Counted from the first letter of the stretch, positions 1 through 64,000 are shown. The stretch: 64,000 nucleotides of DNA from Octopus sinensis (GCF_006345805.1 NC_043000.1:111476001-111540000), one strand, 5' to 3'. The notes: generated by a model not told the origin, from the letters alone. Translations and numbers: made by a program.

Positions 1-149
1 TGGTTGGTGTTAGGAAGGGCATCCAGCTGTAGAAACTCTGCCAGATCAGATTGGAGTCTGGTGCAGCCATCTGGTTCACCAGACCTCAGTCAAATCGTCC
101 AACCCATGCCAGCATGGAAAGCGGACGTTAAATGATGATGATGATGATG
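1..149 (+). mobile_element. SINE-like family C, 3' end
   Basis: ..GCATGGAAAGCGGACGTTAAA(C)GATGATG tail. Confidence 0.8.
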
Positions 150-304
150 TAATCAGTATATTCTCTAAAAAACGGCAAATCTGAAACTGCTTTAGGGAAC
201 CTCAACCCATTTGTGTTAGGTGCAGGTGTGGCTGTGCGGTAAGAAAATTGCTTCCCAACCACATGGCTCTGAGTTCAGTCCCACTGCATGTTACTTTGGG
301 GAAG

Positions 305-618
305 TCATCATCATCATCATCATCATCGTTTAACATCCGTTTTCCATGCTGACATGGGTTGGATGGTTCAACTGGGATCTGGGAAGCCAGGAGGCTGCAT
401 CAGGCTCCAATCTGACCTGGCAATGTTTCTACAGCTGGGGGCCCTTCCTAATGCCAACCACTCCAAGAATGTAGTGGATGCTTTCTACGTGCCACCAGCA
501 CAGGGGCCAGAGGGGACTGCCATTGACCACGATCAGATGGTGCCTTTTATGTGCCACTGGCATGGGATCCAGTCAAGGCAGTGCTGGCATCAGCTACATT
601 CGGATGGTGCTTTTTGTC
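305..618 (-). mobile_element. SINE-like family C, nested in a family A copy (219-680)
   Basis: Splits the family A head from its body. Confidence 0.75.
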
Positions 619-682
619 TTCTACTATAGCTTTGGGTCAACCAATGCCTTGTGAGTGGATTTGGTAGACTGAAACTGAAAAT

Positions 683-1262
683 TCTCTGCTGATGCCTTGA
701 TCTTAGCCATCACACTTTGATCCATTGACTGGAGAGCAATGAAGTTGTTGTATTCTTTTCTCGCATTATCAGAAAATTTATTCAAGTCCATTGGATCGCT
801 TGGCTTGCTATTTTTTCCAAGGAGCCTACAAAGAGCGATGTTTTGTGGGAAATATTATGTTTGGCACTGTACCTCTTTCTACAGCAGAACAAAAACTATT
901 TGGAAACCACTCTTTGTAAAAGTTCTTAGTCATCTATGCTTTCTTCCTTGAAGACTAAATCAAAGGTAAATTAAACTTTGCAGAACCCTTGAAAACCCTT
1001 CTATTTTCAGTGTAAAACACAAGTAGGGACTTTAATTTCATATCACCAGTGGCATTTCCTCCTTAGCGGAAGCATCAGATGATTTTCAGAAGATTTAAAC
1101 CCTAGTGATGATTTTTCTTCTTGAGAAATAAAATGTTCTGGTTGATGTCAGCTTCCAGACAAGTGCCATTTCATCACTGTTGCATATTTGCTCTGATCCC
1201 CAACTCCTTCAGCAATCATTTTGAAATACAATGTGTTAGAGATGTTAATGGGAAGATGTATA
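683..1262 (-). mobile_element. Degenerate pogo/Tigger (DDE_1) transposase fragment
   Basis: Minus-strand ICNSDEMALVWK, GGNATGDMKLK and LQSMDQSVMAKIKA resemble FNxDETGLFWK, NAxGDxKLK and LQPMDQGVI; frameshifted. Confidence 0.8.
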
Positions 1263-1499
1263 TCTAAAATGGTGTAAGCACATTTGTCATTGCTTACTAA
1301 GGGCTTGAGGGTGGGGTGACAGTTTTAAGGGTTTAAAAACATATTGGAGTCAATTCGTTTGACTAAAATCTCTTTATGGTGCTGGCTCAGCATGGTCGCA
1401 ATCTAAAGTTTGAAACTAGTATGGAAGGCTGATGAATGTGGAGAATGCATGAATTAAAACAGGGCTACTTCATTCTGGCTCTACAGAGATACCAGTAAT

Positions 1500-1735
1500 T
1501 CTTATTTCTTTATTGCCCACAAGGGGATAAACATAGAGGGGACAAACAAGGACAGAAAAAGGTATTAAGTCGATTATATCGACCCCAGTGCATAACTGGT
1601 ACTTAATTTATCGACCCCCGAAAGGATGAAAGGCAAAGTCAACCTCGGCAGAATTTGAACTCAGAACATAACGGCAGACGAAATACCACTGAGCATTTTG
1701 CCCGGCATGCTAATGTTTCTGCCAGCTTATTGCCA
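1500..1735 (-). mobile_element. tRNA-derived SINE family B
   Basis: GTTCTGAGTTCAAATTC head; GAGGTTGACTTTGCCTTTCATCC core. Confidence 0.8.
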
Positions 1736-1744
1736 GTAATTCTA

Positions 1745-2730
1745 GTTGACAACAGAATGGTAGATAGAGCAATTAAGGAAATGAAGACAGGGAAAACTAC
1801 TGATTGATGAAGGACAGTTGTTGAGATTAAAGATTGTTTGCCAACATAACATGGCAGTCCTGGTTTAGGACGAATGTTGCTGTAATTTAGCCCTAGGAGA
1901 TATCATCTCCAGCTGCTATACGACATGATCTGTGTCCTTATATTTTCAAACAAGGGAATCTAGCACCCTCACTCAGCTCAAAACATTTGTCTATCACGAT
2001 TTCCACGTTATTTCCCTTAATCAGCACAGAATAATTATTCAGCTAGAGGTGGCGCTGCCAAATTCCTGTTCAAAATATATAGCTTTCAAAGTGACAACTA
2101 GTCACTGATCTATAAATTAGAAAATTATTATTTGTAAATCTCACAGCATGAAAAGAGAAATAACCTGGAAATCGTGATACACAGATGTTTTGAGCTGAGT
2201 GGGGGTGCTAGGTTCCCTTGTTTGAAAATATGACACAGATTGTGTCATATAGCCAGCTGGAGACGATGTCTCATGTGGCTAAATTGCAGCAACATTTGTC
2301 CTAAACCAGGATGCCATGTTATGTTGGCAAACAATCTTTACTCCAAAGTATATGTGATGAGATAAGATACATGACAGCCATGGGAATAGCAGATCGAGTG
2401 ATACAAAAGAGTGCCATATGCAATGACTAGTGTGGCAGTGTCATTAGAAATTGCTACAAGGGTAAAGGATATCCTCTAAAGGGGAGAAATTATAGAGTTA
2501 TGTAAGTTACTGGACCAGACAACAAAGGCCACAGGGAGAGTCACATCTGAACCAATCAGGAAGAAACCTAGTTTAGGTGAAATGCAGTTCAGCTCTATGA
2601 GCGTTGTGTTGAGAAGAGGTACCACATGTGCAAATCTTCTCTGTGAGGAGAAATAATTGGCTCAAAGTAAACCACTACGGCTGGTATTCGTTGTCATGGA
2701 GATGGTCTTTGACAAAGTACCATGTTTTGT
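1745..2730 (+). mobile_element. Old RTE-type RT remnant interrupted by a MITE
   Basis: AIKEMKTGK, CYKGKG, NYR, EMQF and FDKVP remnants with stops and frameshifts. Confidence 0.7.
1831..2337. mobile_element. MITE with ~185-bp TIRs, Kolobok-like ends
   Basis: Arms 1831-2015 and 2158-2337; termini AG..CT; flanks TTAA / TTAC. Confidence 0.7.
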
Positions 2731-2805
2731 AATCAAAAGAAATTAGGTGTACATGAATGATTTGTGAAGGGTGTGTTAACTATATTCGAAGATGCAATCA
2801 TGAAT

Positions 2806-2976
2806 TACGGTATTTTAACGTGTATAAGGAAGCCATTTTTGTCAAAAATTAAGTTTAAAAAATATGGAAGTTTCTTATGCATGGATGGTATTATAATCCC
2901 TTACAAAACTGGGGATTTTTTTTCCAAATTTTAATCCTAAATTTAGGGGGTTCCTTATACACGTTAAACTACGGTA
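2806..2976. mobile_element. Small Tc1/pogo-type MITE
   Basis: AACGTGTATAAGG ... CCTTATACACGTT inverted ends with TAC(C/G)GTA termini. Confidence 0.55.
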
Positions 2977-3022
2977 GTTTTATTTACATAATGATTGAAT
3001 CTCAATTTAATTGAAAGAAAAC

Positions 3023-3179
3023 AAAGAAAAAATGGGACAGAAGATGGGGGGGTGAGTAACGGTTTGCACACCTGAATGGCATGTTATTCCAATTTTTGTG
3101 GAGGAAGTTGGTAGTGGTGGGCCAGAGAACACCTGAGATCTCGGCAGCGACTCGACTCAAGCTGATAGCGGCCGGTCAG
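3023..3179 (+). repeat. Inverted-repeat arm (partner 4538-4696)
   Basis: ~157 bp; 4 substitutions and one 2-nt indel versus the reverse complement of the partner. Confidence 0.9.
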
Positions 3180-3762
3180 GCCCCTAAATTTGTTTATTTA
3201 GTTCATGACTATAAAAAAAAAAAAACGGGTGAAAAAAGTTACAATAAATATTGAAAGAATTTGAGAAATATAGAATGGCCAAAGGGAGATAACTATGGAA
3301 GTATCTGCTGTTGAAGACAGGAGAGAAAACTAGTCGTGTGATAAGAGCAACGAATGGGGCGATACAATGTTTTGTTTAATAGTTGAGTTAGTGTCGTCGT
3401 TTTTGTCTACTATGACCGAGCAGACCTAAGATCGAAATGTATGCCAGCCATGACCATCTCCTCCTGTATATTATATAATTAGTCTTCTATATTATGTCTT
3501 ATCAAGAAGCTCGTTTTGCAGGAATGTGGTTTGGGGTTCGATCCCATTGCATGGCATTTTGGATCAGGTAAAAAAAAAAAAAAAAAAAAAAAACTACCAG
3601 GTCTAAAAAAAAAAGACAAAACACTAAGTGCTGGAGTTGTTTTGTTCGACGAAAACCGTTGAAGCTGGTGCCCCAGCATGGCCACACTCCACTGAATGAA
3701 ACAAATGAAAGATAAAAGATACACTTTTATTAGTTTCTGTTTTTCATCTTCCAATTTTAATC

Positions 3763-4130
3763 TTTTGTTTGTTTCAGTCATTTGACTGCGGCCATGCTGG
3801 AGCACTGCCTTTAGTCGAACAAAACGACCCCAGAACTTATTCTTTGTAAGCCCAGTACTTATTCTATCGGTCTCTTTGCCGAATCGCTAGATTACGGGGG
3901 CATAAACACACCAATATCGGTTGTCAAGCGGTGGACACACACATACACACACACACATATATATATAGATATATACACGACGGGCTTCTTTCACTCTCCG
4001 TCTATCAAATCCACTCGCAAGGCTTTGGTCGGCCAGAGGTTATAGTAGAAGACACTTGCCCTATGTGTCACACAGGGGGACTGAACCTGGAACCATGTGG
4101 TTGGGAAGTGTGGTTGGGTAGTGCGCCTAC
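3763..4130 (-). mobile_element. tRNA-derived SINE family A
   Basis: Head GGTTCAGTCCC, body GTGGATTTGATAGAC, internal microsatellite, tail GACTGAAACAA; partial + copy at 3490-3718. Confidence 0.8.
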
Positions 4131-4150
4131 AAACCTAAAGTAATCCCATA

Positions 4151-4466
4151 AAAAGCACCATTCGAGCGTGATTGTTACCAGCGTCGCCTTACTGGCATTT
4201 GTGCCGGTGAGCAGGTGACACGTAAAAAAAAAAAAAACACGATTTTTCCGTGGCCGTTGCCAGTACCGCCTGACTGGCACGTAAAAGCACCCACTACACT
4301 CTCGGAGTGGTTGGCACTAGGAAGGGCATCCAGCTGTAGAAACTCTGCCAGATCAAGATTGAAGCCTGGTGCAGCCTTCTGGCTTGCCAGTCCTAAGTCA
4401 AATCGACCAACCCATGACAGCATGGAAAGCGGACGTTAAACGATGATGATGATGATGATGATGATA
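4151..4466 (+). mobile_element. SINE-like family C
   Basis: Same 3' end with (GAT)n tail. Confidence 0.8.
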
Positions 4467-4537
4467 CATACATATATACAGGTACTATTCCTTAGTTGGT
4501 TTCTCAGCCTCTAACTCACACAGAAATATCTATCTAT

Positions 4538-4696
4538 CTGACCGGCCGCTATTAGCTTGAGTCGAGTCGCTGTCGAGATCTCAGGTGTTCTCTGGCCCAC
4601 CACTACCAACTTCCTCCACAAAAATTGGAATAACATGCCATTCAGGTGAGCAACCCGTTACTCACCCCCCACCATCTTCTGTCCCATTTTTTCTTT
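4538..4696 (-). repeat. Inverted-repeat arm (partner 3023-3179)
   Basis: Reverse complement of 3023-3179. Confidence 0.9.
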
Positions 4697-4699
4697 CTA

Positions 4700-4762
<63 letters not shown>

Positions 4763-4774
4763 ATGTGTTTCCAC

Positions 4775-4922
4775 ATAGTATCCGTCTACCAAGTCCATTC
4801 ACAAGGCTTTAGTTAGCCCGAGGGCAACACTAGAAGTTATATGTCCAAGGTGCCATGAACTGGGACTGAACCCGGAACCATGTGGCTGGGAAACAAACTG
4901 CTTACCACGCAGCCACGTCCGT
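4775..4922 (-). mobile_element. SINE family A, 5' part
   Basis: CCACATGGTTCCGGGTTCAGTCCC head on -. Confidence 0.75.
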
Positions 4923-5330
4923 GCCAAATAATTATACTTGTTTGGAACTGTGGTGAGTGTAGTGGATCATCTGACCATGTTGAATCCTACCACTGGCTAC
5001 AGAGGTAGAAAATTGCGTGAAAAATATCCGTTATTTTTTTGTTTCAGAAAGTTATGAGGAAACAAAGTCGAGATGAAGGAATACTTCTGTAATTATGCCA
5101 AAGCATATATAAAGCTATAAAGCAATGATGTGAAAGCCATTTAATGGCAGTCTCTCAAGTTTGAAGAAGATCGTTCTGCAATTTATTGCCGAACAACTTG
5201 TGCAGATGATTTGTTTATTGTGATCAAACGTTAGCTGACTCCCCGCCATCAAATCGACGTTGCATGTACATGTATATCATATACCTGATGTCAAAGTTAT
5301 CACATTTTGTAAAAAAATTAAAAAAACACG

Positions 5331-5405
5331 CACCGCCTGGTCCGGGAATCGAACACACAATGTTACAATCGTGAATGGAACATTCCATCTATCGAGCCAC
5401 GTACC
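5331..5405 (-). mobile_element. Degenerate tRNA-derived SINE head
   Basis: A-box-like TGGCTCGATAG, B box GTTCGATTCC; 3' part resembles the head of the 31324-31627 SINE. Confidence 0.5.
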
Positions 5406-5750
5406 TTTAAGTAACAAGGGACATAACTCTGCCTCCCCTATCATCAGACTGTTGTTTATCAACAAAAGATTTTGAGTTTCCTCTTTAAAAACAAATTTCT
5501 TCACAAATTAACTTTTTCCGCCCGATTTTCGCCAAAGCAGCTTCGTTCCTATTTTCACACATGTATATTTGTATATATAAACCTATGTATATATATAACA
5601 ATGTTAAATCCTTTTTATTGTATCGTGTAATATCCACAGGCGCGGAATTTTACGATCTCGTGAACACAAAGCAGGTTCCCGTAATTTGGAGGGGGTAAGA
5701 TTAAATTGGACCTTTTTTTAGGGGTTAGTACCTCTCTCTCACTCACACAC

Positions 5751-5813
<63 letters not shown>

Positions 5814-6824
5814 TGTTTTTATGTCAAATTAAAATAAAAACAATTTTATATTAAACTAAGATTACTCGATACTTTTTGTAGAGTAAATATTTATTATCTT
5901 TAACAAGAATAGTGTTGATAGTGACGTCGAAGTTTCGGCCTGCTTAACTTCACCGGCATATTATGACCTGTCTATTAATGATGGGCGATAAAGTTTCGGT
6001 GGACTTGTCCATAATTTGACATGCATTTCCTGATTAATTCGTTTCTCGTGTATTACGAGTCTTTGGAACTGCAGGGCCAACTGAAGCTGTACGTGGGGTA
6101 GAGTCACTCCACCTGTTAGAAATAGCAGTCAAAATTACCCTTAAATTATACTCTATCGTGTTCGAATAAAATACCTCATTGCATAATGGTTGTAGTTCAA
6201 AATGCAGTTTGTCCGAATAAAAGACCAGGCAACCATAGCTAGAATATCATTTATCAAGGGGTCATTTCCATTCGGGGTTAATAACAACAACATGTGTTGA
6301 GCTGAATGACTGCTAAATAACCTTATTGAAATGGATTTGAGAATTACCTGACCCACCTCAGCCAACTTCGGGTTTTGTTTTTTGTTGTTTGTTTTTATCT
6401 TCTGAAGTTCGGTGTAACCTCTTCTGGGTTGGGCCTTGTCCCCTCTAAGCCGTGAGATCCAGTCTTGTAAACCTATGAAACACTCATTTGTTACACATTA
6501 AACATTAAACCATACCTCTCCCCCGTCGTATACGTTTCTATAGAGCTTTTGTTGTCAACAGCACCTAAAGGTTCACCCATGGTAAGGCGACGAACTGGTA
6601 GAATCGTAAGCTAAGTGGGACAAAAAGCTTAGCGAGATTTCTTCCAGCGCTTTACGTTCTGAGTTCAAATTACGCGAAGGTCGACTTTGCCTTTCAATCT
6701 TTTAAGATTGATAAAATAAAAACCAACGAAGTACTGAGGTCAATGTAATCGATTTGCCCTCCCCTGAAGATTGCTGGCATTGTGTCAAGAATAGAAAGAG
6801 TTAAAAACAATTTTGACCATGGTG

Positions 6825-7025
6825 CATCTTCATCACATATCGTCTGTTTCCCATGCTGGCATGGGAAAGACGTAGTGGAACCGGTAGCCAGAAAGCCGCA
6901 CCAGGCTCCGGTCAGTTTTGACTTGGTTTCTATGACTGGATACCCTTCTCAATGCCAACCACTCCACAGAGTATGCTGGGTGCCTTTCATGTTCCACTGG
7001 CTCGGGTGCCTTTTACATGTTGTCT
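6825..7025 (-). mobile_element. SINE-like family C (diverged)
   Basis: CCATGCTGGCATGGG, TCTCAATGCCAACC. Confidence 0.65.
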
Positions 7026-7531
7026 TACCATTTTCAATTATGAATCTCACGTTTCTCTCTTTGATCAAAGGAAACATACCTGAAGCTTCAGTTTTTTGTT
7101 TAGGATTTCTGGTACCTAAACACCTTCAGGAAGTGGGACAAATTTGTAAGGCCAGGGGGTCACTGCTGCCCAAGGATGTTAGGACTAGGAAAACGAAATA
7201 CCAGGAATTCATCCTTGAGACTCTTCACATGTCAGTTAATAAACTGACTTGGTTACACACACACATGCACACACACAAGCAGATAGACAGGTAGACATGT
7301 TTATTTTTAACATTGGCACAAGAGCACCTGTTTTGAAAGAGAAAGAGAGGGTTTAGCCAATTAACCCCTCCCCTCCACCACCTGGAAGATTAAAAGGGCA
7401 ATGTGGTCTTTAGCAGGATTTGAACTCTGAATGTAAAGTGACATAACTAAATACTACAAAACATTTTTTTTTTTGTCCACCACTCCACCAGTCTGAAATA
7501 AATTTTGAGGAAATTAAATGAAGATCTTTAA

Positions 7532-7556
7532 ATGGCATCTGAAAATTTAAGTCAAG
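7532..7556 (+). CDS. Hydrolase gene, coding exon 1 (MASENLSQ)
   Basis: ATG at 7532; donor AAG|GTAAGA at 7557; phase 1 matches exon 2. A possible acceptor (CCAG) ending at 7491 suggests an upstream UTR exon. Confidence 0.65.
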
Positions 7557-7606
7557 GTAAGAAAGAACACCCACATAAGGTACATCCCAATTTCAGCAGT
7601 GAATAT

Positions 7607-7960
7607 TCATCATCACCACCATCATCATCACCACCATCATCATCATCATCATCATCATCATCATTTAACGTCCATTGTCCATGCTGGCATGGGTTGGACG
7701 GTTTGACCAGGCTGGCATGCTGGAAGTCCACACCAGGCTCCAGTCTGATTCAGCATGGTTTTTCTACAAGTTGATGCCCTTCCTAACACCAACCATTCCA
7801 AGAGTGTAATGCATACTTCTACATGCCACCGACACAAATGCCATTTGCATGAGACCAGGGTGTTTTTACATGCCACCGGCACGGGTGCCATTTGTGTGAC
7901 ACCAGTATCTGCCACGACTGCAATTTTGCTCGGCGTGATGGGTTGTCTTTTCAAGCACAA
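7607..7960 (-). mobile_element. SINE-like family C (intron 1)
   Basis: (CAT)n-TTTAACGTCC..CCATGCTGGCATGGGTTGGACG. Confidence 0.8.
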
Positions 7961-7999
7961 CATAATGCATTCCAAAGAAAAAAAAATCTGTTTAATTCA

Positions 8000-8165
8000 T
8001 TAACCCTTTAACGTTCAAACCAACCATATCAACCCAAATATTCCCTCCATTTTGTGTTCAAACCAGCCAGATCCAGCCTCTCACACCTATCCTACAACAC
8101 CATTCTACAGATAAACAAACACATCATCGATATCTCAAAGCTATGAGATAACCCATGATTAATTC
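8000..8165. mobile_element. piggyBac-like MITE fragment
   Basis: Starts TTAACCCTTT, typical of piggyBac-type termini; the second end was not identified. Confidence 0.35.
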
Positions 8166-8354
8166 CCTGACAGATCTTCTCGTTATGCAAGAGGTGGGTT
8201 TATTTGGTAACTTGCCCTTCCCCAAAGAATATTCAGTGTTAGATAACCCTCACCTCACCCTCAAACTTGCCCTTACATTGTAGTAGCTCCCCTGTCGAAT
8301 GCTGACCTGAAAATTGTCTTAAAACTGCAAAACCCTTTCGTCTTCTCTTTTCAG

Positions 8355-8498
8355 ATTCTCTGCCAGTCTCACCAACTGAAGCACCACCGATCTATATGAA
8401 GCAGTTTGATGATATTATTGTAAACTTTATGAAAGAACAAGGAATCCCAGGGGCTGCTGTGGCCCTAAGTTATAAGGGAGAGCAGATTTACAGACAAG
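8355..8498 (+). CDS. Hydrolase gene, exon 2 (..FDDIIVNFMKEQGIPGAAVALSYKGEQIYRQ)
   Basis: Acceptor tcttctcttttcag; donor AAG|GTCAG; IPGAAVA is typical of the N-terminus of the Beta-lactamase family. Confidence 0.9.
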
Positions 8499-9254
8499 GT
8501 CAGATCATGAGAACATTTTACAAGTAACACACACACACATAAGTTACTTACAAACATACACATATATAACCTACACACATACATATAAGTCAGACACACA
8601 TACATATACATATACATTAGTATTATGATCAGCCGATTGGCTGAATTATTAGAGTCAGTCAAGCATTGTAGAAAGTCCCGCATGGACTTTGTTTTGGCTC
8701 TTTATGTTCTGGGTTCAATTCCTGCCAATGTTAGCTATGCATTTTATCCCTTGGGAGATCAATAAAATAAAGCACCAATTGAGAACTGGTAGGGTAGTGG
8801 AGCAAAACCCTTGAGTAACCCCCTCCGGCTAAAATTGCTGGCCTTGTGCTAAAAATAAAGACTAACAATCTTTATTTTGGTCTTTATTAGAGACTAATGT
8901 CTTTATTCTGGTTGTTATAGCCACAAGGCCTGCAGAGGTTGTTGTGTGGTCAGGTGTGGTCTCCTGCCACTAGGACCATGTAACCTAGTAGAACTTACTG
9001 TTTGATGGCATACAACCAAGGGTGGACTGAGCCATTGGTCAATCAGGCACTGCCCAAGGGCCCGGAACTCTGAATGTTAATTCTACTAAAACATACATTC
9101 AAAAAGACCTGGTAAACAGTTATGCCTGGGGACCCTTAATATTCTCATACAACCCACTTTTTCTCCAAAAGTCTCTCTGAAAATCACACCAGATCCTATA
9201 TGTGAAGTTTGACCTCCCCTAAGCTTTAAGGCACCAAATAATTTTTTCTTGTTT

Positions 9255-9855
9255 ATTATTTACATTATTTACATTTGATGGATATTTGCCCTCATCTTGT
9301 TTCTTGTTAACACGTTTCGGCTGATATACTCTCCAGCCTTCATCATATGTCTTGGGGAAATTTCAAACCTAGGTTCTCATTCCTAGGGTATTTTTCAACG
9401 TTATTATTATTATTATTATTGTTATTATTATTAGACCAAAGACTGCAGTTGTGGTAGGTTATACAAAGGCGAGACATGCCGTCCCCTCAAAATAAGGGTA
9501 GAGTAACATCGTAAAGCTGTGACACGAGATGTTGAAAAATAGGGTATAGCTGATCATGTATGGAAAAATGGAGACCACCTCCCTCTGTGGGATGAAGTTA
9601 AAATAATAGACAGAGAACACCACTGGAAAATACGAAAACTAAAAGAAGCAGCACATATGCTAGGACACGACAACCACCTAAGCAGACCGAGTGCAGATAT
9701 GAGTAGCATATGGGAACCGGTATTAAGGAAGGATACAAAAATGTTGGGTTTATATGCCCTAAAATTCACTCTGTAATTGCCCACGGACATATGGTGTAGT
9801 GGTTAAGAGCGTGGGCTACTAGCCCCAAGATTCCGAGTTTGATTCCAAGCAGTGA

Positions 9856-9890
<35 letters not shown>

Positions 9891-10050
9891 TTAATAATGA
9901 TGTCAAAAAATAACTTAGGAATGAGAATCCTGGTTCGAAATTTCCCCAAATCACCTGAAACATTGTGTTAACGACAAACAAGATGAGGACAAATATCCGT
10001 CAAATATAAATATTGTAAATAATGTACATAATTCCTCATCTCTTAAATAT
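9255..10050 (+). mobile_element. Penelope-like fragment in intron 2: inverted pLTR, GIY-YIG remnant, tRNA-like head, pLTR
   Basis: CSCGRLYKGETCRPLKIRVE..IADHVW..RKLKEAAHM at 9445-9735; 9255-9430 is an inverted copy of 9860-10050. Confidence 0.8.
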
Positions 10051-10279
10051 AGAACTGTAATTTTTTCTTGAATATGCTCTGCTGAAATTGAGGTGCGTCT
10101 AATGCACCTGTATGTCTTTGATGCCATCAGATATGGTGTTGCAGGATTTGGGGGCTGGCTAATAATTAAACTATAGTTATTCCACAAAATTAAAAACGAA
10201 CCCTTTAAGAGGACAGATGAATCATTAGGGCCATTTTGTTACGTTTTTTGAAATTTTAAAAATATTTGTAATATTCCAG

Positions 10280-10429
10280 GTTATGGAATGGCAAGCCTCG
10301 ACCGAAAGGTCCACCCAGATTCTGTGTTCCGTATAGCAAGTATTAGTAAAACTTTAACAGCCATTGGCATTCTGGTTCTTTGGCAGCAAAAGAAGCTGGA
10401 ATTGTCTGCCAAAGTCTTTGGACCAAAAG
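10280..10429 (+). CDS. Hydrolase gene, exon 3 with catalytic SxxK (FRIASISKTLTA)
   Basis: Acceptor atattccag; donor AAG|GTAAGT; S-I-S-K encoded at 10339-10350. Confidence 0.93.
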
Positions 10430-10489
10430 GTAAGTCAGAATTGTGAAATACTCACTGATTGTTTTGTTTTTAATATTTTTCTTTTGTTA

Positions 10490-10700
10490 AGGTGGTGGAA
10501 CTGGCAGAAACGTTAGCATGTCGGGCGAAATACTTAGCGGTATTTCATCTGTTTTTACGTTCTGAGTTCAAATTCCACTGAGGTTGACTTTGCCTTTCAT
10601 CTTTTTGGGGTTGATAAATTAAGTACCAGTTGCATACTGGGGTCAATCTAATGGACTGCCCCACCTTCCCCAAAATTTCAGGCCTTGTGCCTAGAGTAGA
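10490..10700 (+). mobile_element. SINE family B (intron 3)
   Basis: GGCAGAAACGTTAGCATG..GTTCTGAGTTCAAATTCC; diverged copies also at 6580-6795, 8640-8850 and 16640-16785. Confidence 0.8.
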
Positions 10701-10884
10701 AAACGATATTTTTCTTTCGTCTTTTGTCTTTTACTTGTTTCAGTCATGGGACTGTGACCCTGCTGGGGCACTGCCTTCAATATTTAGTCAAATGAATTGA
10801 CTCCAGTACTTATTTTTTAAGCCTGGTATTTATCACACACACACACACACACACACAAATCATGCTTATCTGACTAGAGTCGGT

Positions 10885-11070
10885 GCCACACATGAAAAAA
10901 GCTGCCAGTCCACTTTGCAAAGTGGTTGGCATTAGGAAGGACATCATCCAGCCATAAAGACCATGCTAAACAGACATCAGGAATCAGCACAGCTCCCTGT
11001 GGGTTGTTGGTTCCTGTCAAACTGCCAAACCCATGCCAGAATGGGAAAAGGGACATTAAATGATGATGAT
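10885..11070 (+). mobile_element. SINE-like family C (diverged, intron 3)
   Basis: GTGGTTGGCATTAGGAAGG..CATTAAATGATGATG. Confidence 0.65.
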
Positions 11071-11104
11071 ATCTCTTTGTATTTATGTTTATATGTATCT
11101 ATGC

Positions 11105-11140
<36 letters not shown>

Positions 11141-11142
<2 letters not shown>

Positions 11143-11320
11143 TCATCATCATATCGTCCGCTTTCCATGCTAGCATGGGTTGGACAATTTTGACTGAGGA
11201 CTGGTGAACCAGATGGCTGCACCAGGCTCCAACCTTGATCTGGCAGAGTTTCTACAGCTGGATGCCCTTCCTAACGGCAACCGCTCCGAGAATGTAGTGA
11301 GTGCTTTTTTCGTGCCACAT
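11141..11320 (-). mobile_element. SINE-like family C (intron 3)
   Basis: (CAT)n..GTCCGCTTTCCATGCTAGCATGGG. Confidence 0.8.
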
Positions 11321-11324
11321 ACAT

Positions 11325-12001
11325 ATATGAGAGGTCAAAAATTATCCACATTTCTACCATAATATATCTTTATTATTGTTACACTGCCTTCAGCACATGC
11401 ATGCTTACAGTTGGTACTATTATAGTCATGTGACTGAAGTTTGAACCTGATTGCTCTATCTTTCTTTCTGGCTTTACAGTGTAAGCATGGCCGCTCCATT
11501 AGCAATGTGCAGCAAAGAAGAACAAAGAGCAGTGATGTGAGAGAGATGGTAATGGTGAAACGGTTCACCATTTACCATCTCTCAAGCTTGCTGAATCTTC
11601 TCGTCAGTGGTGGAGGTGGACGGGCGTCCTGCTCCCTCTTCGTGCACATTACGCTTGTCCGGCCACTTTTAAACTTCTCACTCCACTCATACACACTTCC
11701 ACACGGTAGTGTACTGTCCCTGTATTTGTACTAAAAGCCTCCTTTGAATTTCAGCACCTGACACACCTTCCGACCAGAGGAATCAGATCACTTCTCTTTG
11801 TTCTTCTTTGGTGCACGTTGCTATTGGAGCAGCCAGGCTTTACACTGTAAAGCCAGAAAGAAAAATGGCGTGATCACGCTCAAACTTCAGTCACATGACC
11901 ACAATAGTACCAACTGTAAGCATGCATGCGCTGAAGGCAGAGTGACAATAATAAAGATATGTTATGGTGAAAGTGCGGATAATTTTTGACTTCCCCTTGT
12001 A
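11325..12001. mobile_element. Fold-back mariner derivative (two 5' ends head to head)
   Basis: Arms 11334-11536 and 11787-11990; central palindrome 11541-11583; the minus strand encodes a mariner N-terminus (TKEEQR..FLWSEGVSGAEI..KFKSGRTS..GAGRPSTSTTDEKI). Confidence 0.85.
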
Positions 12002-12002
12002 T

Positions 12003-12046
<44 letters not shown>

Positions 12047-12054
<8 letters not shown>

Positions 12055-12225
12055 CAACAATTGAGGGTAAAATTAATTAATTATTAATCAATTTCACCTA
12101 GTATTCAGTATGTAAAGGGACCATTATAGGCGAATTCAAAATATTACATTATATATAAGGGCTTAGTAAAATAAGTGAAATTGATTAATAATTAATTAAT
12201 TTTACCCTCAATTGTTGAAATTATA
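12047..12225. repeat. Perfect 51-bp inverted repeat with a 77-bp spacer
   Basis: 12047-12097 is the exact reverse complement of 12175-12225. Confidence 0.9.
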
Positions 12226-12711
12226 ATTCATCTTTCTCTGCTAAATGCTGCGGTTTTCACCGTTAATACATGGTGTTTGTCAATTTTAACCCACGCTGGT
12301 GGAGAGGGGAGAGCAGAAATTCTTCGCTTGCATATTCGAATTTGATAGCACTTTTAGTTCGAGCAGAATTCTAGAGGTGATTAGAAGCCGAAAGGGTATG
12401 CTCCCGACTTTCAGTGTTCCCAAATCCGATTCAAGGAATTCTGAGCTGAAGAAAGAAATGTCGAATTGACTAATCTAGAAATGTACGTTCTCAAATAACC
12501 TTTGCACTTGATTTTTTAATGTTTTTTCCCCCATACTTTTGTGAGTTAGTTTAGGTAAACACTATCTGAGAGAGATCTTCTTTAAGTATTAGAAATGGCT
12601 GAAGAAATTTCTTTAGCTGCTATTTCTAATGAGTTCAGTATGTGGCAAAGTAATTTATTTTACTAAGCCCTTATATATAATATATATACATATATATATA
12701 TATAAGGTTTC

Positions 12712-12865
12712 CTTCGGTTCTCATCTACCAAATCCACTCACAAGGCTTTAACTGTCCCAAGGCCATATAGGAGAAGACACTTACTCAAAGTGGCATGCAG
12801 TGAAATTGAAACTGTAACCACATGGCTGGAAAGCCAACCTCTCACCACACATCCACGCCTGCACT
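12712..12865 (-). mobile_element. SINE family A, 5' part (head to head with 12898-13265)
   Basis: CTACCAAATCCACTCACAAGGCTTT. Confidence 0.7.
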
Positions 12866-12897
12866 TCTGAAGTTTCTAAAATAGATTTCCTTTGAAA

Positions 12898-13265
12898 GGC
12901 ACAGGTGAGACTGTGAGGTAAGAAGTTTGCTTCCCAGCCACATGGTCTCAAGTTCAGTCCCACTGCATGGCACCTTGGACAAACGTTTTTTACTATAGCT
13001 TCGGGTCAACCAAAGCCTTGTGAGTGGATTTGGTAGACGGAAACTGAAAGAAGCCCTTTATGTGTGTATGTCCCTCACCACTGCTTGACAACTGGTGTTG
13101 GTGTGTTTTTGTCCCCATGACTTAGCAGTTCAGCAAAAGAGACCGATAGAAAAAGTACCAGACTTAAAATTAAAGAAGTACTAGGGTCAAGTCTGTCAAC
13201 TAAAAATCCTTGAAGGTGGTGCTACAGCACGGCCACAGTCTAATGGCTGAAACAAGTAAAAGCTA
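12898..13265 (+). mobile_element. SINE family A, full length
   Basis: Head through ..GGCTGAAACAAGTAAAA. Confidence 0.8.
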
Positions 13266-13296
13266 AAAGATATTCTAATACCTTTTTTTGTTGCAG

Positions 13297-13512
13297 GTAT
13301 TTTGAACAATTATAAATCCACTTCTAAAGGAGATCATCGTCTCAACCAGATTACAGTGAAACATCTTTTGCAGCACAGCGCCGGATGGGATCGAGACCAA
13401 GTGGGCGACGCTGTCTTCTGGAACTTAGATAATATCTTCAAGAACAAGGAAATGTCTTCAGAAGATAAACTTTTACGTTTTATGATGAGCAAAAAATTAC
13501 AATTTACTCCAG
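13297..13512 (+). CDS. Hydrolase gene, exon 4 (ITVKHLLQHSAGWD..LQFTP)
   Basis: Acceptor tttttttgttgcag; donor CAG|GTAATT; LLxHxxG motif. Confidence 0.92.
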
Positions 13513-13598
13513 GTAATTACAATTTACCCCCAGGCAATTACAATTTACTCCAGGTAATTACAATTTACCCCCAGGTAATTACAATTTACCCACCGGCA
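13496..13598 (+). repeat. Five-copy 20/21-bp tandem repeat spanning the exon-4 donor
   Basis: Unit ATTACAATTTAC(T/CC)CCAGG(T/C)A; the last copy is diverged. Confidence 0.95.
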
Positions 13599-13674
13599 AT
13601 TTCTTGAAACAAACAAAAAATTGATTGGAATGGTTTTGTTTCTTTTTATTTTGCTAGACTCTCATTTTATGCTT

Positions 13675-13990
13675 CATCATCATCATAATCATCGTTTAAC
13701 GTCCGTTTTCCAAGTTGGCATGGGTTGGACGGTTTGACTGAGGACTGGCAAGCCAGGAGGCTGCACCAGGCTCCAATCTGATCTGGTACGGTTTCTACAG
13801 CTGGATGCCCTTCCTAACGCCAACCACTCAGAGAATGTAGTGGGTGCTTTTATGTGTCACCAGCATGGGAGCCAGTCAGACAGCATTGGCATCAGCCACG
13901 TTCAGATGGTGCTTTTTATGTGCCACTGGCACAGGACCCAGTTGGGACTGGCATCGACCATGTTCGGATTGTGCTTTTTACGTGCCACTG
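13675..13990 (-). mobile_element. SINE-like family C (intron 4)
   Basis: CGTTTAACGTCCGTTTTCCA..GGATGCCCTTCCTAACGCCAACC. Confidence 0.8.
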
Positions 13991-14403
13991 GCCAAAATCT
14001 TCTACATGTTTCCTTGATTGGGTAGAAATGATGACTAAACCATCCTTAAATTACAATGCTTTGTCAGCTAAGAAAAAGAAAGTCTCATGGAATAATTTAT
14101 TCTGAGACACAAAGAAAAAAAATGGAATGTGATGGTCCTGGCTGGATGGCTTTTGATCCTACTCGGCCAGAAATGGAGTTAAACAATTGATGCACAAACT
14201 GTAACTAATTTATATCTTTACTAACTTGTCAAGTTGTAGTTATCATCGTCATCATCATCATCAACAGCAGCAACAACAAAGGAATGCTCAAGATTAATTT
14301 GTTTAATTTCTCAACCTTTCATAAGTTCAAAAAATTTGATGGTTGAGGGGACAAACCTTGTGGACTGTTTACATTTTATTACTTTACAAGTCTTACTTTA
14401 CAG

Positions 14404-14573
14404 GTAAACGGCACAGTTATTCCAACCTGGGTTATTTGATTCTTGGTAAAGTTATTGAGAAAGTGGAACAGAAGCCATACACAGAATTCCTCAAAGAAAT
14501 TCTGCAGAATGTCAATATAACCAACATGACAACTGGACATAATAACACTTGTGGTGTTATTAGCAATGATGAG
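14404..14573 (+). CDS. Hydrolase gene, exon 5 with YxN (YSNLGYLILGKVIE)
   Basis: Acceptor cttactttacag; donor GAG|GTATGT; YSN at 14418-14426. Confidence 0.92.
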
Positions 14574-14689
14574 GTATGTAGTCTTGTCTTTAGTTGGAAT
14601 GGTAATTCCTCCATGGGGTCTTTCAAACATGAAGAAGGAATATACTCTGACTGTGTGAAGCTGAATATTTCTATAGCATTATATAAAGG

Positions 14690-14882
14690 CAGAGAACTGG
14701 CAGAAACGTTAGCATGCCGGACGAAATGCTTAGCAGTATTTCGTCTGTCTTTACATTCTAAGTTCAAATTCTGCTGAGGTCAACTTTGTCTTTCATCCTT
14801 TCGAGGGTCGATAAATTCAGTACCAGTTGCGTAACCCCCAACCTCCCCAAAGAAATTTCGGACTTTGTGCCTAGAGTAGAAA
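14690..14882 (+). mobile_element. SINE family B (intron 5)
   Basis: Shared head and core. Confidence 0.8.
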
Positions 14883-15248
14883 ATATGAAAAAGATGAGAT
14901 GGTCATTGCTGGGACGTCTTTGTTCATATTTCTGTTTGATCAGAACTGACCTGGAAATGAACAACTAAAACTATTCCTCCTTCTGCTACTATTATTACCA
15001 CTACCACCACCACCACCACCACCACCATTACTACTCTCTTCATCTCCTCATCTCTCTCTGCCCATCTTTTGCTCCACTTCCCCCTCTCTTTTTCTCATCC
15101 TCCTCCTCATATATCTCTCTTCTTCCTCTCTAACCACCACAGTCCACTCCTTCCTCCTGGGTTGGTTTGATGACAGCCTTAAACCTCTAAACTTTGTGAT
15201 TCTTTACCAAAATGTATAACCCTGTGTCTTTGTTCTTCTGTATTCCAG

Positions 15249-16526
15249 GTGAATTATTTCCACAAATCTTGGCTGGAACTGAGAAAACCCCAAACTTTCC
15301 AAGGATGGACACTTCCAAATTCGAGTCTGGTACAAATGGATGGAGCGGAATCGTATGGAGGCTGGGTGGCCAATGCCAGTGATGTACTCCAGTTATTCAA
15401 TTGTTTGTTTGAGAATCAGTCCAAACTGCTAGAAGGGGAAACCGTTCAAATGATGCTCAACCGTCCTGAATATGAGAATGGTGATGAATGGTATGGATTT
15501 GGCTTAGAGGTGGAAGATAATGGCTGTTCGTGGGGCCATACTGGAGCAATGGAGGGAACATCATGTACTGTGATGCATGATAAGTCTGGACTTACTTGGG
15601 TCTTGTTGTTTAATGCCTGGTCTAAAGACATGGACCTCAATGGGTTGATGAGGTACGGTCTCAGTGTGATTCCTAGCTTACCATTATGGCACGAAGGGAA
15701 GCCTCTCAGTGATTCTTCATTAAATATATCGACCGAAGATGGTAAACAAGTCGTTACCATTATAATTCCTCATGATCTCCTGCAGGCACATGTTGATATG
15801 ATGATGTCTTTGAGTTATAGCCTTCACTGGTTAAGCAGCCATCAACTCGGCAGCAAAACCTATTTTAACACAGTATGGCATAGGAGTAGTAGTAGTCATA
15901 GTAATGCTAACCAGTCGCTTGTGTGTCTTGATGTTTCGGTTGATAATGTGGATATTGTTGTAAGTAAACAATGTGACCTCGGTTTCTCTGTGAAACTATT
16001 AGAGACCTATTGTCATGAGGGCCACTTGAATTTTCTGATTGTGTTTGAAAATGTAAATGTTGTTTGTCAGAAGGTTTATACTCACCAAAGTCCAGAAGAA
16101 CATCTTGCTAGAATCAGTGAACTGAAGAAGAATGGATGGCATTTAACCATTCAGTCTTTGGTATCAATTGATGATTGCCTTGTGGTCTCTTCCGTTTATG
16201 CCAAAACAGAAGAGCCTGGCATTAAAACGGTGTCTTGGTTAGGCATCACTCTTGACAACTTCGTCTTTGAGCTGAAGAAACAGATCAACAACAAACTGAC
16301 ATTGATTTATGTTAAATTCTTCAACAATGGAGACAATTCCTTTGTTAGTGCCATCTGGAATTCCAAGCAGGAAAAGAATTATTGGCAAAGACATTCCGTA
16401 TCTCGTTATGGTTTCCTTTATGAAGTAAGGAAGGCTTCTGCAAAAAATCTCCATGTTGATTATGTTTCGTCCTATGTAGAAGACGGAGTTGTGTATTTTG
16501 CAGCTTTCTGGCCTTCTTTGGGATGA
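15249..16526 (+). CDS. Hydrolase gene, exon 6 (HTG motif plus five C-terminal repeats)
   Basis: Acceptor tctgtattccag; 425-codon ORF; YGGW, WYGFG and WGHTGAMEG (HTG at 15537-15545); TGA stop at 16524-16526. Confidence 0.93.
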   Translation: MNYFHKSWLELRKPQTFQGWTLPNSSLVQMDGAESYGGWVANASDVLQLFNCLFENQSKLLEGETVQMMLNRPEYENGDEWYGFGLEVEDNGCSWGHTGAMEGTSCTVMHDKSGLTWVLLFNAWSKDMDLNGLMRYGLSVIPSLPLWHEGKPLSDSSLNISTEDGKQVVTIIIPHDLLQAHVDMMMSLSYSLHWLSSHQLGSKTYFNTVWHRSSSSHSNANQSLVCLDVSVDNVDIVVSKQCDLGFSVKLLETYCHEGHLNFLIVFENVNVVCQKVYTHQSPEEHLARISELKKNGWHLTIQSLVSIDDCLVVSSVYAKTEEPGIKTVSWLGITLDNFVFELKKQINNKLTLIYVKFFNNGDNSFVSAIWNSKQEKNYWQRHSVSRYGFLYEVRKASAKNLHVDYVSSYVEDGVVYFAAFWPSLG

Positions 16527-17528
16527 AGAATTTACTGGGTTCCTTCTGGTTTATTGTTGTTGTGGTGGTACTGTCTGTCTCTTGAAGTCTTCAAGGTGAT
16601 ACACTGCCAGAATTGTTACCTGGACAAAATGCCCACCTGTAATTCTTCTGGTTGAGTTTGAATGCCACTAAAGGTCAACTTTACTCTTTAGCCTTTCAGG
16701 GTCAACAATGTACCAATGAACTACTGAGGTTGAGGGTATTGACTACCCTCTCCCCAATTGCTGCCTGGGGCTAAAATCTAAGACCCTATTACTGCAGACT
16801 TCAATGAGAATTTCATTTCCTGGTGATTCTTACAGTTTTTAGGATCTGTGAGGCAAAATACATTAACATGGTGTTATGTTATCTACCCTTTACCCAGGGG
16901 AAGAATTGAACCTGGTACTGCACTTTATTAATCATTTTGATACCAATCTGTCTAAGTCCACCATTTGTTTTGGTAGGAAACCTTTCATTTCAAAGTGTTC
17001 ATACATAAATGAAAATCTTCCATCATAATTTATGTCATCATGGTTTATTATCATAATTTATGTTATTATAATTTGTCATTATAATTTATGCTATATTTAT
17101 CTCATGGAAGATATAGTGTGTGTGTGTGTGTGTGAGAGAGGGAGAGACAGAGAGAGAGAGAGAGATAGCGAGGGAGTGAAGGTAATGATTTGGGAGGGGA
17201 AGTGTTGGTCAGTTGAAGGATCTGATTGTTGGTGGGTTAATAGCTTTCTTTGGGGGTTTAAAGAATGGGGAGCATCGGGAGTGGTAGGATGAGAAATAGA
17301 CTGAAAGTGGTTGTTGTCTCCCTTGCACACATCCCACCCCCAGCCACACACTCCCTTTCCTCTCATTATCCCCCCCTCTCGGCCTTATTCTGCTGTGAGA
17401 CCCTACAAAGACTTCAGTCCAGCTCGCAAATGATTATTTATTGTGCCTTATACATATACATACATACATATATATATATATGCATGTGTGTGTGTGTATA
17501 TATATATACATGTATGTATATATATATA

Positions 17529-17575
<47 letters not shown>

Positions 17576-17653
17576 AGATATATGTATACATATATATAGA
17601 TAAAACTTACTTGGAAAAAGATGTGTGGTGTTCAATCATATAATAATAATATA

Positions 17654-17686
<33 letters not shown>

Positions 17687-17876
17687 GCATATGTGGGCAC
17701 AGGACGTCACGAAACGTGTACAATAAAAAAATACGAAGCACGAGTACATGGAACATGAACTATTCTTTTGAACAACAAAAGACACAAATGGAAAACAAGA
17801 CAAACAACACAAAGAACGACCCTTCATCAGTTGTTGACTGTTTTTCTAGTCTCGTATTTCGAGCATTTAACAAGCA

Positions 17877-17907
<31 letters not shown>

Positions 17908-18239
17908 GAAAAATACTGAAAATGCAGCCAAATGTTCTTATATACACACACATATATTCATACACACGCACACGCATGCACATATTGTGTAATTAAAACA
18001 AGTTTAATGTTTTAACATTAGTAGAGAATAATTATATTTGATGTGTTTGTATAAAGAATAAAAATATAACAACATGTTTTTACTGAATAAGCATTTTTGT
18101 ATCATAACTAAAATGACGTTGGTGTACGTATTCCGAAGATGCATTTGGCATTTATGATTTATATAAAAGTGAAAAAGAAGGGAAATTAAAGAGTCACATG
18201 TTGCTTTGGGTCTTTTTTATAAAATAAGGTTTTACATTA

Positions 18240-18367
18240 TTTACATTTGACGGATATTTGTCCTTGTTTGTTGTCAACACACATTTCGGCTGATATACCC
18301 TCCAGCCTTCATCAGGTGTCATGGGGAAATTTCTGGGTTCTCATTCCTAAGGTATTTTTCGTTGTTG

Positions 18368-18437
<70 letters not shown>

Positions 18438-18463
18438 CATTATTATTATCATTATTATTCTTA

Positions 18464-18503
<40 letters not shown>

Positions 18504-18595
18504 CATTATTATTATTCAGGTCACTGCCTGGAATCAAACTCAGAATCTTGGGGTTAGTAGCCCGCACTCTTAATCACTACACCATATACCCGTGG
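18240..18595 (-). mobile_element. tRNA-like head + (AAT)n + hammerhead-bearing Penelope-type pLTR cassette
   Basis: Same order and sequence as 9780-10030 on +. Confidence 0.75.
18276..18320 (-). ncRNA. Minimal type I hammerhead ribozyme motif (slightly degenerate)
   Basis: ACAC-CTGATGA-A-GGCTG-loop-CAGCC-GAAA-TGT-GTGT; stems I and II pair; the stem III/cleavage triplet is mutated relative to the consensus GAAACGTT. Confidence 0.7.
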
Positions 18596-18629
18596 AAAAA
18601 AGTTTTAGTATATGCATTTTGGGGGCTAA

Positions 18630-19400
18630 AAGAGATTTTTTTGTAGTATAGGAGAAAATAGCATCCCCTAATAGAATCCGTTTAGTCATTTTTAAGTTGT
18701 GTTTTGTGGTAGGTCCCACTCATGTAGGGAGTTGTTGATTGAGATGTATCCAGATATAGGAGGCTTATCTGGGATCCCTTGAAGAAATTTGTCCAGGTTT
18801 CATCTGAAGTGGGATCTTTTCGTTTTTGATTTGTTTTGGGATTAACGTTAAATAGAGCAGGGCCTGTTGAGGAAAAGAAATTGTGTTGCAGTGAATTTAT
18901 GTGTTGTGATCCTGAATTTTGTAAGGGTCATAGGGCACTTGGCCCCCAGCCTTGGATGAATTCTGAATTTGATGTTAAGGTGTATGCTGGTGGAATACTC
19001 TCCATGTTGTTTGTACAAATGGTGTAGCGCTCACAGCAGTGCTGGAGAGAATCAAGTTCCAATATTTTAAGGTGGTCCCAATAATCAAGATCAATCATGC
19101 CTTTTAATTTTCATTCAATTCTCAAAATGTTTTGTTTGGTATGAGGTGACCCCACATGAAGGGTCAGCTGTATTTTAGGTTGGAACAATGACATCTGACT
19201 CTCTGGACAGCAAAGTTTTGAGGATTCAGGAGCTGATCCAGTGAGCCATATTGACTTTATTGTCGATGCTCACATCTTCAACTGAGATTCTTGTCAATAA
19301 TTACTATGTGAGCAAACAGAATCCCTTTTCCAAAGCACATAACTTCAAATTTTCCCTCATTAAACAAAATGGTGATCCTGTTGGTTGATAGGCTTACAGG
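18630..19400 (-). mobile_element. CR1/Jockey-group LINE 3' remnant
   Basis: Minus-strand YWDHLKILELDSLQ..ERY and HPRLG resemble CR1-group C-terminal motifs (YWxRL..LxLxSL.RRRERY); heavily decayed. Confidence 0.55.
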
Positions 19401-19444
19401 TCAGACTCGCATTTGGTTTGGTTTTCTCCATTCTTCTTTTATTC

Positions 19445-19765
19445 TTTTACTTGCTTTAGATTGTGGCCATGCTGGTGCACCGCATTTAGTTGAGCAAATC
19501 AATCCTCTGCCCCTTTTGTCGAAACACTAAGTTACGGGGGACGTAAACACACCAGCATCGGTTGTCACGCGATGTTGTGGTGGACAAACACAGACACACA
19601 AACATATACACACACATTCATATATATATGATGGGCTTCTTTCAGTTTCTGTCTACTAAATCTACTCACAAGGCTTTCATTGGCCTGAGACTATAGTAGA
19701 AGACACTTGCCCAAGGTGCCACGCAGTGGGGCTAAACCCGGAACCATGTTGGGACCCGCAAGCTT
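19445..19765 (-). mobile_element. SINE family A
   Basis: Shared body motifs. Confidence 0.75.
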
Positions 19766-19954
19766 TTCGAAGTATGCGTTCCTCAATAACATTAAATTGA
19801 CTACTTAATTTATCGACCCCAAAAGGATGAAAGGCAAAGTCGACCTCGGCAGAATTTGAACTCACAACGTAACGGCAGCCGAAATACCGCTAAGCATTTC
19901 GCCCGACTTGCTAGCAATTCTGCCAGTTACTACCATCAATCTCTAACTACAGCA

Positions 19955-20255
19955 ACAAGGACAATCACCAGCACGACCGCCGCCGTCGCCACCACCACCA
20001 TCACAACCACAACAACAACACCAACAACTGACCCCAGCGTCAGCCACTCCTTAATTCAACACTTGATGACCGGGTCAGCAGCAGCCAATTCTGCCACAAT
20101 AATTACAGCTACAACAAACAGCTCCTCTAATTTACCCAGGTTTTCTTCACATCACTGTAACTACGAAATCAAAAGAAATTCAATTTATTGCATCTTTAGC
20201 GACATCAGGTATTCCGACAATTTCAACCACTTTTGAAATTGTTGCAAGGACAAAG
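19955..20255 (+). repeat. Inverted-duplication arm (partner 23105-23425)
   Basis: ~300 bp of non-SINE sequence; roughly 90% match by eye to the reverse complement. Confidence 0.85.
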
Positions 20256-20271
20256 TCGCACTGGTGCGTGC

Positions 20272-20585
20272 GATCCTTTCTGGGTCGATAAATTAAATAC
20301 CAGTTGCGTACTGGGGTCCATATAATTGACTTAATCCGTTTGTCTGTCCTTGTTTGTCCCCTCTGTGTTTAGCCCCTTGTGGGTAGTAAAGAAATAGGTA
20401 TTTCGTTTGCCGCTTCGTTCTGAGTTCAAATTCCGCCGAGGTCGACTTTGCCTTTCATCCTTTTTGGGGTCGATCAAATAAGTACCAGTTTTGCACTGGA
20501 GTCGATGTAATCGACTTAATCCCTTTCTCTGTCCTTGTTTGTCCCCTCTGTGTTTAAAGCCCCTTGTGGGTAGTAAAGAAATAAG
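20272..20585 (+). mobile_element. SINE family B, two tandem 3' portions
   Basis: Tail ..CCCCTTGTGGGTAGTAAAGAAATA occurs twice; a - partial copy lies at 19797-19925. Confidence 0.8.
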
Positions 20586-20894
20586 ATATTGCGACAATTT
20601 CAAAAGTTGATAAAATAAATTCTCATACTGGTGGAAGGATGGGCTGAGATTCTAAGTGGGGGTTCCGAGCACCCCATAGCCCCACCGTGGCTACGTGCCT
20701 GCATGCATACATACATACATACATAACCGTGACACGGGTGCTTAGTAGCAAAGCCTCTTCTAAATCCCACCCTACCGTTAGAAAAGCATGGAGGTTTTGG
20801 ATTATGTGTTTATTTTAAAGTAATCTAGAATTATCGTGGGTGGAATGTCTTTGATTAAGTCAATCAGAGCTAATCTTCAATTTTAACAACAGCA

Positions 20895-21085
20895 ACAGCA
20901 GCCGTTCAAGAATTTGGACCTGGAGATCTCCATTTCCAGCGACTTCGAGGGTGGTGTAGGGCGTCAACGAAGAGCCCTCGACTACAACAAGACGACCAAA
21001 GTTTTTTTTTTCCAATGTCTGGGGTCTCCTGCCCTAGACCATCACCTAATCACCCTCACCCGTCTTGTTGCTTAACAACAACAAC
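20895..21085 (+). repeat. Inverted-duplication arm (partner 24790-24975)
   Basis: GGGCGTCAACGAAGAGCCCTCGACTACAACAAGACGACC block shared in the opposite orientation. Confidence 0.8.
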
Positions 21086-21274
21086 TTCGTTCTTTATTAA
21101 CTTCGCGTAAAAATATTTTCAGTTTAGGGTTAAAAAAAAAAAAAAGTAGAGTGACCTCCCCTGGGTCATCCTTCGTCTACATCAGTGATCTCCCTTCGTT
21201 TTTTTACATTTACTCTGGCAAACATCTGTAAAAGACAAAATATAAGGAATATATTGAAAGTTGTTTGTTACGCT

Positions 21275-21453
21275 TTTACTTGTTTCAGTCATTTAACTGT
21301 GGCCATGCTGGAGCACCGCCTTTAGTCGAGCAAATCGACCCCAGGACTTATTCTTTGTAAGCCTAGTACTTATTCTATCGGTCTCTTTTGCGAACCATTA
21401 AGTTACAGGGACGTAAACACACCAGCATCGGTTGTCAAGTGATGTTGGGGGGA

Positions 21454-21497
<44 letters not shown>

Positions 21498-21645
21498 CAT
21501 ATATACAACGAGCTTCTTTCAGTTTCCGTCTACCAAATCCACTCACAAGGCTATAGTAGAAGACACTTGCCCAAGGTGCCACGCAGTGGGACTGAACCTG
21601 GAACCATGTGGTTCGTAAGCAAGTTACTTACCACACAGCCACCCA
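21275..21645 (-). mobile_element. SINE family A, full length
   Basis: Shared head, body and tail. Confidence 0.85.
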
Positions 21646-21664
21646 TACGCCTATTGGAAATTTT

Positions 21665-22145
21665 TAGGGGACATTGACCCCAAAAAGATGAACAGGAAAG
21701 TTGATCTCGGAAGGATCTGAACTCAGAACGTAAAGAACCGGAAGAAATGCTGTTAAGCATTCTGTCCGCCAAGCTAACGATACTGCCAGCTCGCCGCCTT
21801 TATTATTTGACACAAGACCTGAAATTTTGAGGGAGGGGGCTGGTCGATTATATCGAACCCCAGCACTCAACTGGTGCTTATTTCATCGATCCCGGGGGTG
21901 ATGAAGGGGTAAATTCGACACCGGCAGAATTTGAACTCAGCTTTCTTGAATAAGCCAAAAGCCCAAAACTTTGTAAAGGGGTGTGGCCGATTAAATTGAC
22001 CCCAGTGTCCAACTGCTGCTTATTTCACCGATCCCGAAAGGATGAAAGGCAAAATCGACCTCGGCGGAATTTGAACTCAGAACGTAAAGACCCGTAAGAA
22101 ATGCCGCGGCCCGGCATGTGAACGATTGTACCAGTTCGCAGCGTT
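21665..22145 (-). mobile_element. Cluster of SINE family B copies
   Basis: Repeated GAATTTGAACTCAG heads on -; another copy at 22548-22695. Confidence 0.7.
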
Positions 22146-22146
22146 G

Positions 22147-22238
22147 ACGATGATGATGATGATGATGAGGAGGAGGAGGAGGAGGAGGGGGAAGATGGTG
22201 ATGAGGATGATGATGACGACGACGACGACGACGACGAC

Positions 22239-22328
<90 letters not shown>

Positions 22329-22494
22329 AATGATGATGATGATGACGTTGATGATGGTGATGAAGATGAGGAGGAGGGGGAGGAAAATGGTGATGATGAT
22401 GATGACGACGATGATGATGATGATGATGACGATGATGATGATGATGAAGATGACGATGACGATGATGATGAGGAGGTGAGGATGGTGATAATGG

Positions 22495-22527
<33 letters not shown>
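22147..22527. repeat. Compound trinucleotide microsatellite (GAT/GAC/GAG)n
   Basis: Direct inspection. Confidence 0.95.
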
Positions 22528-22528
<1 letters not shown>

Positions 22529-22837
22529 CCTTTCCTCTATAGGCAAAAGGCCTGGAATTTTGTGGGAGGGGGATAGCTGGTCACTTCGAGCCCTGTGCTC
22601 AATTGGTAATTTGTTTTATCGACTTCGAAAAGTTGAGAGGCGAAGTCGAACTTAGCGTAATTTGAACTCAGGACCATAAAGATGGACGAAATGCCGGGAT
22701 TAAACAAGAACAGCAACAACAAACCTTGTTCTTTATTAACCTGATTACAATATTTTTAGTTTTGGGTAACAAAAAAAAAAATGAAAAATAGAGTGGCCTC
22801 CCCTGGATCATCATCATCCTGACATTTTGGGGAAAGG

Positions 22838-23072
22838 ATCAAGTCGATCACATCGATCCAGTACGCAACTGGTACTTAATTTATCGACTCCGAAAGAATG
22901 AAAAGCAAAGTCGACCTCGGCGGAATTTGAACTCAGAATGTAGCGGCAGACGAAATACCTATTTCTTTACTATCCACAAGGGGCTTAAACACAGAGGGGA
23001 CAAACAAGGACAGACAAACGGATTAAGTCGATTATATGGACCTCAGTACGCAACTGGTACTTAATTTATCGA
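22838..23072 (-). mobile_element. SINE family B with duplicated core
   Basis: TACGCAACTGGTACTTAATTTATCGAC occurs twice. Confidence 0.8.
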
Positions 23073-23104
23073 CCCTGCACGCACTGGCGTCGATTAAATC
23101 AATC

Positions 23105-23425
23105 CTGTCCTTGCGACAATTTCAAAAGTGGATGAAATTGTCGGAATAACTGATGTCGCTAAAGACGCAATAAGTTGAATTTCTTTTGATTTCGTAGTTA
23201 CAGTGATATGAAGAAAACCTGGGTAAATTAGAGGAGCTGTTTGTTGTAGCTGTAATTGTTGTGGCAGAATTGGCTGCTGCTGACCCGGTCATCCACTGTG
23301 TTGAATTAAGGAGTGGCTGACGCTGGGGTCAGTTGTTGTTGTTGTGTTGTTGTTGTTGTTGTTGTGGTGGTGGTGGTGGGGTTTTGGCGACGGCGGCGGT
23401 TGTGCTGGTGATTGTCGTTGCTGTT
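23105..23425 (-). repeat. Inverted-duplication arm (partner 19955-20255)
   Basis: Reverse complement of 19955-20255. Confidence 0.85.
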
Positions 23426-23569
23426 GAAAAGTATGTGAAGAAATGTGAAAAAAAATAACCGAAAAATATAAGCATGGGGCTTTTGGTCACTTTCACACTT
23501 TAAGTAGGGGCTTTTGTCTGTACCCTTGTTCAGCACCCCCAGCTATCAAGATAGCACCCCCAGTTGCAA

Positions 23570-24130
23570 TCGACTGCCTACGTGGCTGCATCGTCTTACT
23601 TTATATATTGCATCGTCTGCAAAACTTCGCGGCGCTTTTGACAGGAAACAGACCATCGCTTTGCTGAACACTTTTGAGATTACATTCGAAGCGTATTACT
23701 ACGAATACCAAGCCAAGCTGTAGCCACCCGCTTCAACATGCCGGGTCGTTTCATCTCTCACTTATCAGTATGCAGCATCTGCGCACACAATGGATTCACA
23801 TTCTCAAATCAAACAAAAGGAACAACGTTCATATTTTCAAACTTGGAATCAAGTTTCAACGAGCGTTTTCATTTCTGCTCCTCCACCAATTTTGATCAAT
23901 AAACTCCTTTCTGATCCTTCAACTCCCCTCTCACCTCATCTCTTCCCTTCATACCACTCTCGCCTTCGTCTGCTTGTCCTTCTCATGCTATTCCTCCTCC
24001 TTTCTTCTTCTCTCATACCGGATCTCTTTTTTTACAATTTCTTCCTTGAAGAACGACTTTGTCCGAAACGTTGCATCTCCCACTCCGACAACCATTTCTT
24101 CTGTACTCTTTTTATTGATCTATACTAAAT
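23570..24130 (+). mobile_element. Penelope-like GIY-YIG remnant with a degenerate hammerhead at 24044-24075
   Basis: YCIVCK..EHF..ATRFNMPG..KQKEQR.IFKLG remnants; CTTGAAGA-ACGAC-TTT-GTCC-GAAACGTT. Confidence 0.65.
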
Positions 24131-24729
24131 CATAAAGTATAATCCGACTCGTGGTGATTATCGTTGGTAAAAAATATATTTTGGTGATGTTTGCAAGTTG
24201 CGGAGAGAAGAGAAATATTTTTATATTTCCCTTTAAATGGAACGAAGAATTTTATCTGGAACGTCAGAAGTATTTTCGTCATCTTCTAGCCGAGTGATCT
24301 TCTCCAAATTTCCAAACTTTACTTGTTTAGTTCTTCAGATTATTTCAACCATCCGGATTAAGAGAGTCAGGTTTATTACAATCAATATTACTACAGGCAG
24401 GCTGCTAACATGACAGGGAAGATTTAAAAGAAAGAAAAAAATGACTTTGTCTTCTCAGACGAATGTTTCATCAGCTTAAGTATCGCTCGAAGTTGTTGTT
24501 GTTGTTGTTGGTTGTGGTGATGGTGGCATTGTTATTGGTGCTGTTGAATTTATTATTGGCGGCAGTGGCGGTGGCGGCGGCGGCGGCGGCGGTGTGGTGG
24601 TGGTGGTGGTGGTCGTCGTCATCGTGGAGATCATGTTAATATGGTTGCTGTTGTTTGTGTTATTGCTGTTATTCTTGTTGTTGTGGCTGTTGTTGCCTCA
24701 GATGTACTTGCTGCGGCTGTTGTTGCTGA

Positions 24730-24760
<31 letters not shown>

Positions 24761-24789
24761 GGTTGTTTGTTGTTGTTGCTGCTGCTGCT

Positions 24790-24975
24790 GTTAAGCAACA
24801 AGACGGGTAAGGGTGATTAGGTGATGGTCTAGAGTTTAGGGGCGGGAGACCCCAGACCTTGGGAAAAAAAAAAAACTTCGGTCGTCTTGTTGTAGTCGAG
24901 GGCTCTTCGTTGACGCCCGACACCACTGGGAGGTGGCCCTCGAAGCCGCTGGAAATGGAGATCTCGAACGGTTGT
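24790..24975 (-). repeat. Inverted-duplication arm (partner 20895-21085)
   Basis: Reverse complement of 20895-21085. Confidence 0.8.
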
Positions 24976-25639
24976 TGTTGCTGCTGTTGATGATAATGAT
25001 GTTGTTGTGACGGTGGTATTGAACTTCAGCTTAATTCTGCTGACTAAAGCTTCTTCAACCGTGACCATCCCATCTATTTCCTATATTTAGAAGGCCCAGG
25101 GACCACATATGATCTGATGTACTCTCTTTTAAGATGGTAGGGTGTGATTTAGAGGGAATTTGGCTGCTATTTCCAGCAGATTGGACTTACAATTAGAAAC
25201 GACCTCGTTGGATTGTTCCCTAAAGTGGAAAGAGAATGGCAGGGTGGGGGGAGGATGAGAGAGAGAGAGAGAGAGTGTGTGTGTGTGTGACAAGCTCCAC
25301 ACCAGTGAATAATGACTGAAGACTGTTGTTCTGTCAACAGGTTCGAAGAGGAATGAAGGAAAGAAAGAAGCGGGAAAGAAAGGGTCCATGAGCCTGCAAC
25401 GGAGAGCTGTCGGGGTTTCCTGGGGAACAGAGGTTTCTAGGGGACATTGGGAGATGATTCTCTCTGGGACATTTATTGTCCTTTGTTATATTTACGCACA
25501 CACGCACACACACCACCACCAGCACCACCACCACAATACACGTGCGCGGACATTATCTTATACATTTGCATACAACTTCATTCATACAAAACAAAAACAC
25601 ACACTTTCATTTGCTTGATAATTGCCTTTCGTCATTCTG

Positions 25640-25651
25640 CCACATATATAT

Positions 25652-25699
<48 letters not shown>

Positions 25700-25781
25700 G
25701 TATAATGTATACATACATACATATATATATATAATATATATATATACATAAATACAGACATACATACATATACATACATAC

Positions 25782-25830
<49 letters not shown>

Positions 25831-25874
25831 ATATATATATGCTTATATATTATATTATGCTTATGTACATTATA

Positions 25875-25964
<90 letters not shown>

Positions 25965-26030
25965 AATATATATGTATATATATAGATATATATTATATAT
26001 ACATATTATACATATATACACATACATACA

Positions 26031-26062
<32 letters not shown>

Positions 26063-26549
26063 GTGATGCATATTAGTGCATTTTGTATGTATCTGTATGA
26101 ATTTGAGAGAGCTAGTATGTGTGTGTGTGTTTTTGTGTGTGTGTGTGTGTCTGTGTGCGTGTGTGTCTTTATGCGTCTGCTTCGTGAAAACTTCTGCCCA
26201 ACCGAACAAAGTGTGGCATTTTAAAGTTTATGCTGACATTTCTTCAGCTTTGAGTCATCCTCGTTGGTGTGGCGAAGGGTGGGGGCTGGAGGGAAGGGGG
26301 GATAATGGGGAAGGGGTGATAATGGGGAAGGGATGAGAAAGAGAGGAGGGCAGTGAGAGAGACAGAGTTGAGAGAGGGGGGAGCAAGAGGGAGAGAAATG
26401 GGGGAAATACTTTTCAAAAGGTAAACATGGAAAGATAAAAAGTTAGCATAACACACGCACACATATGTGCATACAAATGTATCTACATGCGTGCATGAAT
26501 ATACATACATGAATATATATACACACACACACACCACACACATATAATT

Positions 26550-26593
<44 letters not shown>

Positions 26594-27300
26594 TATATAT
26601 ACACATAACACACACACATACATGTATATATACATTAAAAAACAATATGTATATATTTAATAAATATGCATATATTTGTGTGTGTATGTATGTATAGATA
26701 TATACATATACATATATATATATACACATATATACATACATACATATATACAAATATATATTCAGCCATGAAACGATCGTAGTGTTATATTAATTATCTT
26801 TTTTAATAATTTTGATATATATTTAAATAATATAAATTAATTAATCTTATGTATTGACTTAAGTTTTTCATTGTATGATTTGCCTAATAGTGGTTTTATC
26901 TCTAATTTAATATAATATAATATTTTACTATAAAATTGGATTCAATCCTAAATCTGATTTTTCCCTGTAAGTTTGGATTTATTCCCTAATATTTTATTAT
27001 ATATATATATATATATGTGAAATATATTTATATATATGTATGTATATGTGTCTATATATATATGTATATGTATATATCTATACATACATACACACACCTA
27101 CACACATATAGTTACACATACATTCATACATACATTCATACATACATACATGCATACATACATACATACATACATACATACATACATACATGTATGCATA
27201 CATACATACGTACGTACATACATACATACATACATACATACATACATACATACATACATACATACATACATACATACATACATACATACACACAGATATG
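25640..27300. repeat. Large compound microsatellite field (CA, TA, TACA) with a purine-rich spacer
   Basis: Direct inspection. Confidence 0.9.
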
Positions 27301-27545
27301 GATAAAATCTGATATGCATCAGCCATTACAATAAATTCGGATACAATTTGTTCTTTATCAGCGCTGCATTGGAAGTTTCTTGTAGACTAAAAATAAATGG
27401 TTTGTAGTAAATCATTGAAGATCATATTCTTTAAATATTTTGATACTGTCTAGAACAAGAGAGTCTTGAAGACAAACTTGCAGATAAAATACAGAAGTCC
27501 TGAATATGTTTCGGAAAAATACGATCTTCACTATGGTGTCAACAA

Positions 27546-27562
27546 TATCTATCTATCTATCA

Positions 27563-27646
<84 letters not shown>

Positions 27647-27741
27647 GTCTCTCTGTATGTCTGTCTGTCTGTCTGTTTATCTGTTTGTCTGTCTACATAC
27701 ACACACACATATATATACATCCATCCCTTTCTCTATTTCTA

Positions 27742-27824
<83 letters not shown>

Positions 27825-27825
27825 T
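27546..27825. repeat. (TCTA)n/(TCTG)n microsatellite
   Basis: Direct inspection. Confidence 0.95.
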
Positions 27826-28129
27826 GTCAATAAATATGCTATACCATAATGAAGGAAGCTGTTTTACAGTTTGTTTGGAATATGTAGCTTTTTAAAAAAG
27901 AAGACATTAAAGCCTACGCTGTCTATAAAATTCTTAAAAATACTAATTTTAGCATTTTTTTTTATCAAAATGTAGTTTTCAAACTTCTTTCATTGGGTTG
28001 GCAAAGAAGTGATTTCGATTTTTTAGTGTGATAAAAACTCATTTTTTTAAACACAAATAATGAACTTTAATCCTTTATATGTTTTTCATGGCAACTTCAT
28101 GATTCTGCGCTCATAGCACTTCTGATCTT

Positions 28130-28310
28130 TATCAGCCAAAAACTGAAGCTTTTGGTCCGTCCTTACGTTCTGAGTTCAAATTCCGCTGAGGTCGATTTGC
28201 ATTTCATTCTTTCGGGGTGGATGAATTAAGAGGCAGTGAAACACTGGGGGTTGATGTAATTAACTTGTCCCCTCCGCCAAAATTTCAGGCTTTGTACCTA
28301 CTTGTAGAAG
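28130..28310 (+). mobile_element. SINE family B
   Basis: Shared core; other copies at 37495-37680 (-), 54008-54165 (-) and 63760-63900 (+). Confidence 0.7.
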
Positions 28311-28369
28311 GGATTATTATTAATATAATTATTATTGGTGATGTGACTGAGGTTCGGTCTTATTCCTGG

Positions 28370-28635
28370 CTGAATTCATTCGGGTAGCAGGTTATTAACT
28401 GTAACCTCAGGTACCCTCAAGCTTTCAATAGTCTTTCAAGTGCTTAAGACGCTCCTGATAATCTTTCCTGTCTCTAAGAGGCAAACTTTCTGTAGAAGCT
28501 CTACAAGACATTCTATTCCAATCTCCTTCAACCATTTCTCTATATCTCTACTCACAGTTCCCAATGCGCCAATTATTATAGGAACAACCTCCACAGATTT
28601 CAGACTCCAATTCCTTGCAACTTTAAATTTCAAGT
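28370..28635 (-). mobile_element. R4/Dong-like (RLE-type) non-LTR 3' remnant
   Basis: WSLKSVEVVPIIIGALGTV..LLQKVCLLETGKIIRSVL matches the restriction-like endonuclease C-terminus (V.PvviGalG...lQk..llgta.ilR). Confidence 0.75.
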
Positions 28636-28962
28636 TCTACCAATCCTACTAGTACAATGGGCGAAATGGTGACAGAATGGTAGAATTGGTGGAGCAACGA
28701 AGAGAATGACTTTGCGGTATTTAGTAGTTTTTATTTTGAGTTAAAATTCCAGTAACGTCAACCTTTTCGTTACGGAATCGAGAAAATAATTAACACTCAA
28801 TCGAACGTTCCTTCAAAGGAAAAGAAGGCTATCCTTCGGGGATGGTATATCAAAACTAAAACATACACAGACAAAAAAATCACATAAACATAAGCCATCC
28901 GCATGACAAAAATATATATATATATATATATGTCGTATATATGTATATATATTATATATATA

Positions 28963-29004
<42 letters not shown>

Positions 29005-29029
29005 TTATATATAATATATATGTATGTGT

Positions 29030-29237
29030 GTATTGTGTGTCTGTGTTTGTCCCTCTAGCATTGCTTGACAACCGATGCTGGTGTGTTTATGTCCCCTTAC
29101 TTAGCGGTTCGACAAAAGAGACAGATAGAATAAGACTGGGCTTACAAAAAGAATAAGTCCCGGGGTCGAGTTGCTCGATTAAAGGCGGTGCTCCAGCATG
29201 GCCGCAGTCAAATGACTGAAACAAGTAAAAGAGTAAA
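29030..29237 (+). mobile_element. SINE family A, 3' half
   Basis: GCTTGACAACCGATGCTGGTGTG..GACTGAAACAAGTAAAA. Confidence 0.8.
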
Positions 29238-29859
29238 AGTGTATTAAAGAAATGGAATTCTGCTACGGAAGCTGCCGAACAAATAGTTTCAGTTTTGATA
29301 TACTATCTCCGTAGGATCGCCGAAAAGAAAAATAAATTTGAGATTTTTGTTAGATTTCACTGAGGATGGAGAAAGTGATAATAACGGTGATTGACTAAAC
29401 GGGATGGATATTAAGCTACGCTTCTTTAGGTTCTGCGTTCGAATTTCACCGACGTCAGCCTATCGTTATTAAACCCATTGTTGTTCGGAGACCTCGATCG
29501 TATAATCCACATCCAGATATGGCCATTCCATCATTTAGTCTGACATTTTACATCTAGATCAACATTACTGGCCGTGTGACTTCCTATTTCAATATAGCGG
29601 GGTGTAATTTGAGAGAAATTTGGTTGCTGTTTCTAGTATGCCTGGTGATCACTGGGTGACCCCTCGTTCTACCAAGCTGGTTGTGAAGTTAACATAATCA
29701 ACTGTTGACTTCTCCAGAAACGTTTTTGATTCTGGCTAAATTAGAAACCCTTATTGCATTCAACTGTTTTTTTCTATTTTCAAATCTACTTAACCACTTA
29801 AGTAACTCATTAATTACACATCTTAACTGAAGGGCTTCAAAATTATACTCGTATGCATG

Positions 29860-29980
29860 TAGTTATGTATGTCTGTATACGTATGTAATGTATGTATATA
29901 TGTATGTATACGTATGTGTGTATGTATGTATACGTATGTGTGTATGTGTGCGTGCGTGTGTGCGTGCGTGTGTGCCTGTG

Positions 29981-30012
<32 letters not shown>

Positions 30013-30540
30013 TGTATGTATGTATGTATGTATGTATGTATGTATGTGTGTATGTATGTATCTAGGTAGGTCGGTAGGTAGGTAGGTAGGTAGGTAGGTA
30101 GATAGGTAGGTAGGTAGGTATATATGTACATATACATGTGCGTATGTATGTATGTATGTATGATGTATGTATGTATGTATGTGTGTATGTATGTATGTGT
30201 GTATGTATGTATGTATGTATGTATGTATGTATGTATGTATGTATGTATGTATGTATGTATGTATGTATGCATTATGCTTGTATGCATGTAAGCATGTATG
30301 TATGCATGTGTGCGTCTGTATGGATATGCATATATGTGTTTATATATTTATATATACATATTCATGCATACAAACATACGTATATACATACATGCATACA
30401 CACACACACATATACACACACATATGTATATATATGTATATATATATATATAAACACATTTATCTTTGCATGTATGAGTGTGTGTGTGTGTGTGTGTGTG
30501 TCCGTGTGTGTCCGCGCGCGCGCGTGTGTGTGTGTGTGTG
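29860..30540. repeat. Compound (TATG)n/(TAGG)n/(TG)n microsatellite
   Basis: Direct inspection. Confidence 0.95.
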
Positions 30541-31291
30541 GTAATTTTTTTCCTTTTAGTAAATTAAATTCCTTCTCTATCAACGGAAAATCTCTCAATA
30601 AATAAGATACGAAGCAAACTCCACACCAGCAACATTAGAGACTTTCATAAAGTCTTAAATGTCTTTACTGTACCACTTACAAGCTTTAGTCTTAGTATGT
30701 TTCCACGTCACGGGATGATGGAGTGTCAGAGTCGGTAGAGCATCGGACAAAATAATTTGTGACTTTTAGTTACGGCCATTTACGTTCTGATTTCAGATCT
30801 CACCGTTATTGAATTTACAATCCTCCTCCCCTCCTTCTATCCTCCTCCTCCACTTCCTCCCTCTCTCCCTACGTCATCTTCCATTCCTCCCCTTCTCTTC
30901 CCCTCCCTCCTCAATCTCTTCTATATTATCTAGAAAGTATGCGTATAGCAGATGTACTGTCCAATGTGTTTCCCTGGGATCTTCACAGCATTTCGCATTG
31001 TTTGTTTAATCTTACACGTCTTTCAACATTATCGCATATTTTTCGTTTCTAACGGAGACTGCCATCCGTAACCAACACGTCAGTTAGCTGTAGAACTGAT
31101 CAGAACTCGAAGTACTCCTGCAATGCTAACACCTTCCAGGAATTGCTGTTCAAAATTCTCCATGTCACTCAATCTCTTCCTCAAAATTCTACTCATTTAT
31201 TTCGACCCTTAAACTTTCATTCAGTGCCTTACTCAGTCTGTCGCCTCTTCTTTCTATCTATCTATCGCTTTGTCTTTCACTTTCTCTCTCT

Positions 31292-31323
<32 letters not shown>

Positions 31324-31627
31324 TCACGTGATCACGTGACCGACCAGACCATCAGATGTTGTTACACATCGCTGGTCACAATGCGTTCGCATTGTTTTAG
31401 CCTTCGAATGACGCCACCCCGCTGGCTAAGCGAGCAGGCCAACAGAAGAAAGAGTGAGAGAAAGTGTGGTGAAAGAGTACAGCAGGGATCACCACCCCCT
31501 GCCGGAGCCTCGTGGAGCTTTTAGGTGTTTTCGCTCAATAAACACTCACAACGCCCGGTCTAGGAATCGAAACCGCGATCCTACGACCGCGAGTCCGCTG
31601 CCCTAACCACTGGGCCATTGCGCCTCC
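31324..31627 (-). mobile_element. Well-preserved tRNA(Arg)-like SINE
   Basis: Head TGGCCCAGTGG (A box), GACTCGCGGTC anticodon-like loop (TCG), GTTTCGATTCC (B box); ends ..GTCACGTGATCACGTGA next to a TA microsatellite. Confidence 0.8.
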
Positions 31628-32285
31628 ACATATATGTATGTATGTATGTATGTATATATACAGTCAGTCTGTCAGTCCGTCTTTCTACCTCTCTGTCACT
31701 CTATCAATCTGTGTGTGTTTACGTGCGTGTGTGTGCATGTGTGTGTGGTGTGGTGTGTTTGTGTGTGGTGTGTGTTTATGTGTGTACGTGTGTATGTGTG
31801 TATGTGTGCGTGCGTGTGTGTGTGTGTCGTATCTTTCTAGTCCTTGGTATGACTTCACACAATATCCAGTGTGGGGGAACTGCTTCGGAAGTTCCAAGGT
31901 TTTGAAGAGTGTGGAACCACCTATTAGCCCCAATTGTTCCCAGGTCTTCTCTGGGGATAATAGCGGCTAGAAAGTGTTTCCACACTTGTCAAGGTCCCAG
32001 CTATGGACTAATTAGCAAATCAGTCGGGCAGTTGGAACACGTTACCCGGGGTAGGAGTGGGGATGGAAAACCTGGATTTCAAATCTCTACTGCTTTGCGA
32101 CCAACCAATCCATGGAAAGGTATCAGGAGTAAAACCCGAAAAAATCAAGAATCGGAGTCTCAGAGGAATTAATATTCAAAACTTTCTATGATACAACATT
32201 TACAGGGCACTTATACTGTTGTTCTGGCAATTCCTGGTACCAAATTGTAACTGTTGCGTTGTTCCTTTGGATCCATCAGTGACGT

Positions 32286-32378
<93 letters not shown>

Positions 32379-32564
32379 TTGGGAGAACAAGCTGCATGGA
32401 CAACAAACTGTCCGTCATGCCATACTGGCTAGGCTTGGATCTTTTTGAACGGCCTATAACTGGAGAGACAAAACCAGACGACAGATCCCCAAGGGAACAC
32501 TACAGTAGTGGTTCTCAAGCATGATCCATATGGCCCATGGGGACCCATATGAGATTTTGTTGAT

Positions 32565-32660
32565 AAAATTTGTTGTTAAAATTAGCTAAGATTTATTAAA
32601 ATTTGTTAAGATTTGTTAAAATTTGTTAAAATTTGTTAAAATTTGTTGTTAAAATTTGCG
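32565..32660. repeat. 10-bp minisatellite (AAAATTTGTT)n
   Basis: Direct inspection. Confidence 0.8.
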
Positions 32661-32850
32661 CAATAAATTGCTTAGACTCTTACAACACTCAAAACATTCT
32701 AAATTCTTTTATACAATTCCAAATATTTAATTATAAAAACACAGTAAGATTTTTTAATATACATACATCAAATGGCTATGGAGGCCCAGTTGAGTGGAAT
32801 AGAAATCAAAGGAGTCTCCCCTCTCACGTAGAAAGCGCTATTCAATAGAG

Positions 32851-32890
<40 letters not shown>

Positions 32891-33311
32891 GAGGAGGAGG
32901 AGGAGGAGGAGGAGCGGTAGTAGCGGAGAGAAGAAATGGGAGGTGGAAAGAAGGAAAATCGAGAGAGGTGTATTAGGGGGGTTACTAAAGGGGAGGCGAA
33001 GACGGGGGTAGAAAGGCTATGAAAGAGGAGTGGGAGGGGAGCTATTGGAGGAGTGGGGTTGTGAGAGGTGTCACACGACAGGAGTTTGGGTGATTGTAAA
33101 AGGACCTACTTTGACCAGTATAGAATGAAGTGACCACTTGACCTACTTCGGACTTATTGAAGACAGAACTTAAAAGCACCGAGGAGAGACAACTATACGG
33201 ACGGCATTACAGAATCATCATCATCATCAACAACCCCGCCGCCGCCGCCGCCACCATAAGAAATACTTAATGTGTATGCGTATATAAACAGAACAAAGCA
33301 TGTAAAACGCA

Positions 33312-34187
33312 TAAAGGGTGTTCGGGATAAATTTGACGACCTCTTTATGGTCTCCTTGTTTATTTATTTCATTTTTTCAGGAAGAGTCAATAGTGAAGAG
33401 TCAACGGCGTCGGAGATAATAAAGATCAAAGTTGTTGTTGAGTAAAAGTTAGCTTAAATGAAGGACCGGAAGCCATCTGGATATTAGGAAAGAGTATCGG
33501 AAGCCATCTGGATACTAGGAAAGAGTTGCCTGTCTCATGATGCCGACACACATGACTGCTGCTCTTCAATGTTCTGTGAACACTGCAAAGGTTGTAAGAT
33601 GTGACATAGACAGCTGCAATGGAGACTACGAAGCCGTGGCCACCACGAAGGGACACGGTGGAAGTTCTGACTGCTTCCGCACGCCGCAATTCATGGCCAC
33701 ATCTTTGAACAGGGCCTTTAGCTCAATTGAAGCTGCTGGAGAGTGTTACTGCTGGGAGGCCATATGTGTGGCAGCAGGATTTGGCTCCTTGCCATACCTC
33801 CAGAAACAAGCAGAAGTGACTGCAGCAGAATTTCTGGCCTCCTTATTCTCCCACTCGTAACCCCATGGATTACGAAGTATAAGGCATGGTTGAGAAAGAC
33901 ACCAACTGCTCTACACGCAACACTAAGGCCAACTGGTGGACAAAGACAAGGAAGTGTTTGAAGATCTTGCCAAGGATGCGTGAGGAACGCATGCGTCAGA
34001 TTCTAGAGCCGTCTTGAGGTTGTGGTGGAAGCTGAGGGTGGCTATTTTGAGTAAAATGTTATCTCCCGGCCATAGTCGAGTTATTTTTGATTTTTTGAAA
34101 ATATTAAAAATAATTTTATTTTTGGATGATATATTGTGATTTTCTTTTTTATTTTATTCAAACTGTCAAATTTATTCTGAACTCTAA
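33312..34187 (+). mobile_element. Internally deleted Tc1/mariner (maT/DD37D-like) element
   Basis: TIRs GTTCGGGATAAATTTGAC / GTCAAATTTATTCTGAAC; remnants GRPYVWQQD.AP.HTS, WPP.SP..NPMDY and RLEVVVEAEGGYFE. Confidence 0.8.
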
Positions 34188-34829
34188 ATACATATGTACT
34201 TGTATAAGATGTATATTTTGTATGTGCGTGTATATATGTATGTGTATATATATAAATGTGTGTGTGCGTGTCTAGTTTTCTGTCTACTCAATTCCACTTG
34301 CAAGCCGTTGGTCAAGCCGAGGTTATAGTATAAGACACGTGCTCTAAGGTGCTGACAAAGGGATCGAAACTTGACTGAGGTGATTGCGAAGCGAAATTCT
34401 TAACTGTACTTTTGTGTTATGCATTTATAGATCTTTTTACATACACGTGACCCCACAAAAAAACTTATATGTATATTTTTTTTTATAATTTAATTAGACG
34501 TCTTCAAGACAGTTCTCATGTTTTTTTCCTTTTTTGTTCAGTTTTGAAATCCTTCTTGGAATACATTTTCAGTGGTAGTGCACAGTTCTTGTAGTGAATT
34601 TACTTCACCTCTGTCTATCACCTGTAATCGTCAGCCTTTCCGAATGGATTTCAACCCTGGAGAAGAGGGAAAGACTAAAGTTGCTTCGTGCTTTGTCAAA
34701 AAGTCAGGGATTAAGAGAGAATGGCGTGCGATCACGTGACTTTTCGTGTTGCAGTTCCCAGGTTTGGTTTTGTCCATGCTTCAGGTCTCTTCCTCCGCAT
34801 TACTCATCCAAGCAGAACACTTTATTGTA

Positions 34830-34954
34830 CTTTTGCATTTCATATTTTCATTTAGATGTATTCTCACGGGTTTGTGCCGACATAATGACCAGTATGTGTG
34901 AACTGACACATACCACAACGAACTAAATTTAATAACTGATCGAGCACTTGTTCA
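34830..34954 (-). repeat. Inverted-repeat arm (partner 36202-36326)
   Basis: 125 bp, 5 mismatches. Confidence 0.9.
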
Positions 34955-34989
34955 TGTGGACGAAGTTCATGATGAATGATGCTTATTTA

Positions 34990-35620
34990 GGAAAAGAAAC
35001 TCGATCGACACCTTCTTCACTTCTCGTTTTTCTTCAGTTTGCGGTGACGACGATCCAACCCACCGTGATGAGTTTCTCTCTCTTCTGATATCGCAGATGT
35101 AGTCCCACGCTTCCTTGACTGTAACGACTCTCGCCAGAAACTTTCCATCGTAATTCTAATGATCAAATGACTCCCCACTGACAGTGACTCTCGATTCCCT
35201 TATTGTTCCTTTGCCAGCAAAATTGTAATGGCTTAATTCATGATGCATGTTTTTTCCTAATCATGTGGGATAAATTTTTACAGATGCTTATATCTTCGGA
35301 ACCTTCACGAAGAGTGAAGTGATGATTTTCAAGAATCACAGCACCTCCTTTCGCCGGGCCGCGGTCATATAAGGTCGTTCAGTTTTGAGATCGCCTTCAG
35401 TGGATCTTATTTCCAATTTGGAAAGCTGGTTTCACTGCATCACTTGTGACGTTGCCTTCAGCCCAAACAATTCTCCCCACAGACATGTTGCGACGTTAGA
35501 TAATCTCTGCAGAAGGTTTTTCCTACAATATGAAACAGAATATCGCACAAATACGTTTCCCTTCCAAATCTATTGTTTCACTTGCGACAAACAGGCGTTG
35601 ATTCTAGCACGTGACATGAT
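34990..35620 (-). mobile_element. Decayed mariner transposase (N-terminal half)
   Basis: KPSAEII, LENHHFTLRE and FL.RVVTVKEAW (cf. FLxRIVTGDExW) remnants. Confidence 0.6.
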
Positions 35621-36099
35621 GTGGCTGTTAGGAGACTGGAGGTCCAACTCACGCATATATGAAGACTATTGAAAACACGCCGCGCCGGATGATAGGCGCG
35701 TTGTTGCAAAAGTGCAGGTTTTTTTGAGAGAGAGAAATAGAGAGAGAGGGGGAGAGAGAAATAGAGAGAGAGAGAGAGTGAGAGAGAGGGGGAGAGCGAA
35801 AGAGACTTTAAACATACACACAGCTACGTACACATGTATATTATATAATAAATATATATTATATGCAATACAACATCATAGTCAATGAAATTACAAGATT
35901 TTCACATCTTATTTTTGTAATTTCACATTTCTACAAGTGCTTTCATGCTTTATAACAATCTTCATGTAAATGTATAGGTAGTAGCATTAACAATATAGAT
36001 GGCATTGCTATATAATAAATTACTTTCAATATCACATATTCTTCTAGTTTTTGTGTTTATAGACTGACTGATATGTATGAATTGACATGTACTACATAG

Positions 36100-36600
36100 A
36101 TTGTCATTGTATTTGGACACCATGAACATTTTATCATTGCTGTTTACATCATACTTAGCCTCTTCAACGACTGTTTCACGATTTTCAGTTGCCTTTTACT
36201 TTGAACAAGTGTTCGATCAGTTATTAAATTTAGTTCGTTGTGGTATGCGGCAGTTCATACATACTGGTCAATATGTCGGCACAAACCCGTGAGAATACAT
36301 CTAAATGAAAATATGAAATGCAAAAGCAGAAATCTTATCTATCACATCAAATGTCCGATATGTGAAAAAAATATATATTGGCCAAACAGGAAATTCATTA
36401 TCGGAACGCATACGAGTACACCGGCAACAAATTATGACTCTTGATGTCCGCCAGACCCCAGTAAATAACCATTAAAAAATATGTTGTTACAAAATGTTTT
36501 TGATATTCCCATTTTGCAAACTTTATGACTCAAGTGAAGATACAAGAAGACTAAGAAAAATGAATTTTAGTGAGGAGTTCAAACCCGTTCTGAATGAACA
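36100..36600 (+). mobile_element. Rearranged Penelope-like GIY-YIG remnant
   Basis: MKCKSRNLIYHIKCPICEK..YIGQTGNSLSERIRVHRQQI (frameshifted) on +; upstream part is inverted. Confidence 0.75.
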
Positions 36601-37128
36601 ATTATATGAATGAACAATATTAATCGTGAATTGAATTCGCATACAATTTTTAATAATAGAAATAATCATAAAACTGTAGTAATATTGACAATAATTTTCA
36701 GATTATCTCAACTTAACTATACAGGAACTCTAACCAAGAAAGATACTACTTACATGAATATTGGGATAAAACATGAAATTTACTTTACAGGATGACGAAA
36801 AGGGAAGAAATTTATTGAGAAGTTCGAAAACTTCAAAAGAGACAATAAAATTAATTTGATCTGAATTTAAGTTCCTTCAATAATAATGTTCACTCACAAC
36901 TTCTTGCAATATTGAAAGTAATTTATAGATTATCATCTCCCCTTTACTATACTGCAACTCCATCTAGTTTAGCTTGCCAAAGCCACTTACGTACACATTT
37001 ACCCGAGGATTGCTATAAAAAAAGTCAGTATTCTTTAAAATGCAAAAATTGGAAACAAAATCTGAAAATCAGACTATGATGAAATTTGATTGATTAATAT
37101 AGATCTATACACAATTTTACAAACTCTG

Positions 37129-37214
<86 letters not shown>

Positions 37215-39789
37215 TTATGAGATTCTGTAACTTAGCCATTTATTAAAATAAGAACTAAAATAAAGTAAGCACTGGTTGAAATGAACGCGTCACTAACATG
37301 CGAAACATCTTCCTTTGAAATCGGTGCCCCAGCATGACCGCAGTCTCTTAACAGAAACAAGAAAAAAATTTAAAAATATAAAGAATATAAAATGAATAAG
37401 AAAGCAACAACATGCCTAAGTCTTTATTATCGATCATTTTACAATATCACAAAATATTGATTTTTTTTTAGATAGGCTTAAAGCTACAATGTTGACGGTG
37501 GGGTCAATAAGCCGAGAGAAAATCGTTTCCAGTATCTTACTGGTACTTTTTTTTAATCGACACCCGAAGGATGTAAAGCAAAAGTTAACATCGCCCGGGG
37601 TTCTAACTCAGAACGTGAATAACTGTAACAAAATTCCGTAAAACATTTTGTTCGACGCTCCAAAGATTCTACCAACCCACAAACTTAATAATAATAATAA
37701 TAATAATAATAATAGAAATAATGACTTTTTTAAAAATTAACAAAATAATTATACAGGATATCCGAGATGGAATTTGAAAAACTGTCGCTACGGCACTAAA
37801 TCTAAGATTCTACGACACGTGTCTAGGAAATGTTGAATTCTAAAGAATCCTCATCAAATCTCGACTGTAGCGGTTCTCAGTAAAGGTAAAGATGGTAAAA
37901 ACACGACCCCTTTTTCTCTCACTGTTTTCTTCAACCACTTCTTTGTGTTCTTCATGGTATAAAATGTGTGTGTGTGTGTGTGTGTTGTGTGTGTGTGTGT
38001 GTGTGTGGATGAGGGACCCCCACATTCTTTATGCAAGTGTTGTAAAATTATTTTGTGAACAGAACAGAATGGAAGGGTTTATATATTCTAACCACGCGTG
38101 TACTCATAATGACGCATATAAGCGCATATACATACATACATACATTACATACATATATGTATTTTATGATTTTGCTTAGATGTAGCGACACTAATAACCT
38201 GTTGTTAGAAATCAGTAGACGTATGATTCAGAGTAAAGCGTCGGCCGAGTACAAAGCCTGATTTTAATTAATAATGGACAAGGGATCAGGAGTCATGTAA
38301 TCACCTTCATTTGCTTACATCTGTTTCTGCTATTGCTATACGAAGCAGTGCATTCCGAAATGAACATACACTTCATTTTAATAGCTCTGAGGAAGCTATA
38401 AGATGCTGCACAGGCACCCACCTCTCAGTGCGCTGTTTCTTATAGCAGAGACGGCTGCAAGCTAATGAGTCTGCTTAATTAACTCACGTTACCTTGTCGT
38501 TCATAATTAAAGCATGTGTATATATATATGTGTGCGTGCGTGCATGCGTATGTGTGTGTGTGTACATACATAGTATGGATGGATGGGTGCGCATGTTTGT
38601 TACTTAAGACCGTAACCTTTATTTTGAACACGGATCCAAATGATCTAATATATCTGTATTCTTGTATATGTATATATTATTATGCAGTACGTGTTTTCGC
38701 GTATATGACGTGTTTTTGTATGTATTTTTGTGAGTGTTTCTTAAAGTTTCCTACATTTTCTAAACAAATTCTCGTTTTTTAAAGAGTCTTTACAAAAGAA
38801 AGTCAATTTTTTATCACCCCTCAGGCCATCATCATTAAGGAAGATTCCGTTTCAGAGAATCTGAACATCACAATTTATAGACCTCACAGCTAGCACTGCT
38901 GTTGCTGCTACTGCTGCTACTAATTTTGTTTAACCTTATGTAAATTGTGATCAAACAGACCAATGATCAAATACATTGAAGCCCTGACCATCCCACCATT
39001 TTTATATAAATATGTAGGCCTACATTATCAAATGCGTTATTTCCTCATTTATGAAGGCGAGTGAGATTTAGCTACTATTGCTAAGCGCTCATTCAAAGGT
39101 TTTCTCGCAGGGCTGTGAAATTCATAGCACAGATCGAAGATTTCGACAACGACATAGAACAGCAATGGTTGAAGGTGGTATTTCAGGACAGATATATCTC
39201 TGATATTTAAAACCATTAAAGAATTACAGAATTGTGTTTTCTCAGTATTATTAAATGTGATCGAAAGGGGGAAAGTTTCGAACTGCTTACATAATTACTA
39301 TAACGATTGATTTCTAGAAATGACTGACTCAGAAGATGTGAGGAAGTAAGAGTAAAGCGGTTGTAAATGTCTGACCAGAATGAGGAGCACAAACAGAGCA
39401 ACGGAAATACCTCAGAATTCTAGTTCTAGATGTTGTTATATTTTTGCAACGATTTGTTGCAATTGTTTATATAATAATGACTTAAGATTCGTAATATTCC
39501 GACATTATTTTCAAATACGGAGAGTCCCCTTGTGGACAATTAGTACAAGGGAGATAATCAATCCGTCGTTAATATGTCACTGTATTAACAGCTTGAATTT
39601 GAAATTAAGGAGTAAGGTAAAAGATGCACAAAATATACATATCTAATTTTTTTGCTTTTTGCTTATTACGAAGCTCTTAAAAAGTCTAGTGAAAAGTAAT
39701 CATATATAGCACTATTTCATCCCTTTTAGAAATGATCAGCATTACATGAGGAAAAAGAAACTAAATAAATGATTTGTAAAAATATAATT

Positions 39790-42700
39790 GAAATTTAATA
39801 TAAAGTTGCTAAGCTTTGGTAATTATGCACGTTTTCATTTGTTTAATATTTTAATCTTTGATTTACAACAGATCCGGTCTCCCCTCTTTTTTTTTCATTC
39901 AGCTTCTATTATACGTGGTTTAGCCGTTTCTTTTTCATATTTTCTAAATGTTATTTCTCTAATAATTAACATTCGCTTTTTAAAATTTCGTTCATCTCAT
40001 CTTACATTATTGTCTCTTATTTTCCTACATTTGTTTTATTATCTAATTCATTATATTATTTTTATTTTTGTTTTGTCTTAAATCTGATCTCTCACTTAAT
40101 CTATTTTCGTTTCATTTATCGTTTATCTTGATCTGGTTTTCATCTCAATTATCATTCTTCTTCGGTGTTTTATTTATCCTTATTACGGTTTTTATACTTC
40201 CTTCCGCTTATTCTGTTTCTTTTTATATTTTATTAATCCGAATATCTTTTTTATCTCACTTATTTATTTTGCGTAATGTTTTATCTTAATCTGTTTTTTT
40301 AGAAAAATTTCTCTTACATTTTTACAATTATTATTTTTTGTTTTCTTTTTCTCGTTGATGGTTTCTAAAAAGAATGAAATAGTGTTATGCATAATTAGCA
40401 AAGGCTAAAACTTTTAACAACGAAGTTAATTAAAAGAAATAATATCATGTGAATTCTATACATCCGTTTCTTCAGAATTCCTTATTTTCAAATTCAATCT
40501 TCTAATTTCGCCAAATATCATGAAGAAATTATGATCTTCCTAATACTAACCGTCCGCCAGGGGACTCCATATATTCTCTCATTCATATCGTTTTACCTCT
40601 TATCTAATTAATCTTATACTATTTCATCTTTTACATAAATTATCTCAAACGCATTTTATCTCTCACCTTCATAATTCTAACTTTTTTTATCACATTTATA
40701 TCATTCTATTTTTTATCATCTTTTATACATCATTTCTTTTCTTTTCGTTTTAGATTTTATTTATTTCACTTCATATTTAAACATCATTATTTCATTCTGT
40801 TTCTCACTGTTTTATATATATATATTATTTATCGTAATGTTTTTTCTCTCTCCTTTATCTTATCTTATTTTCTATATCTTACTCATTTTTATACATAAAT
40901 GTTCTACGTATCATATTCTGATTTTTGATGTCATTCATCTTTTGTTTTTATTACCTTTTTCTCATTTCCTACCCCCTTCATCTCGTTCTATTTATACTTC
41001 ATCTATCCCATAACACCTTTACGTGCTTCACCTTATTCTACTTAATATCTCATTTAATTTTCTGTTTTTTTTACATCGTTTCCCCAGCTAATATTTCATG
41101 TATCATATATTTCATGTCACATTTGTCTTAAAAACAATTTTTCTATCTCTTTTACCTTATTCTGTTTTTACGTTTTTCTGTGTTCATCTAAGTATTTTTC
41201 TTTATGCACCTCATGTATTTCCTTCTTTTTTTTATATATAAAACAAAATAAATGAATGACTTTCATAAAATTTCATTTGATTTAATTCTGTTTATCTTAT
41301 TCTGCCTTGTTTTTCTTATCTTAGTCTAATATATGTAATTTTATTTATTTTACACTAGCAGCATAGCCCGGCGTTGCCCGGGTATGTAAGAGCCCCTAGT
41401 AGGCAACGACTAATCCCAATCTAGTTCTTTCCCTCTAGGGAACGAAGGCGCATGTGTAGGTTGCAATGTCTTCTCTTCACTCGAATACTTCTATGTATAC
41501 GATGTTCCTAGCTGTCACCCGATTGCAAGTTGCGAAAACTACAACAGAAAATGTGTTGCATATAAAAAGCTTATATTCTCGACCCCATGTCGAATTTATC
41601 GGGGTCTTTTTCAGAACTGGGGGAACTTTTCAAAATTTCCGCTGCGTTAGTTTTGAATTATGACATTGGGCTATGTGTGTGTCAAGTTTCATCAGAATCG
41701 GTTGAAAGCCGTGGCCAGGGTGAGGGTACAACCTGACAGCCACACAGACACACAGACAGACAAACTGCCGTTTATATATAGAGAGATTTAAACCGCTTTT
41801 ACACGTCTCATTTCTCTTATTCTACTTGTATCCTTTTTGCTTTTCTGCTTCCGTTTATTCATTATCGTATTCTCATTTCATATCACATCCTTCTCATTCT
41901 GTTTTGCATTTCTCTTTCGGATCTTATATATGTTTCATGTTATTCTGTATCATATCTCATTAGTCTCCTCTTTTCCAATATATATTACCTTAATCTATCG
42001 TTATATTATTCCATTTAGTTCATTCATTTGTATTTCGTGTATTCCCTTCCGGGTTTTTTTTCTGTCACTTCTATTTATTTCGTTTTTAATATTACCTTTC
42101 ATTCTGTCATACCTCTCATTTATCTCACGGAGAAAGTAATTGTGTGCGCGCGCGCGCGTGTGTGTGTGTGTGGTGTGTGTGTGTGTGTTCACGCAGTGGT
42201 ACAAGCACGTACACACACACACCAATGCAGTTTACCTTAATCAATTTTGCATATATCTTTTTGAAATCGAATTCTGCTTTCATCTCTAATTTACATCGCT
42301 TTCTTCTCCTTTTTCTCATCTTTTATTCTAACGTCTTATTTTGGGGTTTTTTTTTCATATTTCACCAATTCTTTTCTGTTTATTTTATCGCATTTATTTT
42401 ACTCTGTTTTTGAATTTTATTTCTCTTATTCTCATTTTTTGCGTGTTATTTTGTCTTCTTTTTATCTTTTTTTATCTTATTTATAAATAGCAATTATCTT
42501 GTTTTTATCTGTTATTCTGTTTTATTGTTTTGTTATGTATGCATCACCTTATTTCATTTTTAAATCTCATTTATTTTTTCTGTTATCTTATTCCTGCTTA
42601 ATCCTGTTCAATTTTTTAAAATTCTATCTCATTATCATATTTTATTTATTATCTTCATCATATTCCGTTCCAAAATATCACTTATACCGTTTTGATACTC

Positions 42701-43560
42701 CATTTATCTTAATCTACTTTTATACATCAGCTGTCTTATACTGGCTCTACAAGTGCTTTATCTTATGATATATACATCAATACATATTATGTATTTCACC
42801 TTCACCACTAATTGATATTACCTAGTTTTTAAATCGCATTTATTTGATTATATTTATTGTTTTAATATAACCAGTTTATCATTTTCTGCTTTTTGTTTTT
42901 TTTTTATTTTTCTTACTTTTGCTTATTTCTATAAATTTCGTAAACCTTAATCTTTTCTATAGAATTTATTTTTTAAATTTTCTCTTTTTGTTTCCTATTT
43001 TTGTTTTATTACATCATAATTTGATTTCCACATCTTAATCTTATTCAGTTTTTAGATTTCATTTATCCCTTAGCTGTTGTTAATTTCCATTTCGTTTATT
43101 CTGTTATTCCTTCAATTTCGTCTTTACATGACATTCTGCCTTCCTGAATAATTTATACTATTATTTTCTTAGATCTTAGTTATATATTGTTTTGGTTTTT
43201 AATCCCTCATTTAACTTGTGTTTTATAATTCATTCACCTTATTCTGTTTCTTTAACTATTATCTAATTTTCGTATTCCTCATCCATTTTATTCATTTTTT
43301 AAAATCTCATTGATTTCACTCTGTTTCTGATAAATTTATAAAATTCTGATATTACATGTAATATATCTTTTTCTGTTTTCTACCTTATTCTATCTTACAC
43401 TGTTTTTATATCTCATTTATCTTTATCAGTTTTGTGCTATTTTTATTTCTATTTTTTCTCTTTATCTCAGTTATTCACTGGATTTAATCTTTTCCCATCA
43501 TACTTGGTTTCTAGACCTCACTTATTGTTTCTTTGGGTTTTATCTTATTCAGTTTTCTGT
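39790..43560. repeat. ~3.8-kb T-rich, strand-asymmetric low-complexity tract
   Basis: Recurrent TTATCT, TCTCATT and ATTCTGTTTT words; very few G on +. Confidence 0.7.
41352..41787 (+). mobile_element. Non-autonomous Helentron (HINE/DINE-1-like)
   Basis: 5' ACTAG..CCCGGCGTTGCCCGGG hairpin, CAAGTTTCATCAGAATCGG, (CAGA)n, 3' TTTATATATAGAGAGAT; inserted in a T run. Confidence 0.75.
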
Positions 43561-43583
43561 TTATAATTCATATTTTTCAGTTA

Positions 43584-43812
43584 CAGAATGGAAGACATAC
43601 ACCAACCATTCAAAAACACACAAAGAACTGCTAACATCATTTAAACATTGATTATTCGGTGTCAAAATTTTCGTGGCAGTAACCTAGTCATTGAGATGGT
43701 TCCACTTCAGTGAAACCCTGTGACGAAAATATTGACACCAAATACTAAACATTAAAGTGAACTTAACATTCTTTGTGCATTTTTGAATGGCTAATATGTA
43801 TCTTCGATGCTG
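43584..43812. mobile_element. Imperfect palindromic MITE
   Basis: CCATTCAAAAA..GGTGTCAAAATTTTCGT / ACGAAAATATTGACACC..TTTTTGAATGG. Confidence 0.6.
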
Positions 43813-44199
43813 GAATTGATTTTGTCTTCAACACACGGTCTAAGACCAAATCACTTCCGAGACAAAAACATCTCCGAAATTTATCTTTTGCCATATCTTT
43901 AATAATCTCATTTTATTCTGTTTTGCATGTTAACAAAACAATATTCTAATTAATAAAATTTAAAATTTTACTACTAAAAGATTTTGATCCGTAGATTCTG
44001 CAATTAACTTCAATGGAAAATAAACACCAAAATAAATGCCTTTTATAATCTTTGTAAATAATAAACTAGTTTATACTGTTTACAAAATTCTAAGCATAAT
44101 TATGCGCAGGTAAAAAAAAAAAATATTTGTTTTAATGTGTACACTTCGAGTGGTATTTAGTTCTTACTCTGCTTATATTATTTAAAAAAGGATCTTTTT

Positions 44200-44212
44200 G
44201 TCGACCTGTATG

Positions 44213-44247
<35 letters not shown>

Positions 44248-44727
44248 ATATATATATATAATATATATATACATTTATATATACATATCCATATGCATAC
44301 ACACATATGCACTCTGTAGATCCTCATATTTAATACAGTGAGTTAAAATTTTACGATTAAATGAGATTATCCTTGCAGTTAACAAGCAAAACACCCATTA
44401 GAATTCCCCCAAAATCTAAAAACAATAAACAAAGGAGGAAGCTTTAATAAAATCAGTTGATCAAAATTAAATGAAAAGACCACACAGTTAAGGGTTGATC
44501 TTGTCTTTAAAGCAAAATGATGAAAGTAATGGACATGGTTCGATCTTATTTGATCTCCTCAGGGAAACCTATTCAGCTCACTCACCAAGATTTAGAGATG
44601 ATTGGTGCACACACATGCACAAACACGCACACACACACATATAAAGATTGATAGATATGTTTATATATATATATATATTATATATATACATATAACTATA
44701 TACATATATATATATACATATGTACAT

Positions 44728-44773
<46 letters not shown>

Positions 44774-44796
44774 CATATATATATATACACACATGT

Positions 44797-44862
<66 letters not shown>

Positions 44863-44930
44863 TATATATACATATACACTACATACGTACATACACACAT
44901 CCATACATATATGCTTTTAAAAACAGTCTG
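44200..44930. repeat. (TA)n/(CA)n microsatellite fields with a repeat fragment between them
   Basis: Direct inspection. Confidence 0.85.
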
Positions 44931-45540
44931 TGCATGTATATAAATACACGCACAAACACCATGGACAAAGCCTTGAATGTTTACGGATAGCAAATCAAGT
45001 TTCATATCCAAAGAAAGCTACTTGATTAGGCTTGGCTCAAGCAATCGCCACTTTTCTCCCCGTGAAATTTAAGATGTGATTTAAGTTGCAGTATATATAT
45101 ATATGCTCGGAGGATTGAAACGGCTATAGGAATATTTTCTTTTCATGTATCCTAAAACTTTTTTGACGCTTATTATTTTCCTTTCAATATGCTTTTAATT
45201 CTTTAAAAAAAAAAACGTTTTTTTCTACAATCCTATACTTCATTATATTATTACTATGTTTGTATATTCATATATTTATACGTCCATATATATTTTTTAT
45301 ATTCATATATTTTTATATTTTTACATATATTTTTATATGTATTTTTAATATATCAATATATGTTCTTTTTTTATCTTAAATCCGTACACATATGTGTTCA
45401 TCGTACTTTGCCTGATTTGAACTTTCTCCATTCCATTTATTATAATTGTCTAACGTCTCAGGTTCAACTTGTGCATTTCTATGCGGTCTGTATATTTCGT
45501 AAGAAAAATATAGTTATATATATATATATATATATATAAT

Positions 45541-45573
<33 letters not shown>

Positions 45574-45724
45574 TTACGCTAAGAAGTACTGCACGGTACC
45601 AGAATTTTCGACTCAAGTTACAGCATCCACTTAAGTGGGATCAAGACCGTCTAATTTACACTGGCATCGAGTCGTTTTAATTGTAATAATAAAATCAAAC
45701 CAAATAGTGATATTTTCACATCAT

Positions 45725-45887
45725 TTAATACGTACGTTCCAGGTTTGCGTAGTATATGATAGGAAATGCATCCATTACGTAGAACTTCCTCAGTTAAGGC
45801 ATTTCAAAAATCGTTAGACTGAGGAAAGTTTACGAAATGGACGTATTTCCTGTTATATATTACACAAATCTAAAACGTACGTATTAA
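45725..45887. mobile_element. TTAA-flanked palindromic MITE
   Basis: TTAATACGTACG ... CGTACGTATTAA with ~70-bp imperfect arms. Confidence 0.55.
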
Positions 45888-46599
45888 AATACGTACGTTT
45901 CAAAATATCAGATTTAGTTCGACTTCGTTATTACAAGTATCTATGTACATACATACATGCATATGTATGTATGCATGTATACACACACAGAACGTTACAG
46001 TAATTATGATACTAATTCGCAATGACTTGGAATTTCATTTCACAGAAAACGAGTGTTCGTGTAGGAAGATGACCATAGAGCCATTGATGAAACGTGAAAT
46101 GGGTTATTTTACCGTTTAATTTTTCATCGTTGTTACGCTATGGTCTTTTAAATCATGTCTGTGGTTTACTTTATCGATCTCTTAAGAAACCCAAGAGAGA
46201 GTCGACCTTACCATAAAAGGACATATGTTACATGTGTGTCTGTGTGTATGTGTGTACCTATGGTTGTGTATTTCTGTGAATATGTGTGTATGTGTGAGTT
46301 CGTGCCCAATGTCAAACAGTTGTAGACAATACCACTCTTCGTATCTGCTATACACGTGCGCGCACACGCACACATGCACACACACTATTTCAATTTACAA
46401 CCAGCACAAATTGTCTTTGATTCTCTTAAAAGAGTTTACCATTTCTTTTGATCTTCTTGTCTCTTTACCAAATAAACGTTCTCATTATCTATCGACTGTT
46501 TGTTATTTAGTTTTCTGTCTGTATCCATTTTTTGTCCTTAATCTGCTCGCACTCACTCACACTTCTATCGAACCAGATGTTCTATTCTCAATACTTTTC

Positions 46600-46603
46600 T
46601 ATC

Positions 46604-46651
<48 letters not shown>

Positions 46652-46700
46652 CTATCTATATATATATATATATATATATGTACATGTATATATATATATG

Positions 46701-46772
<72 letters not shown>

Positions 46773-46773
46773 G

Positions 46774-46854
<81 letters not shown>

Positions 46855-47170
46855 TATATATACATATATATATATATGCGTGCGCGTGCATGTGTATGTG
46901 TGTGTGCCTACTTATTTTCTAGCTATCAACCTATATCTACCAATGTAACTACCAATCTTTGCATCCCATCTGGTTCTCTCCTTCTCGCTCCATCTACCAG
47001 CCTACCTGTAAAATACAAACACACACACGCACATGCACACACGCGCGCACACACACACATACACACACACATACACACGCATACAGACATACATATATAT
47101 ATTATATATATATATATATTATATATATATATATATATGTATATAAGTATATTTGTATGTGTGTATATAT
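46600..47170. repeat. (TCTA)n/(TA)n/(CA)n microsatellites
   Basis: Direct inspection. Confidence 0.9.
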
Positions 47171-48021
47171 GTATATATCTCCCTAGCTTTGACTGCAATA
47201 TTCGGACAACACCACTATAAAGCAAGTTGCATCTCTGTGAAGAAGGAAGGTTACCGCTGCAGAACTGTCCAGTTATTTTTCAGAGGAACTAGAAAAAAAA
47301 ACAAGGTAGGAAATATGCAAGAATGTGACAACACATCACTATTTAAATAGAACAAGATTATCGCGAAACAAAACAACTGGAATGAAATGCATTTGTATTT
47401 TGTTAAGGTAGAAACATTTTTGTAGTAATGTAACCAGTGATAACCCCGTGTTTAGGCTGAGCAGATAATTATATGTAAGTGTTGGGCTCAGATCAGAGTA
47501 TGGTTATTCCTTAAGAGTAGCTTTGGTACCATACTATCAACTATTCGATGCTCCACCAGGTGTCTTACAACGTGAAATTTATTATAGGAGTTACTACACA
47601 CATCTGTGTGTGTACTCGCGCATGTGTAATGTGTGTGTGTGTGTTTAAATGTATATATTTGTATGTGTGTTCGTATGTTAATTGCGAACATCATATTTAT
47701 AATGTTTGGATTATTAAAAAACGATTGATTCATCTGATTTCACCAATTTAATGTTGAAGTGTCTCTTGTTTTTTGTTTTTTTTCATGGCGTATTTCGGTT
47801 TGAATAGTGTAGCTGGACTTTTATGAGTAACAGAGTGTGCAGGGAAAGACGAAAAGAATTAGATTATACAACGGGGAAAGAGTTAAAAACAAAGATTTTT
47901 GAGAAACTGAAGAGACAAATATCAAATGGAGAAAAATCATTAAGTAGAAATTTTTTTTTTAAACCAATAGAAATAGAGGCTGTAAACATAGAAGAGGCAG
48001 AAAGAGAGAGTAAGAAGAAGA

Positions 48022-48057
<36 letters not shown>

Positions 48058-48319
48058 CTGCGCCGCAAGGAAACAGTAGAAGAAAAAGGATTCAAACGTA
48101 AGATGCTAAAAACGCTAGGTCGCAGTGAATAAAAATTTGTTTTCTGATGGAAACGTGTTGTTGAAATCTTCCACAATAAAAGAAATTTGAAAATCACATT
48201 TTGATTAAAAAATACTTTAAAATTGGAATTTATAAGCATTTTCTACACAATTAAGACTTTAATAATTGCTTTCTTTTAGTAAAAGTTACATACTCATAAC
48301 TAATTAAAAAGCATCTTTC

Positions 48320-48325
48320 TTTATT
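48320..48325 (-). terminator. Candidate AATAAA polyadenylation signal for the orphan exon
   Basis: tttatt on + strand, ~210 nt downstream of the stop; the motif is common in AT-rich DNA. Confidence 0.25.
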
Positions 48326-48533
48326 ATAGCATTGATAATTGAAGCTTCTAAACTCATCTCTTATGACATCGTGTCAATCATCCTAGATTTATGCTTTTGT
48401 ACTGGTATTTGTAATACAAAAGAAAAACAGGTTTACTAGAAAAGACAATATTTGTGTTACTTACTTCTTTAAATAGAACAAACCAACAGATTAAATGGAA
48501 TTAAAAACAAAGTTTAGTTTATATAAAAAAAAA

Positions 48534-48988
48534 TTAATGCTTTTTTGCATCCCAAAGCTTCTTTGCTGATCTTGATTCCCTTCTTCTCCATCTTCCAGCC
48601 ATGAAACGCCGACCTGAATCCATCTGTCGCATCCTTCCTTGGTTTGAATTCCCACGTAACGGGTACATTGGTCTCGGGAAGAAACCAAACCTACCCAGCC
48701 TACGGGCCTGGGCAAGAGGTGAATTTTGGTTCACTTGAAACCGTGGAACTGTTTTGTTTCTTATTCTTTGGTGATTCATGACAGGTGCGAACATTCTTCT
48801 CCTGGGACTCCGCATCACATTTAATCGAGCCATTGGCCTTCTCAGAGCCATTCTTGTCTTTTGGATGAACCTGTTCTTGGCCACTGGAATTCGCCTCTGT
48901 TCCACTTCAACTGCAGCTTTCATCGAATGCATTGGGTAATGCAGGCGACTCTGTATGAGGTTGGGACCGAATCCAAAATGCTTTGGTA
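48534..48988 (-). CDS. Putative terminal exon of an orphan Arg/Met/Pro-rich cationic protein
   Basis: Strong minus-strand acceptor ttttcttctccttttcttccacag; ~150 open codons to TAA; GC-richer than the flanks; the other two frames hit stops within 30 codons; not repeat-like. Confidence 0.55.
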
Positions 48989-49377
48989 CTGTGGAAGAAA
49001 AGGAGAAGAAAATATTAAAATTTATTATCAGAAAGTACAAGAGATTGCCTAAGTTCTATTTAATAGTAACGATAATGGATAAAATATAAACGATTATTTA
49101 TTGTATATATAGAAAAGAATGTAATCAATTCGTATTTATTTCCTGTGGTCGAAAGAATTTATCATTGAAAAAGCAATTGTGATTATTTTTCTCAAAAATG
49201 AAAAAGAGAAAAGCAATAATCTTTGTCTGACAACAATATGGAGAACCGAGAGAAGGAAGAATAAAGTTGTATCTAGAAACGGATCGAAAACCTGAAGAAA
49301 AAATTTAATCTCAGATCCAATGAGCAAAGTAATCAACATATTTGATTATGTTCACAACAACAACAATAGTTTTTTTT

Positions 49378-49660
49378 ATCTTTTGTCTGTTTCAGCCGTT
49401 TGACTGCGGCCATGCTGCGGCACCGCCTTGAAGAATTTTAGTCGAACGAATCGACACCAGTACTTATTTTTTTAGATTTTAAGCCTGGTACTTATCTATC
49501 GGTCTCATTCACCGAACCGCTAAGTTACGGGGACATAAACACACCAACGCTGGTTGTCAAGCGATGGTGGGGAACAAACACGCACACGCACACACAACCA
49601 CATACACATACACACGACGGGCTTCTTTCGGTTTTTGTCTGCCAAATCATTCACAAGGCT
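49378..49660 (-). mobile_element. SINE family A
   Basis: Shared body and tail; further partial copies at 10730-10832, 34272-34410 and 53826-53985. Confidence 0.75.
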
Positions 49661-50940
49661 GTCCGTTGTGCTTGTTGATCTACATATGTGTATATATATT
49701 TGTATCACTGATTAGTCATTTTCTTCGTATTGCAATAAAGCTATATTGTGCTTTCACAGATGATAGCGTTCTAGTATTATATTATTTACATCGATTACCT
49801 GAGGTATATTAAGTTCTATATTTGTCCTCGATGTTGTCTATCAAACCATTATATTTTTCCGGGGAATGTTAATAGAGACCGGATACTGACATATTTTACT
49901 GTACTCACTCCAATTGTCATCAATTCTTTCACCAATGTTAGGGCTGTTTTTCCTCTATAAGGATGGTATGTACTTAAAGTACATACAATATACTTGCCCT
50001 TGTTTTTACATCCATCGCCTTCCAGTAGATTATTTCGCAAACTTTACGGTTGTTATTATCGCAAGGGTTTCCATAAATAAATATGTCATACTGATTAGCG
50101 ACCGCCTGGATTTGACTTCCTTCAGAGCGAGTTGCCCTGGTCCATATTTACACGATGTCTGCCAGTTTACTGTTGAACTCGTATCATGCTAGTACAAGAT
50201 CTGAGCTAACCAGAAGACTATCTTCTGACTGTCATATTCTTTTTCATGTAAGCTTAATTCCAAAATGATTGACTGAAGAAATAGGTGCCTACATGTGTGT
50301 GGAAACTTTTAGCTGCAATCAATATGGTCGGTGGTAACCTACTTAAAACGCCTCTATTCTACTTCCTGTACTGAATATATATATATATATATATATATAT
50401 CGTACACATTCGATCCTTTTTCCGAGGAATCTAATGCTCTTAGCTTAGTTTTTTCCTTGGGGCTGGCCAGATTGGAGCAATCGCAAGATTAATCAGCCGA
50501 AATTGCAAGGATGATCCGGTTCTTGATTGAAGATTAAAGGCTTCGAATGACTTGTCCGTGTTTTTTGTATCGTCTATTTGGATGTTTTGCGTTCTTGTCC
50601 CATTTTGTATTTTATATATATATATGAACGGGAGTGGTATGTGTTGTAAGAGCGTGTATGTATATAGACACATACATGTATGTGCATACAACGTACTTGT
50701 GTATATGTATATGTGTATACCCAAATACATATCACACACACACGATGCACTAGGAGTGTTTAAACCTAGATATCTTCCTATAGACGTGGACTATATATTT
50801 CAATATTTCAATATTTCAATACACGATTCTACGTTCTTCATTTCCATCCTCTAACCGTCCTTATCCCTCTCTCGCCCACGCACCTTCCACACGCACACAC
50901 ACACACACAACACACACACACACACCACACACACACACAC

Positions 50941-50977
<37 letters not shown>

Positions 50978-51279
50978 ACATAACAATCACATTCAGTGTG
51001 TGACCTTTAGAAATGCAACAGAGTGAGAAACAAGAATATAAAAAATAAAAAAAAACATAAAAAGAACATCAAAAACAACTGCTGCTGCTGCTACTACTAG
51101 TATTACCACTAAATCCCTTCCTTGGATGTTGACCTTCAACAGAAATACAGTGTAAAAAGGAAGCGATCAGTCGAGACGATGACTATTTATAAAGTGAAGT
51201 TGTTATTTCCAGCTGCTTTTGTGAAAGGTTCCGTGTCTGTTGCATTACCAAATACCATGAAAAACCATTTTTAAAATGT

Positions 51280-51902
<623 letters not shown>

Positions 51903-52187
51903 TGTACTTGTTGAGGATGTTTTTTCCATGAATATTTCGAAAGTTAATTGAGCCTATTTTCAGTACTAGCAAATCTACCCATCTATGATGGAGGCATACA
52001 ATGAGGGTCTGAAGTCATAACAGCAGTATGTATTGAGAAATGTGTCAATGGACTTTGATAGATTTCTGGATGATGTCTTAGAGAAATCACCTTATTGTTG
52101 GTGGTACAGCATTCTATTGCAGCTATGAGACATGTGTTTCCAACTAAGTGACAGGTAATGACGATTCACTCCCGAACTGAAATAGGC

Positions 52188-52410
52188 TCCGGCAGAAACG
52201 TTAGCATGCTGGGCGAAATGCTTAGCGGTATTTCGTCTGCCGCTACGTTCTGAGTTCAAATTCCGCCTAGGTCAACTTTGCCTTTCATCCTTTCGGGGTC
52301 GATTAAATAATTACCAGTTACGCACTGGGTCGATGTTATCGACTTAATCCGTTTGTCTGTCCTTGTTTGTCCCCTCTGTGTGTAGCCCCTTGTGGGCAGT
52401 AAAGAAATAG
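52188..52410 (+). mobile_element. SINE family B, full length and well preserved
   Basis: Head to ..GGCAGTAAAGAAATAG. Confidence 0.85.
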
Positions 52411-52612
52411 GTTATTTGGACCACTCCTAACGAAAGCCAGAGCTTCCTTCGACCACTACATAAAAAGTATTAAGAAAAAATGCTATTCAGATATACTTTT
52501 ATTTTAGTTGTTTACAGTATTTTACGTTTGTTTACACTCTAAGACATTCAAAGTTCACAAACTTTCTTATTTAAATTATGAATCCTATTCCTTCCGATAA
52601 CATCAATATGAT

Positions 52613-52795
52613 TTACAAAATTTCTTTGCAGACGATATTTTCTGTTTGGTCAACACTAATTTTCAAATTACTGGAGTCCATTGCTCTACTCGTAACGACG
52701 TATAACTGGTCGTGTGTAAACATCGGAGTGGCTAAAAATACACCCACACGATCTAAAGTCTGGCCCTGTGCCTTGTTTGTTGTGAATGCGCGAAT
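52613..52795 (-). mobile_element. Helitron/Helentron PIF1-like helicase C-terminal fragment
   Basis: AFTTNKAQGQTLDRVGVFLATPMFTHDQLYVVTSRA..NIVCKEIL* (cf. FAMTINKSQGQTL..HGQLYVA.SR..NIVY.E.L). Confidence 0.8.
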
Positions 52796-52939
52796 GGAAT
52801 CTTTAGGAGTCTGCCCATCTACGATGGGAAATAATGGGATAGTATCGCAAATCTAAACCCTCTAAATTCACGAACTCTAAAGGGGGAAATCCAGAGTTAA
52901 TCCCAATTGCTGGAATTTTAACAACAAAAAAAAAAAAAA

Positions 52940-53115
52940 TCAAAGGTCATTTATTAATACAAACTCAATATCCATTAAATGATCATACTTTTTTACATTT
53001 TTTTCTGATTACCCCCTTCGTAATCCCGAAAAACATCGTGACCATTGGTCAAGCCGTTTGACCGTGAAGAGGGAACAGACAGACAGATGGACATAGCACC
53101 CGTTATAGTAAGATG
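52940..53115 (+). mobile_element. HINE-like 3' end
   Basis: (CAGA)n followed by CCCGTTATAGTAAGAT. Confidence 0.45.
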
Positions 53116-54233
53116 ACTTAACGTGAGTTCTTTGTTTTAAATTGTAGCAGAACACAGCACGTAGTTTAATATAATCTTGGTGTGAGGCCTCTGTCTTAAT
53201 ACTCGATAAAATTCTCGTATTGTTGGGTAGCAGACACGATACAACATCGACCAAAATATCTTTCAGAATTGAGTTGTATCTCTTTACGCTTTAAGTTCGA
53301 ACTGAACAATCTAGTTTTTACTCTTTATCCTTCTGGAATCGATAAAATATTTACCAATCAAAAGTTGGACGCTATATCGCATTAAAATACCCATCACATT
53401 GCAAAATGTGACAATTAGGTACACGTATCACGTGCCTATAAACAAAATGCAAATGGTTTGTTTCTATAATATAAACATACAGCTTGTGTTCTTCAAGGGA
53501 ACTGATATATCGAAGGCGAGACTTGTACCATATTTTATCAGAAGCTAACCAGGTCTTCGCATCAAAGATGTATTGCAGTACATTATTTAGCTGTGGATAT
53601 TTTGATTGCATAGAGAAAAGACCAACAATAAATAATAAACTACAAGATATCGTTTGGCAAATAATGTATTTCGCGTTTGTACTTGGTTTGCAAGATTCTT
53701 GATGTGAAATTGTGTGCGGGAACAGATTTTGTAATACGACAATAATAAACACACGCACTGATTCAGTCTTACTTCGCCTTCATTATTCGTGAATTATAAA
53801 GGAGATAAACAAAATCACTCAAACAAACGATGGGCTTCTTTCAGTTTCCGTCTACCAAATTCACTCATAATGCATTATTCGGCCAGGAGCCATAGTAGAA
53901 AATATTTGTCCAAAATGCCGGACAGTGAGACTGACCAAGAAACCACGTGGTTGAAAAGCGTGTTTCTTAACCATACAGCTGTGCAATATACAACTATACA
54001 AGGTCTGAAATTTTGGAAAGTGGGATAAATCGATTACATCAACCCCAGTGAACAACTGGTACTTATTTTATCGATCCCGAAAGGATGAAAGACAAAGTCG
54101 ACCTTGACGGAATTTGAACTCAGATCATAAAGCCTGTGCTAACCATTCTGCCACTTCGCCGCCTTCGAATATACAAATAATATGATCGTCTTAATCGTCA
54201 TGAAACCCGTATATAGCTTATACTATAATGGCC

Positions 54234-54352
<119 letters not shown>

Positions 54353-54354
54353 CT

Positions 54355-54365
54355 ATCTATTTTAT
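54355..54365 (+). repeat. Target-site duplication, left copy (ATCTATTTTAT)
   Basis: Identical 11-mer at 56937-56947. Confidence 0.85.
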
Positions 54366-54377
54366 CATCATCATTCA

Positions 54378-56072
54378 TCATTGTTCGACCGTGGTCGAGA
54401 CAATGGAATTTACCATGTTGCGCCAGACTTCACGGTCCATCATAGCATTACGGAGGTCCTGTTGCTGGATGCCTGTATCCCTGGAGATTACATCAGGGTA
54501 GGAGAGTGTGCGCCCTCTGGTGTTGCGAGTAGATGGCTTCCAGAGGAGAAGAGTAGAAATTACTTCTTTTTCAGCTCTACAACAATGTCCAGCAAACTGG
54601 ACTCTCCTACCTTTCACAAGAGATGACACAGGTGGTAATTTCCCATATATTTGCATTTTAGTTGGATGGCGCCTCCACGAGAGATTTTGAGCTCTCATAA
54701 GGAGGCGAGTGTAGGTTCCATCCAACCGCCTCTCAAGCTTCTTTGATAACGTCCAGGTTTCTGAGCCATATAGTAGAATTGGTTCGACTGTGGCTTTGAA
54801 TATTTCAAGTTTGAAGTCCCTACTTAGATTTGATGACCAGATCTTATGCATGTCATTACAGGCTGACCAGGCCATACCCTTTCTAGTTAGAAAGTCTTTT
54901 CCAGATGATGATATGTATGACCCAAGATATTTATAATCAGAAACCATATTTAAAGGTGCACTGTTGAGAGTGTGGATGATGCAATCACTGTTGGACAGGC
55001 ACTTGTTTATGTATTCAGTTTTGGTCTCATTGAGGTAAAGACCTACACAATTTGAGGCTTGTTCAAGAGATTGTAAAAGAGACTGGGCATTGGAGAGAGA
55101 ATCACTGATAAGAGCGATGTCGTCAGCAAAGTCAGTGTCTGTCAAGTACTCAGCTGGGTGTCTGGAACTTCTTGGTTTTATTTCAAAGCCCTTGCCAGAG
55201 ATGGTATCAACTGACATACGTAGCACATAATCAACAACAATGATGAAAAGAAATGGGGCGAGTGTGTCTCCCTGCAGTATTCCGGCCTCGATCGAGAAAG
55301 ATGATGTTTCTCCATCAGGGGTTAAGATGGTTGAAGGCGTATCTGTGTAGAGGACCTTGATGGCAGAAATAATTTTGTCTGGTATCCCATAGAGCTTAAG
55401 GATTTCAAACATCTTGTACCTATCTACAGAATCGAACGCTTTAGAAAAGTCTACAAATACCATTGCAAGATCGCGATTAAATGCTTTTGATTCTTCAATA
55501 AGTCTGCGCAGGCATAGTATCTGGCTCAGCGTTGAGCGCCCATGTCTGAATCCATTTTGGTTCTTTCGGAGCAAAGGTTCAACAAAAAGGACAAGACGAT
55601 TTAGGATCAGTTTGTTGTACAGTTTTGCAGCAATTGACATTAGAGATATGCCCCTGTAGTTGGTGACGAGGGACAAATCGCCTTTTTTGGATATTGGAAT
55701 GATTTGAGATTGGTGCCAAATCTTTGGAGCGACAAAGGTGGAAAGTGTGTGGTTGCAGAGGTTAAGCAAAAGTGTGTGAAATCTATCTTCCTTCCAAATC
55801 ACAGCCGGAATGTTGTCGGGACCAAATGCTTTCGAGGCTTTTAGTTGCTTGGTGGCTGCTGTTAGTTCAAATATGGTAAAAGGGGAGGTGTTGATGTCCA
55901 GCGTGTCTGATATAGGCACACTTGGGAGAGTGGGGTTATCAGGGATTTTGGCATTCTTCCCAAGGAGGTTTTTAAAATGGGTTGAACAATTTTCTAAACG
56001 CTTCTTAGCTGATCCCCCTTTAATTCTAATTGATGACCCAGAATTTTTGCCTGATAGGTCTTTGATGGATTT
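54378..56072 (-). pseudogene. RTE LINE reverse transcriptase and C-terminal part (open, ~564 codons)
   Basis: QNGFRHGRST, FVDFSKAFDSV, GILQGDTLAPFLF, FADDIAL, YKYLGS, LLYGSETWTL; no stops from KSIKDL.. to the terminal TGA. Confidence 0.92.
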
Positions 56073-56073
56073 C

Positions 56074-56936
56074 CCACATAATTCGTCTGTGGCAGACGAA
56101 ATTGAAAATTTCTATACAACCCTTCGTTCAACCATTGAGCAAGTACCTCTCCATAATTTTCTGGTTATAGCTGGTGATCTGAATGCTAGACTAGGACCCG
56201 ATGAGACCAAGTTTACTTTCAACTCTAAAACCAATCGGAACGGAGAAATGCTCAAAGACTTCTTGGAGGAATTTAATCTCTACACCTCCAACAATTCTTT
56301 TATGAAACCAAAAGGTCAACTTTGGACATTTGAGTCCCCACTTGGTGATAGGGCACAAATTGACTACCTCATCTTTCGAAAGAAATGGCGCAATAGTGTT
56401 AAGGACTCGAGATCCTACTCTTCCTTTAGTTCTGTCGGCTCTGACCACAGAATTGTATCAGCTACCGTTAAGCTTAGTCTTCGCTCATCCAAAAAAACTA
56501 AGCCTCACCCGATCAAAATGATCGACTGGGAGGAAGTCTTATCTAACCCCGATATGTCCAAACAATTTACTATTGAGGTCTATAACAAATTTCAATCTCT
56601 GTCTACTTCTGAAATAGATGCTGAGAACATTGAGGAAGTATACAGCAGCCTCATCAAATCAACAGAGGAAGTTGCACTGGCTACTCTTCCCAAAAGGAAG
56701 AGTAGGGGCCAGAGCAAACCTTCTAATTCCCCAAATGTCATCGAAGCCAGAAACCATCTAAAGTCTATATCACTAGCTTACCACCGTTCTCCATCCCAGT
56801 CACTGAAGATCCAACTCATAGCTGCCAGGAAGAATCTTGATGAGGCTTACTTGAACGCCGAGGTCGAATTTATCAATGGCAAAATTAGTAAACTATCGAA
56901 AGAGCACATTAGTAAAAAACACCATCTCGCCTGGAA
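56074..56936 (+). pseudogene. Inverted segment of the same LINE: C-terminal half of the APE endonuclease plus linker
   Basis: GDLNARLG, NRNGEML, WTF, IDYLI and SDHRIV APE motifs; ends ..HHLAWK, where the minus segment resumes (WKSIK). Confidence 0.9.
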
Positions 56937-56947
56937 ATCTATTTTAT
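56937..56947 (+). repeat. Target-site duplication, right copy (ATCTATTTTAT)
   Basis: Identical 11-mer at 54355-54365. Confidence 0.85.
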
Positions 56948-57654
56948 ACTTATCCCGTCAATGCATGGAGCAGACACTTTGATGCACACTGACGCCGCCA
57001 TCTACCGCCGAAACTTTGAAGTCACTATCAATAAAATTATCAATTATATCTTATTTATTATATTTATTAATTATACTTATTATTTAGAATTATTAATTGT
57101 ATGTTACTTGCGTGGAAACCTTTTCTTTTTTCAGTCAATGTTCATATTTTTAAATCATTTTAAATTTATAAAACATCCTTTAACGATACAGATTTTATAC
57201 AGAACAGAGAGCGGGGAGAGAGTATATAGACAATACATAAGCAGTATATAAATAATACTTATACAGTGTTAAAACAATATAGAAATAGTGTCTGTAAAGT
57301 ATAATGATGATATATACGCAACATACACTCGGTTTATATATATCATAAATGTTATACGTATACAATGTAGACTGCAAATAAGTAGTGTAGAGTATGGCGA
57401 CGGTATACAGTATTTATACACAGTGTACAGGCACAGGATCGGGAATAGGGAGCGCAGGGATTGCAAGCGCACCCACAAAGAATTTTGTGGGATGGGGCAA
57501 GGAAAACGTTTTGAACATCCTCCTGATAAACTTCATCGCCAAAATGATCGAGCGCAGAAACATTTTTTCGAATGATTTGAAGCATTACTTTTCCATTAAA
57601 GGATTTATCTCATTCGATTGATGTGCGAATATGATATTAACAACAACAACAACA

Positions 57655-58303
57655 ATAATAATCTGCACAAGATCAACCATTAAGGACTAATTGAATAAAA
57701 GCCAAGATAGACAAAAACCAAGTAGATTCCCAACGTAGATTACGTAAATCAAAAGAGGAAAGCGTTACTCACATAGTAAGTGAATATAGCATACTGGCAC
57801 AGGAAAAATACAAGTAAAGACATGACAACCTAGGGAGAGCAATCCACTGGGGGCTTTGTAGAAATCTAGGATTTAAGCTTACTGATAAATTGTATGAACA
57901 CGAACCTAGTGAAATACTAGAAAGTAAGAAATACAAAGTGTTGTGGGTCTTTAACATTCAGACTGACAAAGTAATAGATGCTACAAGGCCTGGTTTGGTA
58001 GTAGTAGATAAAGAGAATAGAAAGTGCCAGATAACTGACTTTACAGTCCTAAATTATGAAAAAAATCATTATGAGAGATATAGGAAAATATCAAAGTACC
58101 AGGACCCAGCCATTGAATTACAGAGACTATGGAAATTGCGGGTAAAATGTATCCCAGTAGTTAGAAGTGCATTGGGAACTATTCTTAAAGATCTGAACAT
58201 ATGGAGGATAGTGGAAATAGGTACAAAACCCAGTTTAGTACAGCTGCAGAGAACAGTGTCATTAGGGACAGCTAGGATACTCAGGAGGGTTCTTGGCATC
58301 TAA
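57655..58303 (+). mobile_element. R4/Dong-like (RLE-type) non-LTR 3' remnant
   Basis: RHDNLGRAIHW, YEHEP, LWVFNIQTD, RPGLVVVDK, KISKYQD, ALGTI, LGTARILRRVL; begins beside an (AAC/AAT)n run. Confidence 0.85.
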
Positions 58304-58397
58304 GGTTACTTGCTGTAACGCAATAGGAGGGTTCGTAGCATCTGAGGCAACATGTTGTAGCCCGATGTTAGGATCTACTTTTCTAAAAGTTTAATTG

Positions 58398-58595
58398 AAA
58401 AGATATAGAGAAATGGTTGAAGGAGATTGGAATAGAATGCCTTGTAGAGCTTCTACAGAAAGTTTGCCTCTTAGAGTCAGGAAAGATTACCAGGAGCGTC
58501 ATAAGCACTTGGAAGACTATTGAAAGCTTGTGGATACCTAAAGTTATTAGTAGTAACTCGCTACCCACATAAATTCTATCAGGAATAAGAACGAA
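58398..58595 (+). mobile_element. Second R4/Dong-like 3' end, same family as 28370-28635
   Basis: GAGAAATGGTTGAAGGAGATTGGAATAGAATG..GAGCTTCTACAGAAAGTTTGCCTC nearly identical to the reverse complement of 28480-28545. Confidence 0.75.
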
Positions 58596-58614
58596 CTTGA
58601 GTCAATTATTAATT

Positions 58615-59145
58615 ATTGAGTGAGAGAGCAGTTCATGCCATCAAAGTGACACTGGGGTAAAATATACGAAGCCCAGTATACCCATCATGACTACCCGTCT
58701 GATAAGGGTACACCAGACACATGCATCACAACCAAATGTGCGCGACATGGTGATCTCATATCAAGATAAACAGCGCATGACCTTACAGGTGGGGCCCAGT
58801 TAGAATTTTCAAAAGGTCTCTGATTAAGGATCGTTTAAGGATGTTGAACGAACCACCCATGTTTCCAAACGTGAATTATCCAAGCCTCCAAGAATTCTCT
58901 TCAACACACGGCTATGATGCTTCTCCACTACTTCTGCTCGTAATCAGAGATGCACATATCGTCAGCCACTAAGGGACATGCTCAACTGGTTATGGTCAAA
59001 CAACTGACAAGCAAATCTGTGGTATTGAGCATAATATTTACTGTAGCCCATCTTTTATACCAAGACAAAACAATGTACATGATAACACTTCCAATCAGTT
59101 AAGATCAGAAGCCACGAGAGCCACTGCCTGGTACTGCATCAGGGC

Positions 59146-59150
<5 letters not shown>
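58615..59150. repeat. Unclassified interspersed repeat ending in (TAT)n
   Basis: Non-coding, moderate GC, abuts an (ATT)n tail; recognised as repeat-like only. Confidence 0.4.
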
Positions 59151-59223
<73 letters not shown>

Positions 59224-60054
59224 CTTGTTTTTGTTTTGATAATGAGGTTGAAACAATCGACCTTGTTTGTAAAAACGTTTGGATCTGGGTTTTCCACACT
59301 TATGTATACAAAAAGATATGCAGATACTATATAGAACATTATGCAGAAAATATAGAAACAGAACGTAGAGAATATACAGACAATGTAACAGAATAACCAC
59401 ACACACATACACACACAAGTGGCATATTTATGTCTTTATACAATCTTATTTACCAACATGAATATATTAGCATTTACTCAGGCACGCACTTACACATTCT
59501 CACACACATACACAATCGCATACACACATGCACACACAGATTCACACACGTGCACATAAAGACGCCCACTCAACCTGACACACATACACTCAATGCATAT
59601 AAAGGCACGCGCATGCGTACACGCTTGCATTTAAAGTAAACCAATTGTGCGTGCGCGAAGTGGTCAGTTGCTTTGTGAGGCTCATGGTGGTGACAGCGGT
59701 AGTAATGGTAGTGGTGGTGGTGGTGGTGGTGATGATGGAGGGGATGGTGGTGCAGTGAGTTTTAGTATATAGTGCAATGAGACAAGATTATTTATGAGAT
59801 AGAGAGAAAGTATATGAATACAGAGTGATGGGGTGAGGCAGAGAATTATAAAATTACAGAAGTGAGATTATAACAGTTTGACTTTAGAATTCATACATGT
59901 ATGTATGCACGCGCGCGCGTGTGTGTGTATGAGTGAGTGGGTTTATGTACGTATGTGTATTTGTATAGATTAAATCAGGAATTGTTAAGGCAGAAACAAT
60001 ACGAAATAAAATACAAAAGTGAGGACAAAACTGCAGATGAAGTTTCACGTTGTA

Positions 60055-60520
60055 ATTCAATATTTCGGGATTAACACCTCTTCATCAGGGTACGTAAAAA
60101 AATGAGAGATGTTCAGTTATACAGAAGGTAGTGAAACACAGATTAGTGTTGTTAGAATAGTCAGTTTCATCCGGGTAGTTCTTGTTTGTAGTTTATAGCT
60201 GGTTTCAGTCCATAATTAGGATGGCCTCCTTGATTCCAAGGTTACCTGTGTTACATTCAGTGGCTATGATGGACGCAACAAAGTCCAAGTTTTGGAGTTT
60301 CTGCAGATGTTTATGGACCGAAGCGTTTGTGACTTTGACGCAAATGTGCAGTTTTCTGGTGGCGATCCCATTTTAGGATTGCACCACATTTCTTGCGGAC
60401 TACAACATGTACTACGTAGGTCCTCGGACACATTTTGAAGCTGTTGATTGGGCAACTGGACACTGTACACCCCACGATGCTTTTTCTGATACGATTTCTG
60501 AACAGAAATGTCCTTCAGCT
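60055..60520 (-). mobile_element. Penelope-like GIY-YIG 3' remnant with a hammerhead motif at 60055-60092
   Basis: GVYSVQ.., SVHKHL..IKEAILI..INYKQE remnants; CTGATGA-AGAGG-loop-CCC-GAAATATT downstream. Confidence 0.7.
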
Positions 60521-61109
60521 CCGAAGATAGTAGTAGTAGTAGTAGTAGTAGTAGGAGGAGGAGGAGGAGGAGGAGTATGGAAATATGGAAGAAAGATGAA
60601 GAGAAAAAGGACTTGAAACGGTAGATACGGGTGTGAAATGTTGATGATGAGTGAGAAGAGAAAAGTGGAAGTGTTGGTGGTGGTAGAAAAGAAGGAAGAG
60701 GAGAGTACAAAGGAGAACATTGTTGTAGAGGTAGTAGCTGAAGTGTTGTGAGGATGATGATAGAAGTGGTAATGGTAGCAGTAGTAGCGACAGTAGCGAC
60801 AATAGCGACAGTAGCAGCGGTGCGCAAGGGCTAGCAAAGGGAGACAAACCTGCAATGGGCAAGGGTTGCCTACAAGACTGCTTGCAACGCATCCTGCAGC
60901 CTGCTGCTTGGTTACCTACAAAATGAACGAGTGTGTCAACATCAACAACAAATGCCATTTATGTTCACCAGTGTTTCGGGTGTTGTGGAACCACCAATCA
61001 GGCGAATATACGAACCGCGTTCGTTTCCCAGGTCACTTTCGCCTTACATCACCTATTGTCTTTCAGAAATGCATGAATGCTACATAACCTTTGGCTATTA
61101 ATTCATTTT

Positions 61110-61164
61110 AAAAGAAAGTATATATATATATATAATATATATATATATATATTATATATATATA

Positions 61165-61215
<51 letters not shown>

Positions 61216-61665
61216 ATATATATATAAATTAGAAAAAATCACCTTTTATCAATTCAATAAAGAAAAATTAAAATTAAATTACACCATCTAGAAAATTACA
61301 TATAGAAAGATTAAATATAAGATAAAACATACAACGATGATTAAGTAATGTGCAAATTAATAAATAAAACATATATTTGGTATACATTACTTAATCATCG
61401 TTATATGTTTTATCTTATATTTAATCTTTCTATAATATGTAATTTTCTAGATGGTATAATTTAATTTTTTACTTATTGGTGTTTTTTAAAATGTGTTTTT
61501 TTCTAATTTATATATATATATATATATATTATGTTTTGTGAAACTTGATTTAGTATTTCTAAATTGAATTTTTCCCAGTAAGTTTGGAATAATATTCCCT
61601 CATATTATTATTATTATTATTATATTATTATTACTATTATTATTATTATTATTATATTATTATTA

Positions 61666-61703
<38 letters not shown>

Positions 61704-61887
61704 CATTATTATAAATTATTATTATTATATATATATATATATTGGAGCAAATATCAGAGTTAATCAGCCGAAATTTGCTATGATGATCCGGTTTCTGACT
61801 GAAGATTAAAGGCTTCGAATGACCCGTCTGTTTTCTGTGTTCGTCCCTTTGTGTATTTCACGTTCTTCTTTATATATAAATTTTATT

Positions 61888-61948
<61 letters not shown>

Positions 61949-61960
61949 TATATATATGAA
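61110..61960. repeat. (TA)n/(ATT)n fields containing a ~200-bp palindrome (61268-61468)
   Basis: AAATTACACCATCTAGAAAATTACATA ... TATGTAATTTTCTAGATGGTATAATTT. Confidence 0.8.
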
Positions 61961-61964
61961 ATGT

Positions 61965-62615
61965 TCTTTTTAAATATTTCCATAGTTTTGAAATATGTGA
62001 GACATTTTCTTTTTTCTGAGGCTCTCTCTTTTACTTTTGTGAAGGCTCGGTAGTAACAAAATATAAACTCCTTTTGAATGCTTCCACCACAAATGACACT
62101 ACTACAAGGGCATTAGAATAATACCCACGCAAATATTAAAAATGATATATTCATAACAGTCACTACCCAAGAATTTATTCAAAACAGTTCCAGCCACTAC
62201 TGCTATAACCACAACAGGTCACTTTTTGGTCACTTGACCATTTAAGAAGACTCTACCAACAGCCTACTACCGTCATACCACTCCCGTCTTTTTCTTATTC
62301 TTTCTCTTCTTTTCCTACTCCCTCTCCTCCTCCCCTCTTCTTCTTCTTCTTCTTCACCGTCTCCTTCCTCGGCTACTGCTGCTTAAACAATCAAAATCCA
62401 GAACCCACATCCCTCATATTAAATATTTCTTCAGATCTTCTACTACCTACCTACTTACCTACCTACCTACCTACCTACCTACCTACCTACCTACCTACCT
62501 ACCTACCTACCTACCTACCTACCTACCTATCTACCTACCTACCGAGCCTTCACAAAAGTAAAAGAGAGAGAGACAGACAAAAGAAAAATGTCCCGCATAT
62601 TTGAAAACTATGGAA
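61965..62615. repeat. ~80-bp inverted-repeat pair (61965-62055 / 62541-62615) around (CTAC)n
   Basis: TTTTACTTTTGTGAAGGCTCGGTAG versus CTACCGAGCCTTCACAAAAGTAAAA. Confidence 0.75.
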
Positions 62616-63290
62616 ATATGTTTTTTTTTTATTTTCATTCAGTTTTTCCACAATTTAATTGTTTATCAAGCTTTACTGAAACCGGTACTAAAATGTTCTT
62701 CAAGATAAAATTATTTTAACATTTTCTACCTTGTTCTATTTTCCATATATACATCTACTCGTGTGCTACTTTTCAACCTTCTCTCTCTCCCTTTCTCTTT
62801 CTCTCTCTCTCTCTCACTCACTCTCTCTCTCTCTCTCTCTCTGTATATATATATATATTTATAATAGGTGTAGGTGGTATACGAGTGGGTTTATATTTAT
62901 AAAAAAGAAATTTGAAAATGCCACTATATAAAATGAATTTTAAATTTCTTAGAAATTTTACATGTTTCGGTTCTTCTTGAAAAAACGAACCTAATCAAAA
63001 ATATTTTAAAAAGATTAGTGTAATAATAAAGTTCATAATTGTTTCTTACTAGTCTCAACAGAATCCACGTGGTGGGTTTTTTGTGGGGGAGAGCATAATA
63101 GCTGTCTTGTGTGTTGACTAAAGTTGGGGAAATGACCAGTGGTCGAAATAGCAGTAGTAGCAGTGACTGTTGGTCGTAGTAGTGGTGAAGGGATATCCCT
63201 AATATCCCAGAAACAGATGTAAGACTAACTTGCTCTTTATAAATGTCCTGAATATTCCACACAGCCTTGGCTTTGTTGTCTCATTTTATT

Positions 63291-63407
<117 letters not shown>

Positions 63408-64000
63408 AGAAAATGGAGAAATATTGATGAACAACAATTGACTTACAAATAGACTGCATCCCTTGTATTGAATTGATAAATAATAATTGATGTAAGTAAA
63501 TTGTTGTTCATCAATATTTCTCCATTTTCTGTTTTATTTAAATTTTGATTCCTGATAAACTCATGTTTATCCTTGACTTTATCTATAATTTATGAGCATA
63601 ATATGCTTGCATATATATGCCCATGGTTAAATATAGGTAATATACCAGTGGTATAATGGATACTTCTATCCCTTAAATGGTTATGTTAATCTCTAACTCA
63701 GCTAACCTTTTATATATATATATGTGACTGCATCGTTTAGTTATGTGAATTTATATTCTGCGTTCAAATCGCATTCAACTCATGCTGAGGTCGACTTTGC
63801 CGTCCAGCCTTCCGGAGGTCGATAAAATAATTAGCAGTCAAGTACTAGGATCCATATAATCAGATGTGCCCCCTCCCTCAGTATTTATGGACCTTGTACT
63901 TAATTTACAACACAGTACTTACATCTACACTTCATTTCGATCGGTTCGATCTTCGATTATCAATAAGTGCCTTTCCCCAATCTAAATATCCCGGGCTGCA

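What the first reader, a model, noticed from the sequence alone, without database searches (positions are those of the whole stretch)
7532..16526. Intron-containing, bacterial-architecture beta-lactamase-like hydrolase with an intact catalytic triad in a cephalopod
Seen: the six exons give a 660-aa protein with SISK, YSN and HTG in the order of serine beta-lactamase/PBP-fold enzymes. Its N-terminus is polar (MASENLSQDSLPVSPTEAPP), with no hydrophobic signal peptide and no Arg-rich mitochondrial leader. Established: vertebrate LACTB is mitochondrial and lacks such C-terminal repeats, while beta-lactamase domains combined with BTRD1 repeats are described mainly from bacteria. Inference: this is a cytosolic, probably active peptidase/esterase of possibly horizontal origin. 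It may act on D-amino-acid peptides, peptidoglycan fragments or beta-lactam-like natural products (immunity or detoxification), and it seems uncharacterised in molluscs.
Basis: partly seen in the sequence, partly recalled or inferred. Interest (0 to 1): 0.75.

Follow-up and report, generated by a model that had tools for sequence, protein, structure and literature searches.

The report
Conserved animal serine hydrolase, not HGT
The six-exon octopus gene is real and encodes an apparently active, intracellular beta-lactamase-fold serine hydrolase joined to a five-repeat barrel, but it is an old animal gene shared with other molluscs, annelids, brachiopods and stony corals, not a recent bacterial import.

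Summary
Six GT/AG exons (7532-16526, + strand) splice into a 660-aa protein identical to NCBI's Octopus sinensis LOC115210556 isoform X1. SISK, YSN and HTG occur in the order typical of S12/DD-peptidase enzymes, and the protein has no signal peptide.

The C-terminal 265 residues form five strand-helix-strand-strand repeats. Their only significant PDB match is the N-domain of a fungal polyglycine hydrolase (7tpu). This is therefore the polyglycine-hydrolase/planctomycete domain pair, but with the domain order reversed and no secretion signal.

Full-length orthologues exist in cephalopods, bivalves, gastropods, a chiton, a brachiopod, annelids and stony corals. Four introns sit at the same codon and phase in octopus, scallop, Lingula and a coral. 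Animal sequences form one clade (99/94), and every prokaryotic sequence lies on the other side of a well-supported branch. Octopus versus Argonauta gives dN/dS of about 0.1.

A cephalopod-specific or recent horizontal transfer is refuted. A very ancient bacterial origin cannot be excluded. The substrate is unknown. I found no paper describing this animal family.

The parts
7532..7556 (+). Coding exon 1 (Met1 to the first base of codon 9); donor GT at 7557
   Evidence: The start and N-terminal peptide are conserved in Argonauta (MAAENIDEV...), which has an intron at the same CDS offset of 25.
8355..8498 (+). Coding exon 2 (residues 9-57), the start of the catalytic domain
   Evidence: The phase-1 intron after CDS nt 169 is shared with scallop, chiton, Lingula and coral (alignment column 180).
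10280..10429 (+). Coding exon 3 (residues 57-107), carrying the nucleophile motif S77-I-S-K80 at 10339-10350
   Evidence: R74, A76, S77, I78, S79 and K80 are invariant in 22 orthologues. The downstream intron (column 231, phase 1) is shared with scallop, Lingula and coral.
13297..13512 (+). Coding exon 4 (residues 107-179), carrying the subfamily motif H133-S-A-G-W-D-R-D140 at 13374-13397
   Evidence: H133, S134, G136, W137 and D138 are invariant. A similar motif appears in the 7tpu alignment (HSAGYDR) and in planctomycete relatives (HTGGWDR).
14404..14573 (+). Coding exon 5 (residues 179-235), carrying Y184-S-N186 at 14418-14426
   Evidence: Y184 and N186 are invariant. The flanking introns (column 317 phase 1, column 374 phase 0) are shared by all five animal loci examined.
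15249..16526 (+). Coding exon 6 (residues 236-660 plus the stop codon). It holds the rest of the catalytic domain, including H332-T-G334 at 15537-15545, and the whole C-terminal domain.
   Evidence: H332 and G334 are invariant.
15723..16514 (+). C-terminal five-repeat barrel (residues 394-657). The strand-helix-strand-strand repeats lie at 15747-15884, 15915-16049, 16068-16205, 16227-16361 and 16380-16514.
   Evidence: AF2 models: whole protein pLDDT 83 and pTM 0.84; this domain alone pLDDT 90.4 and pTM 0.88. Foldseek finds one significant PDB hit, 7tpu_A (E 2.9e-5, probability 1.00, TM 0.70 over 262 columns). Pfam BTRD1 matches the last repeat. An HMM of this domain finds the N-terminal domains of bacterial relatives (E 1e-27).
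7557..15248 (+). Five introns (798, 1781, 2867, 891 and 675 nt) filled with interspersed repeats
   Evidence: One search gives the boundaries. One search shows repeat families shared between the introns and the flanking DNA (for example 308-484, 7643-7819 and 13674-13850), which marks this as native host genome.

Best explanation
This is a vertically inherited animal gene for an intracellular two-domain serine hydrolase.

Residues ~20-375 form a beta-lactamase/DD-peptidase fold (Pfam PF00144, MEROPS S12 type) with all three catalytic motifs. By analogy with the family, Ser77 attacks a scissile amide or ester bond, assisted by Lys80 and Tyr184. The strand carrying His332-Thr-Gly positions the substrate and helps form the oxyanion hole. 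An acyl-enzyme then forms and is hydrolysed.

Residues ~394-657 form a barrel of five strand-helix-strand-strand repeats. This is the same fold as the N-domain of fungal polyglycine hydrolases and of planctomycete 'serine hydrolases'. It most likely acts as a binding platform for a substrate or partner.

Compared with those secreted relatives, the animal protein has the two domains in the opposite order and has lost the secretion signal. It probably acts on a cytosolic peptide, amide or ester rather than on beta-lactams.

Shown here: gene structure, domains, fold, conservation, purifying selection, phylogeny and intron sharing. Inferred: catalytic competence, cytosolic location and the binding role of the barrel. 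Unknown: the substrate.
For: - Gene model and identity to the NCBI protein.
- Catalytic domain: Pfam PF00144 at 179 bits. Foldseek TM is 0.75-0.80 (normalised to target length) to R61 DD-peptidase and FmtA-like protein, and 0.64-0.72 to LACTB.
- Invariant S77/K80, Y184/N186 and H332/G334 in 22 orthologues.
- Barrel: five repeats in confident AF2 models. The sole significant PDB match is 7tpu, and its paper describes five EHEE repeats of about 44 aa forming a barrel (PMC9912923). BTRD1 is detected in 18 of 22 orthologues. Sequence-level homology to bacterial N-terminal domains is shown.
- Best PDB sequence hit for the catalytic domain is also 7tpu (E 2.4e-21).
- Vertical descent: orthologues in four phyla. 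Four introns are identical in column and phase in octopus, Pecten, Lingula and Pocillopora, and three of them in a chiton. The animal clade has 99/94 support and molluscs 100/98. The species-tree arrangement is not rejected (AU p 0.27).
- Function retained: dN/dS 0.10 against Argonauta, 0.07 in the catalytic domain and 0.12 in the barrel.
- No leader peptide in mollusc and coral orthologues, whereas the bacterial relatives have one.
- A 2136-bp coral-like contig carries the whole 684-aa ORF without interruption, as expected of a spliced transcript.
Against: - No enzymatic, expression or localisation data exist for any member.
- I found no octopus transcript in the collections.
- Absence of a signal peptide was judged from hydrophobicity and charge only. 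The Owenia homologue does carry a leader.
- dS is near saturation (about 1.8), so the dN/dS value is approximate.
- The only characterised enzyme with this domain pair differs in domain order and in its third motif (Gly replaced by Phe), so its activity cannot simply be transferred.
- Corals group with molluscs rather than outside the lophotrochozoans in the free tree (97/93). This is not the species tree, although the AU test tolerates the species tree.
Confidence: 0.75

Rival explanations
1. Recent horizontal transfer: a bacterial beta-lactamase/BTRD1 gene entered the cephalopod lineage and then gained introns.
For: The closest non-animal sequences by score are prokaryotic, at 31-36% identity over the catalytic domain. 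The PF00144+PF17660 pairing is common in bacteria.
Against: - Full-length orthologues occur in bivalves, gastropods, a chiton, Lingula, annelids and stony corals.
- Four intron positions and phases are shared with a coral and a brachiopod.
- The animal sequences form one clade, with cephalopods nested inside molluscs.
- The introns carry host interspersed repeats.
- Domain order is opposite to that of the planctomycete proteins.
Confidence: 0.02
2. Ancient horizontal or endosymbiotic transfer: the gene came from a bacterium into an early animal or pre-animal eukaryote. It was then inherited vertically and lost in many lineages. This concerns origin only and is compatible with the functional explanation.
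For: - Prokaryotic homologues are abundant and diverse: Planctomycetota, Bacteroidota, Acidobacteriota, Chloroflexota, Verrucomicrobiota and Bathyarchaeia.
- Animal distribution is patchy. No deuterostome, ecdysozoan or sponge appears among the best hits.
- Peitsaro et al. 2008 argue for a bacterial origin of the other animal PBP-like lineages (PMC2266909).
Against: - No donor group emerges. All prokaryotic rows lie on the far side of a 100/97 branch.
- The two closest outgroups are metagenome sequences of unknown origin. P0133 lies on a gene-sparse, eukaryote-like contig, and the P0130 ORF lacks about 75 residues at the start of the catalytic domain.
- The one bacterial protein with the animal domain order is not near the animals.
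- The search tools list only the top hits, so absence from other eukaryotes is not established.
Confidence: 0.35
3. It is a true beta-lactamase that detoxifies beta-lactam natural products.
For: The fold and motifs belong to the class C/S12 superfamily.
Against: - The NCBIfam class C beta-lactamase model scores 61.8 bits against a cutoff of 415, and the alignment covers only residues 25-218.
- The third motif is HTG as in DD-peptidases, not the KTG of class C enzymes (my own knowledge).
- The nearest characterised relative, polyglycine hydrolase, has no nitrocefin activity (PMC9912923).
- The protein is apparently cytosolic.
Confidence: 0.05
4. It is the octopus orthologue of mitochondrial LACTB.
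For: LACTB structures match the catalytic domain by fold (TM 0.64-0.72) and weakly by sequence (E 1e-16).
Against: - The N-terminus is acidic, with no Arg-rich leader.
- LACTB scores below 7tpu, Flp, alkaline D-peptidase and the Pyrococcus PBP-related protein (2qmi), and far below the bacterial relatives.
- LACTB matched only the catalytic domain in the fold search, and the barrel-only model found 7tpu as its only significant PDB match.
Confidence: 0.02
5. It is a catalytically dead pseudoenzyme or a decaying gene.
For: No activity data exist. The loops at residues 138-146 and 242-263 near the active site are modelled with low confidence.
Against: The ORF is intact. All catalytic residues are invariant across four phyla, and dN/dS is about 0.1 in both domains.
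Confidence: 0.04

Closest known systems
Fungal polyglycine hydrolases / chitinase-modifying proteins (Fvan-cmp, PDB 7tpu; Bz-cmp, Es-cmp)
   Same: They have the same two building blocks: a beta-lactamase-fold serine hydrolase domain and a five-repeat EHEE barrel (Pfam PF17660). 7tpu is the best PDB sequence match for the catalytic domain (E 2.4e-21). It is the only significant structural match for the barrel (TM 0.70). The HSAG(W/Y)DR motif is shared.
   Different: - Domain order is reversed: barrel then catalytic in the fungal enzyme, catalytic then barrel here.
- The fungal enzymes are secreted and glycosylated, whereas the octopus protein has no leader.
- Fvan-cmp has Phe in place of the Gly of the third motif, whereas the octopus protein keeps H-T-G.
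- Sequence similarity to 7tpu covers only residues 24-222.
- Gly-Gly cleavage of a plant chitinase linker has no obvious counterpart in an animal cytosol.
Planctomycete and other bacterial 'serine hydrolase / PBP4' proteins with N-terminal BTRD1 repeats (e.g. Gimesia fumaroli P0084, G. aquarii P0132)
   Same: They combine PF17660 and PF00144. Identity in the catalytic domain is 33-34%. The repeat domains are homologous at sequence level (E 1e-27).
   Different: The repeats are N-terminal and preceded by a signal peptide. They lie on the prokaryotic side of the tree. None is characterised.
Streptomyces R61 DD-peptidase, Bacillus alkaline D-peptidase and D-stereospecific amidohydrolases (MEROPS S12)
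   Same: The fold is the same (TM 0.72-0.76). The SxxK ... YxN ... HxG motif pattern and spacing are the same, and the sequence alignments span the whole catalytic domain.
   Different: They are single-domain secreted bacterial enzymes acting on D-Ala-D-Ala or D-aromatic peptides. They have no barrel domain and are only about 20-23% identical.
LACTB and the other animal PBP-like lineages of Peitsaro et al. 2008 (LACTB, LACTB-like 1, LACTB-like 2, esterase-like)
   Same: They are animal proteins of the same superfamily with conserved catalytic serine motifs and a patchy distribution shaped by gene loss (PMC2266909).
   Different: LACTB is mitochondrial and forms filaments. It is much more distant in sequence than the bacterial relatives are. 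That study sampled no molluscs, annelids, brachiopods or cnidarians. No named member of those lineages appeared in the named hit lists. The exhaustive search returns no names, so only the 20 of its hits that I looked up could be checked. This suggests a separate lineage, but I could not test it directly.

Membership tests
Pfam PF00144 / MEROPS S12-type beta-lactamase-fold serine hydrolases | Profile match above the curated threshold | tested here: met
   179.4 bits against a gathering score of 27, residues 26-362. All 22 orthologues match.
Pfam PF00144 / MEROPS S12-type beta-lactamase-fold serine hydrolases | Three active-site motifs in order: SxxK, YxN, (H/K)xG | tested here: met
   S77-I-S-K80, Y184-S-N186 and H332-T-G334. 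They are invariant across the animal family.
Pfam PF00144 / MEROPS S12-type beta-lactamase-fold serine hydrolases | Alpha/beta/alpha penicillin-binding fold | tested here: met
   AF2 model with pTM 0.84. Foldseek probability is 1.00 with TM 0.72-0.80 to R61, Flp, AmpC and D-peptidases.
Pfam PF00144 / MEROPS S12-type beta-lactamase-fold serine hydrolases | Serine-dependent acyl-enzyme hydrolysis | not testable with these tools
   Needs recombinant protein and a Ser77Ala control.
Polyglycine hydrolase (chitinase-modifying protein) family | Five-repeat EHEE barrel domain (PF17660) plus a beta-lactamase-fold domain in one chain | tested here: met
   with the description in PMC9912923.
Polyglycine hydrolase (chitinase-modifying protein) family | Barrel N-terminal and catalytic domain C-terminal | tested here: not met
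   The order is reversed: catalytic 20-375, barrel 394-657.
Polyglycine hydrolase (chitinase-modifying protein) family | Secreted protein with a signal peptide | tested here: not met
   No hydrophobic leader in octopus or in the other mollusc and coral orthologues.
Polyglycine hydrolase (chitinase-modifying protein) family | Altered third motif (Gly replaced by Phe) | tested here: not met
   The octopus protein keeps H-T-G with an invariant Gly334. The Fvan-cmp feature is described.
Polyglycine hydrolase (chitinase-modifying protein) family | [quoted passage not shown] | not testable with these tools
   Needs a biochemical assay.
Class C (AmpC-type) beta-lactamase | Match to the NCBIfam class C model above its cutoff | tested here: not met
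   NF033085 scores 61.8 bits against a cutoff of 415, with a partial alignment over residues 25-218.
LACTB orthologue group | Mitochondrial import sequence, and LACTB as the closest characterised relative | tested here: not met
   The N-terminus is acidic. LACTB ranks below 7tpu, Flp, alkaline D-peptidase, the Pyrococcus PBP-related protein and a D-Ala-D-Ala carboxypeptidase.
Recently horizontally acquired bacterial gene | Restricted to one host lineage and nested within a donor bacterial clade | tested here: not met
   The family is present in four animal phyla. The animal clade is separate from all prokaryotic rows.
Recently horizontally acquired bacterial gene | Introns absent or lineage-specific | tested here: not met
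   Four introns are shared in column and phase with Pecten, Lingula and Pocillopora. All five are shared with Argonauta.

The most novel reading that the evidence does not exclude
This family may be a fifth, so far undescribed animal lineage of penicillin-binding-protein-like enzymes. It would be the intracellular, domain-swapped animal counterpart of fungal polyglycine hydrolases. In this reading the barrel docks a specific protein or peptide, and the S12 domain cuts an unusual bond, such as a glycine-rich linker or a bond next to a D-amino acid. The family would have been kept only in lophotrochozoans and stony corals and lost in ecdysozoans and deuterostomes. The frequent fusion of the closest bacterial catalytic domains to Amidohydro_3 domains hints at a link to D-amino-acid peptide metabolism. 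To my knowledge, Amidohydro_3 includes the D-aminoacylases.
Probability: 0.2. Interest if true: 0.6.

Novelty: new variant of a known kind. Interest (0 to 1): 0.35.

Why it matters
If the enzyme is active, it would define an uncharacterised, strongly conserved animal hydrolase family. Its only studied relative is a fungal protease with a very unusual specificity (Gly-Gly bonds). It would add a lineage to the short list of penicillin-binding-protein descendants kept by animals. It would also offer a natural experiment in domain-order permutation of the catalytic and barrel pair.

It does not bear on antibiotic resistance, and it is not an example of recent bacterium-to-animal gene transfer. The main practical lesson is that 'bacterial-looking domain pair in an animal' was not evidence of HGT here. 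Intron sharing across phyla settled that question.

Tried and rejected
- Fold search with the full-length model was dominated by the catalytic domain, and 7tpu was not in the top 50. A separate model of the C-terminal domain was needed.
- The word-indexed search with the C-terminal region alone found only octopus, Argonauta and one fragment. It says nothing about distribution.
- Two very high-scoring hits in the exhaustive search (P0121, P0124) were tandem duplications of the catalytic domain, with no barrel. P0124 sits on a gene-dense, prokaryote-like contig; P0121's contig was not examined. They are not close relatives.
- I asked whether a bacterial protein with the animal domain order could be the donor. 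The Nitrospirales protein P0140 groups with Bacteroidota sequences, far from the animals.
- Corals grouping with molluscs could suggest animal-to-animal transfer or paralogy. The AU test does not reject the species-tree arrangement (p 0.27), so I did not pursue this.
- Searching the PDB with only the C-terminal half of the catalytic domain, to compare substrate-binding residues with R61, gave no significant alignment. I make no claim about carboxylate-binding residues.
- Literature searches for the animal family (beta-lactamase + HGT + mollusc; BTRD1; beta-lactamase-like + invertebrate + LACTB) returned nothing relevant.
- I could not obtain LACTBL1 or the 'esterase-like' animal sequences with the available tools, so their relationship to this family was not tested directly.
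- No octopus transcript contig was found. The protein is recorded on one genomic contig only.

Full report
**1. The observation**

Three-frame translation and splice-site inspection of 7400-16700 give six + strand exons: 7532-7556, 8355-8498, 10280-10429, 13297-13512, 14404-14573 and 15249-16526.
- Every internal boundary is AG...GT.
- The joined CDS is 1983 nt and encodes 660 aa beginning MASENLSQDSLPVSPTEAPP.
- The protein is identical over its whole length to NCBI 'uncharacterized protein LOC115210556 isoform X1 [Octopus sinensis]', recorded on a 164.8-Mb contig.
- SISK (residues 77-80), YSN (184-186) and HTG (332-334) map to 10339-10350, 14418-14426 and 15537-15545.

**2. The domains**

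Catalytic domain:
- Pfam finds PF00144 Beta-lactamase at residues 26-362 (E 1.4e-52) and one copy of PF17660 at 614-656 (E 3.3e-6). Pfam now calls PF17660 'Polyglycine hydrolase-like, structural repeat'.
- NCBIfam models for AmpH, class C beta-lactamases, PBP4B and D-aminopeptidase all match only partially and far below their cutoffs. None of those equivalogs applies.
- The best PDB match by sequence is 7tpu, the Fusarium vanettenii polyglycine hydrolase (E 2.4e-21). It is followed by S. aureus Flp, Bacillus alkaline D-peptidase, the Pyrococcus PBP homologue, R61 DD-peptidase and LACTB.
- An AlphaFold2 model built on 22 orthologues is confident (pLDDT 83, pTM 0.84). Its catalytic domain superposes on R61, Flp, AmpC, D-peptidases and LACTB.

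C-terminal domain:
- In the model, residues 394-657 form five consecutive strand-helix-strand-strand units.
- Modelled alone, this domain reaches pLDDT 90.4 and pTM 0.88.
- Its only significant PDB match is 7tpu_A: E 2.9e-5, probability 1.00, TM 0.70 over 262 columns.
- The 7tpu paper describes that enzyme's N-domain as five quasi-identical EHEE repeats of about 44 residues forming a barrel. The fold was new to the PDB and its function is unknown (PMC9912923).
- An HMM of the animal C-terminal domain also finds the N-terminal domains of bacterial relatives at E 1e-27 to 1e-13. The homology is therefore visible in sequence as well as in structure.

**3. Architecture compared with bacteria and fungi**

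- In Gimesia and related bacterial proteins, five BTRD1 repeats come first, behind a hydrophobic leader, and the catalytic domain is C-terminal.
- The metagenome sequence P0133 has the same layout. The 7tpu paper describes the same domain order in Fvan-cmp and says these enzymes are secreted.
- The animal proteins have the opposite order.
- In molluscs and corals there is no leader. N-termini are acidic, and the highest 10-residue hydrophobicity in the first 40 residues is at most 1.2. The bacterial proteins score at least 2.5.
- One Nitrospirales MAG protein (P0140) has the catalytic domain followed by three repeats. It sits among Bacteroidota sequences in the tree.

'Bacterial architecture' is therefore right about the domain pair and wrong about the arrangement.

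**4. Distribution and descent**

Distribution:
- Full-length relatives at 29-71% identity occur in Argonauta, many bivalves, gastropods, a chiton, Lingula, the annelids Owenia and Dimorphilus, and the stony corals Oculina, Pocillopora and Montipora.
- No deuterostome, ecdysozoan or sponge protein appears in the named hit lists or among the 20 exhaustive-search hits that I looked up. The exhaustive search itself returns no names. The tools list only the best 120-150 hits, so this is absence from the top of the list, not proof of absence.

Introns:
- I fetched five genomic loci and mapped their introns onto the protein alignment.
- Introns at alignment columns 180 (phase 1), 231 (phase 1), 317 (phase 1) and 374 (phase 0) are shared by octopus, Pecten, Lingula and Pocillopora.
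- The chiton lacks only the intron at column 231.
- Argonauta shares all five octopus introns at identical CDS offsets.
- Shared intron positions between a cnidarian and lophotrochozoans mean the gene already had these introns in their common ancestor.

Tree:
- A maximum-likelihood tree of 98 catalytic domains (IQ-TREE, LG+C20+F+G4 by PMSF) puts all animal sequences in one clade (99/94). Within it, molluscs have 100/98 support and corals 100/100.
- Two metagenome sequences of unknown origin are successive sisters to the animals: P0130 (animal domain order) and P0133 (N-terminal repeats, on a gene-sparse eukaryote-like contig).
- Every prokaryotic sequence lies beyond a 100/97 branch.
- Corals join molluscs rather than sitting outside the lophotrochozoans (97/93). 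An AU test does not reject the species-tree arrangement (p 0.27).

Host context:
- The introns and flanks carry the same interspersed repeat families, as expected for native host DNA.

A recent or cephalopod-specific transfer is refuted. An ancient bacterial origin, as proposed for other animal PBP-like proteins (PMC2266909), is neither shown nor excluded.

**5. Is it functional?**

- The catalytic residues, and a subfamily motif HSxGWD(R/F)D that is also present in 7tpu and the planctomycete proteins, are invariant in 22 orthologues.
- Octopus versus Argonauta gives dN/dS of 0.10: 0.07 in the catalytic domain and 0.12 in the barrel. dS is near saturation, so these values are approximate.
- A 2136-bp coral-like contig carries the whole ORF uninterrupted, whereas the one coral gene examined (Pocillopora) has four introns. 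This fits a spliced transcript.
- I found no octopus transcript.

**6. Mechanism**

Inferred from the family, not tested:
- Ser77 is the nucleophile, Lys80 and Tyr184 act as general bases, and the HTG strand contributes to substrate alignment.
- The enzyme keeps the Gly of the third motif that Fvan-cmp has replaced with Phe. It looks more like a conventional S12 peptidase or amidase than like the fungal enzyme.
- Fvan-cmp lacks nitrocefin activity, and the class C model fits poorly. Beta-lactam hydrolysis is therefore unlikely.
- The barrel is most plausibly a binding module.
- Many of the closest bacterial catalytic domains are fused to Amidohydro_3/Amidohydro_1 domains. To my knowledge that family includes D-aminoacylases. 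This is a weak hint towards D-amino-acid peptide metabolism and nothing more.

**7. Comparison with what is known, and novelty**

- The protein belongs to the PF00144/S12 superfamily. All sequence and fold criteria are met.
- It is not a polyglycine hydrolase in the strict sense: domain order, secretion and third motif all differ.
- It is not a class C beta-lactamase and not LACTB.
- The 2008 survey of animal PBP-like proteins defined four lineages from vertebrates, nematodes, an echinoderm, a flatworm, a tunicate and Dictyostelium. It sampled none of the phyla that carry this family.
- Those lineages do not appear among the named hits or the looked-up part of the exhaustive search, while bacterial sequences do. 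This suggests a separate lineage, but I could not fetch those proteins to test it.
- I found no paper on the animal family.
- I rate it a new variant of a known kind. The gene itself is already in public databases as an uncharacterised protein with these Pfam domains.

**8. Verdict**

An intact, probably intracellular hydrolase is supported. Recent HGT and a strictly 'bacterial' architecture are not.
- Interest is moderate: a conserved orphan enzyme family with an unusual relative, but no surprising biology has been demonstrated.

Noticed in passing
window 1-149, 308-495, 4275-4464, 6883-6966, 7643-7830, 11189-11318, 13674-13861; also 218-299 and 12897-12978: Several families of short interspersed repeats (about 80-180 nt, 60-91% alike, in both orientations) are scattered through the introns and the upstream flank of the gene. 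They look like host SINE-type elements.
   Followed up: partly
window 11331-11484 and 11840-11993: A 154-nt inverted repeat (88% complementary, 355 nt apart) lies inside intron 3. It may be a foldback or MITE-like insertion.
   Followed up: no
window 54378-55919 (-) and 55810-56982 (+): A reverse-transcriptase ORF (RVT_1, E 1.9e-31) lies on the minus strand. An endonuclease-like ORF (Exo_endo_phos_2, E 1.1e-5) lies on the plus strand. They overlap head to head, so these are probably two LINE fragments or a rearranged element rather than one intact retrotransposon.
   Followed up: partly
window 22025-22546; 25600-31000; 40000-47000: There are long microsatellite and low-complexity tracts: a trinucleotide run that reads as poly-Ser, TA/TATC-type repeats, GC as low as 26-30%, and strong strand skew between 40 and 44 kb.
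   Followed up: no
P0008, P0009, P0014 (Haliotis); P0028, P0031, P0035 (heterobranch gastropods): Gastropod orthologues carry an insertion of about 250 residues or more between the catalytic domain and the barrel, and their barrel repeats are more diverged.
   Followed up: no
P0126 (Owenia fusiformis), P0127 (Dimorphilus gyrociliatus): The Owenia homologue has a hydrophobic signal-peptide-like N-terminus, unlike the mollusc and coral proteins. The Dimorphilus protein is 1105 aa and has a weak ricin-B lectin hit in its C-terminal extension.
   Followed up: partly
L001 1-987 (Pocillopora meandrina): The coral orthologue lies directly downstream of a gene with an arylesterase/paraoxonase-type domain (PF01731). 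I did not check whether this neighbourhood is conserved.
   Followed up: no
P0057, P0072, P0082, P0107, P0109, P0117, P0119, P0276, P0281-P0283, P0287: Many of the closest bacterial catalytic domains are C-terminal fusions to an Amidohydro_3/Amidohydro_1 domain, giving proteins of about 950 aa. Others carry a PF18962 domain.
   Followed up: partly
L086 (JGI metagenome contig, 3097 bp) and P0130: The two sequences closest to the animal clade come from unidentified organisms. P0133 sits alone on a contig with long non-coding flanks that contain an internal repeat, which looks eukaryotic. P0130 has the animal domain order and low-complexity inserts.
   Followed up: partly
tree: Stony corals group with molluscs (97/93), inside rather than outside the lophotrochozoan sequences. 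The AU test tolerates the species tree (p 0.27), so this may be a long-branch effect of the annelid and brachiopod sequences.
   Followed up: yes
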